Assembly: GCF_026210795.1 (NCBI RefSeq)
Contig: NC_089430.1
Coordinates: 4,216,001 to 4,280,000 of the forward strand
From: Rhizophagus irregularis
Lineage: Eukaryota
DNA length: 64,000 nucleotides
Direction: 5' to 3'
Positions within the stretch are counted from its first letter, which is position 1, and each line of letters starts with the position of its first letter. The notes under the pieces were generated by a model. The model was not told where the DNA came from. It ran no database searches and was given only the letters and a program-made list of their open reading frames with translations. Position numbers and translations under genes: made by a program. Below are positions 1 through 64,000 of this stretch, piece by piece.

Positions 1-1197
1 GGCCATATTTTAGGAATTATAGGTTAAATTTTACAGTAATAACAGGCAATTTATAAAGTGAAATTATGAATTTTTATTGACTTAAAATATAAAAAATATA
101 CACAATATTTCATAAATAAAATACTAAATTTGATATAATCATAAATATAAAAATTTGTAAGAAAATAAAATAAAATAAAGTATGTTAATAACATGAAAGT
201 AAATTAGTAGTATCAAAGAAGAAAGTAAATTATTAGTGTAAGTAAATTATTAGTATTAAATAAATAAAAAAGTATGAAGTTAGTGAAGAAAGCAAATTAG
301 TAGTGTTAAAAAGTAAATTATTAGTGTTAGTAATAAACAAGTATGAAGTTAGTGAAGAAAGCAAATTAGTGTGTTAAAAAGTAAATTATTAGTGTTAGTA
401 ATAAAAAAAAAGTATGAAGTTAGTGAAGAAAGCAAGTTAGTAACATTAAAATGTAAAAAGTTAGGAAAATAAAAAGATAAAGAACACAAGTTTTTCTTAC
501 CTAAAAGAAAGTTGAAGAAAAGTTAAAAGGTTAAAAAACATAAACAAAAACATTTCGCGTCATCATATTAATTTTGACGATCAGATCACGTGATCAACAT
601 ATATAATTTAAGAGTTAATTTTTACCGCATAATTCTGGCCAAATTATAATTCCAGTCAGAACTAATTGTGTAACCTAATAAAAAGTTTTTGACTTTTTTT
701 TAGTTACAAGATGATACAAAAATTTCACCAATGGGTCCGAAAGATGCCCGTTTATAAGCAAATATGCAGTTGAAATTTGTGTAACCTTACTGCATAAATC
801 ACTTTACTTATTTATAATGGTTAAAAGTGGTCTATTTGACCCTAAAAGTGGTCAAATGTAACCATACAGGTAAGATGGAAAGTAGTATAGTAGGATTACT
901 CAAAAATTGCTTTCTGTATCCTAAATTTAAGTCTATTTTCAAGTTGTACAATAATCACAATTTTTATTGTACAAAAATTGAATGTTTTCTGTATCCTAAA
1001 TTTAAGTTGTATAAAGATCACACAAAAATTGAACATTTTCAATATTCTAAATTTAAGTTGTACAAAAATTGCATACTTTTAATATGCTTTGAAAAACTTC
1101 ATAGCTATTTTTATCCAAAAATCTGCAATAATTGTACAATTTCCACACGGACTTGAACAAATATCATACAAAAATTGGATGATTTTTTTTCATAGGG
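1..1197. mobile_element. Non-autonomous CACTA/EnSpm-like element, partial (left end outside the window); near-identical to 28573-29790
   Basis: 1-1197 aligns almost base for base with 28573-29790 and ends in the same right TIR, TTTTTTCATAGGG. Confidence 0.85.
272..440. repeat. ~69-bp tandem repeat (about 2.5 units) inside the CACTA-like element
   Basis: Repeated unit gtatgaagttagtgaagaaagcaaattagt(a)gtgttaaaaagtaaattattagtgttagtaataaa; the same array occurs at ~28848-29020. Confidence 0.85.
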
Positions 1198-2111
1198 AAA
1201 CATAGGTTCAGTTTCTGGGATCGGACATCCGACATGGCGTCATCAAACGTAGAAGTATATAGTCCTTCATTAAACTTTAGACTAAAAATAAAATTTTTTT
1301 TATTTTCTGATTTAAAACTGCGGTTAACACATAATACAAAAAATGTCATGGCATTCATATTATTTCATAGTCATGACAAGATATAAGTAATACAATATTG
1401 TATGACTTTTTTAAATCATTTTTTAAAAATATTTAAAAAGTTCGGAAAAATAATTAAAACTTTTTTTTTAAAAAGAATAATTTTTTGATAATTTGGCAAA
1501 TGAAACGCACTTAGATCAAATTACTAAACTATCAAAGATTTTCATTTTTAATACTAGTAAATGACTGCCGCAATTTATCGAGTTTTTTTTTGAAACCAAT
1601 TCAAAATATATGAAAATGATGATGATCTTATAAAATGAGTAAAATTCTCTAACTTTCCTAATAACCCTATTCCTAACAACACTAATCCTAAGCCCTATAA
1701 ATTTTGCTGCGCCACCAAGAATGAACTAGTATTGTTAATATCAGTTCTTTTATTGTTTATTAATATAAACAAAAGATTATTTAGGGTAAGCAGAAGGTAT
1801 ATAGGTATAAGTAATATGACGATAATTAATGCAAGGTTAATAAACAAAATAATATCAATTGACCAAATTTACTTCAAATCCGATCAGATGTGAATAAAGT
1901 ATTGCACTCCCAAATGGCAAATACGATCAGACACAACAATAAAAATCAATAGGTTAGGTGTATATGACAATAATTAACAACGAGATAACCAAAGATATAA
2001 ATAATAAAAAGTGTTTTTATTTAATATCGGTAAATATCTTATTGACTGGATACCTATCTTAAATACATCGAAAAATAACGCATCTATTTATATGTAAAAA
2101 CACTAAGCTAA

Positions 2112-2215
2112 AAATGTTTAAAATGTTTGATATGTTTAATATGTGCGATATATTTAATATGTGCAATATAGCTAATATATTTGATATATTTGATATATCA
2201 AACATTTCGAACATT
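2112..2215. repeat. Degenerate 9-bp tandem repeat
   Basis: Units such as aaatgttta / gatatgttt / aatatgtgc / gatatattt in series. Confidence 0.55.
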
Positions 2216-4182
2216 GATCCTCCCGTTATATGACGTTGATTAATATTAATCGTCCCGATAAATTACCATCGATCAACAGTTATATCACGTGATTTCGTCA
2301 CATCGTAACAGTATTTATATCTTTGATATATAATTAATAATTATTTGTTTGCAATATAGATCCTTATTAATCGGAACTTTAATCGATTTTTCAAAATTAT
2401 TCATTTATTTTTTTTTTATTATCATGCATTTACTATTTGCCGATTTAGTGTAGTTAACTTTTTCAATTTCATATGTGCTAAAATTGGCATTTGATTTATT
2501 TACTGATACGGAAGAAAAAAATATTTTATAACACTTAAAAATTCTATTGTTACTTTTTTTTATGCATAGAATTAAAAATACATTTGCTTATCTATGTAAA
2601 ATGTAAATGTATCACAGTTTTCGAATCTTTGAATAATAGAATTTTTACAATTATTTAGTCATTTCGGGGAATCGAATTATTGTACGTACCGCTTTTGGTA
2701 AGACTCTAAATCATATCTGACGCACATTGTCGATCCGAATAGGAATTGACTAAATGACTTGATATACTGTACATCAATCAGATTTTTATGAATTTCTATT
2801 AAAGAAGTGATTTTCTTTATTAGGTAAATTTTATAAAAAAAAAAATTATAGATTTTACGTTCCAAAATTCTTAAATTTGAAACTTCGGAACAAGTTTTTG
2901 TGTTTATTTGAATTGTACAAATTATTTACTATTATAAATTATATTACAATATATCGGACATGTATCCGTTAACTTATTATGTTCTATTGTGTTTAACTCT
3001 TATAGTATAGTGGAAAGTAGTCCAATTAAACAAATTAATCATTTTTTACAATTTTTTTTTTTTTTAAAAAAAAACACGTATATTTATTGGAAAACTGAAA
3101 ATTTGTATGATAAATCTGATATAATTAAAAAAAAACTTTTTAATTTTTGTAAGTTCTAAAATTGGTAAGGTTAATGTTTGTTTGTTGTACTTCGTTATTG
3201 GCGCTTCGTAATAAGATAAACAATCGTGTTCTTGCATCAGGGTTCAGGACCCAGATAACGGATGATCGACAAATCAAATTTTCATACTGTATATTCCTTA
3301 TTGAAACGACCGAATTCGCAGTTAACCGCAAATGATTTTTTACGATAGTGTAACAATTACTGTATAACTAATTAGTATACGAATTTTGATTATAGGAAAC
3401 TTGTCACATAATTTATCACAAAATTTGCTGTTTTCAAAAAATTTATTTTTTGAATTTTGATACAAGATAGGAAAATATTACAATAATAAAACTTCAGAAT
3501 TTGTATACGATTTAAAAATAAAAAAAAAACATCCCGCAAGTTTGGCGTATTATTTGTTTGTTCTCGTTATTATCAACTTGATAAAATATTCTCACATTTT
3601 TTTGTATACTTGTTAATTAACTGAGAATTCCTGTCTTTTTTTTTTAATAAGTAAATTACTTTTAATACTTGATATATTTAAAAGCATCATTAAAACATGT
3701 GTAAATCAAATATTTTAATTTTACAGGTTTCTGGCTACTAAATTAACGGTAGACGATCGTCTTTGAGCTGCCTTATAGATTCTCTATTTATATTTTCTAA
3801 AATGAGTAGTTTGTACTATGTGATTTCTAATTATCAATTTCGATAATGGTAATGAAAAGAATAAAACTTTGGATGAATAGAAACTTGTGATAAGTTTGAA
3901 ATGTTGTCCTACAACAATTATTTCACTTGATCGATAAATAACATTGTAAACATTACACAGATTCGTCAGATTTGTCAGATTTCCCATTAGCGTTATTAAA
4001 AAAGTAATTTTGTTCATTCGTGTTTGTTGCACCTACCTACTACAGATAATAAGAATTTTTCAAACTATATCCGGATTCGAATATATAAAAAGATGCATTC
4101 TTCGTATTCTCGCCAAAAAAAAAAATAAAAAAAATTATAATTATTTGTCCCTTTAATTAATTTGTCCTTTCTAAAAAAAAAA

Positions 4183-5784
4183 ATGGATATAAATTATGGA
4201 AAACAAGTGTTCGATAATTATTTTGTTCAAGCTGTAACTATTCTTACTATATTTCTTGTAAACGGAAAAGGTCAATTCTATGAATTTTTTGATGACACTT
4301 TTATATTTTTATCAATTTTATTACCTACTGTTTTACGATTTTTTTTAACGGATCATCTATTTTGGGGTTTGTTTATAACCATATTGGGGTTGATATTAGT
4401 TTATCTTTTGTATCAATTTCATTACACACCGCCGCCTAAAAGTAACTATGAAAACGAAAAAAATAAAACATACAAGTTTTTCAGAGCTTTCCTTAGATGG
4501 TTTGTTAGACATTCTTCGCTATTCCCTTTTTATATAACTATATATATCTTCTACCTTCCCCTTTCAGTTGAAGTCCATGATGATCCATCAAAAAAAATTG
4601 TTTCACCTTTTGAGTCCCCTGAATATATTAATTCATTTTGTTTAACCAAGTCCAATGTTATTGGTTGTAAAATTTCTTATTATATAAGACTTTATATTGT
4701 GTGGTTCTCCATCTTCATTTGTTTAATAGATTTTGGTTTGGGTTACGCTTTTAAAAAAAAGAATATGTACTTTCCATTAAAATATTTATCTCTTATTCGC
4801 TTTATTTGGTTTGTTGTCCTTAGTTTGACGCCTGGAGTTGTGTTTGGAATTCTTCTTTCGGATGAAAATTACTACTTGTATAAAATTTCTTCAGGTCTTC
4901 CAATATCTGCTTGTGTGTCAATTGTTAGGCATTATGTAGGAAAGGATGTGCATACTTTTTTTTCACATTATATTAACCTTCACCGAATGTTCAAAATGAG
5001 TATTGATAACTTGGTCAACGTAGAAGTAGCTATGATTCAAGTTGACGAAAAAAGAAAATGTGACTCAAAAGAAATAGAAAAAATAAGAAAAAACAAGATG
5101 GAAGACAATTGCAAGAAACATAAAAAAGGGAGCCGAGCGTGGGTTAGAAAAAATATCAATATTACTTCAACATGCATACTTCAAATCACTGAAAAACTCA
5201 AACAAAAGCTCATTTCAGAGCACATGATTGATAAGGAGCTAGATGATATTGAAAAAGAAGTGAAACAAGAAAAAGTTTTATCGGGTTACAAAAATGTTAA
5301 TTCACAATTCAAAAAAGCAATAACCAAAAGACTCGAAAAGAATATTGGTTCGAATCTTAAGGATGAAATTAATTCGAATCTCTCGCAAATAATTTATTCG
5401 AATTATGAAAAATTTATATCGAAGAATCCCAAAACTGAAAAAGATGGAAAATTTAACTCGAATGATAATAGCTTGAATCCCGAAACTGAAGAAGATGAAA
5501 AATTTAACTCGAATGATAATAACGAAACTGATGATCATAGCTTAATTAGATCGACACTAACGAATGTCAAACAAAAAGTCACGAAATTATTCCAAAATTT
5601 TGAAGATGATATGGAAGGTTGTGGAATATACCAAATATTATCGGAAGAAGATAAAGATGACATCGGAAGAAATTCCTCCAACATAGGTAATATCAAAGCT
5701 TATTTAAAAAATCATGAAGAATTGCTTGAAAGTTCTAACAAATCAAGTAGGGAGGAATTAAGCGAAATTAAGTGTGATTGTTAG
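4183..5784 (+). CDS. Intronless orphan membrane protein (533 aa): several N-terminal hydrophobic helices and a charged/coiled C-terminal half
   Basis: Long open ORF in very AT-rich DNA; ATG at 4183 after an A-run; hydrophobic segments in aa ~10-260; 51-bp in-frame duplication at 5425-5520 (NPKTEKDGKFNSNDN / NPETEEDEKFNSNDN). Confidence 0.8.
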   Translation: MDINYGKQVFDNYFVQAVTILTIFLVNGKGQFYEFFDDTFIFLSILLPTVLRFFLTDHLFWGLFITILGLILVYLLYQFHYTPPPKSNYENEKNKTYKFFRAFLRWFVRHSSLFPFYITIYIFYLPLSVEVHDDPSKKIVSPFESPEYINSFCLTKSNVIGCKISYYIRLYIVWFSIFICLIDFGLGYAFKKKNMYFPLKYLSLIRFIWFVVLSLTPGVVFGILLSDENYYLYKISSGLPISACVSIVRHYVGKDVHTFFSHYINLHRMFKMSIDNLVNVEVAMIQVDEKRKCDSKEIEKIRKNKMEDNCKKHKKGSRAWVRKNINITSTCILQITEKLKQKLISEHMIDKELDDIEKEVKQEKVLSGYKNVNSQFKKAITKRLEKNIGSNLKDEINSNLSQIIYSNYEKFISKNPKTEKDGKFNSNDNSLNPETEEDEKFNSNDNNETDDHSLIRSTLTNVKQKVTKLFQNFEDDMEGCGIYQILSEEDKDDIGRNSSNIGNIKAYLKNHEELLESSNKSSREELSEIKCDC

Positions 5785-7516
5785 AAATCGTGTAATATTA
5801 CGCTTTCATAATCGCATTTTCTTTTTTTTTCTTACTTTCTTTCCTTATAATTCTTTAATCGACCCTTTTGTACATTAATGTTAGTGATACAATAGTTATT
5901 AAATTTTTTTGATTATCCTTAAATTCTTATATTTTATTGGTAACTCAACGAATTTATTGTTAAATATTCAAATAAAATCCATTTACCAAAAAGAAGGAAT
6001 TTCTAACGCTCCTTTTTACACAATTTTATAACATTTTGAAATTTGACTGATACGTAGCGTAATAAACAATTTTTTTATTTTAATCACGAGCTATGATTCA
6101 TTTTATTTATTAGTACGAAAGTTAAGGACGTATATCATGTCACTAAAAAATATAGGTGTAACAATGCGACGGGAATGTAAACTTAGGTAAATTTGTGAAA
6201 ATATGCGGAAGCTTTTGTAAATTTCTTAAGAAAATTTACGTGAACTTGTATAAACTAAAAATCATTTTAAAATTAGAGTATTAACACATTCATTTATTGT
6301 AAATAAGTTTTAATGGCACGAAATTGATAAATAATTGGACAATAATCTATGTAAGAAAATTCATAATATACAGCCGTTTTTAAAAGGTGCGACCCAATTA
6401 CGGTCGGTCAATTACGTGATAATATAAATTTGTAATTTTGCCTGCATCATAAGTTTGTCCTGAATTATATAGCAGTATAAATGACAAATTTCCTGTCATT
6501 TGATCTTTACTGGGAATCTGCATGAAAATTCCGCACCTCAAGTTTCTTCGAGATCTTTTGATCGTATTAGTGAATCCAGAATTATTAGATAAATATGCAG
6601 TGTTTATAGAGATAATAGTTTAAAACAAAATTTTTACACGTCAATGTATTACACTTCGAGACAACACGAGTCATGCAAGAAGGAATTAACAAAGGTAAAA
6701 GATAATAAGGACGATAACATTAAAACTTATTACTGCTTCAACGAGTCGGATTAGGTTTTATTTGACTTACCTGAATGCAAATTACCTCTCGCACATCGTA
6801 TTAATAATTTCCTGAAAATGAAATAAAATTTTTTAATCCGCTAAACTACTAATTTTATCTTATTATAGAACTAAAATTAACGGAAGAAATGGTTAGATAT
6901 CTAGGCAAATGGTTTTGGTTGTCACTATGTGTCACAACTCTCCAATAGTTAATGTTGCGCAAAATAATTTAGATTATAATATTTATGTCCCGTTCTCTTT
7001 GAGACAATCATTCTCTTTATCCGCCTTATTATTAAAATGGTGTAGCTAATCGCCAGTACCTATTCACTTAAATGTATTTAAATATAAATATTTTAGAAGA
7101 CAAATTATATATTTAAGTTTGCAAATATTAATGAATAAAAATTTAGACATATTAAAATATTTTTATTACTATGCTCTTCTCGTATTTGTACTGTTTAGAA
7201 AAAAAAGTAGTAACTCTAAAGATTCTTTGGAAGCTTTATTTATATTCGAGCATAGGTTATGATAAATAAATTCATGATCGGTAATCATAAGTTCAACAAC
7301 ACAAATCAGCAGTCCACCTGCACCACATAATAACAACAAACCATGCGTAGTTTTCTTGAATCTTGATTTCCAGAAAATAAAACCAATTGTTATTTATTGT
7401 GTGAAAACTTAAATGTCCTTAAGATTTTTGAATGTATAGTATGTTGTCCTATACAAATTTATTATTATTGTTATTGCGGTATTAATTTATCTAGAAACTT
7501 CGGTGTTGCTGTAGTG

Positions 7517-7737
7517 CAGTGTTGGCATTTGGCCGCGGCCAAGAATTTTTTTGGCCGATTTGGCCGGCCAAAATGGCAAAACGGTCAATGGCCAACCCCG
7601 GGCAAATTTTGGCCAAATAACAAAATACTAATACTTTATTAAGGCTGTATTGGCATTTGGCCGTGGCCAAAGATTTTTTTGGCCAGTTTGGCCGGCCAAA
7701 TGGCCAATCCTGGCCAATCGGCCAAGTGCCAACACTG
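7517..7737. mobile_element. hAT-like MITE (221 bp)
   Basis: TIR CAGTGTTGGCA...TGCCAACACTG; 8-bp TSD CTGTAGTG at 7509-7516 and 7738-7745; many subterminal TGGCC motifs. Confidence 0.9.
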
Positions 7738-9734
7738 CTGTAGTGTATAAATATGAGCTATAACTTATGAGACAAAAAAAATTGAATAGACCGTACATTG
7801 AATATTTTTTGGATAAGATATCGTTGCTGTCTTAGCCAAGTAAGTCTACTTGTGACTTTAACCAATTTAATTAAACCAATATAATTACAATACGCCAATA
7901 TAATATTGAAAATTCTATCAATTATTTTATACAATTAATAACTAGTATATACAATTTGCCGGTGGAACTTTGTCTCCAAGCCTAGTGGACATTTTTTTTT
8001 ATCAAAAAAATTAAAAATTTTTTTTTTTAGAAAAGAAAATAAAAATGTTTTAAGAAATATTTTTTTCATTTTATTATTAGAAAAATAAAAAAAATTTTTT
8101 TTTCGTTTATTATTAAGAAATATTGTTTTTCATTTTTTTGTTTTTATATATTAGTCGTATTATTGTATATGTAAGGTATAGTACAACCAATTAAATTACA
8201 AATATTAGATCACATGACTTTTATTAAGAGTAACGTAAAATTTTTGCTAACCCTAAAATATTAAGTCGGGCGGGGATTATGCACCGTTCCGCAGAATTTT
8301 TTTTCTGAAAGGTGGGTCCCGATTCGTTGTTGTTTGGGATAGGTATTATAGCTCATTCTTTAATAGCCAGTATAGCCGCTTCTGTATCTATTAAATAGTT
8401 TAGCTAGAATAACCACACTTCTTAAAGTAAAATAAATAAAATAAAAATAAAAAAATATTACGTAATGAAAAAAGCGTTGAGTTTTATATGAAAACTAAAT
8501 GTATCAAATTCAAAATTTATAAAATAATTAAAAAAAACTTGATATTAATATCGATAACCCGACATAAGAATGTATATCTATCTTGTCTGTTAATAGTTTC
8601 TGCTTTTCGTGTTTTATAATTAATTTAACTGGTTTAAGAATAGTGTTAGGTGCAATTACAAAAAAGTATAAGTGCTTACTGTATGGTATTAGTGATTTGT
8701 TATATTGCATCACAATTACATCCATCACAGTTCTTTTTCGTAATATCCGTAGCAGAAAATAAATCTTATAGAAATTTTTTGTTATAAATTATGTAAAATT
8801 TATGGATTTGAAAAAAAAGGTCGTAAGGAAAATTTGAAGAAATTTTAGAAGTCTTTTGAATTATTTTACATTTGTAATTTATGTCAATTTATTTTTATTA
8901 ACCAAGTATAAATTAAACAGGCCAACTACCGATTGACTTTAACAATCTCTTTTCCTAATAAAGATCCTTATAAAAAAAAATTCTCGTTTATCATTGCCAA
9001 AAAAAATATTTATAATTTTCGTTAATATCGAATTAAACCAGTGATGTTACGAATTACTTGAAATGACAATTGAACGTCATTCGACTCTGTATTACGCTAT
9101 TACGCAATGAAATCATTATATGAACGGAAAATATTTCTTAAATAAATCATTATAATTTCTTAGATCACACTATATTATTATTTTATACGATTGAAATTAA
9201 TACATTTACCATAAGTAGTTACTTTTTTTTTTTTAACAAAAACATTAATATAAAGAAAAATATAGGAAAATTTTAATTAAATTTTCAAAAAAATTAATAA
9301 TCTTTGCCCATCTCACAAAAGATCATCTTTTCGTTATTATAACCTTTGCTCATCTCATAAAAGATCGTCTTTCTGTTATTATTCATTTGGGATTATCATT
9401 TTAACTACTAACCAAAAATTTATGAAAAAAACATGAAAAAATTACAAAGAATTCAAATGTCAGTTCAAAACGATATTCGATTTTACCAATTATAAAAATG
9501 GTAAATACCAAATGTATCTATATATCATAAAATGGTCAGATGGTCAAGAAGTCAGTCATTTCCGAATTACTGCGTTAAAAGCTTTGTTGATCATACTTTT
9601 TCTCAGCAAAAGTATTTAAGCGACCTTTTATCTTTAGATTTGTGGTTTATATTCCTATATTTCCTTCACAACCATTTTACATTTTACATTTTATATATAT
9701 ATATAAAAAAATAAAATATTTACAAGAGAATAAA

Positions 9735-11850
9735 ATGGTATGTTCAAATTTATTATCATATTTGTTTTGGATAAAAAATTTTTTTTTTGTTAGTAGCAAA
9801 TTATGATAATCTTAAAACGTCTTGATAATTTAATAGAATCTTCTTACGAAAAAAGACGAATATTTTATAAATTTCATAAATGAACAAAATGTTGGTCAAA
9901 AAAAATTTTTTTTTTTTTACCGTATTTTAATATATAAAAAAAATATTTAAATCATACTTTTTGTTCCTCGTAGGTTACCGAAAGCATAGAAGATTTAACC
10001 CAGAAAAACGAATATGATAATGCGGTTGTCAGCTGGTTATGCCAATGCTCAAATATTAAAAAGACAAAAACTTATTCTCCGGAATCATTTAGAGAATATC
10101 TAGAGAAAAATCCAAACAATTTTTTAATGTTGTGTCTTAGTTGTAACGAACTTTGTCCGATCTTTAATGTACGATAAGCATGTTCGTGTTATGTAACAAC
10201 TAACGTTAATTAACAATTTTGGTAATTAATAATTTTATTATTCAATAGATTTCCTTACGTACATTATTTTATGAACCACAGACGGAATATTTTATAAATT
10301 TTGGGAATGAAAATGTTAAGTCAAATTTAATAAATTTTTTTGGAGTTTTTAAAAATGTAAAAAACATAAAATTTTTAATATTTGTTAATTGTAGGTTTAC
10401 CTAATCATCTATTACCTAAAATTTCTATTCCGTGATGGTAGATGTAGATACAAAGTGTGTGGCATTTGGGCGTGTCAATCATGTGAATATTCGAATGAAC
10501 GAGAAACAACCTTTAACGTTGGGATGAAAAGTTTTAAAAGTTATTTGGAAAAAGCAAATGATTTTTTTTGGGAAAAGTGTTTAAAATGTCGCAATAAATG
10601 TCAAATCTCGAGTTTTCATCTGTTGAAGAAAAAATCATCCAAATTTGAGGAATTGTGCTCGGTTTGTATTATTTCATTTTATATTTCATATATTAGTAAT
10701 CAAATGTACTGTATTTATTCTCTCTTTCGAAAATGTAACATAGATTACTGAAATCGTCCGTAATTTGATCGATAATAATAAGTATCAAATTTATGGTTAT
10801 TGGCTTTGTCGATTATGGAAATGTCGTCACGAATTACAATGTAAATCGGGTTTTAATTGTCGATACAAATGGTATTCTCAACATAAATGGCAATGCCAAC
10901 ATGAACCTAAGTGTAATGGTCCATGGAGTATGTTCCAATGTAGAAACAAAGAGTGTAAATGTTTGGTGAAACGTGATTGGAAATGTAAAGATTTAAGGCT
11001 AAATGGAATTGAATTACATTGTGAGAAAAATTTTTGTAGATGTAAACAATACCACGATTCGAAATGTAAAGATAATTGGCTAAATAAAAACAAGTGGCAA
11101 TGTCAACATGTTCAAAAATGTAAAACCGAACGGGAATGTAAACGTGATTGGCTATGTTTAAATGAATTGAAAAGTGAAAAATATACTCAAGAACTTCTCA
11201 AAAAACACCTAAAGAAATCACCAAGTGAACAGTACGAGTTTTTCAGAAAGGACTGTAAGGAATGCGGGAAAAGTGGTCAGATCTCAAGTTTTCAATTGTA
11301 TACACCACAGGAAAATGCTTTATATGTAGGTTAAATTAATTTTTAATTATTTTTTAGTTTCCACAAATTTTCATTAATTATAATTTATCTTAATCAGGAA
11401 GATGAGAGTGAAGGAAGTAAAAATCCAAGTTTAGCTCCAATTCCTGCTGTAGATATCTGTTCACCGTTAGAATCAACATCATTACCAGCAGGAAGATTGA
11501 CAGAAATTCAAACTCAAACCCCAACCGTCGAGATCGTTTGCCATTTAGTATGGAATAATCATTACAGAGTGTTTGGAGAGTGGATGTGTAGAAATCATTG
11601 CTATAGAACTTGGCCAAGTTCTTATACTTGGATAAAACTCCATAAGTTTATAGATAAATTTTCGGTAGAGAATTTGAATCGAAATGATTTTTACATGCAA
11701 AGTTGCAAAAAATGCGAGCAGCCTGGAAATAGACTATTGAAATACGAACATCTAAAGGAAGCGGAGGAGATCAGCCATCATAAACGATATTTATGTAAAA
11801 AATGTCGGTACGGTGAGATTTGTCATAAAACTGGCGATTACTTCTGCTAA
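9735..11850 (+). CDS. Tandem 3CxxC (ZAR1/RTP-like) zinc-binding domain protein, ~539 aa, 7 exons
   Basis: Exons 9735-9737 (ATG only), 9837-9890, 9974-10168, 10249-10314, 10395-10661, 10744-11325 and 11398-11850, all GT-AG and phase 0, splice into one open frame. The C-terminal YRVFGEWMCRNHC..WPSSYTW..QSCKKC..HKRYLCKKC matches the zf-3CxxC pattern; three partial modules lie upstream. Confidence 0.8.
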
Positions 11851-12574
11851 ATTAATGTGTATTATCGTTATGGTACGTTCAAGAATAATAAGTCGAGAAC
11901 TTTTTCGGAATTCTAAGTATTGTAACTTAATTGTACCTTATAATATTATTTTTCTTTTAAATTATTTATGTATCATTTTATCCAATAAAATTTTTATTAT
12001 ATTTTATTTTTATTTTTATTTTTATTATCTTTATTTACCTTATTTTCTAATACCTTTTTTTTTTTAAACAAAAAAAAACAAATAATTTTGAAAAAATCCG
12101 TCAAAACCTTGATTTTTTTTTTTGAATAAAGATTTATAATTCGTTTTCTGCAAAACATTTTATATACAGATAAATATTTTAAAAATTATAAATCTATAAA
12201 AGGACAAGACGGACAAGACGGTGAGTTCATACAATGTCGCGATGATTCGATTGATTCGTCCATGTGCGTGGCGCAGCAAAATTTGATTATATGGTTAGGA
12301 AGTTCCTATCGCCTCGATAAATCAAGGTGGTTATCTGCTATTAAAAATGAAAAAGTTTTCTCCGGTGGTCAGTAATTTTTAGCTAGCAAAAGTCTTAAGT
12401 TCATTTGCCAAATTATTAAAAAAATAAAAAGTTTGACGTTAATTATTTCAAAATTAAGCTCCGGATTTTTAAAAACCTATAACATCAATTACGAAAAAAC
12501 GAAAGACGAAATCATTAATAATAATAATAATAAAAATCACATGATATAGTATTTATAACTATGGATGAGCTTAT

Positions 12575-12800
12575 TTTCTGGTTAACCGGTTAAGGGTTAA
12601 TCGGTTAAGACCAAAATCATGGTCAGACTAAGTATATAGCTTTCCCAAACTTAAAAGTTTTAATTCCTTCATTAATATGCTAAAAGTATTAATCTTCCCA
12701 ACAGATAAATATGTGAATAAAATCAAAAATCGGTACAATTTGCTACCAAAAAAATTTCTAAAAAATTGTTTTAATAATAACTGGTTAATTAACCGTATAC
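12575..12800. repeat. Probable degenerate MITE with GGTTAA/TTAACC subterminal motifs
   Basis: Clusters ggttaaccggttaagggttaatcggttaa and ctggttaattaaccg; no clear TIR or TSD. Confidence 0.3.
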
Positions 12801-13880
12801 TTAACATATATTAAAGAACCAAATATCAAATTAATCACGAAATTAAATTTAAGCTCTAAGGTGGATAACTTATGATAAAGTTTATTGATATTAAATAAAT
12901 TACAAAATATGTATTTTGATGAATTGATTAATATGTCATTTGAATAACAAAAATCAAAATTGAAACGAATAGAATCATGAGTTTTTAGCCTTACTTTAAA
13001 GTTTAAATAATTTAAATAATTTAAAAATGTTACATTTATGTTATAAGTTCATGATTTATTTGATTTTTTGATAACTAACGTTCTTAAAAAAAAAACGAAT
13101 GTCAAAATCTTTGATATTCTTATAACTTTTATAACTTGAAAAAAAAAATCGTGAAAGCTAAAATTTTATCTATTTCATCTATTAGAATTTTTGTTTTAGT
13201 TTTTATAGAAATTAAAATCTAAGTTTATTAAAAATGTTGTGTTATTCGAAATTTATTACTGTATTATAAGTGGGAATATTTTTATATGAGTAACATTTAA
13301 CAAATTTTATATATTGTACTATAACTATTGCCGTTAATATCTGAAATGATAAATTTGTACGATAGAAAATAAAAATTACTATTTGATAATATTAAAAATT
13401 TATTATAAATATAGAGTCTATTTTATAATAAAAATTCATCAATTATTATAGTAAGAATGAAACTACTTTTCTTACAGAAAGACGTTCACACCACTATTTT
13501 ATGCTACGCTGCTGCTTAACAAAATTAGTTTTGTATTATGTAGTTTATATTTCGAGTTGTGTTATTCTAGATAATTTTTTCCTGAAGTTAATATAATATT
13601 ATAACAAATTGAACTTTCTTATCTTTATCAATAAATTAATAGGTTAATTTTATGACTTGAAATTATACTCTAGCGTCTTTATTAGTATGACAATCACCTG
13701 TCGATTTGTATTACTGCGATGCCAATTTGATTGAAATGATTTCCTTTTTTATTCTCATTGAATATCCAAATTAAATTACGTATTTGGTAACACAATTTTT
13801 TTTTTTTTTATAATCGTGGAATTCTTTTTCACAAATTTGAAACAAACTTACTTACTTATAACAGAATTTATATTATAAAA

Positions 13881-15541
13881 ATGAGCTTTATTAATGAAAA
13901 TCAATTAGTATCTGAATTTGATAAATTAAATATTTCTGATAAAGATTCAAATCCTGTAAAAATTAATCATGAAAATTGTTATGACCCAGATAATAAAAAA
14001 TATTGGTGTAAAGAATGTGTTCCTCATTGCATAATTGAAGGATGGACCAGCAGTGGAAATGATGATATTGATAATCTTATCAAGGATTCGATTTATAATG
14101 CAAGTAAATTTTATAATAGTAAAGATAGTAAATGGTATCCATCATTTCTTGAATGGGTTCCATTTGATAGATTTGAAGATATGAAACAAATAGGTGAAGG
14201 TGGATTTGCAAAAGTGTATTCTGCAACTTGGATTGATGGTACAGCAAAATACATCAGACAAGATGATGGAAATTGGATAAAAAAAGGACCTGAATCCATG
14301 AAAGTTGCCTTGAAAATGCTAAATGGATTACAGAATATGTCAGCTGATTTTTCAAATGAGGTAATTTTCACATGACATGTACTTATTTTAATTTTAAAAA
14401 AATATTAAAATTTATTTAATTTATTTTAATTTGAATAATAATAGCTTAAAACACATTGGAAATTAAATTGCTTACAAGCAGATTCTTTAAAATTTTATGG
14501 AATAACTAAAGATCCAGAAACTGAAGAAATTATGATGATTATGAAATATGCAAAGGAAGGAAATTTGAGAAATGTTCTTTCAAGCAATTTTAACAAAATT
14601 TTATGGGAAGAGAAAATTAGATATTTATACTTTTCAGCAAATGACCTTAAAATTTTACATAAATTAGGATATTTTCATAAAGATTTTCATAGTGGAAATA
14701 TATTAAATATTGGTGGTACTTCTTATATTTCAGATTTTGGATTATCTAGACCATCAAATGAACAGAAATCATCAGATAGTAATAAAATAGTTGGTGTGTT
14801 GCCATATATTGCTCCAGAAGTTTTAAATGGAGAACCATATACATTATCTTCTGACATTTATAGCTTTGGTGTAGTTATGGCTGAATTATCATCTGGAAAA
14901 CCTCCTTTTTATAAAAGAAAACATGATGGTGGCTTAGCATTAGAAATATGTAATGGACTCAGACCAGAATTTGGAAAAGGAACTCCTGAAATTTATAAGA
15001 AATTAGCTCATAGATGTATGAATGCTAATCCAAATCAAAGACCAACAGCCAATGAATTACGCGAAATATTAATTTGTTGGAATAGTTATTTGACGGATTT
15101 AGGTAAAGATGAAAAATTTGGATATAAAAGAGAAGAAGTTAAAGCTGTATTTGAAGAAGCTGATAAAGAAATACCAAATATTTCAACCTCATATGAAAAA
15201 AAACCTGATGCTATTTATACTAGTAGAACATTTACATTTAAAAATTTGTCAAAACCCATTAATTCATCTTTTATTGCTACCACATATCTTAATGAAGAAG
15301 ATAATGAAGGTATTAAATTTTATGTTATTTTGTACAAATTTTATAAAAATAATTAAGATAATGAATAATTTTATTTATTATAATAGGTTGTCAGGATTCT
15401 CAATTAGTTGGCTTAGAGATTTCTAGCTCATTAAAACTAAAAGGTGAGTATAGTAACTTATTACCTTCAGTTTATCTGTTTTTATGATGTTAAAATAAAC
15501 TAATGTTTTTTTAAATAATAGATAATGATGTTGATAACTAA
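13881..15541 (+). CDS. Tyrosine-kinase-like (TKL) protein kinase, copy A, 4 exons
   Basis: Exons 13881-14360, 14445-15309, 15387-15443, 15522-15541. Motifs GEGGFAKVY, VALK, HKDFHSGNIL, DFG, YIAPE, SDIYSFG; N-terminal WCxxC..WTSGNDDID..LEWVPF segment. Confidence 0.92.
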
Positions 15542-16768
15542 GCGAATCAAATTCAAAATTTTTACCTAAATATTGTTTTTTTATGGTAAGGAATGTAGAT
15601 TTTTTTTATAAATGTATTATATATTAAAGGAAAAATTTACTTTATGACTTCATAATTATTTTATTTCTTGCTTTGGTTTTATTGTTATTCTCATTCTAGT
15701 TTGTCCAATAATTTGATTATTTGATTCTATGAGTTATTTTACTTAAATAATAAAAAATCAATAAATTATATCTTTCGAAATAATAAATTTGGGTATTCAC
15801 AGAAAATTAACACAATAATCGTTATTAATAGTTAAGAACAAAAATAATATTAGATTTATTTTATTTTATCAAATATTCTATGAACGTTCAATATCAATAA
15901 GCAGTTCACCAAATGCAATTAAGAGTCAGTCTTTGCGTAATAATAATTTCATTTAAATAATATATCTTATTATATATCATAATATTATTAAGATGTTTGT
16001 TTATAATGACATTTATTCCTTTATAGAAATCACTCCAATTTTTTTTATGAATCGCATAAAAATCACAAAAAAGTTGAAGAAAGGAATGTACAGTAAATAA
16101 ATAATAATTGTTACTTAAAGTATCTGTTAAAAATTACATTTCAGTAAAAATTATTTTTAAATTTATAACGATAATATTAATAGAGATGAAATAAAAGGGG
16201 TATGATTTTAGTACATAATTTGATAAATTTATATCATTTATTCTTTATTATTTATTTATTTATTTTTAATGAAATTTATCAAAATTTATATACTATTTTA
16301 TTTAGACAAGTTAGGAAACAAAGAATTTTATTTATTTCAATGATTTCCACGTTCAATAGATAAATTATTTTTATTATCCAACATAACTGTACAATCATTA
16401 TTTTATTCTTACATTTAAATCATAATTTATTAGAGAATAATAATTTATTCAAATTAAAGAATAAAAATTCCCATTTTATAGCTAACTTTAATTGTGTGAA
16501 ATATGTTTAATTTTTTAGAAATTTTAATGAATTTGTATATAAAGAATTTATCTAGTATATATATATGTACAGTATTATTACGCATTTTTATTGGTAATAT
16601 GTTACATAAAAATGTACTATATATTAATACATAAAATATTTAATATTCTCAAGCGAAGAGTTTCAGTTTTTATAATTGTTCAAAATATTAATTTTATTTT
16701 TCTATGCTCAACCTTTCTAATTTTTCTCTTATTATAAAAATTAAACTGTTACTTTTTATTACAATATA

Positions 16769-17126
16769 CACAGTGAAATTCGATCTTCAATAAACCAGAT
16801 TCGGGCTTAAACCGGATTTTTTTGCTGGAACCAAATCACGTATATTGAAATACTTTTGAGTTTACTAGTAAAATCTCAAATTTTCTTTTATCGTAGCACG
16901 TGATCATATACCAATAATTTAAGCAACGTGATGCGGTAAATCTTAATTTTGGCCTGAATTATAAAAATCTTAATTCTGGCTGAAATTATACTATATTACT
17001 TATATATTCAATTAAAAATATTTTAATCCAGTATAATAGTTTTAATATATGGAAATTTTTTCGCTATACGAGAAACCGGATATTTTTAGTGGAACCGATA
17101 AATCCAGTTTATTGAATTTCACTTTG
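16769..17126. mobile_element. Tc1/mariner(pogo)-like MITE, internally deleted and degenerate copy
   Basis: TA|CACAGTGAAATTCGAT ... ATTGAATTTCACTTTG|TA; homologous to 23253-23775. Confidence 0.8.
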
Positions 17127-17481
17127 TAAATATTTCATTTCTAAAACTTGATTTTCATTGACTTTTTTTACATCAATCTTCCAAGGTTGTTACAGGCAGC
17201 CAGACTCAAAATTTTATTTATTTTATGTATTTATAAAGAATAATAATCTAGCACTAAAGGCTAAAAAAAAAATTGCAAAAAATTATTGGTTAATAACTTT
17301 GAAAAATAAATGACGAACCATTGTATGTATTGCTAAAATCTGAAATGATTTTAGATTTGTCAGATAGAAAAAGAAAATTATTTAAAAATAATGAATATTT
17401 TATTATGAAATAATATATTTTATAACAAAACTTCATCAATTTTTATAGTAAAAATATAACTACTTAGACGCTCAATACTAT

Positions 17482-18287
17482 TCATGTGTGGCTTCTCTTC
17501 AGAGTTCCTCTGGAGTTAAGTTGTTCATTAAATATCCATAGTAATTGTCCAAAAAGTTCCTCTACACGAGGAGTCAAAGTAGCTTTATTTAACCCTGGCT
17601 CAGACAGAGGCAAAATGATTGGTGTTAAAGAACTTTTGAACACTTCTATTGGTCGATCGTTATTATCAATACCATATAAAACACTTGGAGAGTCGTGATT
17701 ATTTTTTCGATTCTTCTGAAAGGCGGACTGCAATTGTATGATGTTTTGCCCTACCCCGTGATCCACGTCCACTTTTTTGGCTTCTGTGATCAAAATATAC
17801 TTATTGTTAACCATGATCGTCCAATCCACAGGTCCATGTCCATAGCTTCCTACTAATTCATGCTCAGGATATATTTTGATCGAATTTTGAAAAAAATAAG
17901 CCACTCCGTGAAGAATAGGTGATATGTATTCCCTCCTTGACGCTTCATTAGCAGTAGCTACGTTCGGAGAAGTTTTTTGAACCATCAATAGGCTTTCCAC
18001 AATAACGTCTATTGTTTTCTTATAATCTGAGAAATTCATAGTTGAGCCTTCGTATGTTGGCAATTGTTCCCAGCTATCACCTCCAAGTTTAAAAAGCTTT
18101 TTACATCAGTAAAGTGCCATGAAGAAAAGGGTTTTTGGGAAGTCTCGATTGTTAAATGTAATTCTACATCGAAGAATTCCGCCCAGATAATTTCTACTAA
18201 CACTGCGTCATCCGTTAACAGAATAGAACCAGAGCTTTTAGTCTCGTGATTAACGTTTATATCTTCATCTTTCAACTCATTAAAGAA
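17482..18287 (-). pseudogene. Crinkler-family-like PD-(D/E)xK restriction-endonuclease-fold gene, frameshifted
   Basis: NEASRREYISPIL..GHGPVDWTI..ITEAKK..GVGQNIIQL..LYGI motifs; ETSQKPFSSW upstream in a different frame (shift near 18070-18080); the usual TT..W segment after YGI is missing; AG acceptor at 18288-18289. Confidence 0.7.
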
Positions 18288-18739
18288 CTTTAATATAAAA
18301 GAGAAATATATTAGAAATTTAAAGAAATTGCAAAAAAAAAAAATTAATAAATTATCATCTACCCAAAAAGATCATCTCGTCTTAAATTTCATATTTTACG
18401 TTATTGTGATTATCACTTCGCTACTAACTTAAAAATTTTTATAGAAATTTTATAAAAAAAGAAAATAATATTACAAAAGGTTTCAAATGTCAAATGAAAT
18501 TCGATCTTGCTATTACAAAAATGTCAAAATACCAAATAAATATGCATACGAAAATACGAAAATAAGTCAAATGACCAGTTCATCTCCAAACACTGCTGTG
18601 TAGACCATAATTTAACCTTTTTTTAAAGTTTATAAAGTTTATGAATTTTTTCAGCCAATTTTTTTATATCAGTAGTTTTTTTTTTCTTTACGACCAGTTT
18701 ACACTTGAAAAATATAATATTTTCAACTGAATACGAATA

Positions 18740-20180
18740 ATAGTATATTTACTTTGTCATACAGTATTAGATTTTTTTTTTTTTTTTTTGTTGATTGCAA
18801 ATTATGATAACCAAAAAAATGTCCTGATAATTTAATGTATCTTCTTAAGGGAAAGGAAAAATATTTATAAATTTCATAAATGAACAAAATGTTAATCAAG
18901 AATAAAATTTTTTTTATCGTATCATAATATAAATAAAATTTAATAATAATATTTTTTCTCGTAGATTACAAAAAGTATAGAAACCTATCCCCAAAAAAAT
19001 GAATATGACAGTGTGGTTGTTAGTTGGTCATGTTTATGTTCAGACACTTCAAAGTCAATAACTTGTTTGCCGGAATCATTTAGAGAGTAACTAGAAAAAA
19101 ATCCGAACCATTTTTATATGTACTGTCGAAATTGTAATAAAATGTATCGGATCTTTAATGTACGATAAATACTGTATAATTTATGTCATGTTAATGAAGT
19201 TTAATCACAATTTTACTGTCTGATATCTTTATTGTTTAATAGATTTCCTGAAGTACATTATCTTACAAACTACAATCGGGAATATTTTACAAACTTTATG
19301 AATGAAAAATAAAAAGAATTTTTTTTTAAAAAAAAAAGAAAAAGAAAATGTGAAAAAAAAATCGAATTTTAATATTGTTCTTTACAGGTTAATAAAATCA
19401 TCTTTTACCTAAAATATCTAATCTGGTACAATAAATACGAAGTGTGTGCCATTTGGTCATGTGAATTCTCAAGTGAGCGCGAAAAATCTTTTAATGCGAA
19501 TAATTTTAGAAAATTTTAATATGCTCTAGAAAGAGAAAAAGACTTTTTCTAGAAGAATTGTTCGGAATCCCACAATAAATGTCAGATCTCGAGTTTCCAT
19601 TTGCTGAAGCGAAGACCTTACAGAACATACAGAGTTGATGAATTGTGTTTGGTTTGTATTAATTTTATTTTATATTTTATATATTAGTAATTAAAAGTGT
19701 ATTCATTCATTTTTACGAAATGTAATTTACTTTTCGTTAAAGATTACGAAATCGTTCGTCATCTGATCGATAATAATCGATCATTGGAAATGCCGTCACG
19801 AACTACGATGTAAAATGGACATAAATGGAAATGTCAACATGATCCTAAATGTAAATGGTCTGTGGTGTATGTTCCAACGTAGTAGAAACAAAGAGTGTAA
19901 ATGTAAAAAGAAATGTGATTGGAAATGTAAAGATCTATTGACAAATAAAAACAAGTGGCAATGTGAGGATAGATTATGTAGATGTCAACAACAATACAAC
20001 ATAAAATGGTTAAATAAAATGGAGTTGTCAACGTGATCAAAAATGTGAAACTGAACGGAAATGCCAACGGGATTGGTTATGCTTAAATGAATGGAAAAGT
20101 GAAGAATATACTCATGAATTACTCAATGAGTGCCTAAAAAAATCACAAAGTGAACAAGAACCAATTTTTTAAAAAGGGCT
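18740..20180 (+). pseudogene. Pseudogene copy of the tandem 3CxxC gene
   Basis: Colinear with exons 1-6 of 9735-11850; ATG changed to ATA at 18740; TAA at 19088; further stops near 19517 and 19550; frameshifts; truncated at ~20180 before the final domain. Confidence 0.85.
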
Positions 20181-20724
20181 GAGGTCATGTGCACATTCCG
20201 ATGGGCTAATTTAATGAAATTTTAACTTCTTAGAAATTTTATCAATTTTATCGGCTTTTTATTCTTTTTTTTTTCAAAACCGATTTTTTCAAATTTTTTT
20301 TTTTGGTTTTTTCTCAACTTAAATTTTTTTTTTCAAATATTAATTTTCCTTTTTCAGTTTTCTTTTTCAAATTGAAATTTTTTTTTCACTTGGTTTTTTT
20401 TCAACCCGAAAAAATGTGGTTTATTCCATTCTAGGTTTGGATCGATGATTAGATTGATGCTGCAGGGGCACTTTCTTTTTTCCTATTACTAATGCTTTCC
20501 CCTTAATAATTTTTTTTTTTGTTCCTTTCATCTCTTAGGTTTGGATCGAGATCATTGCTGCGAAATAATTGAAATAAATATATATTGTTATGTTTTAATG
20601 AATTATAATCTTTTAATATTTAGAATAAATATAAATACTAGTATATAATCACTAAAATTATATATTAATTTATTGTATAGCTTAAGTCCATTGATCCTAG
20701 TGCGAAGCAACGGGCGACTGCTAG
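20181..20724 (+). mobile_element. Probable non-autonomous Helitron-like element (T-rich body, 3' hairpin + CTAG)
   Basis: Ends cctagtgcgaagcaacgggcgactg-CTAG|T, a degenerate form of the CCCGTGCGAAGCACGGG..CTAG|T Helitron 3' end; 5' boundary approximate. Confidence 0.5.
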
Positions 20725-21235
20725 TTAGCTACTATAAAAATTCATAATTTAAATAACAATAAAATAAAATATGTACTCATCAGAAACCTTTTCAAATATT
20801 TCAAGGCAATCAATTTTAATGATAGGAACGTGCCAGCAATAACATTAATATGAGCGGTATGAGCCTCTAGCATTTTAAGTGTCTTCTACAATATATTTTC
20901 CATTATGCAAAGAAGATTTTATTTTTTATTTATTTTTAAATCAGAAAATAAAAATTTATTTATTTTATTATTTTACTTTATAATTTAACATGCTGAGTGA
21001 CCTCCGTTTTTCACTATCATTATAAAGACCTTAATTTTGCTTTGGACGATAAAAAATTACGTAACTTATTCCAATAATTGTGAATACTCTTAATAATTTT
21101 TAATAAAAATTTAATCGTAATATTCCTTTAAAAGTTTCTTATGTAAAACCATCATATAATAAAATATAGTTTAGGCTATAAAATAAATATACTAAATAAT
21201 TTTTTAAAAAAAAAAAAATTGTGAATATAAATTAT

Positions 21236-22867
21236 TTAGTTATCACTATTGTCTTCTATTATTAAAAATTAATAAAACATTAGTACATTTTATTTTATAT
21301 CATAAAATTAATATCATAAATATATAGTTGATTATATTTACCTTCTAATTTTGATGTATTAGGAACCTCTAAGTCAACTAATTGAGAATCTTGACAACCT
21401 ATCATAATAAATAAAATTAAACATTATCTTAATTATTTTATAAAATTTAAAAAATATAATATAGTAAAATGTACCTTCATTATCTTCTTCATTAAGATAT
21501 GTAGTAGCAATAAAAGATGAATTAATGGGTTTTGACAAATTACTGAATGTAAATGCTCTACTAGTATAAATAGCATCAGGTTTTTTTTCATATGAGGTTG
21601 AAATATTTGGTATTTCTTTATCAGCTTCTTCAAATACAGCTTTAACTTCTTCTCCTTTATATCCATATTTTTCATTATCTTTATAATTATCCCAACAATT
21701 TAATATTTCTTCTAATTCATTGGCTATTGGTCTTTGATTTGGATTAGCATTCATACATCTATGAGCTAATTTCTTATAAATTTCAGGAGTTCCTTTTCCA
21801 AATTCTGGTCTGAGTCCATTACATATTTCTAATGCTAAGCCACCATCATGTTTTCTTTTATAAAAAGGAGGTTTTCCAGATGATAATTCAGTCATAACTA
21901 CACCAAAGCTATAAATGTCAGAAGATAATGTATATGGTTCTCCATTTAAAACTTCTGGAGCAATATATGGCAACACACCAACTATTTTATTACTATCTGA
22001 TGATTTCTGTTCATTTGATGGTCTAGATAATCCAAAATCTGAAATATAAGAATAACCCCTAATATTTAATATATTTCCACTATGAAAATCTTTATGAAAA
22101 TATCCTAATTCATGTAAGTATTTAAGGTCTAGTGCTGAACATTGTAAATAAGTTATTTTCTCATCCCATAAAATTTTATTAAAATTACTTGAAAGAAAAT
22201 TTCTCAAATTTCCATTATTTGCATATTGTATAATTATCATAATTTCTTCAGTTTCTGGATCTTTGGTTATTCCATAAAATTTTAAAGAATTACCTTGTAA
22301 GCAATTTAATTTCCAATGCGTTTTAAGCTATTATTATTTAAATTAAAATAAATTAAATAAATTTTAATGTTTTTTAAAATTAAAATAAGTACATGTTAAA
22401 AAAAATACCTCATTTAAAAGATCAGATGACATATTCTGTGATCCATTTAGCCGTTTCAAAGCAACTTGTATGGGTTCAGGTTCTTCTTTTATCCAATTTC
22501 CGTCATCTTGTTTAATGTATTTTGCCATACCATCGATCCAAGTCGCAGAATACACTTTTGCAAATCCACCTTCACCTATTTGTTTCATATCTTCAAATCT
22601 ATCAAATGGAACCCATTCAAGAAATATTGGATAATCATAGCTTTTCCTTATGTTATAAATCGAATCCTTGATAAAATTATCAATATCATCATTTCCACTG
22701 GTCCATCCTTCAATTATGCAACGAGGAACACATTCTTCACACCAAAATATATAATTATCTGGGTCGTAACAATTTTCATGATTAATTTTTACGGGATTAG
22801 AATCTTTATCAGAAATATTTAATATATCAAATTCAGATACTAATTGATTTTCATTACTAAAGCTCAT
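21236..22867 (-). CDS. TKL protein kinase, copy B, 4 exons (inverted paralog of copy A)
   Basis: Exons 22867-22409, 22327-21475, 21398-21342, 21255-21236; same motifs and intron positions as copy A. Confidence 0.92.
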
Positions 22868-23252
22868 TTTTATAATATAAATTCTGTTAGAAGTAAATAA
22901 GTTTGTTTCAAAGAATTTTACGTTGCAAAAAAAAAAAATTGGCGTTACTTTTATATTTAACTAAATTCGGATATTCAATGAATCAATGAAGATAAAAAGG
23001 AATTATCTTAACCAAAATTGTCATGGTAGGATTGACAATTCAAATATAGATCGTCACACTATTATAAAAGTGTTTTAAATTACAAAAAAATTTTGTTAAT
23101 TTTATTGATAGGTGAAATGTAACTTTTTAAAGCCGAATTAGATTATACTCCTATTTATTAACTTGGTTTACAAATTTGGGAAACCTTCTTCGTTATTAAA
23201 CTAGTAGTAAATGGGGTAACATTCGTCATTTATTATACTTTTAAAAAATATA

Positions 23253-23775
23253 CACAGTGAAATTCGATAAACCGGATATTTGATAAACCGGATTTAGGCC
23301 TAAACCGGACTTTTTTGCTGGAACCAAATCACGTATATTAAAATAGGCTCGATATACCGGAGTTTACTAGTAAAAGCTCGATATTCGCTATAACGGATCA
23401 ATTTTTTAACCAGCTATAGTAAAAATGATTCGATGAACCGGATCACGTGACTTGTAACCAATAAAATTTAAGTAACGTGATTCGGTAAATCTTAAATTTG
23501 GCCGGAATTATAAAAATCTTAATTCCGGCTGAAGTTAAGTATTACTTATATATTCAATTAAAATATTTTATATTCATTTTCATGACCTCTATAACTTAAA
23601 ACTAGATGAAAAAATCAAATTATAGTGTATATTAGTTTTATTAGCATGAAAATTTTTTAAAAATTCAATACAATAGATTTTCAATATATCGAAATTTTTT
23701 CGCTAAACCGGATATCCCGATAAACCGGATATTTTTAGTGGAACCGATAGATCCGGTTTATCGAATTTCACTGTG
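23253..23775. mobile_element. Tc1/mariner(pogo)-like MITE (523 bp)
   Basis: TIR CACAGTGAAATTCGATAAACCGGAT / ATCCGGTTTATCGAATTTCACTGTG flanked by TA on both sides; internal AAACCGGA repeats. Confidence 0.88.
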
Positions 23776-26419
23776 TACTTAACTCGCACATGTAATAAAT
23801 AAAAAAATATTTATATTATATTATTACGAGACCCTCTAATTTTATATTGTATCATCTGTTAAAATTTCCTAATAAATAAATAATAGGATGAAAACAATTT
23901 ATATTATTTTTAATTCGTAAATTTATGGTAGGTAATATAACTAAGAATATTATCACCATTTTTTATTTACCAAAATATTCCTTGGAAAACTTTAAAATAT
24001 ACAACTCGAAGTATGAACTACAAAATATGATCCAGATTTACTGACAAAATGGGAGGAGCTTTTATAATTTTTATAATGCATCAACATTATTCCCTTATTT
24101 TTGAGGAAACAAATAAATTGATTAAATTTAATAATACGATAAATTACAACGTTTGTTTTACAAGTTCTAACAGGTCCAGGAGTAAAACTAAATTTATCAT
24201 GATTTAATAGAATAAGGGAACTGGTTCAATCTTGTTTTGGCATCGATTTCTTACATCTTTATCTACAACTACTTTCATAATTTATATGAAATTTAGAATA
24301 GTCTCCATATAAATAATTTGAATTATGTAATATGAAAACCCGTGCCGTAATATGATATGCATGCGCCCGTATTTATATTATGGTCAAAATGATTTTTGTC
24401 TACAACTGAAAAATAAAATAAAAAAAATAAAGTCAAAATGATTTATTCCGGTTAATGAAATTTTTTAATTCATAGAATGAAAATTTTCTGAAATTTTATA
24501 CTTTCTATTTTTATTTTGTCAGTTTCTTTTTAAAAGCTGGAAAAATTTTTTAATTATTTTTTTATTTTTGGTTTTTTAATACTGAAAATAATTTTTTTTA
24601 ATCATTTTTTTTTTATTTTTTTTCGGTTCAAATCGAAATAGATTTTTTTTTTTTAATTAGTTTTCATTTTCGGTTACTAAAATTAAAATTTCTTTTTTAA
24701 TTGTTTTTTTTATGTTCAATCTTTCTTTCGGAGTCAAAAAATCATTTATTTTTGATTTTACGATCTTTTTCTTATTGTTAAATAGATTTTTTCTTTATTA
24801 ATATATTAATTATTTTACTAATAATTAATGCCAATAGAAAAGGATTTTTTTTTGCTATTGTTTTTTTTTATTGTTCCTTACCAATTGGAATAAAATTTAT
24901 AAAATTTAAGGGGTAACAGATTGTGTTAATTGTTTGGTGTACAGACGTAGAATGATATTGTAGTTCTTGCCGTTTATGGATAATGCTGGTGAGCTGGTAA
25001 AAATTTTTATATATTTTTCAACAGATTACGTGATTAGTTATCTTTAATATCGATTCATAGTAATAAGAACTATTTTTTTGTTTCCATAGTCTAAAATTTC
25101 TTAGATTATAATCAAGTTTATTTAATACAATGCAAAATAATAAAATTATTAAACTGTCCGCTTTGTGTACAAAATTATTCCAAATTATCTGTGATTAATA
25201 AAAAATTATTTATATTTTTCCAATAGTATTACAAATTTACAAAATAATTTTAACAAAAATAATAGTTTTAAAATGTATGTATTATTTCAAGTATTTGTAT
25301 TATTATTTTAAATACATATTTTCACATTAAATTATAGTAAATATTTATTATTATTAAATCGCTTGAATAGCGCAGTGCGTATTTCTATTGGCTACCATCA
25401 CGTGATTTCATAATAATTCGGCTTTTGAGATCTTTTTTCTTTTCATGTTCTCTCAACCTTGACCTTTTTTTGACGACCTTTCCGAAGGACTATCGCGGAG
25501 TTACGCCTTTCTTAATCGTTGACTTGGTTGGAGACAAACGGAAATTAAAAAAAAAAAAGAGAAGAGAAATCTCGTGATTTAGTTTCATAAAATTGTGATC
25601 TGCGTCTGTGTCACACGGCTATAGTTCTTTTTATTTTACCATGAATGTTTAAATAATCTTGTTATAGTAAATTTCACCATTCCGGAAAAATAATTATACC
25701 TTTATTTGATTTCAATGACAATAATAATGAAATTTATGAAAACCAATTCTAGAATTCTAGAAAATTAGAAATTTTTCTTACATAATCGAGGATCTATTTT
25801 TATACTAACTAAAAAATATGAAGAAATATTTAGGAATTTCAGATTTTTTAACAAATCTTTACAGAATTTGTTTAATTTAATAATATAAATAAGAAAGTTA
25901 ACGTTTTCAAAGATGAAATTTCATGTAGGGATAAAAAAAAAATAAACATTGTGAACATTATACCATAGAAATGAATGTACATGGATGATCTTGTATAACA
26001 TCAAATCGTTTGTAAAATGTAATTTTTATGGAATATTCTGATTCGAATTTCTTATAAATTAATAAAAATCATTTAAAAAAGATATTTACTGTATTACAGT
26101 AACTCTATTTGGTATAATGAGTTGTATTTATTATCTAATTATGTTTAATATTAAAATCTTTTTCTTACTAATTGATTTTTTTTGATTGACGAATGATGAG
26201 ACTTTGCATGAATATTCAGGACAATGAGAAATGTCGAATATTCATATATCATCTCTTTGTTTTTGGTAATTTGTTTAACAAACAATATCAATTTAGGATA
26301 TATATAATCAAATATTAATAAATTTTTGATTTACAAAGTATAAATAAGGTGGATTTAACGAAAAGAAACTATCAGATAATTTTAAACTTCTTTTTTTTAA
26401 AAAAAAATTTCATCACATC

Positions 26420-27432
26420 ATGAGTCACTCACCATTTAAAACTGTAACCATACAGTAGCAGGAGGTACGGTGATTTGGGTTATGTTATTGCCGAGGCATT
26501 TTTGAATGATGGATCTTATAACGTGAAGATTCTTCGAAAGAAACCAGAAAAAGAAAATGAAAAAGCTAAGCTGCTGGCTTCCAAGGGTGCAGAAATTATA
26601 TATGCGGATTATAGTCAAAACGATGATCTTGTCAAAGCTATTAAAGGAACAGATGTTATCGTCAGTGCTGTAAATTCTGATCCTAAAACTGAGAGCTTTT
26701 ATAATTCTCAAGCTCCACTGTTAGCCGCTGCCAAGGATGCCTCTGTGAAGAGGTTCATCCCATCTGAATTTACTGGAAGATTTAAGTATGATTTTTTTCT
26801 TATTTTTTTTTTGTTGATTTTTCTTTTTATTTAACAAAGATCTGGAGATCATTTTATCATAGACGATAAAGATAAATTTAGAGAAGAATTAGAAAAAAGT
26901 GGACTTGAGTACACATATATCGAAGTCTGAATATTTCAAGAATTCTTTGATTGGTTGGGATTCGATATTAAAAATAAGAAAGCTACTTTCTATGTTGATG
27001 CTAACGAAAAAATTCCCACTACTTCTTTGAATGATATTGGAAAATATACCGTAGAGACACTTAAAATACCAGAGGCTCGTAACGCTCGTATTAATATTGC
27101 TGGCTCATTCCTGTCATTAAATGAGTACCTTGAAATATTTGAAAAGGCTTCTGGTGAGTAAATATTTTATTTAATCGTTATTAAATTATGAATTTTTATA
27201 GTAATTAATTATGATGGTTTATGAAGGTTCAAAATGGGAAGTAATTGTGGATAAAGATGTAAGACATCGATACAAAAACAAGATTGAACCAGTTCCCCAA
27301 TTCTTGGATTATTACAAGGCTGTCCTTTTACAAGAAGGGGAGGTTAATCTAGAATTAGATAATGATAAATTCAGTTTTACTCCTAAACCTGTTACCGAGT
27401 TTATTGAAAAACTTGTAAAACAAGCGTCATAA
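26420..27432 (+). pseudogene. NmrA-like oxidoreductase pseudogene
   Basis: Colinear with 35752-36790; indels and TAG in the GGTGxLG Rossmann motif (~26450-26475); GGA>TGA at 26928. Confidence 0.88.
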
Positions 27433-28342
27433 TTTATTGTAATTAATTTATTGAATGATGTTAATGCATCGTATGAGTTTCGGAATCAATATACTGAATA
27501 AATATACAAGTCTCTCTTATTTGTCATACTAAAATTAACTTCATAAATTTGAAGCGCACTTTTTTCATAAGCCTGTTATTATTATTATTATTTTTTTGAA
27601 TTAAACTTTATGGCTAAAAAATTTTTTTTGTCTCAAACCGGATTTTTTTTTTTTAATTAATAACAGTTTTATTGACGTCCTCGCTTTATAAACTTTTTGT
27701 TAACATTTTTTTTAATTGTCATTGTAAAAATCGTTAATTTTTTTTCTTTGCTCAAGAAAACAGATAGAATCGATTACATGTTACAAATTTTATGCTTAAA
27801 TAATCAAATCCTAAAAGAAAATTGATACTTTCAGGATAAATTTATCCATCATCTGTATCTATTATAAGAGAATGCATAAAACTGACCTATATACAGTATA
27901 AATTTATTATTGCTGATATCATTATAATTTATTACTATTCAAATTTCAATTTCAATTTCTGATTTTTTTTATTTATGACGAAAGATCGTTACAGAAAATA
28001 TAATAAATATGCAAAGAATCAGTAAACTAAATTATTTTTTAAAACTGCCCATCAAACCTACCCTCCAATAATAAAATCTATTACTACTACATCATTTAAG
28101 CAACTAAAATTTAACCAGTATCACGCAATTTAAATAACTATACCTAAATATGAATTTTTTAATAAATTATATTTGTAAAATCAAATATTATATATGATGC
28201 TAAAAATTAGAGTCTGTAATAAAAATGATTTTCCTGATTTATTTTAAATTCAATAAATTACATTTAATTGTGTATTTTCGTTATTTAATAATATGATGGT
28301 TCTAATTCTGTATACAAAAATATACATTTAAAATATTAGACC

Positions 28343-30121
28343 AAGACCCAGAAATATATATACAGGGGCAGCCCTATGAAAAAAGTCTGTGTGATTTTTG
28401 TTGAAAAATCATTCAATTAAATTCACTACGATTTCTGTAAATTTGACCATACAATAATTGTGCTAAAAATTGCAATAAATCACACAATTATTGCATGGTA
28501 ATTCATTCAATAATTATCCTATTTTTGACCTGAATTTATACAATTATTGTGTGATTTCTGAGCCAAATTTTAGGCCATATTTTAGGAATTATAGGTTAAA
28601 TTTTACAGTAATAACAGGCAATTTATAAAGTGAAATTATGAATTTTTATTGACTTAAAATATAAAAAATATACACAATATTTTATCAATAAAATACATAC
28701 TAAATTTGATATAATCATAAATATAAAAATTTGTAAGAAAATAAAATAAAATAAAGTATGTTAATAACATGAAAGTAAATTAGTAGTATCAAAGAAGAAA
28801 GTAAATTATTAGTGTAAGTAAATTATTAGTATTAAATAAATAAAAAAGTATGAAGTTAGTGAAGAAAGCAAATTAGTAGTGTTAAAAAGTAAATTATTAG
28901 TGTTAGTAATAAAAAAGTATGAAGTTAGTGAAGAAAGCAAATTAGTGTGTTAAAAAGTAAATTATTAGTGTTAGTAATAAAAAAAAAGTATGAAGTTAGT
29001 GAAGAAAGCAAGTTAGTAACATTAAAATGTAAAAAGTTAGGAAAATAAAAAGATAAAGAACACAAGTTTTTCTTACCTGATATTTTAAAAGAAAGTTGAA
29101 GAAAAGTTAAAAGGTTAAAAAAACAAACAAAAACATTTCGCGTCATCATATTTATTTTGACGATCAGATCACGTGATCAACATATATAATTTAAGAGTTA
29201 ATTTTTACCGCATAATTCTGGCCAAATTATAATTCCAGTCAGAACTAATTGTGTAACCTAATAAAAAGTTTTTGACTTTTTTTTAGTTACAAGATGATAC
29301 AAAAATTTCACTAATGGGTCCGAAAGATGCCCGTTTATAAGCAAATATGCAGTTGAAATTTGTGTAACCTTACTGCATAAATCACTTTACTTAGGAAAAT
29401 CTATTTGTAATGGTTAAAAGTGGTCTATTTGACCCTAAAAGTGGTCAAATGTAACCATACAGGTAAAATGGAAAGTAGTATAGTATGATTACTCAAAAAT
29501 TGCTTTCTGTATCCTAAATTTAAGTCTATTTTCAAGTTGTACAATAATCACAATTTTTATTGTACAAAAATTGAATGTTTTCTGTATCCTAAATTTAAGT
29601 TGTATAAAGATCACACAAAAATTGAACATTTTCTATATTCTAAATTTAAGTTGTACAAAAATTGCATACTTTTAATATGCTTTGAAAAACTTCATAGCTA
29701 TTTTTATCCAAAAATCTGCAATAATTGTACAATTTCCACACGGACTTGAACAATTATCGTACAAAAATTGGATGATTTTTTTTCATAGGGCAGGGTACAC
29801 AGATGCGTCGCCTGCCGTCGCCTTTGCGTACAAGAATTTTTCGTCCAAAGTTAGATCATCAAGATTGTGTGATCAATTGGGACTTTGATCGAGTACTGAG
29901 TATCGAAATGATCGAGTATCGAGTAGAAGTCTATGAAAATAAATTATAAGGTACTAAATAAGTTAAGTTCCAGCCTATTTTTTATCAAAATTTTTATATG
30001 CATATTTTTGCAGGATTTTCAATATCAGGTGTCAATTATACGTAATACTCATATAAAAAGTCTCCGTAACAGAAAAAATTTTCGCCACCTGACCCTATAT
30101 CAGTATATATTTCTGGGTCCT
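28343..30121. mobile_element. AGGACC-family MITE (~357 bp when empty) carrying a nested CACTA-like insertion
   Basis: TIR A(A/G)GACCCAGAAATATATA / TATATATTTCTGGGTCCT; 8-bp TSD ATTAGACC at 28335-28342 and 30122-30129. Confidence 0.85.
28372..29790. mobile_element. Non-autonomous CACTA/EnSpm-like element (1419 bp), complete
   Basis: TIR CCCTATGAAAAAA / TTTTTTCATAGGG; 3-bp TSD CAG at 28369-28371 and 29791-29793; subterminal repeats; second copy at 1-1197. Confidence 0.88.
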
Positions 30122-31440
30122 ATTAGACCTCAAATTTAAAAGGGTAGAACAAATAATCAATGGTAAAAACTGAACATTTATAATAAAAAAAAGCGTAAAA
30201 AAAGTATAAAAATAGATGTGTCGCATTATAGTGTCTGACAATATTCTTTTTTTACTTTTGATTATTTTGCCAAAAGTGTGTTAAAGAACTTTTAAAATTG
30301 TTGAGGTCTTATAGGAATTACGGCTACTTTATTTCATGTAGGTATGTATGTGACAAAAGATAGTTAATAGTTATTTTGTAGTATATTTCTATTATATATA
30401 ATATAATATTCATCAATCTTTTAACGTTATTATTCTATATCTGTTTTTTAATCTATTTATATTTTTTCCAACTATTTGTGGAGAGTTAATTTTTTATACC
30501 ATCACGCCTCGGATAGCGTGATACATCCAATCAGATCATCATGTAACATCTCTCCATAAATTCATAACATCTATAATAAGAACATTTAAAAAAAAATAAT
30601 TCTTTACATTTATATTAAATTTAATAAACAAATAAAAAAAACACTATTTTAAATTAGTAAAAAATGTTAGTTATTTCATGAAGGAGTCAGCTTGATAAAT
30701 TAATATCTGAAATTTACTTAACCTCAAGTCCTGTTCCATCTAAAAAAAAGTACCAAAACTACAACTATAAGTGAAAAAAAAACCAATCATGCATTGCACT
30801 GTAATTCTACACAAAAAGCTATTATGATAAAAAATTACTATTTGAGTAGTTCCATACAACATGTTGAACAACTTTGCTTAATCTTCCTTAACCTGTATCA
30901 CACTGCGCAAATTTCGGACGTTAGCCTGACACATTTCAGACGTGCGAATTTTCATTTGTTCAAATCAACTACATATTTAAAAAAAAAAATAAAATTCATT
31001 CGCCGCTAACCCAGGAAAAAATTTTTACTAAATATGTCAGTCATTCAGAAATCACCTAAATAAATAATTTTTTCCCAGGCGGCTGAGTACTTAAGAACTC
31101 TGCAGACGTACTTGCATATTTGGATGAGAAACAAACCATTTTATTTATTTTAGCTATACTTTTTTTTTTATTTTAAAAAAAAATAATTTTTCGAAAATAA
31201 GTTAAATTTTTCTGTTTATAGATTTTCTTCCCGAGTTAGAATCAGCTTTCTTATTTGTTAATTTGTATTTAACATAAATTTATTAAATTGAAATTTAAAT
31301 CCTTTGACTTACAAATGAATTATGTTAACTTGATCTAATATTAGATATCATCATTAAGTAGGTTATGTTTATAAAAATTTCAAACTGCTCATTTATTTTA
31401 ACGTCATTTTTCCTAATAACATGAAATTTTATTGTTAAAA

Positions 31441-31678
31441 CTAGGAAACGGGAACCGTTGTAAGTCCGGAGCGAGGTATAATAAATAAAGATGTAGCGAT
31501 ATTCTACTAATTAGCAGCATAACGCCTTGGAATTCCGGTAATTTTCTGCTGATTAGCAGCATAACGCCTTGGAATTCCTGGACTGAGAAACTCACGTGAT
31601 TGAAAATTTACACGTTATTTCCATAGATCATCATAGTGCGTAGACATATATAGTCCTTCGCTTCGCTCCGGACAACAA
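31441..31678 (-). mobile_element. Helentron/DINE-1-like non-autonomous rolling-circle element
   Basis: Minus strand: 5' ttgttgtccggagcgaagcgaagg, inverted sub-terminal repeat tcgctccggac, short hairpin acggttcccgt, then TTCCTAG|T; internal ~40-bp direct repeat at 31501-31578. Confidence 0.6.
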
Positions 31679-31749
31679 ATAAATTGTATTTAATGACATA
31701 AATATTTTTCTCAAAATTCAAAAATATAATAACTTTAATAATGTAAAAA

Positions 31750-31885
31750 GGGTATCCGATCAAAAATCTCGACAGCCACTTGCACAACTAACACAAGATC
31801 GACAACAAAATCTCGACAATCCAAAATCTCGACAATCAAAATCTCGACAATCAAAATCTTGACAATCCAAAATCCCGACAAGTTA
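31750..31885. repeat. Tandem AAAATC(T/C)CGACAA(T)C array, probably one arm of a foldback/MULE-like TIR
   Basis: At least 6 units after gggtatccgatc; partner arm not found. Confidence 0.6.
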
Positions 31886-32767
31886 TTATATCGTTCAAAT
31901 GATTTTCGAGATTTCGTACCAAGAGCTGTAAAAAGTAGTTACGCTCAAAGATACTGTAAATTATCTTAAATAAAATCAGCAAGTTTGCCTTTAAAATAAT
32001 TGACTGCATTATCTATAAAAAATAAATTACAAAATATTATTATTATTATATTAATAAATGAAATAAGGAAGGAAATTAATTAAAAATATCATAACTTTGC
32101 TTAAGTGGTCGGTCAGTAAAAAAGGGAAATCCAAAATTTTGGTCAAATTTTTTTTTATTTCCAATCATGGACACGTGAACAAAGTTAGCTAACAAGTAAA
32201 CGTTAAATATGAAAAAAATAAAATTGAAGTACTAATTGAAAGATTGAAAGATAAACAGAAAAAAATCAAAAAAAAATTGATTGGTAATTCAAAAAAATAA
32301 AAAAAACTACAAAATGGCGCAGCAGAAATAAGAAACTTCTAGTACTATACAGTACCTCGCTTAAAAGTCAACTGCGAATATATTATATACGTATGGTAAA
32401 GGTTTCGACCTTTAATAAAATTATACAGCCTTTACGGGTGAAGTTTCATTTACTATAAATAAAAAAAATTTTTTCGCCACCCAACTCTCGCTACCCACAC
32501 TTTAAAAAGAGTTTTACCCTTATTTCTGCGTAACTATTCTTATTTTAGACAAGTAGTCTATTTTACTTTCGTGTCGTTACATTTTTAACATATTGTTATG
32601 CATTTTTCAAACGTTTTTCCTCGATCTTTCCTTGTCTCCCTGAAAAATTTCACGTGACTCGCCCAACTAGATCAGGTTACAAAATCAATAGATCAAAAAA
32701 GTTTCTTTTTTGAGCTTGCAGATCAATCAACAAGTACCAATGAAAAATACACACAAATGATTACTTT

Positions 32768-34240
32768 ATGAACACTACCCTATTCGTTATAAATCCACGA
32801 GTCGAAATCTTAACACAAAATACCAGATTAGTAAAATGCACTCGCTTTTTTTCTGCACAAAAATTATACCACGACGCATACAACAAAAATATTTCAACCA
32901 AATCCGTCAGAAAAACTCGTTGCCGCAAGAAAATATCGATTCCTTTTTGTTAAAACTCAATTTATAGATAAACCTATCCATCATCTTAAATATTGTCGTC
33001 CAGCAACTGCTCAGGATTATCCTAGGACCCCGAGCAATATATGTATAGGCAACAATATCGTTTGCTTAGTCACATGCTATTTTAGCCACGGTTAGACTGT
33101 TAGAGGTTGGATTTGCGTAAAATTAATGATATTTTTTGCTAATGTCATATTTTTTTCATTTGCTTATTTTCAAGAATTTTTGAAAAGTCATATGTTACAA
33201 TTGCTTATTTTTTGAGTAAATTTGGTATTATTTAATAATGCATTATATAACATCTAATATAAGCGATGGTAATATACTAATATGCAAAAGTTAATAGGGG
33301 ATGAAAAAAATTACTAATACGGATATTTTAGCTAAGATTATATTACTATTGAAAAAAGTGAAATTGTAAATCATAAATGCAAGAAAATTCGATCAAATAA
33401 TTTTTGTAAAATATGATATTATAAAGTCATATGGTTAGATTGCTTATTTTTGGGCAATTTGTGAAGTCACGCGTTGAGTTTGCTTATTTATCTTAATAAA
33501 ACCTTGCGTAGAACTATTATAAAAATTTTGACCTTACTTGTTACCTATATATGTATTGCTCGGGGTCCTATTATCCTTATTCGATACCATTTTTATCTTT
33601 TACACCTCGTCGTCAAACTCATATTAAAAATATCTTACAACAATTTCCAGCCATAGATAATGGCAACACTTCCTCTACTTCGTCTACAAATACTAACACT
33701 CAAGGAATTTCTCCTTCTAACTCTATCTCGCCACTACTAGACAATTCCTCGCTTGAAGACACAGCTGCTATAACTACAAGTACCGATAATCCTTTATCAC
33801 AACCAGTAAATAAAGATTTCCCAGATTTTCAACGACGCGTACATCAACGACGTGCGCGTATCCAAGCCGAAATAATGAAGAAGATGAAATACTTAGAGCG
33901 GATTTCACGGCTAAATATAAAGCTGCTGTGATAAAGCATTACAGATTGAACGCCGCGAAAATGCCTGATATATCGGGACGAGTGAAAAAAGACTTAGAAG
34001 GTATGAAATCACTACAAGCGCACTCGAGACTTACCTACGCTTACCACAAAAAGTTGTCTAATTTCGCAAAACGCCGAAGAAAAGCCATCAACAAGAACGT
34101 TTAGAGCAAGAAATTGCTAAATTTTCGCTAACATATTTAGATTACGCGGCCGTATGTGCAAGACGAGCTTTTTGATTCCGACACATCGGATAATACTAAA
34201 GTCGTAGAACGACGTCCTAACAACGTAACACCGAGATGAA
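32768..34240 (+). pseudogene. Degenerate ORF of unknown function (probably repeat-associated), interrupted by a MITE
   Basis: Removing 33024-33569 plus one TSD joins KYRFLFVKTQFIDKPIHHLKYCRPATAQDYP in frame to YSIPFLSFTPRRQ..; frameshifts on both sides. Confidence 0.5.
33024..33569. mobile_element. AGGACC-family MITE (546 bp)
   Basis: TIR AGGACCCCGAGCAATA / TATTGCTCGGGGTCCT; 8-bp TSD ATTATCCT at 33016-33023 and 33570-33577. Confidence 0.92.
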
Positions 34241-35015
34241 TAAAATCTCAACTCACACTCTCTTTTGCATCAAGATAAGAAATTGCGTCAGTCACTGGCT
34301 CTTTTCTCATGACTTCTCGATGACTGGTTCCAGCAAAAAGAATTAACCGGAGTCCTTATACCCAACATATAATATAGTAGACATACAGCTACATCATTAA
34401 AAACTTTTTAAACAATTTAGAATAGAGTGAATCATAAACCACCCATGACAGTGTTTACGGGCGGCAACCTTGTGGTTGATTGTTATTCTTTTCTTTTCTT
34501 TTCTTCCCGCTGTTCCGTACTGGTCGGGTTCTGGAACAGATGGATTTCTCTAGTGAGGGTCCGCTCCGTTACGGTTTGGACGAAGTTTTATAATGTTGTC
34601 CGCTTCTTTTATTCTGACTGACTCTCATAATTCCGGCTCTGAAAAAATGCGAACAGCCAATAGTAAATTTTTTTTTTGGCCGGATCCTAACTATTTTAAT
34701 ATTTTTCGGGTCCCCGAATAATTCTTTATTATTAATCTCATCATGATCAATTTAATTTCATAATCAATTTTTATTTCAATAAGATATCCATTTATGATTT
34801 TAATTAAACCTGTTTATTCTTGTAATTCAAGTCGTATGACCATTAAATTTTTATTTAACATATCCGGATTATATCTCCCCAATTATACGAACTTATAAAC
34901 TTTTTATAATAAGATATTTCATCCAGGCGGTCTTTAAAGAAGAGGATTTTGTTTCCCTCAGATATGCTAATTTAATTATCATTAGATGGTTACCTCTAGT
35001 ATCGCTATACGTCTA

Positions 35016-35390
35016 GGTAACCGGACTTTTCGCCGAATGGCCATTTTGCCGAAATCCATTTCACCGAAGCCATTTCACCGGAACATTGTGCCGAAAATAT
35101 GATAATTTTTAATCTTTTTTTTTTTTTGAGAAGACAAATAAATTATTTAATACATTATAATAAGTTACGTTTGTTTAAAAAAAGATAACATAATCATCAT
35201 AAAATGAAAAAGAAATAGTTGAAGAGAATTTGTACTTTGATAATGATCAAGGAAAATATGTTAATCACTAATATTTCGGCGAAATGTCCTTCAACGAAAT
35301 GGACGATTCGAGGAAAAGGATTCGGCGAAATGTCTATTCAATGAAATGCACATTCAGCGAAATGTCCTTTCGGCAAAACTATACGTAACC
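35016..35390. mobile_element. Foldback/MULE-like MITE
   Basis: Inverted arrays of CATTTC(G/A)CCGAA and TTCGGCGAAATG; ends GGTAAC.. / ..GTAACC; degenerate 9-bp TSD ATACGTCTA / ATATGCCCA. Confidence 0.75.
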
Positions 35391-35751
35391 ATATGCCCAT
35401 ATTAAATTCATAGTAATCAGAGAGTTTAAAAAAATTTTTTTTGCTTTAACTTTTATTATTTTCGTGTAGACAGTAGGTGTTATCATAATGTACCATCGTC
35501 TTAATCAGATTAGCAATTATTAATAATTGAGTGGGAAAAAATTAACGATTTTTTACAATGATAAAAAATGATCATCAAAAAGTATTTAAAGCGAGGACAC
35601 TAAAATTATTACAAATAACTCCATTATTTATTAAAAAGAAAATTTCAAGACATAAAAGATTTCGAACCGAGATTACAATATAATGCATTCAACGAATTTT
35701 ATAATAAAAATTTGAATATTATTTGATTATTTGAAGAACCGATACGTTAAA

Positions 35752-36790
35752 TTATGATGCTTGTTTAACGAGTTCTTCAATGACTTCGGTAACAGGTTTA
35801 GGAGTGAAACTAAATTTATCATTATCGAACTTTCCGAGCTGCCCTTCTTGCACAATGGTAGCCTTGAAATCCTCCAAGAATGAGGGAACTGGATCGATCT
35901 TGTTTTTGAATCGATTTTTTACATCTTTATCAACAACTACTTCCCATTTTGAACCTTCATAAACCATCATTATTAGTTTATACTACAAAAATTTTACATT
36001 CTAATGACTAATGAAAATTAAATAAAATATGTACTCACCGGTAACTTTTTCAAATATTTCAAGATACTCATTTAACGACAAGTTCGCGCCAGCGACATTA
36101 ATATGACCGTTACGAGCCTCTGGTATTTTGAGTGTCTCTACGGTATATTTTCCAATATCATGCAAAGAAGTGGTGGGAAATATTTTGCTACCATCATCAT
36201 AGAAAGTAGCTTTCTTATTTTTAATATCATATCCCAACCAACCAAAGTATTCTTGAAATAATCCAACATAGATGTATGTATACTCAAGTCCACTTTTTTC
36301 TACTTCTTCTCCAAATTTGATTTTATCGTCAATGAGAACATGAGTTCCAGTTCTTTGTTAAAGAAAAATCGTTATGAATTTATCATAAACGTACAAAAAA
36401 AAACAGAAAAAAAAGAAAATAAACATACTTAAACTTTGCGCCATATTCAGACGGGATGAACCTCTTCACAGAGGCATCTTTAGCAGCGGCTAACAGTGGA
36501 GCTTGTGAATCATAAAAACCCGCGCCTTTAGGATCAAAATTTAAAGTGCTGACAACAACATCGGTTCCTTTAAGAGCCTTGACAAGATCATCATGTTGAC
36601 TATAATCCGCATATACAATTTCTGCACCCTTGGAAGCTAACAATTTAGCCTTTTCATTTTCGTTTTCTGGTTTTCTTCGAAGAATTTTCACGTTATAAGA
36701 TCCATCATTCAAGAATGCCTCAGCGATAGCATAACCCAAAGTACCCGTGCCTCCGGCTATAGCTACGGTTTTAAATTGTGAATCACTCAT
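35752..36790 (-). CDS. NmrA-like / isoflavone-reductase-like NAD(P)-binding oxidoreductase (292 aa), 3 exons
   Basis: Exons 36790-36429, 36352-36039, 35954-35752 form an open frame; VAIAGGTGTLG, ADY..L..ALKGTDVVVS, VKRFIPSEYG motifs. Confidence 0.92.
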
Positions 36791-38086
36791 GATATGACGA
36801 ATTTTTTGTTTAAGAGATATTTATCAGTATTTGATAGTTCCTTTTCGTTAAAATCCACCTTATATTAATACTTTTCTGAATCAAATGATTATTAATATAG
36901 CTCAGTAATTTATTAAGATAAACAGGTATTGATATTTAAGTTGCATATTAAGATTAAGTGTATTCTATATTTAGATTCTTTGTTAAATGAATATTCTGCA
37001 TCTCTTAAAATCTTGGCGACCATGAGAAGAATCAATTAGTAAGAAAAAGGGATAATAATTAAACAAAATAATATTAATTATACCAAATAGAGTTAAAAAA
37101 TATCATTATTATCATTATTCGGGAAAGATCGGACCAGGATATTCCGTGAATATGAAACACTTTATCCTTAAACAATATGGTGTCATATTTGTCATATTAT
37201 AATTCGCACCTATGAAACTGTTTAAACTACGAACGTTGTGACGTTATACAAGATAAGAATATTTATTCTTATTCCTAAAAAAAAATACTTAAAATTTTTT
37301 GTTTGAGGAGAAAAAATAAATAAATATTCTCGTTCCAAGAATTTACTATTGTCTTTTGTCTCTTTGAAACCCAATAATAGAAAACAATTTATTTAACGGG
37401 AATAGTGAAATGAGTGAAATGCGTGTTCACTAATAATTATTTCATTATGACAATAAAATTTATTTTTATTTTTCTTCTTTTTATATAAAAATCAAAATTA
37501 TTTCTAAAAATGGTAAAGAATAGCTGCGTGTCACATCATTCACATGCCGATCACAACGAGATTTCTTGGATTTCCTATTTTAAGACTTATTTGTTATATA
37601 AAAAGATTAATAATTCAAGTTTATAGTTTGTTCCGTAATTCACTAACCAAGTCAAAAGCACGAGTACTTCGGAAGGGTCGTCACCAAAAGATTTATTTGC
37701 ACGCAAGTTTTGTGGGCGCGGTTTGTGTCGATCTTCGCCATATAAGGAACAAGTGACATTTAAGTGTCTCCTGATCACGTGCAGCCACGAGTTCAAAAAC
37801 ATTAAGTATCTGAGGGACTTAGTTTTTTTTTAGTGTCAAAAATTTATTTGTCACCCCTGTTACACAAAAAACCGCGCCCACAAAATTGGGGTGCGATTTA
37901 TTTTATTACATGGTAATGGGAACCAGTTTATATCGTTTCATAACCTTTAAATCACGTGAATAAACAAAATTTGATTGGCTACTTCATTTGCTTATAGATA
38001 ATCTTTTTTTTAACTTGTCCTTATTTTTTTAAAAAAAATAACGGATAACGGCTTTTTTGTTCTCACTTCTTACGTTCGGAAACCAG

Positions 38087-38530
38087 GTATGTTTATTGTT
38101 TTCTTCCTTTTTTTTCTTTTCTTTTGTTTCTTTAACAAAACGTTTACTAACGTTTTGCTAATTTCTTCTTTTTTTTAGATTTCGGGTAGTTGGACATCGG
38201 GATTGGAAGGTAATATTAAAAAATAATTTTTTTGGTGATTTCTTTAATGAAGTATTTACTAATGTTTCGCTTATTCTTTTTCTAGGGTTCAGGTAGTTTA
38301 ATACTGGGCTTGGAAGGTAATATTCGAAATTTTTTTTGGATTTCTTTAACGAAGCGTTTTGCTAATGTTATTTTTTTTTTAGGTTTCAGGTAGTTGGATA
38401 CTAGGTAATATTCAAAAAAGTGGTTTTGTTGATTTTTTAATGAAACATTTACTTTATTTTCTTGATTTTTTCTTGATTTTGAGAACTGAGAAAATAGGAA
38501 GTTTTATTTTTCTGATGCTACAATAAAGGT
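38087..38530 (+). repeat. Tandem ~100-bp intron + micro-exon-like units
   Basis: Repeated GTAATA..CTAA..polyT-AG with related 31-, 31- and 22-nt exon-like blocks (38179-38209, 38286-38316, 38383-38404). Confidence 0.6.
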
Positions 38531-39834
38531 ATATTTTTTAGGGTTTGGTTTTGACTTTTGTCTTTTTACTCCCTATTTCACCACACTAACCTTATTTCTT
38601 TCCTTTATTCTTTATTCTTATTTCGTTTCTTTATTCCATTCATTTTATTTCACTTTATTCCTTTTTTTTTCTTACTCCATTTCGTTCTTCATGTTCCATT
38701 TTGTTTCTCATTTTGTGTTTCATATTATTCTTCACTCCTTACTCCATTTTGTTTTTCACTTTCTATTCCATTTGTAATTTACTATCCCATTTTGTACTTC
38801 ATTTCCTGTTCCATTTTGTTTACTTTATATTTTATTTTCACTTTTTCTTATCCTTTTTGTTTTCTTTTTTTCTTTGATTTTTTTTCTTTTCCTCTTCTTT
38901 CATTTCTTCCCCTTTTGTTTCTTTTTTTTCTTTTCTTTTCCTTATTTCATTTATTTTATTCTTTTTTTTATTTAAGAAGTTCAATTAATCAAATAAAATT
39001 AGATTAGGCGACACAAAGTGGTAAAAATAGTTTTTATATCCTGCCGGGTCAGTTTTTGTTAAGTATTAAAAAAAAATTTTTTTTATATTATTACTATGCC
39101 GGGTGAGAATTTTTTAAAAATTGAAAAAAAAATTTCACATAAAATTTTTGAAAAAAAATTAAAGGCCGGGTTGCCGAGTTATTGATGAAATTTTTATATT
39201 GTGAAAACCATAAAATTAAGTTTGTATGGCATTAGTCATATCGTATTAAAAAATTTAAATAAAAATTCATGTTTTTTTCATAAAATTGTTAGTCGTTTTG
39301 GCTAAATTTTAAGTTTTTTTTTTTAAAAAAAAAATAATAAAATTTTTCATAAAATTAGCCAATCAAAAATTTTATTAAATCACGTGATAGGGTCGCCAAT
39401 TGTCGCCAAGTAATAACGCCCAATAAATATAAAAGCTTAATGATTTTTCAATTCCCATATACGTAAAATACTTAATACCCTTTGAAAATAGTAATAATAA
39501 TAATAATAGTATCCACACTACATAAAATACCCCTTTGGGTATACCTCACTTTAAAAAATCCGGATATTTTACTATAAAGTATAAAAATTTTACCCTCGAT
39601 TATGCCCCCTTAATTAATTCTGTTAGCTTAAGGTCAAAATTATACTTACGATACTCACGTGTACTTGAAGGCTCTCAATTCCGGCCAGTATTAAATATAA
39701 TTTCTTAAAACTACTCTGTTCTTCATTTTTACTGATCTATCAAATAAACCTAAACATATAATTGCTATTATTGGATTAATTCCGGCCAGAATTAGAATAA
39801 TTAAGAAATTGTCCACGCGAAATCATAAAAAATG

Positions 39835-40022
39835 GAGTATAAATATAAACTGTACTGTACGGTTAGCTAAACTGTACTGTACGAAGTGAGAATTCACCAA
39901 TCAGATTTTATTGTACGATAAATAAAAAAAATTTGAAAAGTATACAATGAGTTATGATTGGCTAAAATATTTTCGTACAGTACAGTTTAGCTGACCGTAC
40001 AGTACAGTTTATCTATTTACCT
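39835..40022. mobile_element. MULE-like MITE (188 bp)
   Basis: Long TIR ..AAACTGTACTGTACGGTTAGCTAAACTGTACTGTACGA / TCGTACAGTACAGTTTAGCTGACCGTACAGTACAGTTT..; 9-bp TSD TAAAAAATG at 39826-39834 and 40023-40031. Confidence 0.85.
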
Positions 40023-41619
40023 TAAAAAATGAAGTGGAGTGAATTGTTCATGAGAAATCAAAAATGGAGTGAGCATGTAAAAATAAAAGAGAAAAAGTGA
40101 ACAAAATTGTCCAAGAACAAAATTAATAATTTATTTATTAATATAAAATAAGAAACTAGCAAGTTGAAAACTAAAAAAATAAATTATCAAGGAGTACCCC
40201 AGAATAACCACAAAAAATTTAACAGATTACAGAATGACCGACATTACAGGAGTTGTGACAGATAATATGTGACGAATAGGATATTTGCCCATGAAAATGG
40301 AAACATGGAGAGGTGCGACACCGGTGATAAAAAAGCCACGTGATTTTCCGTGAAATTTTTCAAATTGCTGCGGTAAGTTACCAAATTAATGATCACCGCT
40401 ATAGTTTTTTATTTACAATTTATAATGGTAGTTAAAATATTTGCGAAAGATTTTGAAATTATACTTACAACAATAGTGTTACGCGGAATCGGCGTGTGTA
40501 AAGAAATCGGCGAGAATTGACAAATATCTCAAATAATCAAAATGAACGGAAGTTCCGACGGGTGAGTTATTAACCTCGTATAACTTGGTATAACTTATGC
40601 CAAGGATAGCTTAAATGAAATGAAGGAGTAATGTATATAGAAGGGTCGAACGAAGGTTGGGAGAGGAATTAGGATTTTAGTGTTAGCTTAATTTTTATTT
40701 TTTAGTTTCAGCTTTGGAATTGTTATTAGAATATTGTAGATATTGTAGCTCGCCAGCTGAGGCAACAATATTTTATAATTTTTGTTTATTTATCTTTGTT
40801 ATGATCTATTTAGGTCCGTTGTACGCAATTTTTCAGGGCCGGAATTAAGATAATGCCAGCCAGTATCTAAAAAAGGTAAATAAAAATTTGACCCGCATTA
40901 TTTGTAGAAGGAATGCTACATTTTATGTATATTTCTTTAATATTATTAATGCTTATTGCAGTATTTGCATTTATTGTTATACATTTATTGTTATTATGAT
41001 TTTTTGTTTTCTCTTTATCGAATATCATCAGAGCAACCATACAATTATCCCAACTACTTAGACGTAAGACGACAAATACATCTATACAATAATGCACTAC
41101 ATTCCATAGTGATTTCTATCTAAAAAATTAAAAATTAAAAAAAACTAAAAAACTATAATACCCAAAAATCTTAAATACAAATTACAACACATTTTCGTTA
41201 GTTATAATTTTTGTTAAGTTAAAACTATCTAAGAATAAAAACTAAATTTACATACATAATATTTTTGCATAACTAAATATTTTGTTAAACTTTACATTTA
41301 TTGTAATCTTTATTTTGTGCTATAAATTATAAATATACCATTTATTCACCAAATCCTAAAAGTAATTTAGAATTTCCAGGATAAATAAACATATCATAGC
41401 CACGTAATCACGTAATAGCGTCATTTGGATCGACTTGCACATTAATTTTTTCTCTCAATACAGTTTCCATTTTTTTCAAGGAATGTCGCCATTTCTTCAA
41501 AAAAAATAAAAGATTCAATTAAAGAATAATAATAAAATTTGTAGTTATGAGGATTAAAGTCGTAATTAATATATATAAATTGTTTTATTGTTCATTATAA
41601 TTATAAGAGAATGAATGTA

Positions 41620-41790
41620 TAAAGTATAAACTCTAATCATGGCATTAATCCTAAATGAGCATATTTTTGGGTTTAAAGCGCAATTCTCTTGGGAGATTGC
41701 AAATAGCTCCATATATAGCATCAGAACTGTGAACCGTTCTTTCAAATGACTGAAACCAATCGACGTTAATCATACTATAAGTCTTCCCCT
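41620..41790 (-). mobile_element. CACTA/EnSpm (Tnp2/Transposase_21-type) transposase fragment
   Basis: Minus strand reads MINVDWFQSFERTVHSSDAIYGAICNLPRELRFKPKNMLI, matching the NxDWFQPF..S.GAIY..ICNLPRE.RF motif; a frameshift follows. Confidence 0.8.
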
Positions 41791-41799
41791 AGTTATATG

Positions 41800-44430
41800 T
41801 GGCATTTATATCATTCTTAAATACCAGCATTATGCAATCTAAGTATATTTTTATAAAAATTGGTTATCTTTTAAACAACATACTATAATGCATTAATGCT
41901 AAAGCTTGAAACTAATTAAAACTATATGAGTTTGTATTTCTTTTATTTCTTTTTGAATTAGATAATTCTATAGTTTGCTAGCAATTATTAATGATTTCAC
42001 TTTTTTAAATCTTGCAAGATCATTTGTCTTATAATTTTATATAAATATATAGTTTCCAAATAACTGACATAGTAATATATTTTTGAGAAATAATAAAGTT
42101 ATGATTAGAATAGCATAAAACTATCATTGGTTTCAACCTAATTTTGCATCAAATTATATATATTAACATGTTGGATAATTTTAGTTATTGATAGTTATAT
42201 GTTTTAGGATTGCCTCTATAATAATAATGTGGTATGGGCATATGGCTTGTATTATAGATCTGAAAATTATAATTTTGAATAGCTTAAATAAATAAATAAA
42301 TTGAACTATATAATTTGTTTAAACTGGTTTGATAAAAGGAATTTTGTAAAGATTTAACTGTTAATAATTCTTTCTATGAGTTTATTGTAGTAAGGATATG
42401 TGTCAAAATATATAAAGTCAAATTTATAAATATTATAATGCAAAATTAAGCATTATGTACTGTTATTGGCTATTTTCAATTAAGAAACATGTAAATATTT
42501 AAATATCGACATAATCCAATTTTTTTACAATTATTAATTTTGTTTGTATTTTTTATCTACATATTTTCATTTAACGTTAATGATAATAAAATTTATGTTA
42601 AAACTATGTAATATATTGTTTTCATATGAATTTTTATTTATGCTTGTTATACAGTATATTTGTATCATATATATGGCATCTAATATATCTTTAAATGCCA
42701 CCGTTTTACCATAATCAAACTGTAAAAAAATGTATTCAACTATGAAATATTCCAATGTTAAACCTGAATAAACTTTGTAAAGTTCTTCTACACCAGGCTC
42801 TAAAATCTTTAACATATTGCATTATGTATTATTAGAAAGTAAGGTTTAAATAAGTCAATGTTCTTATTTTTCATATATCATAATTATTTCTTTGAAATAA
42901 GAATATCTTTGAAAAGAAATATTCCTTCTTAAATGTAATTATTTATAATATATTTTATCTGTTATTGCAAAGCAGAAAGGTTAAGATACTCTGTTTGTTT
43001 AGAGCCTTAGAGCCGGCCTAACATCTTTATAATAAATAAATTATTTAAATGTTATAAATTGATGATAATAGTGCCAGATGACTTCCTTGGTAAGCAAAGG
43101 AGTCCAGGTTAAAATATTACTAACAAAATTCTAAGCTGAATTAAATCTAACTTTAACTTACAATATACCAGTTATTTTATGAAATTTCTAAATCAAATTT
43201 ATGATATAACTCTATATTAATGATATTTAATAACATCTTGATTGCTATTTGAAATTGATAATGTTAATTTAAATTTAAATAAAAATTAATTGATTACAAT
43301 TACTTATTTATCAAAATTTCATGTTAAAAAGTATTATATATTTATTTTTAAGTAAGTTCTTGAGTTAAATGATGAAATAGGTTTGCAATATTTTGAGAAC
43401 GAGTGAAAACTCACTTTGTAGTTTTAATTTTGATTAATATGTAATGTGAATGCTTTGCTTATTACTATAAAGTTTAAGAACAGATATGTGTTTTCAGAGA
43501 GTATTGTTCCTTTATAATTCAATTATGTAATTTATGAATTTTTGCAGAAATATGTAACATTGTTTACAGAATATTTATTCTTTTATATATATTCTTTGTA
43601 ACTTGGAATAAATCCAAATAATTTATTTAGCTTTAAGTGTTCATCGTTGTATCAATTGTCTTTTTTATTTAACTGCATCAGATTAATTCTCTATATTTAA
43701 ATTGTTATTTGTTAACTAATGAATAATTTTAATTATATATGTTTCGTAATAAATTCTCTAACTTTTTTTTCCTGTATTTTTACTGCTTATAACATAGACT
43801 GGTAATTATTTTAGTATATTTTATTTTTTTTAGCAATTACTAAATGAATAATTTGAAGCGAATATGTTTTATAAGTTGTAGTTATATATTGTATTTTTTT
43901 TAAATTTTTTTTTTATTTGGTTATTTAATAGTTTTTCATTGTATTTCTTAAATTGATGATAATAATTATAATGTGTATGACACTATTTAATCATTTAATC
44001 ATATGAATGCAAGTCATCCTATTTGATATTTATAGAAATAGCTATCAAACTTTGTTTTCACATGAAATTCTTATGAAAAATGATTGAAAATGATAATTTT
44101 TGGATTTAAAACCAAATCCTAATAACAATTTGATGTTGCTTGTAAAAATACATTTTTGATTTATAATGAAATAATTACTTTCTTGGAAGTTAATAGTAAC
44201 TTATTTGATGTGACTGATGTAGTGTTAACAAAACACTTTTAGAAATAACAAATTATATTTATTAACATATTAATTATAATAATAATAACTTACTGTTGTT
44301 TGGTGAGATATGCTGTAATTTATATTTGATATAATAGATATACACCTGAGGCACAACATGTATATATTTTTGAAAATAAATACTATAATGCAAAAATAAA
44401 GAATTTAGCTAAATTTTAATGTCATTATTT
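41800..44430 (-). pseudogene. Heavily decayed, unidentified protein-coding relic
   Basis: Patches of coherent minus-strand frame with scattered stops (NDLARFKKVKSLIIASKL*NYLIQK.., ORF 42567-42815, PGLLCLPRKSSG) and a GTAAGT donor near 44293; family not recognised. Confidence 0.3.
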
Positions 44431-45950
44431 TCCTATAGTTTTTATCAATATTTAAATAATAAATAATACATTTTACCAAATAATCTTTTCGTGATTTTTT
44501 TAATTCAAAATTATGACTATTGAGCTAATATATACTTTATTACTTTTATTATACCAAAAGAATTTTCTCACATCAATTTTTACATTGTTCTACCAATTCG
44601 ACCAATATAATCTAATAAACAATTCGTCAATGTAAATTTCAAAAATTACTAACTAAAAAAGAAATATAATCAAATAAATATAAATGGAGCATAATTATAT
44701 TAAGAAGATTTATACTAATACTGAAGCATACTGATGATCATGTGATGCAAATTTCACTTTTTACCAGAAGCTTTTCCATCTGTAATGGACCATTTTATCT
44801 TTAATTCGGTATATAATCACGTTGGCGAGCGAACTTTAGGGTCACTAGGTAAGTTAAAATTTTCAAATGTGCCACATCTTTTTACTGCTTGTTTGAGAGA
44901 GAATTTTTTTTAATAAAAATTACTCGTCACCCACTATATGTCATATTGTTAAAAGGTTAATTTTAGCAGGGTTAGTTTTAGCGAGTAGCGACGCCTTAAT
45001 TAACAAATATACATTTAATTAAAAATATACATTTTCTAAAAATGTCATTCAAAATCGTCTTCAAATTTTCTAAAAAAAATATAGAGGTTATAAATTAAAG
45101 TATAAATATTTTAAATTTAAAAATCTTTAAAATGAAAAGGTATGTTTCTCATCTCTTAATAAAATTTGCTAATTATAGTTTACATAAAGTGATAAACTTG
45201 AGAGATTTGAATAATTTTTTTTTATTAAAGAAAGGTTGTCGATATGGTTAATTACACATAGAAAACAAAAAAAAAAGTGACCTATTGACCCGTTAAATCA
45301 GCCATCTCTTTTGCAGGATTACTAATAATCTTGCATTTGTTTGAACATGACGATCATGTCACAATTTTTTATACTCTGACAAAGTAGCTATAGCAAATGA
45401 GAAATTTTTAATAATCTTACGTACAATTGATCGGCAAATCACCTGATTACGGTAATTTCGGGACTAGGCTCGTGATAGCTTGACATTCATAACGTCATCC
45501 AGAACGTGACATTCTGCCCAATGCTCTAAAAAAAATCCTATCCTTTAATTGTATTTTCGCAATGACCATTTATATAATTGATGTTGCTTCTGGGTTTTCA
45601 ATCATATTTTACATTTTTACTAGTAGCAATTTATATTTGATGAAATTATGAGCACTTTATCACTAACATATGGCTTTAATTAATTGTATTTTGTATTTTA
45701 TAGAGCTTTACTAATACTACTTTATTATAATTTTCAGACAAAATTTAACCGAAGCGAGCTACGGCGATAAATTATTATAAAGATTGAAATTATGTGTATT
45801 ATACTAACCACGAAAAGATCAATACACTTGCGCATAAATTCTTAAACTATTAAAACTGAATATAACGTTTACAAGTTTATATAACGAATTGCTTATGTAT
45901 TTGATTAAAAATATCTTAAGTTGAATAAAAAAATTCTCTAGTAAATTTCT

Positions 45951-46710
45951 TTATAATCCACCACTTTCGAGAATAAATTGACTGCAATAATTTTTAAGCT
46001 GGTTGGTATTATTAGTTTCTGCAAAATTTTTTATTTGTCTCACATCAATCTGGTGACCGATCGTGAAAGCCTTACTTCCATCAACTCTTTCAGATGATCT
46101 AAGCTGTAATTATTTGCAAACTTAAGCAGATCTTTATATCGTTCAAAAATATCCGCGCTTCTTCTCGAGGGTTGTCATATTCATAATCCATATATTCTGC
46201 CTAAAAAAAATTACAGCTAATAAGAAATATATCATTTTATAATTTTTATAATTATATACCTTATCGTAAATTGATGGCGCACATCATCGATATTCTGACC
46301 GTATAAGTAGCGTAACAAGACGCACACCGAGTTAGGTTCAACGTATTCAAGTGTTCAACATCGTTAATAATAATAGAAGAGCTTATTGTGACTGGCCTTT
46401 ATTCTTTCACCGTTAACCTCGATTGGACATGAAGTCTGACATGCATTTCATTATTTGATCGTTTTACTTCTCGCACCAGCTCTTTTGAGCATTGTAGGAT
46501 ATTTAGCAAGACTTGGCTTGATATTTTTTTCTTCACTTGCTCACTGTTTAAAACTAATTCTCTTACAGATGCCCAGTCTTCAGATTTAAAGGGATCAAGA
46601 TCTTTATGAAATTAAGGAATAATTTGTCATATGGATGAATTTCTGTTAAGTCATCTATCTTCATTTAAACTTTCTTTTTCTAGCCAGTTATAAACCACAT
46701 AAACATTAAT
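45951..46710 (-). pseudogene. 3' fragment of a gene with a C-terminal BTB/POZ domain, multiply frameshifted
   Basis: Pieces DPFKSEDW, IKPSLAKYPTMLKRAGAR, IEVNGERIKAS, VEPNSVCVLLRYLYGQNIDD, YKDLLKFANNYSLDHLKELME, NQLKNYCSQFIL..*; the 5' part is replaced by T-rich repeat DNA. Confidence 0.7.
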
Positions 46711-47194
46711 CTAAATTTTTTCGGTTCCCTTTAATTTTTTTTCTTGAACCGATCTTTTACTTTCGGTTCTTTCTTTTTTTTCAAATTTCTTCTTTTCTCT
46801 TTCGAAACACTTTTTCATTTCTTTTTTCATTTCTTTTTTTAAAAATTTTTCATTTTTTTTTTTCATTTTTTTTCCAAACCGAAATTTTTTTTTTGTTTTT
46901 TTTCATTCTTTCCCCGTCCAAACCGAAAAACCATTATTGTTTTTTTTTATTAAATAATCTTATTATTTCGGTATTACTGTATGTAATTAACCACTATAAT
47001 TATAAAAACAAAAACATTTTGAGTACTAGATCCTTTAATTAGATCCTGTATTTGTTGCAATTGATGTGTAATTTCTTGAGAATTTAAAGGACTAATAAAC
47101 TTTATTTAAACTTTTACATATAATTTTTTTTAAAAACTAATACATAAACTTTTTTAACTCTCAATATGAACTAAAAAAGCTAAACGATAATATA

Positions 47195-47278
47195 ATTATT
47201 GTATGGGATATACTTAACAATAGGATAAAAATGGCTGCGCCATTTTATCCTATTATCAAGTATATCCCATACAATAAT
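47195..47278. repeat. Near-perfect 84-bp inverted repeat (hairpin)
   Basis: attattgtatgggatatacttaacaataggataaaaatggc-tgc-gccattttatcctattatcaagtatatcccatacaataat. Confidence 0.9.
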
Positions 47279-47469
47279 ATGTAATTATTTGATTGTAAAA
47301 AATTTTTATACCAGTATACAAAGAGAACCTTTTTTTACACAATTGCAATTGGCTACAATATATATGCCCTTATAGAAATTCTATCGATCACACATGGAAC
47401 AGCAATTAATTTCGTTACGACTGTTACTATTAATTGACACGAATTGTACGACTATTATCGGGAATCACC

Positions 47470-47609
47470 GAGCAATATATAAATAGGTAACAAGAGATCA
47501 GCACTCATTTACTATCTATTTAAAGGCTAGAATTACGTAATGCCGCCTGGAATTATCCAAAAAAAGAAGGATCTACACATTGTTCTTGTTACCCTTTTAT
47601 GTATTGCTC
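47470..47609. mobile_element. 140-bp MITE sharing the inner TIR of the AGGACC family
   Basis: GAGCAATATATAAATAGGTAACAAG / CTTGTTACCCTTTTATGTATTGCTC, flanked by ACC on both sides. Confidence 0.7.
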
Positions 47610-47686
47610 ACCGTTCTGAAAATTAATTAAATTTATTCGGCTGACACCAATAGTTTTACAAATACTTTTTGTTTTACTCTCTCACT

Positions 47687-49282
47687 ATGTCTTGTTCAAA
47701 AATATTCTCGGGAGAATTACCAGAATTAACATATGATATTTTAAAGTATTTTAAGAATGATTTTTCAACTTTACATTCATGTATTTTAGTTAACAGATTA
47801 TGGTGTCGTTTAGCAATTCCATTATTATGGGAAAACCCATTTTCGAAACCTACAGGAAATTATAAGTTTATTGAAATTTGCTTAGATAATTTAAATGGGG
47901 ATTTAAAAACAGAATTAAATGAATATAGAATTGAGGATAATTTATTTCCTTCAAATACACTTTTCAATTATCCTAGTTTTATAAGGTATTTGAATACACA
48001 TACGATTTTTTATTCTATTTACAAGTGGTCTGAAATTGCTAAAAAGACTTTAAAACCTGAAAAAAGAAATTTATATGAGGTTAAAAATTTTCAAAAATTA
48101 ATTCAAATATTATTTTTTAAACTGATTATTGATAATGAAGCAAATTTACATACTCTTAAAATTGAGCTCATTTCTAGTACTTGGAATTCTCACTTTAATA
48201 ATCTTTTAGAATTAATTTTACAAAATCCAAATTTTATTATTCACAATGTTAAAAATTTAACATTTTATACTCGTATTCATAATGATTCTACTAGTGATAA
48301 TACATATATGATAGCTAAAAATCTTATATTACAATTAATTAACTTACATCAAAATCTTAAAAATATTTCTTTAAGTTTTGATATAAACTTTCTTTCATAT
48401 AAATCATTATTATTAACAAAAGATTATAATTGTTCAAACACTTTAAATACTATCACATTATGTCACGTTAATTTTAAAGATATAATCAATTTAGATAAAA
48501 TATTTGATCAATTAAAAGTTTTAGAATCTGTTCATCTCATTTATTGTTATTCCTTAAATAATAGTTTTATTCAACAAATTATTAATTTAAATAGACCATT
48601 TAAATTAAAATCTTTAATTATAGATTCGAGATCACAAATTGATGATTCATCATTTCAATTATTACTACGAAAATGTGGCGGATATTTAGAGAATTTTGGA
48701 AGTAAATTTGGAGTTCAAAGTGAAATATTACATGAATCAATTATAAAATATTGTAAAAATATTAAATCATTTTATTTAAGTGAATTTAAAGATCAGATTA
48801 TTTATTTATTATTAGATCTGATTGAAAATATGAAACAAAGTCTTAATTATCTTACAATCATTGTATCGAATTGTGAAAATTATATTGAATGTAGTTCAAT
48901 TATATTACAAAATTTAGGACAAGTCCTTCCTTTTAAATTAGAATATTTAGATTTGGTTCTTCACATTAAAATGAGTGATTTTGAAGTATTCTTGAAAAAT
49001 TCACAAGATACTTTTATTAAGAAATTGTTGATCAATAATTTCAATGATTTAAAAGGACAAGATATTTTATCTTATATAAAAGAATATATTATGAAAAAGA
49101 AAAGAGCAAAGTATTTGGCTTTTATGTATTCCTATGAAAGTACATCAGATGATGAAGATATTGAAAACTATAAGGAACTGGCTTCAATGAAAGATGAAGT
49201 GGAGGAATTTAAGTTGTATGGTATTAAACTGCTAAGTTATTATGGCTCATTGATAAGTTTTTATGAATTTACTCGGGATTAA
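47687..49282 (+). CDS. F-box-like / RNI-LRR-like protein (531 aa), intronless
   Basis: N-terminal LPELTYDILKYF..LHSCILVNRLWCRLAIPLLW F-box pattern followed by LxxLxL-type repeats; ATG at 47687. Confidence 0.88.
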   Translation: MSCSKIFSGELPELTYDILKYFKNDFSTLHSCILVNRLWCRLAIPLLWENPFSKPTGNYKFIEICLDNLNGDLKTELNEYRIEDNLFPSNTLFNYPSFIRYLNTHTIFYSIYKWSEIAKKTLKPEKRNLYEVKNFQKLIQILFFKLIIDNEANLHTLKIELISSTWNSHFNNLLELILQNPNFIIHNVKNLTFYTRIHNDSTSDNTYMIAKNLILQLINLHQNLKNISLSFDINFLSYKSLLLTKDYNCSNTLNTITLCHVNFKDIINLDKIFDQLKVLESVHLIYCYSLNNSFIQQIINLNRPFKLKSLIIDSRSQIDDSSFQLLLRKCGGYLENFGSKFGVQSEILHESIIKYCKNIKSFYLSEFKDQIIYLLLDLIENMKQSLNYLTIIVSNCENYIECSSIILQNLGQVLPFKLEYLDLVLHIKMSDFEVFLKNSQDTFIKKLLINNFNDLKGQDILSYIKEYIMKKKRAKYLAFMYSYESTSDDEDIENYKELASMKDEVEEFKLYGIKLLSYYGSLISFYEFTRD

Positions 49283-51097
49283 TTATTTAGTGGAGTGGTA
49301 ATTTTAAAATTTCAGATATATAATATAATTGTATTATTTTAAAATAAAAATTAGTTAAAGTAGTAAAAAATTACGAATAATAATTGTTTTTTACAAAATG
49401 TGATAAATAAATCAATACCCAGTTTATTATGAATCTTTTGCTCTTTACAAATAAATGTAAATATATAATGAAAATTTTCGACTATAATAATTTTTAAGAT
49501 CTTATTACTAATTAGTGAAATTGTTGCCTTCTGAATACTACAATATTAATAATTTATGCTAATATTGCAAATTACAATTTATCGAGTAAATAATTTTGAA
49601 AAAAACGGGTAAAATATGATTTTAACCTTTCCTAAAAAGAAAGTTGACTAGTTTCATTTAATTAAGTTAACCAATTAGTAGCCCGGATGTGATGTTGTAG
49701 TAACCCCTACTACGTGATTACTCCATAACATCTAAAAATTATTTTAACCCTTCCCTATCAGATGTTAATAATCAGGTTATTCTTCATAATAACAACAGTA
49801 ATGATAATCATCATAATTATTTGTATATACACAATAATCATATAGCATCTCTTCTCTAATTTATGAAAATGTAAAATTGTAATGATATAACTTTATAATC
49901 TTAATCCTTATTCTCTTTTTTTATATCTGTTGTTTTCTTTTTTTTACCCTTTTTTTTTATAAAAAAAAAATAATAATAACGTGTAAGACAATTCATTTCA
50001 TTTACAAATGTAAATTTCAATAAATTTCCTTTAGAGAAGAATTAATTGTTTACAAAATAATAATAAAAAAAATTTTTTTATGTTACAAGTATTTTAAGTA
50101 ATTTATTGAAATATATAAAATACTAAACAAAATATAACAAATAAATTATTAAAAAAAATTACATACAATAAAACTTTCATATGCAAGAGAAAATATTTAC
50201 AATAATATTTGGACAGCTTTGTTCTTATAATTTTTTTTTATTTATTTTACTTGTAACCTTTTTTTTTGTAATTGTAGATCTAATCCCATTTTCAGTTTTT
50301 ACTCAATGAAACCAATGGAATAACTCCGATATGATAAAATTCTTTTTTTCTTGTATACTAATTTTATCAGTGAAAGGTATTTGGAATTTATCCGATTAGA
50401 ATTGTTTAAAGTGTTATTTTCATTTAATTATTAATGATCGATCAATAAAAAGTTTATAATTACCGAAAATAATCATCCAGATCATGTGCAATATATATTT
50501 TATATATATACAAAATTGTGTAACCTGGAAACAAATCCGGCTACTGTTTTTTTTATGGGTCGTTATGAATAAAATAAAAAAATCACAAGTCTTATGTATA
50601 TCGATCTATTTGTTATTATTAGAAAAAAAAAAATTTTTTAAAAAAAATTCTGTTAGATTAAAGCGTAAAACATAAAGTATAAAGCTTTTATGCATTTTTT
50701 TATTATAAAATTGATTTCTCAAGTTCACATTGCGTGCGCATTTCCAAAATTTCCAAAAACATGAAAATATGCATGAAGATCGAGAGCAAATAACGAATTG
50801 AGCGAAAAAGTCGGTTAATTTAGAAATGATCAAAAACACTTATACGCTAAAAAAATGATTGTATTAATAATTTGAATGTAATATAGCAGTTTTAATTTAT
50901 TATTGTTCATTAGTGTGATCATATACGGATATATAATAAAGCCTTTTAATATACTTATTTTATTAATAATGTTAGACTTTTTATTTCATCCTTTTACGTG
51001 AGACCATGATTATTCCTATATTAATGAACCCATAAAATAACTTATACATCGCTTTTTTTTTCTTTCCTTTTTTTTAAAAAAAAAAATTTTTTAAAAA

Positions 51098-52616
51098 ATG
51101 GCATCAATTTTTCATCTTAATCTCTCAAAAGACCTTTCCTTAATATTAGATGATGCAGATGATTACAATGCTATTATTCAAGTTGGTGAAAACCAAAATA
51201 TAAAAGAATTTCATACACATTCTGTTATTTTACGTGCTCGTTCTCCCTATTTTAAAGCTGCACTTTCAGCCAATTGGATTACAAAGAAAAATAATATGAT
51301 TATGTTTAGCAAACCAAATATTACTCCAACTGTTTTTTATATGATTTTGAAGTGAGGAATATTTAGTTTTTTTTATAAATTTGACATTAACTTATTCTAA
51401 ATATATAATTATTTTTATTAGGTATGTGTACACTGGTGAACTTGATTTAATTGAACAATCGGGTGAAAATATTCTTAATTTGCTAATTGCATCTGATGAA
51501 TTACTTCTTGATGAAGAATTATTTAAACATGTTCAAGATTATTTAATTGAAAAACAAACCAAATGGGTTCATAAAAATTTCGTTCTTGTTCTTAATACTG
51601 TCTTTGGACTTGATAGTTGCAAGAAATTACAAGGTTATTGTCTTGAATCTATCTGCGAAAATCCATTCCCATTTTTTTCTTCAAAAATCTTTCCTTCAAT
51701 AAATAAGAAAATACTTTTTGACTTGCTTAAAAGAGATGACTTGCAGATTGATGAAATTACTATTTGGGATTGTTTAATTGAATGGGGTATTGAACAAACT
51801 CCTGATTTGGGAAACAATAAAGCTAAGTGGAATAAGAATAATCACAAAGCATTGAAGAAAACTTTAAATCAATTTATTCCTCTCATTCGGTATGTAGGAA
51901 TTTCTCGTGCAGATTTTTTTGATAAAGTCCGTCCTTATAAAACTATTATTCCTTATCACATTTATGAAGAAATCGAAGAATTTTATTATAAAGATTCCTC
52001 ACCTAAAACTACAATTTTGCCACCTAGAATTTGTTCGACATTTGAAATAGGAAAAATTGAATCAAATATCATCAAACCAATACTTGCAAAAATAATAATT
52101 AATTGGATTGATAATAAAGATACTATGTATATTCGCACTAGAAATGATCCATCATATAGGCTTAAACTTATTTATCGTGGTAGCCGTAATGGAATTAGTA
52201 ATGAGTCATTTAGAAAAAAATGTAAAGGTCGAGTAGCAAGTTTAGTTCTAATTAAAGTTAAAGATTCAAATAAAGTTTTTGGTGGATATAGTTCTATTGG
52301 AGTTTGTTCATTAGGAAATGATTTTGATGATGATCTTATTCGTCATGGTTTTCAATTTTACAATTCATCAGATAATTTTATTTTCTCATTTGAAGATAGT
52401 GAAGATACTCAAAATATGAAAATAAGTCGAGTAGTAAGTAATTCTCATGCCATATTGGATCATCATGCTAGTGGATTTAATTTTGGTCGTAGTTCATTGT
52501 GCATGATAAATCAAAGTTTATATCTTACTAATTATATTGGGAATTATGAAAGGAATTTAGATACAAATAAAATTTATACTATTGAAGAAATTGAAACGTA
52601 TTTTGTATATCAATAA
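51098..52616 (+). CDS. BTB/POZ-BACK-TLDc protein, copy 1 (482 aa)
   Basis: Exons 51098-51351 and 51422-52616; HSVILRARSPYF, ILKYVYTG, LLKRDDLQIDE, LIYRGSRNG, VFGGYS, FIFSF motifs. Confidence 0.92.
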
Positions 52617-53476
52617 AAATTTATGTAAACAATGTTATTGCAAATTTATACTTTAGATAATTTAAATCACAATGAATTAAGTTTCGAAGAATAAGATTAT
52701 TAGTTAGGCAAATTATAAAATTTAAATAATAGTCAAAACACGTTAGTGTATAATGCCGTAATGCGGGCCAAATATCACGTGATAGTGAAATTTTTGATGG
52801 TACATGAAAACAACTTCTTTGCAATTTGCAACTTGAATTTTACTATTTATAATTTTCATATTAAATAATTTTTTTATGATGAATGATCGAAACTTCTTTA
52901 GACATATATGTATACTCTTTAGGATTGCAAGTATTTTGAGTTAGAGAAAGAAAATGTTAAGTTTATTTATATGTTGTAATGATGTTTTGATAAAATTCAT
53001 TCCAAAATTATACTTATTATATAAAACACCATGATATAGACAAGAAAATTAAGTTAGATTGATAAGAAATGTAATGATTATTCGTACTGAAGAATATAGT
53101 AGTGTATGATTGAGTAATAAAAATGAGATATTTAGATACTGTAACAATTTTTGTAGATGTATTATTAATATACCAGATACTGTATGTGTAAAATGCACAT
53201 GTTTTTATTTAATAATAATATTATTAATGAAATGGATTTTTTACTCTTTGAAAAATTGAATGTAATCAAAAAACTGTATACAGTATATGAGAGGTAATTA
53301 ACTTCAATATTAATCAATTTTTTTAAAAAAAATTGGAATAATCTTAAAATTTTATTAATTTTATTCTTCAATTTTTCGAAAATAATCAAATTTATGACTC
53401 TTAAGATTAAAATAATTGTTCATTATAAATTAAATTTTTATGTTTTTTATTAGGAATCATAACTATATGAACCCTC

Positions 53477-53596
53477 TGAGCACATTCAGTTATTTTACGT
53501 GCTCGTTCTTCCTATTTCAATGGTGTTCTTTCAGCTAATTGGATTACAAAGAAAATAATATCATTCTAATAATCATTTTTGAATGATTTTAAAGTA
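53477..53596 (+). pseudogene. BTB exon-1 fragment
   Basis: RAHSVILRARSSYFNGVLSANWITKK, then a deletion and the remnant donor tgattttaaa|gtaag. Confidence 0.8.
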
Positions 53597-54565
53597 AGAA
53601 TAATTTTAATAATTTTTTTTATTATCTATTTTAATATGAAAATATGTTCAGTTTTTTACACTTGTAAAAACAGTAAAATTGATTTGAATTTAATTTCTTT
53701 TAAAAGTACAAATTCCATTTTAGATTATAAAATTGGTATAGCCTACACTATTATTCAAATCGTACGACGCTTTGTTTCACGAATACTGGGATACTGGAAT
53801 TTGGAATATATATTCCGGATGCGGAAACGAATCAGAATCTTTTATTTTCTTTCTGATATTTGATTTATTTCGTATACGATATTAATAAGCTAATTAATAT
53901 TATTTTTGAATAATTTATCAAACCATGAATCGGAACGGAAATTATGAAGAATATAATCAAGAAAATACTGCATATCAAAATGGATTGATTGATAGTATAT
54001 ATGAGCATCTCAAAAATTACCAAGTAATAAATACATAATTTTTTATTACTTGCTTTATTATATTTTTGTTATAATTGCTAAATAAAACTTATTTGATAAA
54101 AATCTTGCAATTTATTTTTGTAATGTATAGTAATAAGTCATAACTAATCGGATTATATAATCATTGTATTGGTATTGCAAAATTAGCATTAATTTTTCCT
54201 TTGTTCATTAAATTTATTTGTATAAACATAATAATTAAATTTTGATTATTTAAATTACTTAAAGAATTACTATTTTTTTCTTTATAAAAAATTAATTATA
54301 AAATAAAATCAATTTACTATTGAAATTAATAGGAAAATATAAGAAACATTATTAAAGCTTATATGTTGTTGATATTGTTGTTATTATCATTGCTATTTTG
54401 CTATATTATATTATTATTGCTATATTGTGTTAGTTCAGACTTTAAAAAATTAGACATTCCGTATTAAAAAAATTCTTCCAGACAATTTCGGATATAAAAA
54501 ATCGGATAGCAGATTTGGTCATTTTTTAGGTCAAAAGACAAAATATATACATATTCCGGACATAT

Positions 54566-54804
54566 TCAGGGAGCTTTTGTGACTCTCCTTTTCCATATGC
54601 CATGTTGTGGTTCTGCGTCACGTTTATCCTCATTCAATGCTTCTGCATCTGTATTACAATATTATATTAAATATTCCAATTTAATAAGTTAATATAAAAA
54701 AGTGAAAATCTTTAACATAAAATGATCATTTATTACTAACCCGCTAAAATAATAATAAAGACAAAAATCAATAAAAATGATAAAAATGAATATTTTAATT
54801 TCAT
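54566..54804 (-). CDS. Small secreted prepropeptide, copy 1 (48 aa): MKLKYSFLSFLLIFVFIIILADAEALNEDKRDAEPQHGIWKRRVTKAP
   Basis: Exons 54804-54741 and 54648-54566 with a GTTAGT..CAG intron; signal peptide ending AEA; dibasic KR sites flank DAEP-QHGIW; conserved in the paralog. Confidence 0.8.
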
Positions 54805-54976
54805 GGTTGATTTTATGTATGTTACAAAAGTTTTAATTCGTTGTTTGTTTAATTTTATTTTTTTTTAAGAAATTTTCTTCTCTTTCTCAAAGAAAAATTT
54901 TCTATAGTAACATGTATTTCAAATTATTTCATGATTACTTTATTTCATATGATTACAAAGTAAAAGAGGCGTACAA

Positions 54977-55150
54977 GAGTATTTTTGCCACGTTTTTTTA
55001 CATTGTGCCGTGTTGAATATTCAATTGAGGAGCAGAGCAACTTTATACTTTAAATTAATAATGTGTGAATGCGAGATTTTGATGTCAATAATTATTTTGA
55101 GCCAGTGACGTTACGAGAGTATTGTTGCCACGTTTTTTTACATTGCGCCA
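54977..55150. promoter_or_regulatory. Duplicated upstream module containing CACGTT and TG(C/T)GCC
   Basis: gagtatt(t/g)ttgccacgtttttttacattg(c/t)gcc twice (CACGTT at 54989 and 55129); equivalents at 56471 and 56633 upstream of copy 2. Confidence 0.5.
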
Positions 55151-55433
55151 CAATCGGAACGAACAGCGCCACGAAAAATTAATAATGTGGAAATAGATTT
55201 TTATTTTAAAAAAAATAAAAATAAAAGTCCGTGTTCAAAATGATAATATCAAAATCGTGTGAATAATTCAGCATTGCCATATGATATCAAAGTAAATATG
55301 CCTCATTTTTACGTAATGGATTATGTTTTAACTATTTTGTTGAAAAAAGAGATGAAAAGTTTAAATAATCAAAATAATATTATCTGTTATGTTAGGATTT
55401 ATTTGTTATTTAATGAAATACATGAACATATAA

Positions 55434-55467
55434 CTAGGAAACGGAAACCGTTGTAAGTCCGGAGCGA
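55434..55467 (-). mobile_element. Isolated 3' end of the Helentron-like family seen at 31441
   Basis: ctaggaaacggaaaccgttgtaagtccggagcga is nearly identical to 31441-31474. Confidence 0.6.
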
Positions 55468-56055
55468 AAAATTTTTTATTAACTTGTATATATATATAAT
55501 TTATTGTTTATCTAATGTATCAAATCTATTTTTATCTTGTTTAACGTTTAAGTTCCTCTTACATAAATAGTAATAAATTACATAAGTATATCACTACAAT
55601 GTAGAGTGGTTTTATCATTATCTGTCCAATAAAAGGCTTAATCATTGTTGATGAATTAAGAATTAATCAGTAACATTGTTTAAATTAAAGAATTGATTTT
55701 TCTTTATAAAAAAATTAATTGTAAAATAAAATCAATTTATTATTAAAATATTAGGAAAATATATAAGAAAACATTAAAATAATATTATTAAAGTTTATCT
55801 GTTGTTGTTATTATTGCTATTATTGCTATATTGTGTTAGTTCAGACATCAGAACTATATATATTGTCCAGAATTTGTATGAAATTTAGTCTATCTTTCAA
55901 CATTATCCGAACATTGATTGTCCACTTTGAAAAATTGGACATCCTGTATTAAAAAATTCTTCCAGACAATTTCGGACATAAAAATCGGATAGCAGATTTG
56001 GTCATTTTTTAGGTCAAAAGACAAAAGAAATACATATTCCGGAGTCCGGACATAT

Positions 56056-56286
56056 TCAGGGAGCTTTTGTGACTCTCCTTTTCCATAAGCCATGTTGTGG
56101 TTCTGTGTCACGTTTATCCTCATTCAATGCTTCTGCATCTGCATTACAATATTATATTAAAAAATTCCAATTTAGTGAGTTAATATAAGAAAGTGAAAAT
56201 CTTTGACATAAAATGATCATTTATTACTAACCCGCTAAAATAAAAATGAAGACAAAAATCAATAACAATGAGTATTTTAATTTCAT
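56056..56286 (-). CDS. Small secreted prepropeptide, copy 2 (45 aa): MKLKYSLLLIFVFIFILADAEALNEDKRDTEPQHGLWKRRVTKAP
   Basis: Exons 56286-56232 and 56138-56056; same intron and phase as copy 1; the only coding indel is an in-frame 9 nt in the signal peptide. Confidence 0.8.
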
Positions 56287-56749
56287 AGTTGATTTTATGT
56301 ATGTTATATAAATCTTTAATTCGTTGTTTGTTAATTTTTTATTTAAGAGATTTTCTTCTCCTCTTTAAGTGATTATACAAGAAAAATTTTCTAAGTAACA
56401 CGTATTTCAAGTCATTGTTTCATATTATTACAGTGAAGTAAAAAGCGGAGACGTACAAGGGTATTTTTTCCACGTTTTCCTGCATTGCGCCACATTAAAA
56501 TCCACGATTAAAGAGCAGAGCCACTTTGAATTAATAATGTAATGTGAGAATACGAAATTTTGATTTTTGAGCCGCAATCATTTGTTTTATTAATGAGGGC
56601 GAAGTAAAAGAGACGTTATGAGAGTATTTTGCCACGTTTTTTCCCTTGCGCCACAATCAGAACAATCAGACCACTTTTAATTAATATGTGGTAATAAATG
56701 ATTCTTTTTTTTAAAAAAAAAGTAAAAGAAAAAAAAATCGTGTTCAAAA

Positions 56750-56928
56750 ATAATGGTGTAGTTAGCCGAAAAATATTAACCGCAACGACGCATCGGTCGC
56801 ATCGTGATCCGGACCCGGCACAGGCGTAGATCGTCGTGGAATTCCAGGGGATTTTCTGCAATTAAACCGTGTCCGGATGATTGGCAATCAGGAATTCGGC
56901 TCCGTTTTTCGGCTAACTACACCATTAT
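56750..56928. mobile_element. GC-rich MITE (179 bp) upstream of peptide gene copy 2
   Basis: TIR ATAATGGTGTAGTTAGCCGAAAA / TTTTCGGCTAACTACACCATTAT; TSD TGTTCAAAA (9 bp, or 7 bp if the terminal A/T belong to the TIR); empty site in the paralog at ~55232. Confidence 0.9.
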
Positions 56929-57684
56929 TGTTCAAAATGGTAATACCAAAATGTGTGTATAAATTTAGCATTGTTGTATGAATAATCAAATAACATTAAA
57001 TTGAATTTATGAGTACCTTTAATAAAATTTTTAAACTTGTTTTGTTTATGATAAATGATTGAATTTTTTTAGACTTATTGTAAATATTGTACTGATTTTT
57101 TATTTAATTTTAAAAAAGAAATATATAAATTGAATATATAATACAGTATATATAATAAATTACATATCATATCTATCTACCAAAATTTGTTATGATTTGC
57201 GCCAAAGTCGTTGTACTATCTACGGTCCCTAAATACGAATAATTCAAATTGATCTAATACTATTACCAAATATTTTTTCTTTAAAAAAAAAAAACTCTAT
57301 TTCGTATTTCTTATATACTGTATTTTACGATTTTTATGATATTTTAATTTGTTTTATCTTCGCTAATATTACTTTTAATATTCATCTAATTAAGAATTTA
57401 GTTTACCAATTTTAGTTTGATATCCTAATTATACACTAATATTTTTAGAGTTTGAATGATAATCAATTTAGAATATTGATTAGCTACAATAAATCGGTTA
57501 GGTTCCTCATACTATAAAATTAGTTTTTGGGTTGATCATTGTCGGATTCAATTAAAAACATTGCAGATCTCGTTAAAAACAAATAAAGTGCAACGTTACA
57601 AATATTTAAGCCGTAAATCACATGGTTATTTCCATAACATGACATTAATAGCACTTTTTTTTTCTTTTTTTTTATTAAAAAAAA

Positions 57685-59208
57685 ATGGCTTCAAATTTTC
57701 ACTTTCGTCTTTCAGAAGACCTTTCCTTAATATTAGATGATGCAGATGATTACAATGTCATTATTCAAGTTGGTGAAAACCAAAATACAAAGGAATTTCG
57801 TGCACATTCTGTTATTTTACGTGCTCGTTCTCCTTATTTTAAAGTTGCTCTTTCTACTAATTGGATTACAAAAAAGGATAATATGATTATGTTTAACAAA
57901 CCAAATATTACTCCAACTGTTTTTCATATGATTTTGAAGTGAGAATTATTTATTTATTTTTTTTATTTATAAATTTTTGAAATTTAAATTTATTAATTTA
58001 TTCTTAAATATAAATAATTTTTTATTAGATATATTTATACTGGTGAACTTGATTTAACTAAACAATCAGGTGAAAATATTCTTGGTTTGCTAGTTGCATC
58101 TGATGAATTACTTCTTGAAGAATTATTTAAACATGTTCGAGATTATTTAATCGAAAAACAAACCAAATGGGTTGATAAAAATTTTGTTCTTGTTCTTAAT
58201 GCTGTGTTTAGACTTGATAATTGCAAGAAATTACAAGATTATTGTTTTAAATCTATCTGCGAAAATCCTCTACCATTTTTTTCTTCAAAAATCTTTCCTT
58301 CATTAAATAAGGAAATACTTTTTGACTTGCTTGAAAGAGACGACTTACAAATTAAAGAAGTTATCGTTTGGGATTATTTAATTAAATGGGGTATTGAACA
58401 AACTTCTGGTCTTGGGCATGAGAATAGTGATAGAGCGAAATGGAATAATAAGGATTATGAAGAATTGAAGAAAACTTTAAATCAAATTATTCCTCTTATT
58501 CGTTTTACGGAAATTTCTCGTGCAGATTTTTTTGATAAAGTCCGTCCTTATAGAATTATTATTCCTAATCATATTTATGAAGAAATTGAAGAATTTTATT
58601 ATAAGGATGCCTTACCTAAAACTACAATTTTACCACCTAGAACTGGTTATTCATTTGAAATAGGAAAAATTGAGTCAAATATCATCAAACCAATACTCGC
58701 AAAATTAATAGTTAATTGGATTGGAAATGATCAATTGTATAGGTTTAAACTTATTTATCGTGGTAGTCGTGATGGAATTAGTAATAAATCATTCAGAGAA
58801 AAATGTAAAGGTCGAGTAGCAAGTTTAGTTTTAATTAAAGTTAAAGATACAAATAAAGTTTTTGGTGGATATAGTTCTATCGGGTTTTGTTCATTAGGAA
58901 ATGATTTTACTCTTATTAATAGTGATGATTATCATGATTTTCGATTTTACAATTCATCAGATAATTTTATTTTCTCATTTGAAAACAGCGAAGATACTCG
59001 ACATATGAAAATAAGCCGGGTAGTAAATAAATCTCAAGCCATATTGGATATTGATCGTAGTGGATTTAATTTTGGTTGGGGTTCATTATCTATGAATAAT
59101 ATAAATTTACACGCTAATAATCATAGCAATAATTATGAAAATAATTTAAAGACTGATACAGTTTATACTATCAAAGAAATTGAAATCTTTAACATATCCA
59201 ATCAATAA
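57685..59208 (+). CDS. BTB/POZ-BACK-TLDc protein, copy 2 (477 aa)
   Basis: Exons 57685-57938 and 58029-59208; same motifs and intron as copy 1. Confidence 0.92.
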
Positions 59209-60789
59209 TTTATTATTAACGAATAAATTATAAATTATGGTTTAATATTGGATGGGGTAAAAATATCGGTCACCCCGTAAGAGTGACTGATATGTTACCT
59301 TCCCATCAATAACTTGTATTATTATAAATAAACAAATTAATTATTGAAACTCTAGAACGAATTAAGAATTTTATTTAACATACTAATTAACATAATTTGT
59401 TACTGTATTATCATGAATACTATAATCTAGCTGCGATAATATTTTAGTATTTTAATGTATTATCCTTACGATAATTCTTTGATGAATTATGACCGATGCA
59501 TTGCATCAAATATGAATCATACTAATCGCTTTACTTTAAATTTGTTTCTAAATTCTCTATGTAAATATAATTCATCGTAATAACTTAAAAAAAATGATTT
59601 CTTATATATAATATTTCAATATTGTATCTGTAAAATTAATGGAATAAATTTAATTATGATATTGTATCTTTTATGTCCTAATATCTTATTAGTAATCATT
59701 TTCTTTATGATTTGCATTTGATTTAAAAAATAAACTTGAAAAATTAACCTTATTAGGAAAGTCACAAATAGATTAGTTTCTTGCAAATTATCCTTATAAT
59801 AATGATAATCTACAAAGAGCGAAGAATTTTTCAGAATGTAATCTGTATATAATTTCATAAATTTATGAGGATAGCTTTGACTTTTAAAGTTTACTACACA
59901 CCTTATTTAATTGCACGATTTCAAATGACAACTTCTTAAATTGATAAAGTCGAAGAAATAGCTTAAAAGTTTTAAATTGAAAATTTTTATATACTAAAAG
60001 TTGTTATTTTCAATTTATGATATGTTTGTAAAGTAAGATTCTGATGTAAACAATCGCACTTTGTTGCCTGAGAATGTTAATTTTTTCATGCCTAAACTGA
60101 TTCTAATTGAATAAGCGTGCGTAGAATTTATTTATTATAAAGAGTAATAAGGAGATTTATACTAGTACCTTAACTGTTATAGAAAAGAATTTTGATACAC
60201 CAAATAATTTACAATAAAAATTTTTTATCGATTATTATGAAAATTATGTATTTGATTATATATCATGCAAATACATAATAAATTTTATGGGAATTAATTT
60301 GACGTAGCGTCGTAGAGTATTATTTTTGTCGATTTTGTCGATTGTGTATTACTGTACTGTACTGTACGTTAAAGTTTTGAGGTTACGGGTGCAATACAAT
60401 TTTTGTTACTGCCTCACCAACTCCAAAAAAACTTACCCTTCTCCCTCCCCAATCCTGAGGATATTTATTATTAACGTAAAATTCCAATGGGACGTTTGAT
60501 CAACTTGTACAATGAACAATTTGTTGTGCCCAATAGACTTTGATCAAACAGTAAATGTAAAATAAATCTATAAATGTCTAACTACAAGAGCAATAATATA
60601 AAAAAACTAACTATATCTATAAAAACTTGATATTAAATAATCAATTAAGCCACTGCGGCCTCATAACACGCGTAAAATCGAAAAAAAAAATTCTTTCCAA
60701 GGTAACATTCAGCTTTTCTGCTGTTTGAGTAGCAACATTTTTATTAATCATTTAATAAAGGTTTCTAAGTTTATCTATTGAACTATGAA

Positions 60790-61320
60790 TGACTTATGGG
60801 TTTGTGAAGAATACCACTGATTATAAATGGTGTAAAACTAGAGGTTGGAACCGACCAAAAAAACCTTAACCGATTAATAATCGATTAATATTAAAAATAT
60901 TAAAAAATTTTTTTTTTTTTTTGACCGCAGATTGCACCAAATTGTTTTTGATCATACATTTAGTTATAGGAAAGTCTTATTTATTATTATTATCATTAAA
61001 AAATTAATACAAATTCGTCCATGTTCGGAGAACACGTGACCAAAATTCACAGCTCTGTGCCGCATTAGATAATTTGACCAGAATTATGGTTGATAATTTT
61101 AATCGATTAACAGTCTTAATTAATTAATCGATTAATCTGTAATCCAAAACATTTTCAACAAAATTATAAAAATTTGATTAGTGGCAATGATAATATTGAC
61201 AAATATATTCAAGAAACCCAACTATCAGCAATTGGTCATTATAAAGTATTAGAATGGATACCTCGCAATAGATTTTATGATAATAAATTCATTACAAAAG
61301 GTGGTTTGGAAAAGTATATA
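60790..61320 (+). pseudogene. TKL kinase N-terminal fragment, interrupted by an insertion
   Basis: TDYKWCK(T)|insert|CNPKHFQQNYKNLISGNDNIDKYIQETQLSA..VLEWIPRNRF..ITKGG, homologous to the N-termini of kinases A and B. Confidence 0.8.
60839..61137. mobile_element. hAT-like MITE, right end eroded
   Basis: Begins TAGAGGTTGG with TAATCGATTAA subterminal repeats at both ends; splits WCK-T-CNPK of the kinase fragment; no TSD recovered. Confidence 0.6.
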
Positions 61321-61324
61321 GATC

Positions 61325-62550
61325 TAGGAATTATCGAATGGTTATATGAATATAGTAAAATAGGAAGTGTACGTAGAGAGTTAGATAACAAATTATATAT
61401 ATATTTTAATTTCATAAATACAATTTTAGAATTAAAGAATATAAATATGTTAGTTAAGGATGACAAAAGGGATTTGCAAAAAACGATGCATGAAATCAAG
61501 GTGCCAGTGATAAAAGAGAATTAATGAGTTATAAACAAACAATTATGGAAGTAGAGATTAACGTGAATAACATATTGGATGACAAATATAATTTGAGGTG
61601 GAATTATATTCCGATAGAAGGAGCTTTTAGAACATGGTTCAAAGAAATAATAGTACTAAAATTGATCTTATGTTATTAGATTATGTTAAAGATTGTTTTT
61701 TAGATTCGATAGGAAGTAATGTTACAATAGATTGGAATGCATCATTTGAATTAATTAACAATGAAGTTACGACATCCAAGAACGTTACGAACGGAGAAGA
61801 TGCAGGAGTGAGGTGCTTCAGATTAAAAATTTTTTGAAGATTTTACCGACATATGTAGTCTTATGGAAACGTAAAGTATGGGGTATACAGACGTATACTT
61901 GACAACAAGTGTTCGCGTTGTTCAGCATATATGGATGTGTAGTAAAAATGATGCAATGATACAGAATATAAAATGTTTGAAGATAGCGTTGACAAAGTGT
62001 TGAAGTGTCAGTCAAAATAACGTTAATAACAACGAAGATACAATGCTATTTAAAGGAAGATTGTTTGATACAGCAACATTAGAATCGCCAGTGATGCAAA
62101 ATGAAAATATACTCAGAGAAGCAACAAGAGGTTTAATCAACGAGAAATGGTGGCGAACATGTAAACTGAAAATCAAAGGAACTACCTAAAGGAAATATTC
62201 GATGTTTACATAAGAAAACTTCAACAAATATGGAACAAGCAAGAGATGTAATGAGTTAGAAAGACAAATGGGAATTACAAAGAGCTAAAAAGGAAAAAGA
62301 ATAGGGAAGATAATAGTGATGGGGGAAAACTAGGAAATAAAAAACAACAAAAAAAAAATCAAAACTATTATAACATAATATGGTAGAAAATAGCAAAGAG
62401 GGGGTATTTAGGTTAGGTATTAACGATATTAAATTTTGGGGAAATAAAGTAATTAGTAATTTAGTAAATACATAGAATACATAAGATATATGTAGATTTA
62501 GATAAACGCATAAAAATGTATAGTCATTAGTTACTTCGTTATATTATACG
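61325..62550 (+). mobile_element. Non-LTR retrotransposon 3' remnant (post-RNase H / zf-RVT-like region), decayed
   Basis: YNLRWNYIPIEGAFRTWFK, IDWNASFELINN, RCFRLKIFLKILPTYVVLWKR and HIWMC motifs across frameshifts. Confidence 0.6.
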
Positions 62551-62666
62551 AAAATAATTTTTCCAATTATTAGATATGAATTATCAAAATAATAATATAA
62601 GTATATAAAACCATTTTCAATATATAAAATTAGTAAAATTTTTATTTTTATACTCATTACAATAGC

Positions 62667-62867
62667 AGGACCCCGAGCTATACATAAATAGGTAGGATAA
62701 AGGATTGCGTAGATTTTTCCTTTTTTAGATAATGCCGGGCCGGAATTTATTTCCTTTTTTAGACGCTGACTGGAATTATCATAATTCCGGCCCTGAATAA
62801 ATGCGTAGAGCTAATAGTAATTTTTTTTTCTGCACCTTACCTCTATATTTATATAGCTCGGGGTCCT
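62667..62867. mobile_element. AGGACC-family MITE (201 bp)
   Basis: TIR AGGACCCCGAGCTATA / TATAGCTCGGGGTCCT; 8-bp TSD ACAATAGC at 62659-62666 and 62868-62875. Confidence 0.92.
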
Positions 62868-63229
62868 ACAATAGCTGATTGTATTTAATTATATTGTTGA
62901 CTTTACTTTAAAGCCTACAAAAATATTCTCTATTTTTTAATAAATTATATTTTTAAGACAAAGCCATTACGACATTATACATATTATACATAATTATTTT
63001 AACTTTATAATAAGCAGTGACATTGATCTTTTAGGTCAGGTTAGTTAACAGAATAATTAACTGCCAAGTTTTACTGTTTTACTAGTCTAATTCTTATCGG
63101 TTTAACATATTAGAAAACGTGAGTTTATTTAATATATTTTCTTTTATCGGAATTCTATTCATAGACAGATGGAGTTTCGGAAAGAGTAAGCCTGATTTCC
63201 TACCTGACTAGAAAAAAATTATTCAACCT

Positions 63230-64000
63230 CTACTGATATGAAGAATGCTTGAAGCAGATGGAAAAAAGACCAACTTCTATGCAATCAAATGGTATGTATA
63301 ATTCTGTAATTTTAATCCAAATAAGCATATATTTGAATAAATAAGGACAAGTGTAAATAGCAAAAATGAAGGAAATGATAAAATATGAAATCCATAAAAA
63401 ATTCTGCCCGGAATTCATACATGAAAATATATGTGCTAAAATGCCTAGAACTATTAAGGTTGTTAAAAAAGGAATAAGTTGTATAACAATCATACAAATA
63501 ATAACCGTTATAGTATCAAAAATATAACATAGTATGGGAATACTAAACAAAAAGGAACCAACCCAAGAAAATGTGAAATTAATTTTCCATTTGATTTTTT
63601 CATATGTGAAATTTGTGAAAAGATTCGCAATAAAAAAAAAGCTTTGAAAAACGCACACTACCAATATGATAGTATTTAAAGTTGAAACTGAATTATTACG
63701 ATAAAGTAAAGCCCCTTCACAAATAGTAAATATGATTTGGAAATGAAAACCAATCGGAATTATATCAATCAATTCAAAAAAAATTGATAATAACTTTAAT
63801 GAGACCTAAAAAGAAATAGATGCCACCAAGACCTGCAACATATTGTCTAGAAAGATTCAAAACAATCGCTGTGATTGATAAAATATTCAATTGTATGTGC
63901 GAAATTTCATTCCCTACTCCTGAATATTTAGTTATAACCGATGAAATCATCCATAAAATAAAGGACATTACACCTCTATAAATTGAAGCCAAACCTAGGC
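63230..64000 (-). CDS. Multi-pass membrane protein, 5' end outside the window; one-base frameshift in a T8 run near 63776-63783
   Basis: Two abutting hydrophobic ORFs join as ..IINFF-ELIDIIPIG.. if one T is removed. Confidence 0.6.

What the first reader, a model, noticed from the sequence alone, without database searches (positions are those of the whole stretch)
9735..11850. Fungal protein built from four tandem ZAR1/RTP-like 3CxxC modules
Seen: four related modules in one spliced frame: WLCQC..CLSC; GIWACQSC..CLKC..QISSFHL; GYWLC..CKEC..QISSFQL; FGEWMCRNHC..CKKC..H..LCKKC. Only the last keeps the third H/CxxC site. Established: the 3CxxC domain occurs singly in animal ZAR1 (maternal mRNA binding) and RTP proteins, including the interferon-induced antiviral RTP4. 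Inference: a multivalent RNA-binding protein, plausibly for spore mRNA storage or antiviral/anti-TE sensing. I do not know this tandem architecture as described.
Basis: partly seen in the sequence, partly recalled or inferred. Interest (0 to 1): 0.7.

Follow-up and report, generated by a model that had tools for sequence, protein, structure and literature searches.

The report
Four-ribbon 3CxxC protein of mycorrhizal fungus
This is one spliced gene of the mycorrhizal fungus Rhizophagus irregularis whose protein ends in a complete ZAR1-type zinc domain, preceded by three shortened copies of it; it likely binds RNA through the last domain, and it is the longest member found of a family spread across these fungi.

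Summary
Observation confirmed. Window 9735-11850 (+) is one gene of seven exons (539 aa). Spliced contigs appear in 6 of 6 contig runs laid; one contig shows all six coding exons plus the upstream exon in one record. It is R. irregularis GLOIN_2v1470518. Only module 4 is a true PF13695 3CxxC domain (34.8 bits, cut-off 23), and it matches the solved ZAR1 RNA-binding domain by profile and fold. Modules 1-3 are real homologues (0 of 1000 shuffles each) but are 'half' modules with one predicted zinc site. They lack the H/CxxC/C tail that holds the ZAR1 RNA-binding arginine, and the WxSxYxW strand. They belong to an old, separate clade of half modules. The usual family form across Glomeromycotina is one half plus one full module, the same finger order as Shiftless. 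Four modules were seen only in Rhizophagus. 'Four equivalent RNA-binding domains' is not supported; RNA binding through module 4 is likely but untested. New variant of a known kind, moderate interest.

The parts
9735..11850 (+). Gene, 7 coding exons, 539 aa (R. irregularis GLOIN_2v1470518 / OCT59_012281)
9735..9737 (+). Exon 1 coding part (ATG only), then intron 1 (9738-9836)
   Evidence: loose end of X10; database models P0005/P0007/P0009/P0010 start the same way
9837..9890 (+). Exon 2 (aa 2-19); with intron 2 it is a DNA-level duplicate of exon 4 + intron 4
   Evidence: 71% over 125 nt; score 92 against a maximum of 57 in 1000 shuffles
9974..10168 (+). Exon 3, module M1: half module, predicted zinc site C42, C44, C73, C76; acidic
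10249..10314 (+). Exon 4 (aa 85-106), linker between M1 and M2
10395..10661 (+). Exon 5, module M2: half module, predicted zinc site C133, C136, C168, C171
10744..11325 (+). Exon 6, module M3: half module (predicted site C217, C222, C366, C369) split by the repeat insert
10825..11133 (+). 103-aa basic Cys/His/Trp insert made of W-x-C-x-H-x3-C units (3 clear units here, 8-10 in relatives, commonest spacing 18 aa); no known family found
11398..11520 (+). Start of exon 7: acidic, Pro/Ser-rich linker, low model confidence
11521..11847 (+). Module M4: complete 3CxxC domain (C453, C457, C492, C495; H517, C522, C525, C531)
   Evidence: PF13695 E 2.5e-8; ZAR1 9jko Z 4.8, rmsd 3.5, 80 of 98 aligned
11851..11989 (+). 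3' untranslated region as far as contigs of X2, X9 and X11 reach
18780..20181 (+). Broken paralogous copy of exons 2-6 (M1-M3); frameshifts and stops; no M4 found

Best explanation
This spliced, transcribed gene encodes a 539-residue protein of three half modules and one complete 3CxxC domain that likely acts as a soluble zinc-dependent RNA-binding regulator of fungal mRNAs, with module 4 as the likely RNA-binding unit. Shown: gene structure, homology of the four modules, PF13695 and ZAR1 match of M4, conservation of all predicted ligands in paralogues. Inferred: M3+M4 are the ancestral half+full core of a Glomeromycotina family; M1 and M2 are added copies of the half module; each half binds one zinc and M4 two; the halves and the basic repeat insert would extend or tune the binding surface, or recruit partners, rather than act as three more ZAR1-type binding sites. 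By analogy with ZAR1, ZCCHC24 and Shiftless the outcome would be control of translation, storage or stability of bound RNAs.
For: M4 passes PF13695. A profile of 38 full modules hits one PDB sequence at E <= 10, human ZAR1 RNA-binding domain, E 0.0043, sharing G-x-W-x-C, W-x-S-x-Y-x-W and H-x4-CxxC. ZAR1 is the top fold match for M4 (Z 4.8, rmsd 3.5, 80 aligned) and for the full module of the minimal relative P0066 (Z 5.3, rmsd 3.5, 74 aligned, best of 48,161 chains). The characterised relatives bind RNA (PMC12799850; PMC12431671; PMC12716391; PMC11624195, listing only). M2, M3, insert and M4 are basic, pI 8.7-9.3. No signal or membrane segment: highest 19-residue hydropathy 1.54, inside M1. 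All 12 predicted Cys ligands of M1-M3, all 8 of M4 and 19 of 19 listed insert Cys/His are kept in paralogues P0002, P0018 and P0019, at 54-66% identity in M1-M2. Full modules are better conserved than halves in the same 21 proteins (48% against 37%).
Against: No binding data exist. Fold scores are weak (Z under 8; Foldseek E 0.27-0.58) and a shared fold shows no function. At the position that I map to ZAR1 R397, whose R397Q change impairs RNA binding (PMC12799850), M4 has Ser515 after an acidic stretch; 28 of 68 family tails have K or R there. M1 is acidic. Model confidence for M2 and the insert is only 50-70. The two raw-read RNA runs gave 11 and 6 laid reads and no joints.
Confidence: 0.55

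Rival explanations
1. An intrinsic defence factor like Shiftless or RTP4 that binds mycoviral, transposon or endosymbiont RNA and blocks its translation or replication.
For: Half + full finger order parallels Shiftless ZF1, ZF2, ZF3; the full module aligns to ZF2-ZF3 of 9kbo (Z 3.7, rmsd 3.7, 58 aligned; Z 3.0). The family shows birth and death: a broken copy 9 kb away, at least 8 separate clusters named R. irregularis, separate tandem gains in Funneliformis and in the P0073/P0088 group. 10 of 24 multi-module relatives begin MGxxxS/T, a myristoylation-type start (motif recalled; count). Two small Mycoplasmataceae genomes carry the domain.
Against: Within the species the protein is conserved (M4 104-109 of 109 identical in 5 database models of other strains), which does not look like an arms race. 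No PF15135 hit and no sequence hit to 9kbo. Birth and death is common in this window for kinases and BTB genes too.
Confidence: 0.15
2. A protein-interaction scaffold: the zinc ribbons are adaptors for signalling or ubiquitin partners, and RNA binding has been lost.
For: Three of four modules lack the tail and WxSxYxW strand, and M4 lacks the R397-equivalent basic residue. Mouse RTP4 associates with a viral protein (PMC12431671 passage).
Against: M4 is the best conserved part and keeps the ZAR1 strand motif and all 8 ligands; no enzyme, RING or known adaptor domain was found.
Confidence: 0.18
3. A largely dispensable product of gene-family turnover: the extra modules are tolerated duplications with no added role.
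For: Module number varies from 1 to 4 across the family; exon-intron duplication is visible in DNA; one database model lacks M2 (P0003).
Against: M1 and M2 are kept with all Cys in R. clarus (P0068) and in the paralogue; every junction is spliced in frame.
Confidence: 0.08
4. A metal buffer or redox sensor (43 Cys and 16 His in 539 residues).
For: Composition and an expandable Cys/His repeat.
Against: The cysteines sit in ordered ribbon folds with conserved non-ligand residues, unlike metallothioneins (own knowledge).
Confidence: 0.04

Closest known systems
ZAR1 / ZAR1L C-terminal RNA-binding domain (PF13695; PDB 9JKO)
   Same: M4 passes PF13695, shares the strand motif and the two-site ligand pattern, and ZAR1 is its top sequence and fold match in the PDB.
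   Different: ZAR1 has one domain behind a disordered region (PMC12799850); here three folded half modules precede it, and the R397-equivalent position is Ser.
Shiftless (SHFL, PF15135; PDB 9KBO)
   Same: Two CCCC ribbons followed by an HCCC finger (PMC12716391), as in the M3+M4 core; weak fold match of the full module to ZF2-ZF3.
   Different: No sequence or Pfam match; no N-terminal helical bundle or phosphorylated loop seen; larger helix-bearing ribbons; two extra modules and a repeat insert. Whether the shared order is inherited or convergent is untested.
RTP1-4 (3CxxC finger; RTP4 antiviral)
   Same: Same Pfam domain with three CxxC motifs (PMC12431671 passage).
   Different: RTP4 has the finger followed by a variable region and a membrane anchor; this protein ends in the finger and has no membrane segment.
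ZCCHC24-like proteins (PF17180, PF23490)
   Same: Top language-model neighbours, score 0.83, a lead only; several relatives hit PF17180 weakly.
   Different: The window protein hits neither family.
Glomeromycotina '3CxxC-type domain-containing' proteins (unnamed family, automatic UniRef labels)
   Same: Direct homologues with half + full core in Rhizophagus, Funneliformis, Diversispora, Glomus, Entrophospora and Ambispora; a half module with repeats in Cetraspora.
   Different: Most have one half module, often behind a low-complexity N-terminus; four modules were seen only in R. irregularis (two paralogues) and, split over two adjacent gene models, R. clarus.

Membership tests
PF13695 Zn_ribbon_3CxxC | Score above Pfam gathering threshold, module 4 | tested here: met
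   34.8 bits against 23, profile 1-99 of 100. Full-length models give no Pfam hit.
PF13695 Zn_ribbon_3CxxC | Score above threshold, modules 1-3 | tested here: not met
   No PF13695 row at E <= 10 for exons 3, 5, 6. Half modules of relatives do hit the first half of the profile: P0030 151-202 on 2-47 of 100, E 0.00068; P0066 has two stretches.
PF13695 Zn_ribbon_3CxxC | Three Cys pairs plus His, module 4 | tested here: met
   C453/C457, C492/C495, H517, C522/C525, C531.
PF13695 Zn_ribbon_3CxxC | Three Cys pairs plus His, modules 1-3 | tested here: not met
   Two pairs each; the only tail match is at H517.
ZAR1/ZAR1L | Fold of the ZAR1 RNA-binding domain | tested here: inconclusive
   Top match but Z 4.8, rmsd 3.5, 80 of 98; supported by profile hit E 0.0043.
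ZAR1/ZAR1L | Single domain behind a long disordered N-terminus | tested here: not met
   Three predicted folded modules precede M4.
ZAR1/ZAR1L | Basic residue at the R397 position before the tail His | tested here: not met
   Ser515. The mapping of R397 is my inference.
ZAR1/ZAR1L | mRNA binding and translational control | not testable with these tools
   Needs binding assays.
RTP family | C-terminal membrane anchor after the finger | tested here: not met
   Protein ends in M4; highest 19-residue hydropathy 1.54, in M1.
Shiftless | PF15135 or sequence match | tested here: not met
   No PF15135 row; 9kbo not hit by three profiles or the protein.
Shiftless | Ribbon + ribbon + HCCC finger order and fold | tested here: inconclusive
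   Same order by ligand pattern; fold match only for the full module, Z 3.0-3.7; Foldseek 142 columns at rmsd 9.4.
ZCCHC24 | PF17180 and PF23490 | tested here: not met
   Neither hit by the window protein or its exons.

The most novel reading that the evidence does not exclude
Arbuscular mycorrhizal fungi have their own Shiftless/RTP4-like RNA-defence family, built on a half + full 3CxxC core that grows by adding ribbons and an undescribed W-x-C-x-H-x3-C zinc repeat to recognise foreign or selfish RNA, and their endobacteria carry copies of the domain to interfere with it.
Probability: 0.1. Interest if true: 0.78.

Novelty: new variant of a known kind. Interest (0 to 1): 0.42.

Why it matters
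3CxxC proteins are studied in animals, where they store maternal mRNA or restrict RNA viruses. A spliced, conserved, expandable family in the fungi that partner most land plants gives named candidates for post-transcriptional control or RNA defence in a group with few characterised RNA-binding proteins. It also shows a half module that Pfam misses, a possible parallel to the Shiftless finger order, and an unassigned Cys/His repeat that can be tested directly.

Tried and rejected
Separate genes: rejected by spliced contigs. Recent truncation of M4 as the source of M1-M3: rejected by the tree, where they group with other half modules. No whole genome was held for the window, so no genome-wide copy count. 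No RNA holder was listed as such; the two raw-read runs gave too few reads to judge level or strand. The broken copy had little contig cover, which is no evidence. phmmer of the protein and profile A1 against PDB sequences gave only chance rows. Foldseek found nothing at E <= 0.001 in PDB or BFVD. No specific fold match was listed for the half modules. The Atlas gave no usable hit for the repeat of P0027. The one viral locus, L002, is a phage ORF without the cysteine pattern and was dropped. Profiles A2 and A5 were too loose for contig scans, so only single-protein scans were made. No paper on the ZAR1 crystal structure was found. No earlier finding of this scan matched. No complex prediction was sent, as no binding pair is claimed.

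Full report
Gene structure. The window is AT-rich fungal DNA. Exon 6 matched one named protein at 100% identity, R. irregularis GLOIN_2v1470518, and database model P0015 agrees with my model at 520 of its 521 residues. Seven exons with six phase-0 GT..AG introns give 539 residues. Of 8 runs laid, all 6 contig runs, from 6 coded studies, show spliced joints; the 2 raw-read runs gave 11 and 6 reads and no joint. Contig X10 holds exons 2-7 in one record with a loose end that reads as the sequence upstream of the ATG. One X2 contig starts inside intron 1, so an unspliced or alternative 5' form may exist. The runs are only guessed to be RNA, but the joints remove the introns exactly.

Four modules. 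Pfam recognises only exon 7 (PF13695, E 2.5e-8, 34.8 bits); 3 of 4 exons tested miss it, and full-length models give no hit at all. A profile of 7 half modules taken only from non-orthologous relatives finds all four modules, each above all 1000 shuffles; M1 is weakest (13.6 bits, best shuffle 10.8). With a profile of full modules M1 was reached by 5 of 1000 shuffles. AlphaFold2 (mean pLDDT 69, pTM 0.58) gives M1, M2 and M3 the same helix-strand-strand-helix-strand-strand order; M3 core and M4 reach 83-96, M2 and the insert 50-70. Exon 2 + intron 2 and exon 4 + intron 4 are DNA duplicates, so M1 or M2 arose by duplication inside the gene.

Half modules are a domain type of their own. In a tree of 74 ribbons (91 columns, many forks open; a hand-picked subset of 43 proteins plus the four window modules), 27 half modules including M1, M2 and M3 form one group (100/99) apart from 47 others that include M4. 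A second, separate origin of half + full pairs lies among the latter (P0073, P0085, P0088, P0097). All 12 predicted Cys ligands of M1-M3 are kept in three paralogue models, and the 10 covered are kept in R. clarus P0068. The halves lack the tail and the WxSxYxW strand and are less conserved than full modules (37% against 48%, 21 proteins; 5 of 30 listed proteins were dropped for lack of an anchor motif and 4 more for their inserts).

Family. A profile search of 1.84 billion representatives returned 112 proteins. Automatic counts: one ribbon + tail 37, two + tail 28, one without tail 24, two without tail 14, three or more 5, none 4. These are rough: many rows are fragments, inserts split some modules, and the single count of four (P0029) includes a spurious piece. 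67 of the 104 new proteins hit PF13695. Named members come from Rhizophagus, Funneliformis, Glomus, Diversispora, Entrophospora, Ambispora and Cetraspora; I looked up names for 20 of the 104. Four modules were seen only in the two R. irregularis paralogues and in adjacent R. clarus models RclHR1_06930007 and _06930006. 10 of 24 multi-module proteins that start with Met begin MGxxxS/T; the window protein does not.

The insert. Residues 223-325 interrupt M3 after its first cysteine pair. They are built from W-x-C-x-H-x3-C units: 3 clear ones here, 8-10 in P0027, P0031 and P0106 with 18 the commonest spacing; 18 of 112 representatives have at least one. 19 of 19 listed Cys/His are kept in the paralogues. 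No family was found for it. I infer a small zinc-binding repeat.

Comparison with known proteins. A profile of 38 full modules hits one PDB sequence, the ZAR1 RNA-binding domain (E 0.0043). ZAR1 is also the best fold match of M4 and of the full module of P0066, modelled at pLDDT 88.5; scores are modest. Shiftless has two CCCC ribbons and an HCCC finger (PMC12716391, passages and section 7), the order of M3+M4, and its ZF2-ZF3 aligns weakly to the full module. The ZAR1 variant R397Q impairs RNA binding (PMC12799850, passages). From the alignment and the chain numbers, I map R397 to the arginine two places before the tail histidine. That region is absent from M1-M3 and is Ser515 in M4.

Mechanism. 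Most likely the protein binds RNA through M4, supported by M3 and the basic insert, and regulates translation, storage or decay of its targets (0.55). A scaffold without RNA binding (0.18) and a Shiftless/RTP4-like defence role (0.15) are the main rivals. None of these functions was tested.

Literature. Eight searches were run. None listed a paper on this gene or on tandem fungal 3CxxC proteins; the library lacks most subscription journals. Passages read: a zf-3CxxC ORF in a Fusarium mitochondrial genome resembling an R. irregularis protein (PMC5604515); PF13695 enriched among genes regulated in Podospora sexual development (10.1101/2024.12.09.627484); RTP4 (PMC12431671); endobacteria (PMC10507103). 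One 374-aa zf-3CxxC protein, not identified as this one, is in a proteomics table of PMC8647823, whose text describes spore proteomics (8 supplementary files searched, file 1 not searched). PMC11624195 was seen as a listing only. Supplements of the bioRxiv paper were not seen.

Verdict. A real, correctly described gene. The domain is known; the half module, the four-module form and the repeat insert appear undescribed. New variant of a known kind, interest 0.42.

Noticed in passing
L001:5001-5789 (+) and L004:781-2217 (-): A 3CxxC domain of this family lies in two very small Mycoplasmataceae genomes read with TGA=W: 2 of 5 genomes of that GTDB family, 1 of 399 scored in a class sample. L001 is isolate AM1032, which PMC10507103 describes as an endobacterium of Linnemannia gamsii; its copy lacks the tail, the L004 copy is complete. 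They group with P0103 among full modules (96/88). Transfer from a fungal host is likely but direction was not tested; it was not among the transfers in the passages read.
   Followed up: partly
window 18780-20181 (+): Broken copy of exons 2-6 with many frameshifts and 3 new stops; 82-88% like R. diaphanus protein P0042 over two pieces.
   Followed up: partly
P0116, P0118, P0119, P0124, P0125, P0130-P0132, P0137, P0140-P0142: Small Lys/Asn-rich single-domain 3CxxC proteins, unnamed where looked up and mostly on short contigs; those in the tree form one group (98/96). They may be mitochondrial or endobacterial ORFs, in view of the Fusarium report.
   Followed up: no
P0032-P0034, P0047, P0049, P0055, P0059, P0063, P0067, P0069: Relatives with an MGxxxS/T start, a low-complexity N-terminus and the half + full core: possibly membrane-tethered forms.
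   Followed up: partly
P0106 (Cetraspora pellucida model): Kinase fragment joined to a half module with 8 repeat units; may be a gene-model fusion.
   Followed up: no
window 13791-15356 (+) and 21377-22960 (-): Two similar protein-kinase genes of the kind expanded in this fungus (recognised by eye); an intron at 14358-14443 is spliced in two runs.
   Followed up: no
window 26448-26831 (+), 36004-36820 (-), 47654-49279 (+), 51351-52613 (+), 58018-59205 (+): By eye: two NmrA-like oxidoreductase genes, an F-box-like gene and two BTB/BACK-like genes; labels are recalled, not searched.
   Followed up: no

Follow-up and report, generated by a model that had tools for sequence, protein, structure and literature searches.

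In Rhizophagus irregularis, small secreted precursors that are cut into short peptides have already been described, and the available part of Table S1 of Kamel 2017 (PMC5293756) includes secreted proteins of similar build, namely RiSP193, 260, 357, 480, 618 and 734. RiSP193 contains KR-D(T/A)DAEP-Q.. units ending in Tyr or Trp, the units of RiSP260 start with Gln and end with Trp, and RiSP618 has an exact KRDAEP (PMC5293756, same table). According to the sections of Le Marquer 2019 (PMC6339444) available to us, R. irregularis has 12 KEPs, and their near-canonical Ste13 signatures were called surprising and alpha-pheromone-like; the KEP pipeline of that study needs at least three repeats. Outside AM fungi, Pichia used as expression host yielded the Kex2 and Ste13 products pyro-QYKAPSW and QMRPPSW, and in mushrooms peptides with pyroglutamate or a terminal Trp were detected, among them a single-core pyroGlu peptide (Vogt 2022, PMC9769878, available text). 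One-repeat alpha-pheromone precursors also exist (PMC6339444), and for AM fungi only an ortholog of the STE3 (a-factor-type) receptor is reported in the accessible part of Halary 2013 (PMC3834313).

The window analysed here is the whole stretch of 64,000 nucleotides of R. irregularis contig NC_089430.1 (positions 4,216,001 to 4,280,000), with a GC content of about 25%. It contains two very small genes on the minus strand, gene A (ATG at 56286, stop ending at 56056, 45 aa) and gene B (ATG at 54804, stop ending at 54566, 48 aa), and their features are collected in Table 1. Both intron-split genes had been proposed in a first-pass annotation made from the letters alone, and their coordinates, introns and motifs were confirmed. 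In both, the core is preceded by KR and followed by KRR and a short tail, the dibasic pairs being predicted cleavage sites. The N-terminus is hydrophobic (best 9-residue Kyte-Doolittle mean 3.7 and 3.9) and near-identical to the signal peptides predicted in RiSP193, RiSP260 and RiSP480. The signal peptide suggested earlier remains a prediction, and its end at A-E-A is less certain, as the cut may lie two residues earlier, after L-A-D-A, as in the published prediction for RiSP193 and RiSP260.

Table 1. Features of genes A and B and of the regions upstream of them (positions in the window).
Feature	Position	Strand	Remark
Upstream region of B	54870..55190	no strand	with internal repeats; homologue of the region at 56433-56644
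Upstream region of A	56433..56644	no strand	same multi-copy element as 54870-55190
Gene A 5' leader	56287..56332	-	46 nt, no upstream ATG; ends at adapter-like loose end
Gene A exon 1, coding part	56232..56286	-	predicted signal peptide, 18 codons + 1 base; covered by spliced contig X18 #13
Gene A phase-1 intron	56139..56231	-	93 nt, GT..AG; skipped exactly in X18
Gene A exon 2, coding part	56056..56138	-	end of signal, pro-segment, KR, spacer, core, KRR, tail, stop
Gene A KR	56115-56110	-	
Gene A spacer DTEP	56109-56098	-	
Gene A predicted core peptide QHGLW	56083..56097	-	release inferred
Gene A 3' UTR	55442..56055	-	~610 nt; contigs X18 #12 and #13, X17 #6, X19 #18, X20 #26
Gene B 5' leader	54805..55014	-	longest contig to 55014, adapter-like end; from 54864 in the contig of X19
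Gene B exon 1, coding part	54741..54804	-	predicted signal peptide; 9 nt more than in A, frame kept; residues identical in PKY21215.1
Gene B phase-1 intron	54649..54740	-	92 nt, GT..AG; skipped exactly in X17, X19
Gene B exon 2, coding part	54566..54648	-	KR, spacer, core, KRR, tail, stop
Gene B KR	54625-54620	-	
Gene B spacer DAEP	54619-54608	-	
Gene B predicted core peptide QHGIW	54593..54607	-	QHGLW in contig of run X19
Gene B 3' UTR	54039..54565	-	~530 nt, as covered by RNA-type contigs

Eight of the 24 listed sequencing runs were aligned as contigs, four RNA-type (X17-X20) and four DNA-type, where the RNA status of X17-X19 is a program guess and X20 is a PolyA RNA-seq metatranscriptome. 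Exact intron skipping was found in three of the four RNA-type runs. The joint of gene B (54648 to 54741, skipping 92 nt) is present in X17 and X19, i.e., in two studies, and that of gene A (56138 to 56232, skipping 93 nt) in X18, from one study, both with CT..AC on the plus strand; the junction check advised in the first-pass annotation, across 54740-54649 and 56231-56139, thus returned exact skips for both genes. X20 has no joint and covers 55800-56074 without differences. Three observations back the RNA status of X17-X19: the GT-AG skips are exact, no contig covers 55084-55404 or 56368-56581, and loose ends that resemble an adapter occur at 55014 and 56332. These 5' ends sit on the minus strand and are presumably the template-switch oligo. 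In the four DNA-type runs, neither intron joint is among the 15 listed of 42, and the contigs run into the introns. Two other acceptors, a second in-frame one 6 nt downstream and the upstream one of the strain B3 gene model (PKY21215.1), were not used in the contigs examined.

Several details of the transcripts can be added. The ~610 nt of gene A downstream of the stop are a span of contig coverage, which cannot fix the true 3' end. The long leader of gene B has four upstream ORFs of 1-3 codons, and none is present in the shorter B leader or in the gene A leader. In run X17, a joint at 55452-55553, where the 3' region of A ends, skips 100 nt (plus-strand GT..AG) with 30 letters on its short side; it may be an antisense intron, a strain deletion or an artefact. 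Contig 22 of X20 (187 nt) has a depth of 5499, where others in that run have 12-32, and joins 54608-54627 (20 nt, KR-spacer) via 7 other letters to 54833-54855 (23 nt, B leader); it is possibly a chimera from a highly expressed paralog.

The Kex2/Ste13/Kex1 grammar read earlier in the two genes holds in both. Written as [KR]R-(D/E,A/P/T)x2-core-[KR]R, a pattern set down post hoc, it occurs twice in the six frames of the window and in none of 100 third-order Markov simulations. A Pfam scan of precursors P0001, P0003 and P0004 at E 0.05 gave no match, MF_alpha included.

Compared with the catalogued precursors, gene A has 18 of the first 30 residues identical to RiSP193 when aligned by eye with one gap, and the distance from the signal to the first KR is the same (PMC5293756, available part). 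RNA contigs of X17, X18 and X20 align with 3-4 differences to the last ~35 nt of B exon 1 (54741-54774), and the alignment breaks off precisely where the intron begins; a manual reading of the unaligned letters gives the start and second exon of RiSP480 (X18, X20) or of a close paralog (X17). A and B therefore share the signal exon and the position of the phase-1 intron with RiSP480. With RiSP193, 260, 480 and 618 as given in the accessible table, they have in common the predicted signal peptide, KR followed by D-A, D-T or E-P dipeptides, and a short core; the cores of RiSP193 and RiSP260 are likewise Gln-initial and aromatic-ended, and the D-T that opens the spacer of gene A also opens the first unit of RiSP193. 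They differ in having one core instead of at least three, other core sequences and a conserved tail after the second dibasic site. Hence, the idea of a free-standing new system was abandoned: on their sequence, A and B are one-unit members of an R. irregularis family that was catalogued in 2017 and whose likeness to alpha-pheromones was pointed out in 2019. With one core per gene against the at least three repeated units of the KEP criterion, they are not KEPs by definition, though kin to the R. irregularis KEPs.

The expectation that surveys requiring repeats would miss such genes was borne out, given the threshold of at least three repeats (PMC6339444). The strings VTKAP, EDKRD, EPQH, WKRR and MKLKY are absent from the available part of the Kamel 2017 Table S1 (PMC5293756), and PKY21215 is absent from the KEP table of Umemura 2020 (PMC7329392) in the part accessible to us; repeat-requiring KEP surveys thus undercount this precursor family. 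No description of the single-core form, the cores QHG(I/L)W, the QYDLW paralog or the QYNLW unit was found in the literature compared, which left most subscription papers and the 12 KEPs with 14 motifs of Le Marquer outside. The suggestion that this is not a described AM-fungal peptide therefore stands for the genes and cores, but not for the layout, which is known, as is a single-core Kex2-framed precursor, RiCLE1 (PMC12037060, available text); gene B is also annotated, as a hypothetical protein. What appears to be new here is the single-core form with the cores QHG(I/L)W and the QYDLW paralog, the precursor layout in R. irregularis being known already.

Genes A and B are the result of a recent tandem duplication of ~1.5 kb that spans the upstream region, the gene and the 3' region. 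They diverge at 6/138 coding and 16/256 transcribed non-coding positions, and the test for selection between them is not significant (Fisher P = 0.50). Since coding divergence is about equal to non-coding divergence and the duplication is recent, the similarity of A and B is no proof of selection; splice sites, frame and stop are indeed conserved between the copies, as noted at first, but this conservation is weak evidence. The sole coding indel is 9 nt long, whereas five of five transcribed non-coding indels are not multiples of 3, and this is the only hint of coding constraint between A and B. One X19 contig carries the spacer and core of A inside the flanks of B, which makes it an allele, a gene conversion or an assembly join; on account of this contig, gene conversion may be homogenising the two copies.

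A third paralog with another core is present in three of the four DNA-type runs, where the listed differences read DAEP-QYDLW. Its contig has 20 differences over 56056-56328, 4 of them among those listed; beyond the nearest of these it continues for 31 bases, up to the stop, and, judging from how such contigs end, this fits an identical tail. Among A, B and this paralog, four of the five listed exon 2 variable sites fall in the 15-nt core (P = 0.003, or 0.02 on a narrower span), and P rises to 0.05 if four more differences fall outside the core. The clustering of paralog differences in the core is a post hoc lead among the differences listed. In A, B and the third paralog alike, the frame is intact, the two dibasic sites are present, and the core starts with Gln and ends with Trp (for the third, from the listed differences).

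Searches for relatives gave few results. A HMMER scan with a 31-residue in-frame stretch of B had 2 matches among 1.84 billion proteins. One is PKY21215.1 (hypothetical protein RhiirB3_434742 of R. irregularis strain B3, 53 aa, a model with another splice acceptor), which agrees with gene B throughout exon 1 and at 30/30 aligned query residues. The other, P0004, is an unnamed ENA metagenome protein of 100 aa (E 1.5e-4) with four KR/ER-DA.. units, the last closing QYNLW-KR. Word-indexed protein searches with P0003, P0004 and alignment A2 returned 1, 1 and 3 matches, only the queries and P0005, and the last was rejected as a relative with a core, as it shares the signal and pro region with P0004 but has no comparable core. 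In metagenome contigs, the strict DNA grammar pattern had 0 loci and a relaxed one 76, none with a Trp-ended core closed by KR and with a lowest GC of 34%, which we took as chance. Two of the metagenome loci (L011 and L061) have KR-DAEP followed by a Trp-Trp stretch with no closing dibasic site, one match each and probably chance. The protein atlas had no usable match for the 31-mer and only scores below 0.9 for P0003; a pigment-dispersing-hormone cluster for P0003 (score 0.77) is not evidence. As to conservation elsewhere, which had been named as a check, gene B has its match in strain B3, but the protein searches and metagenome scans turned up no ortholog from a second named species.

With regard to other peptide systems, the ascomycete alpha-pheromone precursors (yeast MF-alpha) have the same order of signal, pro-segment, KR, X-Ala/X-Pro, core and KR, and the Ste13 signature after the Kex2 site is present in A and B as in alpha-type pheromones. 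Alpha pheromones are of 9-24 residues in the available text of PMC6339444, whereas the A and B cores have 5, and there is no MF_alpha match. By sequence, then, A and B fall outside both the KEP repeat definition and the alpha-pheromone size range, yet resemble both in their predicted processing. The Agaricomycete KEP peptides (pyro-QYKAPSW, -AADW and the single-core pyro-QSEPKPTN; PMC9769878, parts available) are alike in Kex2 and Ste13 processing, N-terminal pyroGlu and C-terminal Trp, as predicted for A and B, but they were seen by mass spectrometry, while the A and B products are predicted from the genes; they belong to another phylum and no homology was shown. RiCLE1 is also a small secreted R. 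irregularis precursor with a single core framed by predicted KEX1/KEX2 sites, although it carries a 12-residue CLE motif that mimics a plant hormone, and A and B have no such motif (PMC12037060, available part). A text search of the literature for the cores met them in two reviews on cnidarians only, within Ae-LWamide I. This peptide, pQQHGLWamide, has the string QHGLW and an N-terminal pyroGlu, but amidation is essential in GLWamides (PMC4346854, as available), and in A and B the Trp is directly followed by Lys-Arg with no Gly donor, while the paralog cores lose GLW. Kinship was therefore rejected and the likeness treated as coincidence, since the precursor cannot supply amidation.

Taken over from yeast alpha-factor processing as summarised in the available sections of PMC6339444, the route would be as follows: the precursors would enter the ER via the signal peptide, Kex2 would cut after both dibasic sites, Ste13 would remove D-A and E-P, Kex1 would trim the C-terminal basic residues, the exposed Gln would cyclise, and the peptide would be sensed by a fungal receptor. 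The D-T of gene A is a poorer, non-canonical Ste13 substrate, so A may also yield a longer DTEP-extended form. The calculated MH+ is 640.32 for the pentapeptide with free Gln and 623.29 with pyroGlu, and 1082.49 (DTEP form) and 1052.48 for untrimmed products. That Gln-initial Kex2/Ste13 products can carry pyroglutamate, as had been supposed, has experimental precedent in other fungi (PMC9769878, available text). In appearance, A and B are repeat-family precursors with a single unit, and their paralogs differ mainly in the core, as the members of a small ligand panel would. Our preferred reading, to which we give about an even chance, is that these spliced, transcribed and tandemly duplicated genes encode predicted secreted precursors, each cut to one Gln/pyroGlu-His-Gly-Ile/Leu-Trp, probably as a diffusible fungus-to-fungus signal. 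It is favoured because the product would have its N-terminus protected and its aromatic end fixed while the middle varies, which is the look of such a panel, and because no modifying enzyme was found among the nearby ORFs scanned. The step from peptide to fungal signal is made by analogy alone, and the knockouts of six KEP genes in Coprinopsis, which had no phenotype (PMC9769878, as available), count against a signal.

There is an appreciable minority chance that A and B are instead repeat precursors that have collapsed and now evolve almost neutrally; a duplicated promoter would still drive their transcription, and they may be processed, but to a pentapeptide without a selected role. The recent duplication with coding divergence equal to non-coding, the multi-copy upstream element, the gene-rich and duplication-rich neighbourhood, the 0-2 reads per library of the closest catalogued relatives RiSP193 and RiSP260, and the protein searches that found no named cross-species ortholog would all agree with it. 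Frame, dibasic sites, first Gln and last Trp are nevertheless kept in three paralogs, the one coding indel of 9 nt contrasts with the five of five non-coding indels that are not multiples of 3, and a similar core, QYNLW, closes the multi-unit precursor P0004 from another source. The presence of gene A sequence in the PolyA metatranscriptome X20 would suit a peptide directed to the plant, but we know of no plant peptide hormone with this core, and the text search for the cores gave the cnidarian reviews only. Such a signal, set free where fungus and root meet and perceived by a receptor of the plant, like RiCLE1 (cf. PMC12037060, PMC13596872, parts available), is in our opinion rather unlikely, even though RiCLE1 is a Kex1/Kex2-framed single core that acts through a plant pathway (PMC12037060) and the relatives RiSP618, 734 and 480 are up-regulated in roots (PMC5293756, accessible part).

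A true mating pheromone is unlikely, and we hold it quite improbable that A and B serve AM fungi as pheromones for mating or for telling self from non-self, in which the core of each paralog or allele would encode identity. The alpha-factor grammar points that way, cores differ between paralogs and between strains, and no AM-fungal peptide pheromone gene had been found, for which the authors blamed short length (PMC3834313, available text). However, the only receptor reported there is STE3 (a-factor-type), alpha pheromones at 9-24 residues are longer than these cores (PMC6339444), basidiomycete KEPs that are not pheromones carry this Ste13 grammar too (PMC6339444, PMC9769878, as available), and no link to a mating-type locus was seen in the window, where BTB-BACK-TLDc genes form the flanks. 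A co-inoculation study reported no up-regulated pheromone genes, but none had been defined (PMC7490403, available part). In its boldest form, a long shot, A, B and their paralogs would be the missing AM-fungal peptide pheromones, a pyroGlu-(His/Tyr)-x-(Ile/Leu)-Trp panel of identity cores governing hyphal fusion or cryptic mating via a non-Ste2-class receptor. It is very improbable that the cores are the substrate of a modified or cyclic peptide (a dikaritin-type RiPP), or a defensive or structural peptide. They do contain aromatic residues, and for the Tyr-rich KEPs of R. irregularis cyclisation was considered by Le Marquer (PMC6339444, available sections), but no DUF3328 or other modifying enzyme was found among 12 larger ORFs in the window and, at 44-64 kb, among 50 of 102 ORFs (45+ aa), where intron-split genes could be missed, and KEP type P-4 of Umemura, which includes Rhizophagus, has no DUF3328 neighbours by our reading of the table row (PMC7329392, accessible part).

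For the preferred fungus-to-fungus signal, the mutual recognition of AM-fungal hyphae is still an open question, and AM fungi cannot be stably transformed (PMC6339444, available text). A single-core precursor defines for each gene exactly one product of five residues, and the natural variants can serve as specificity controls, so that synthetic peptides and targeted mass spectrometry would suffice for a test, without genetics; products this short are cheap to make and test. If the peptides prove inert, what remains is a corrected annotation and an extended family.

Genes A and B lie between two tandem BTB-BACK-TLDc paralogs (51093-52616 and 57680-59208), and a Pfam scan of the window also found tyrosine-kinase-like kinases, an F-box-like gene and NmrA. 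A 75-nt remnant of a third BTB exon is present at 53481-53555, between the two BTB-BACK-TLDc genes. The upstream element of A and B is matched by many other genome loci, with a summed contig depth of 10-20 times the single-copy level in DNA-type runs, and it may be a promoter module common to a larger family of small secreted genes. The upstream region contains an internally repeated ~27-nt element (3 window matches within 5 mismatches). A bacterial promoter scan of the locus was at chance level and is irrelevant to this host. Two short high-copy repeats at 55428-55475 and 56820-56930 reach a summed depth of ~100 times single copy in the DNA runs, and the former is also found near the ends of many RNA contigs. 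Inverted duplicate pairs are formed by a tyrosine-kinase-like kinase gene (13791-15461 and 21324-22960, ~92-94% alike) and by an NmrA-like gene (26448-27441 and 35743-36820, ~85% alike), while 1-1108 and 28573-29701 are a direct duplication, 97-99% identical, with an internal ~70-nt tandem unit. Finally, a duplicated Cys/His/Trp-rich repeat gene with W-x-C-x-H units (10395-12067 and 19514-20049) adjoins a 3CxxC zinc-ribbon ORF.
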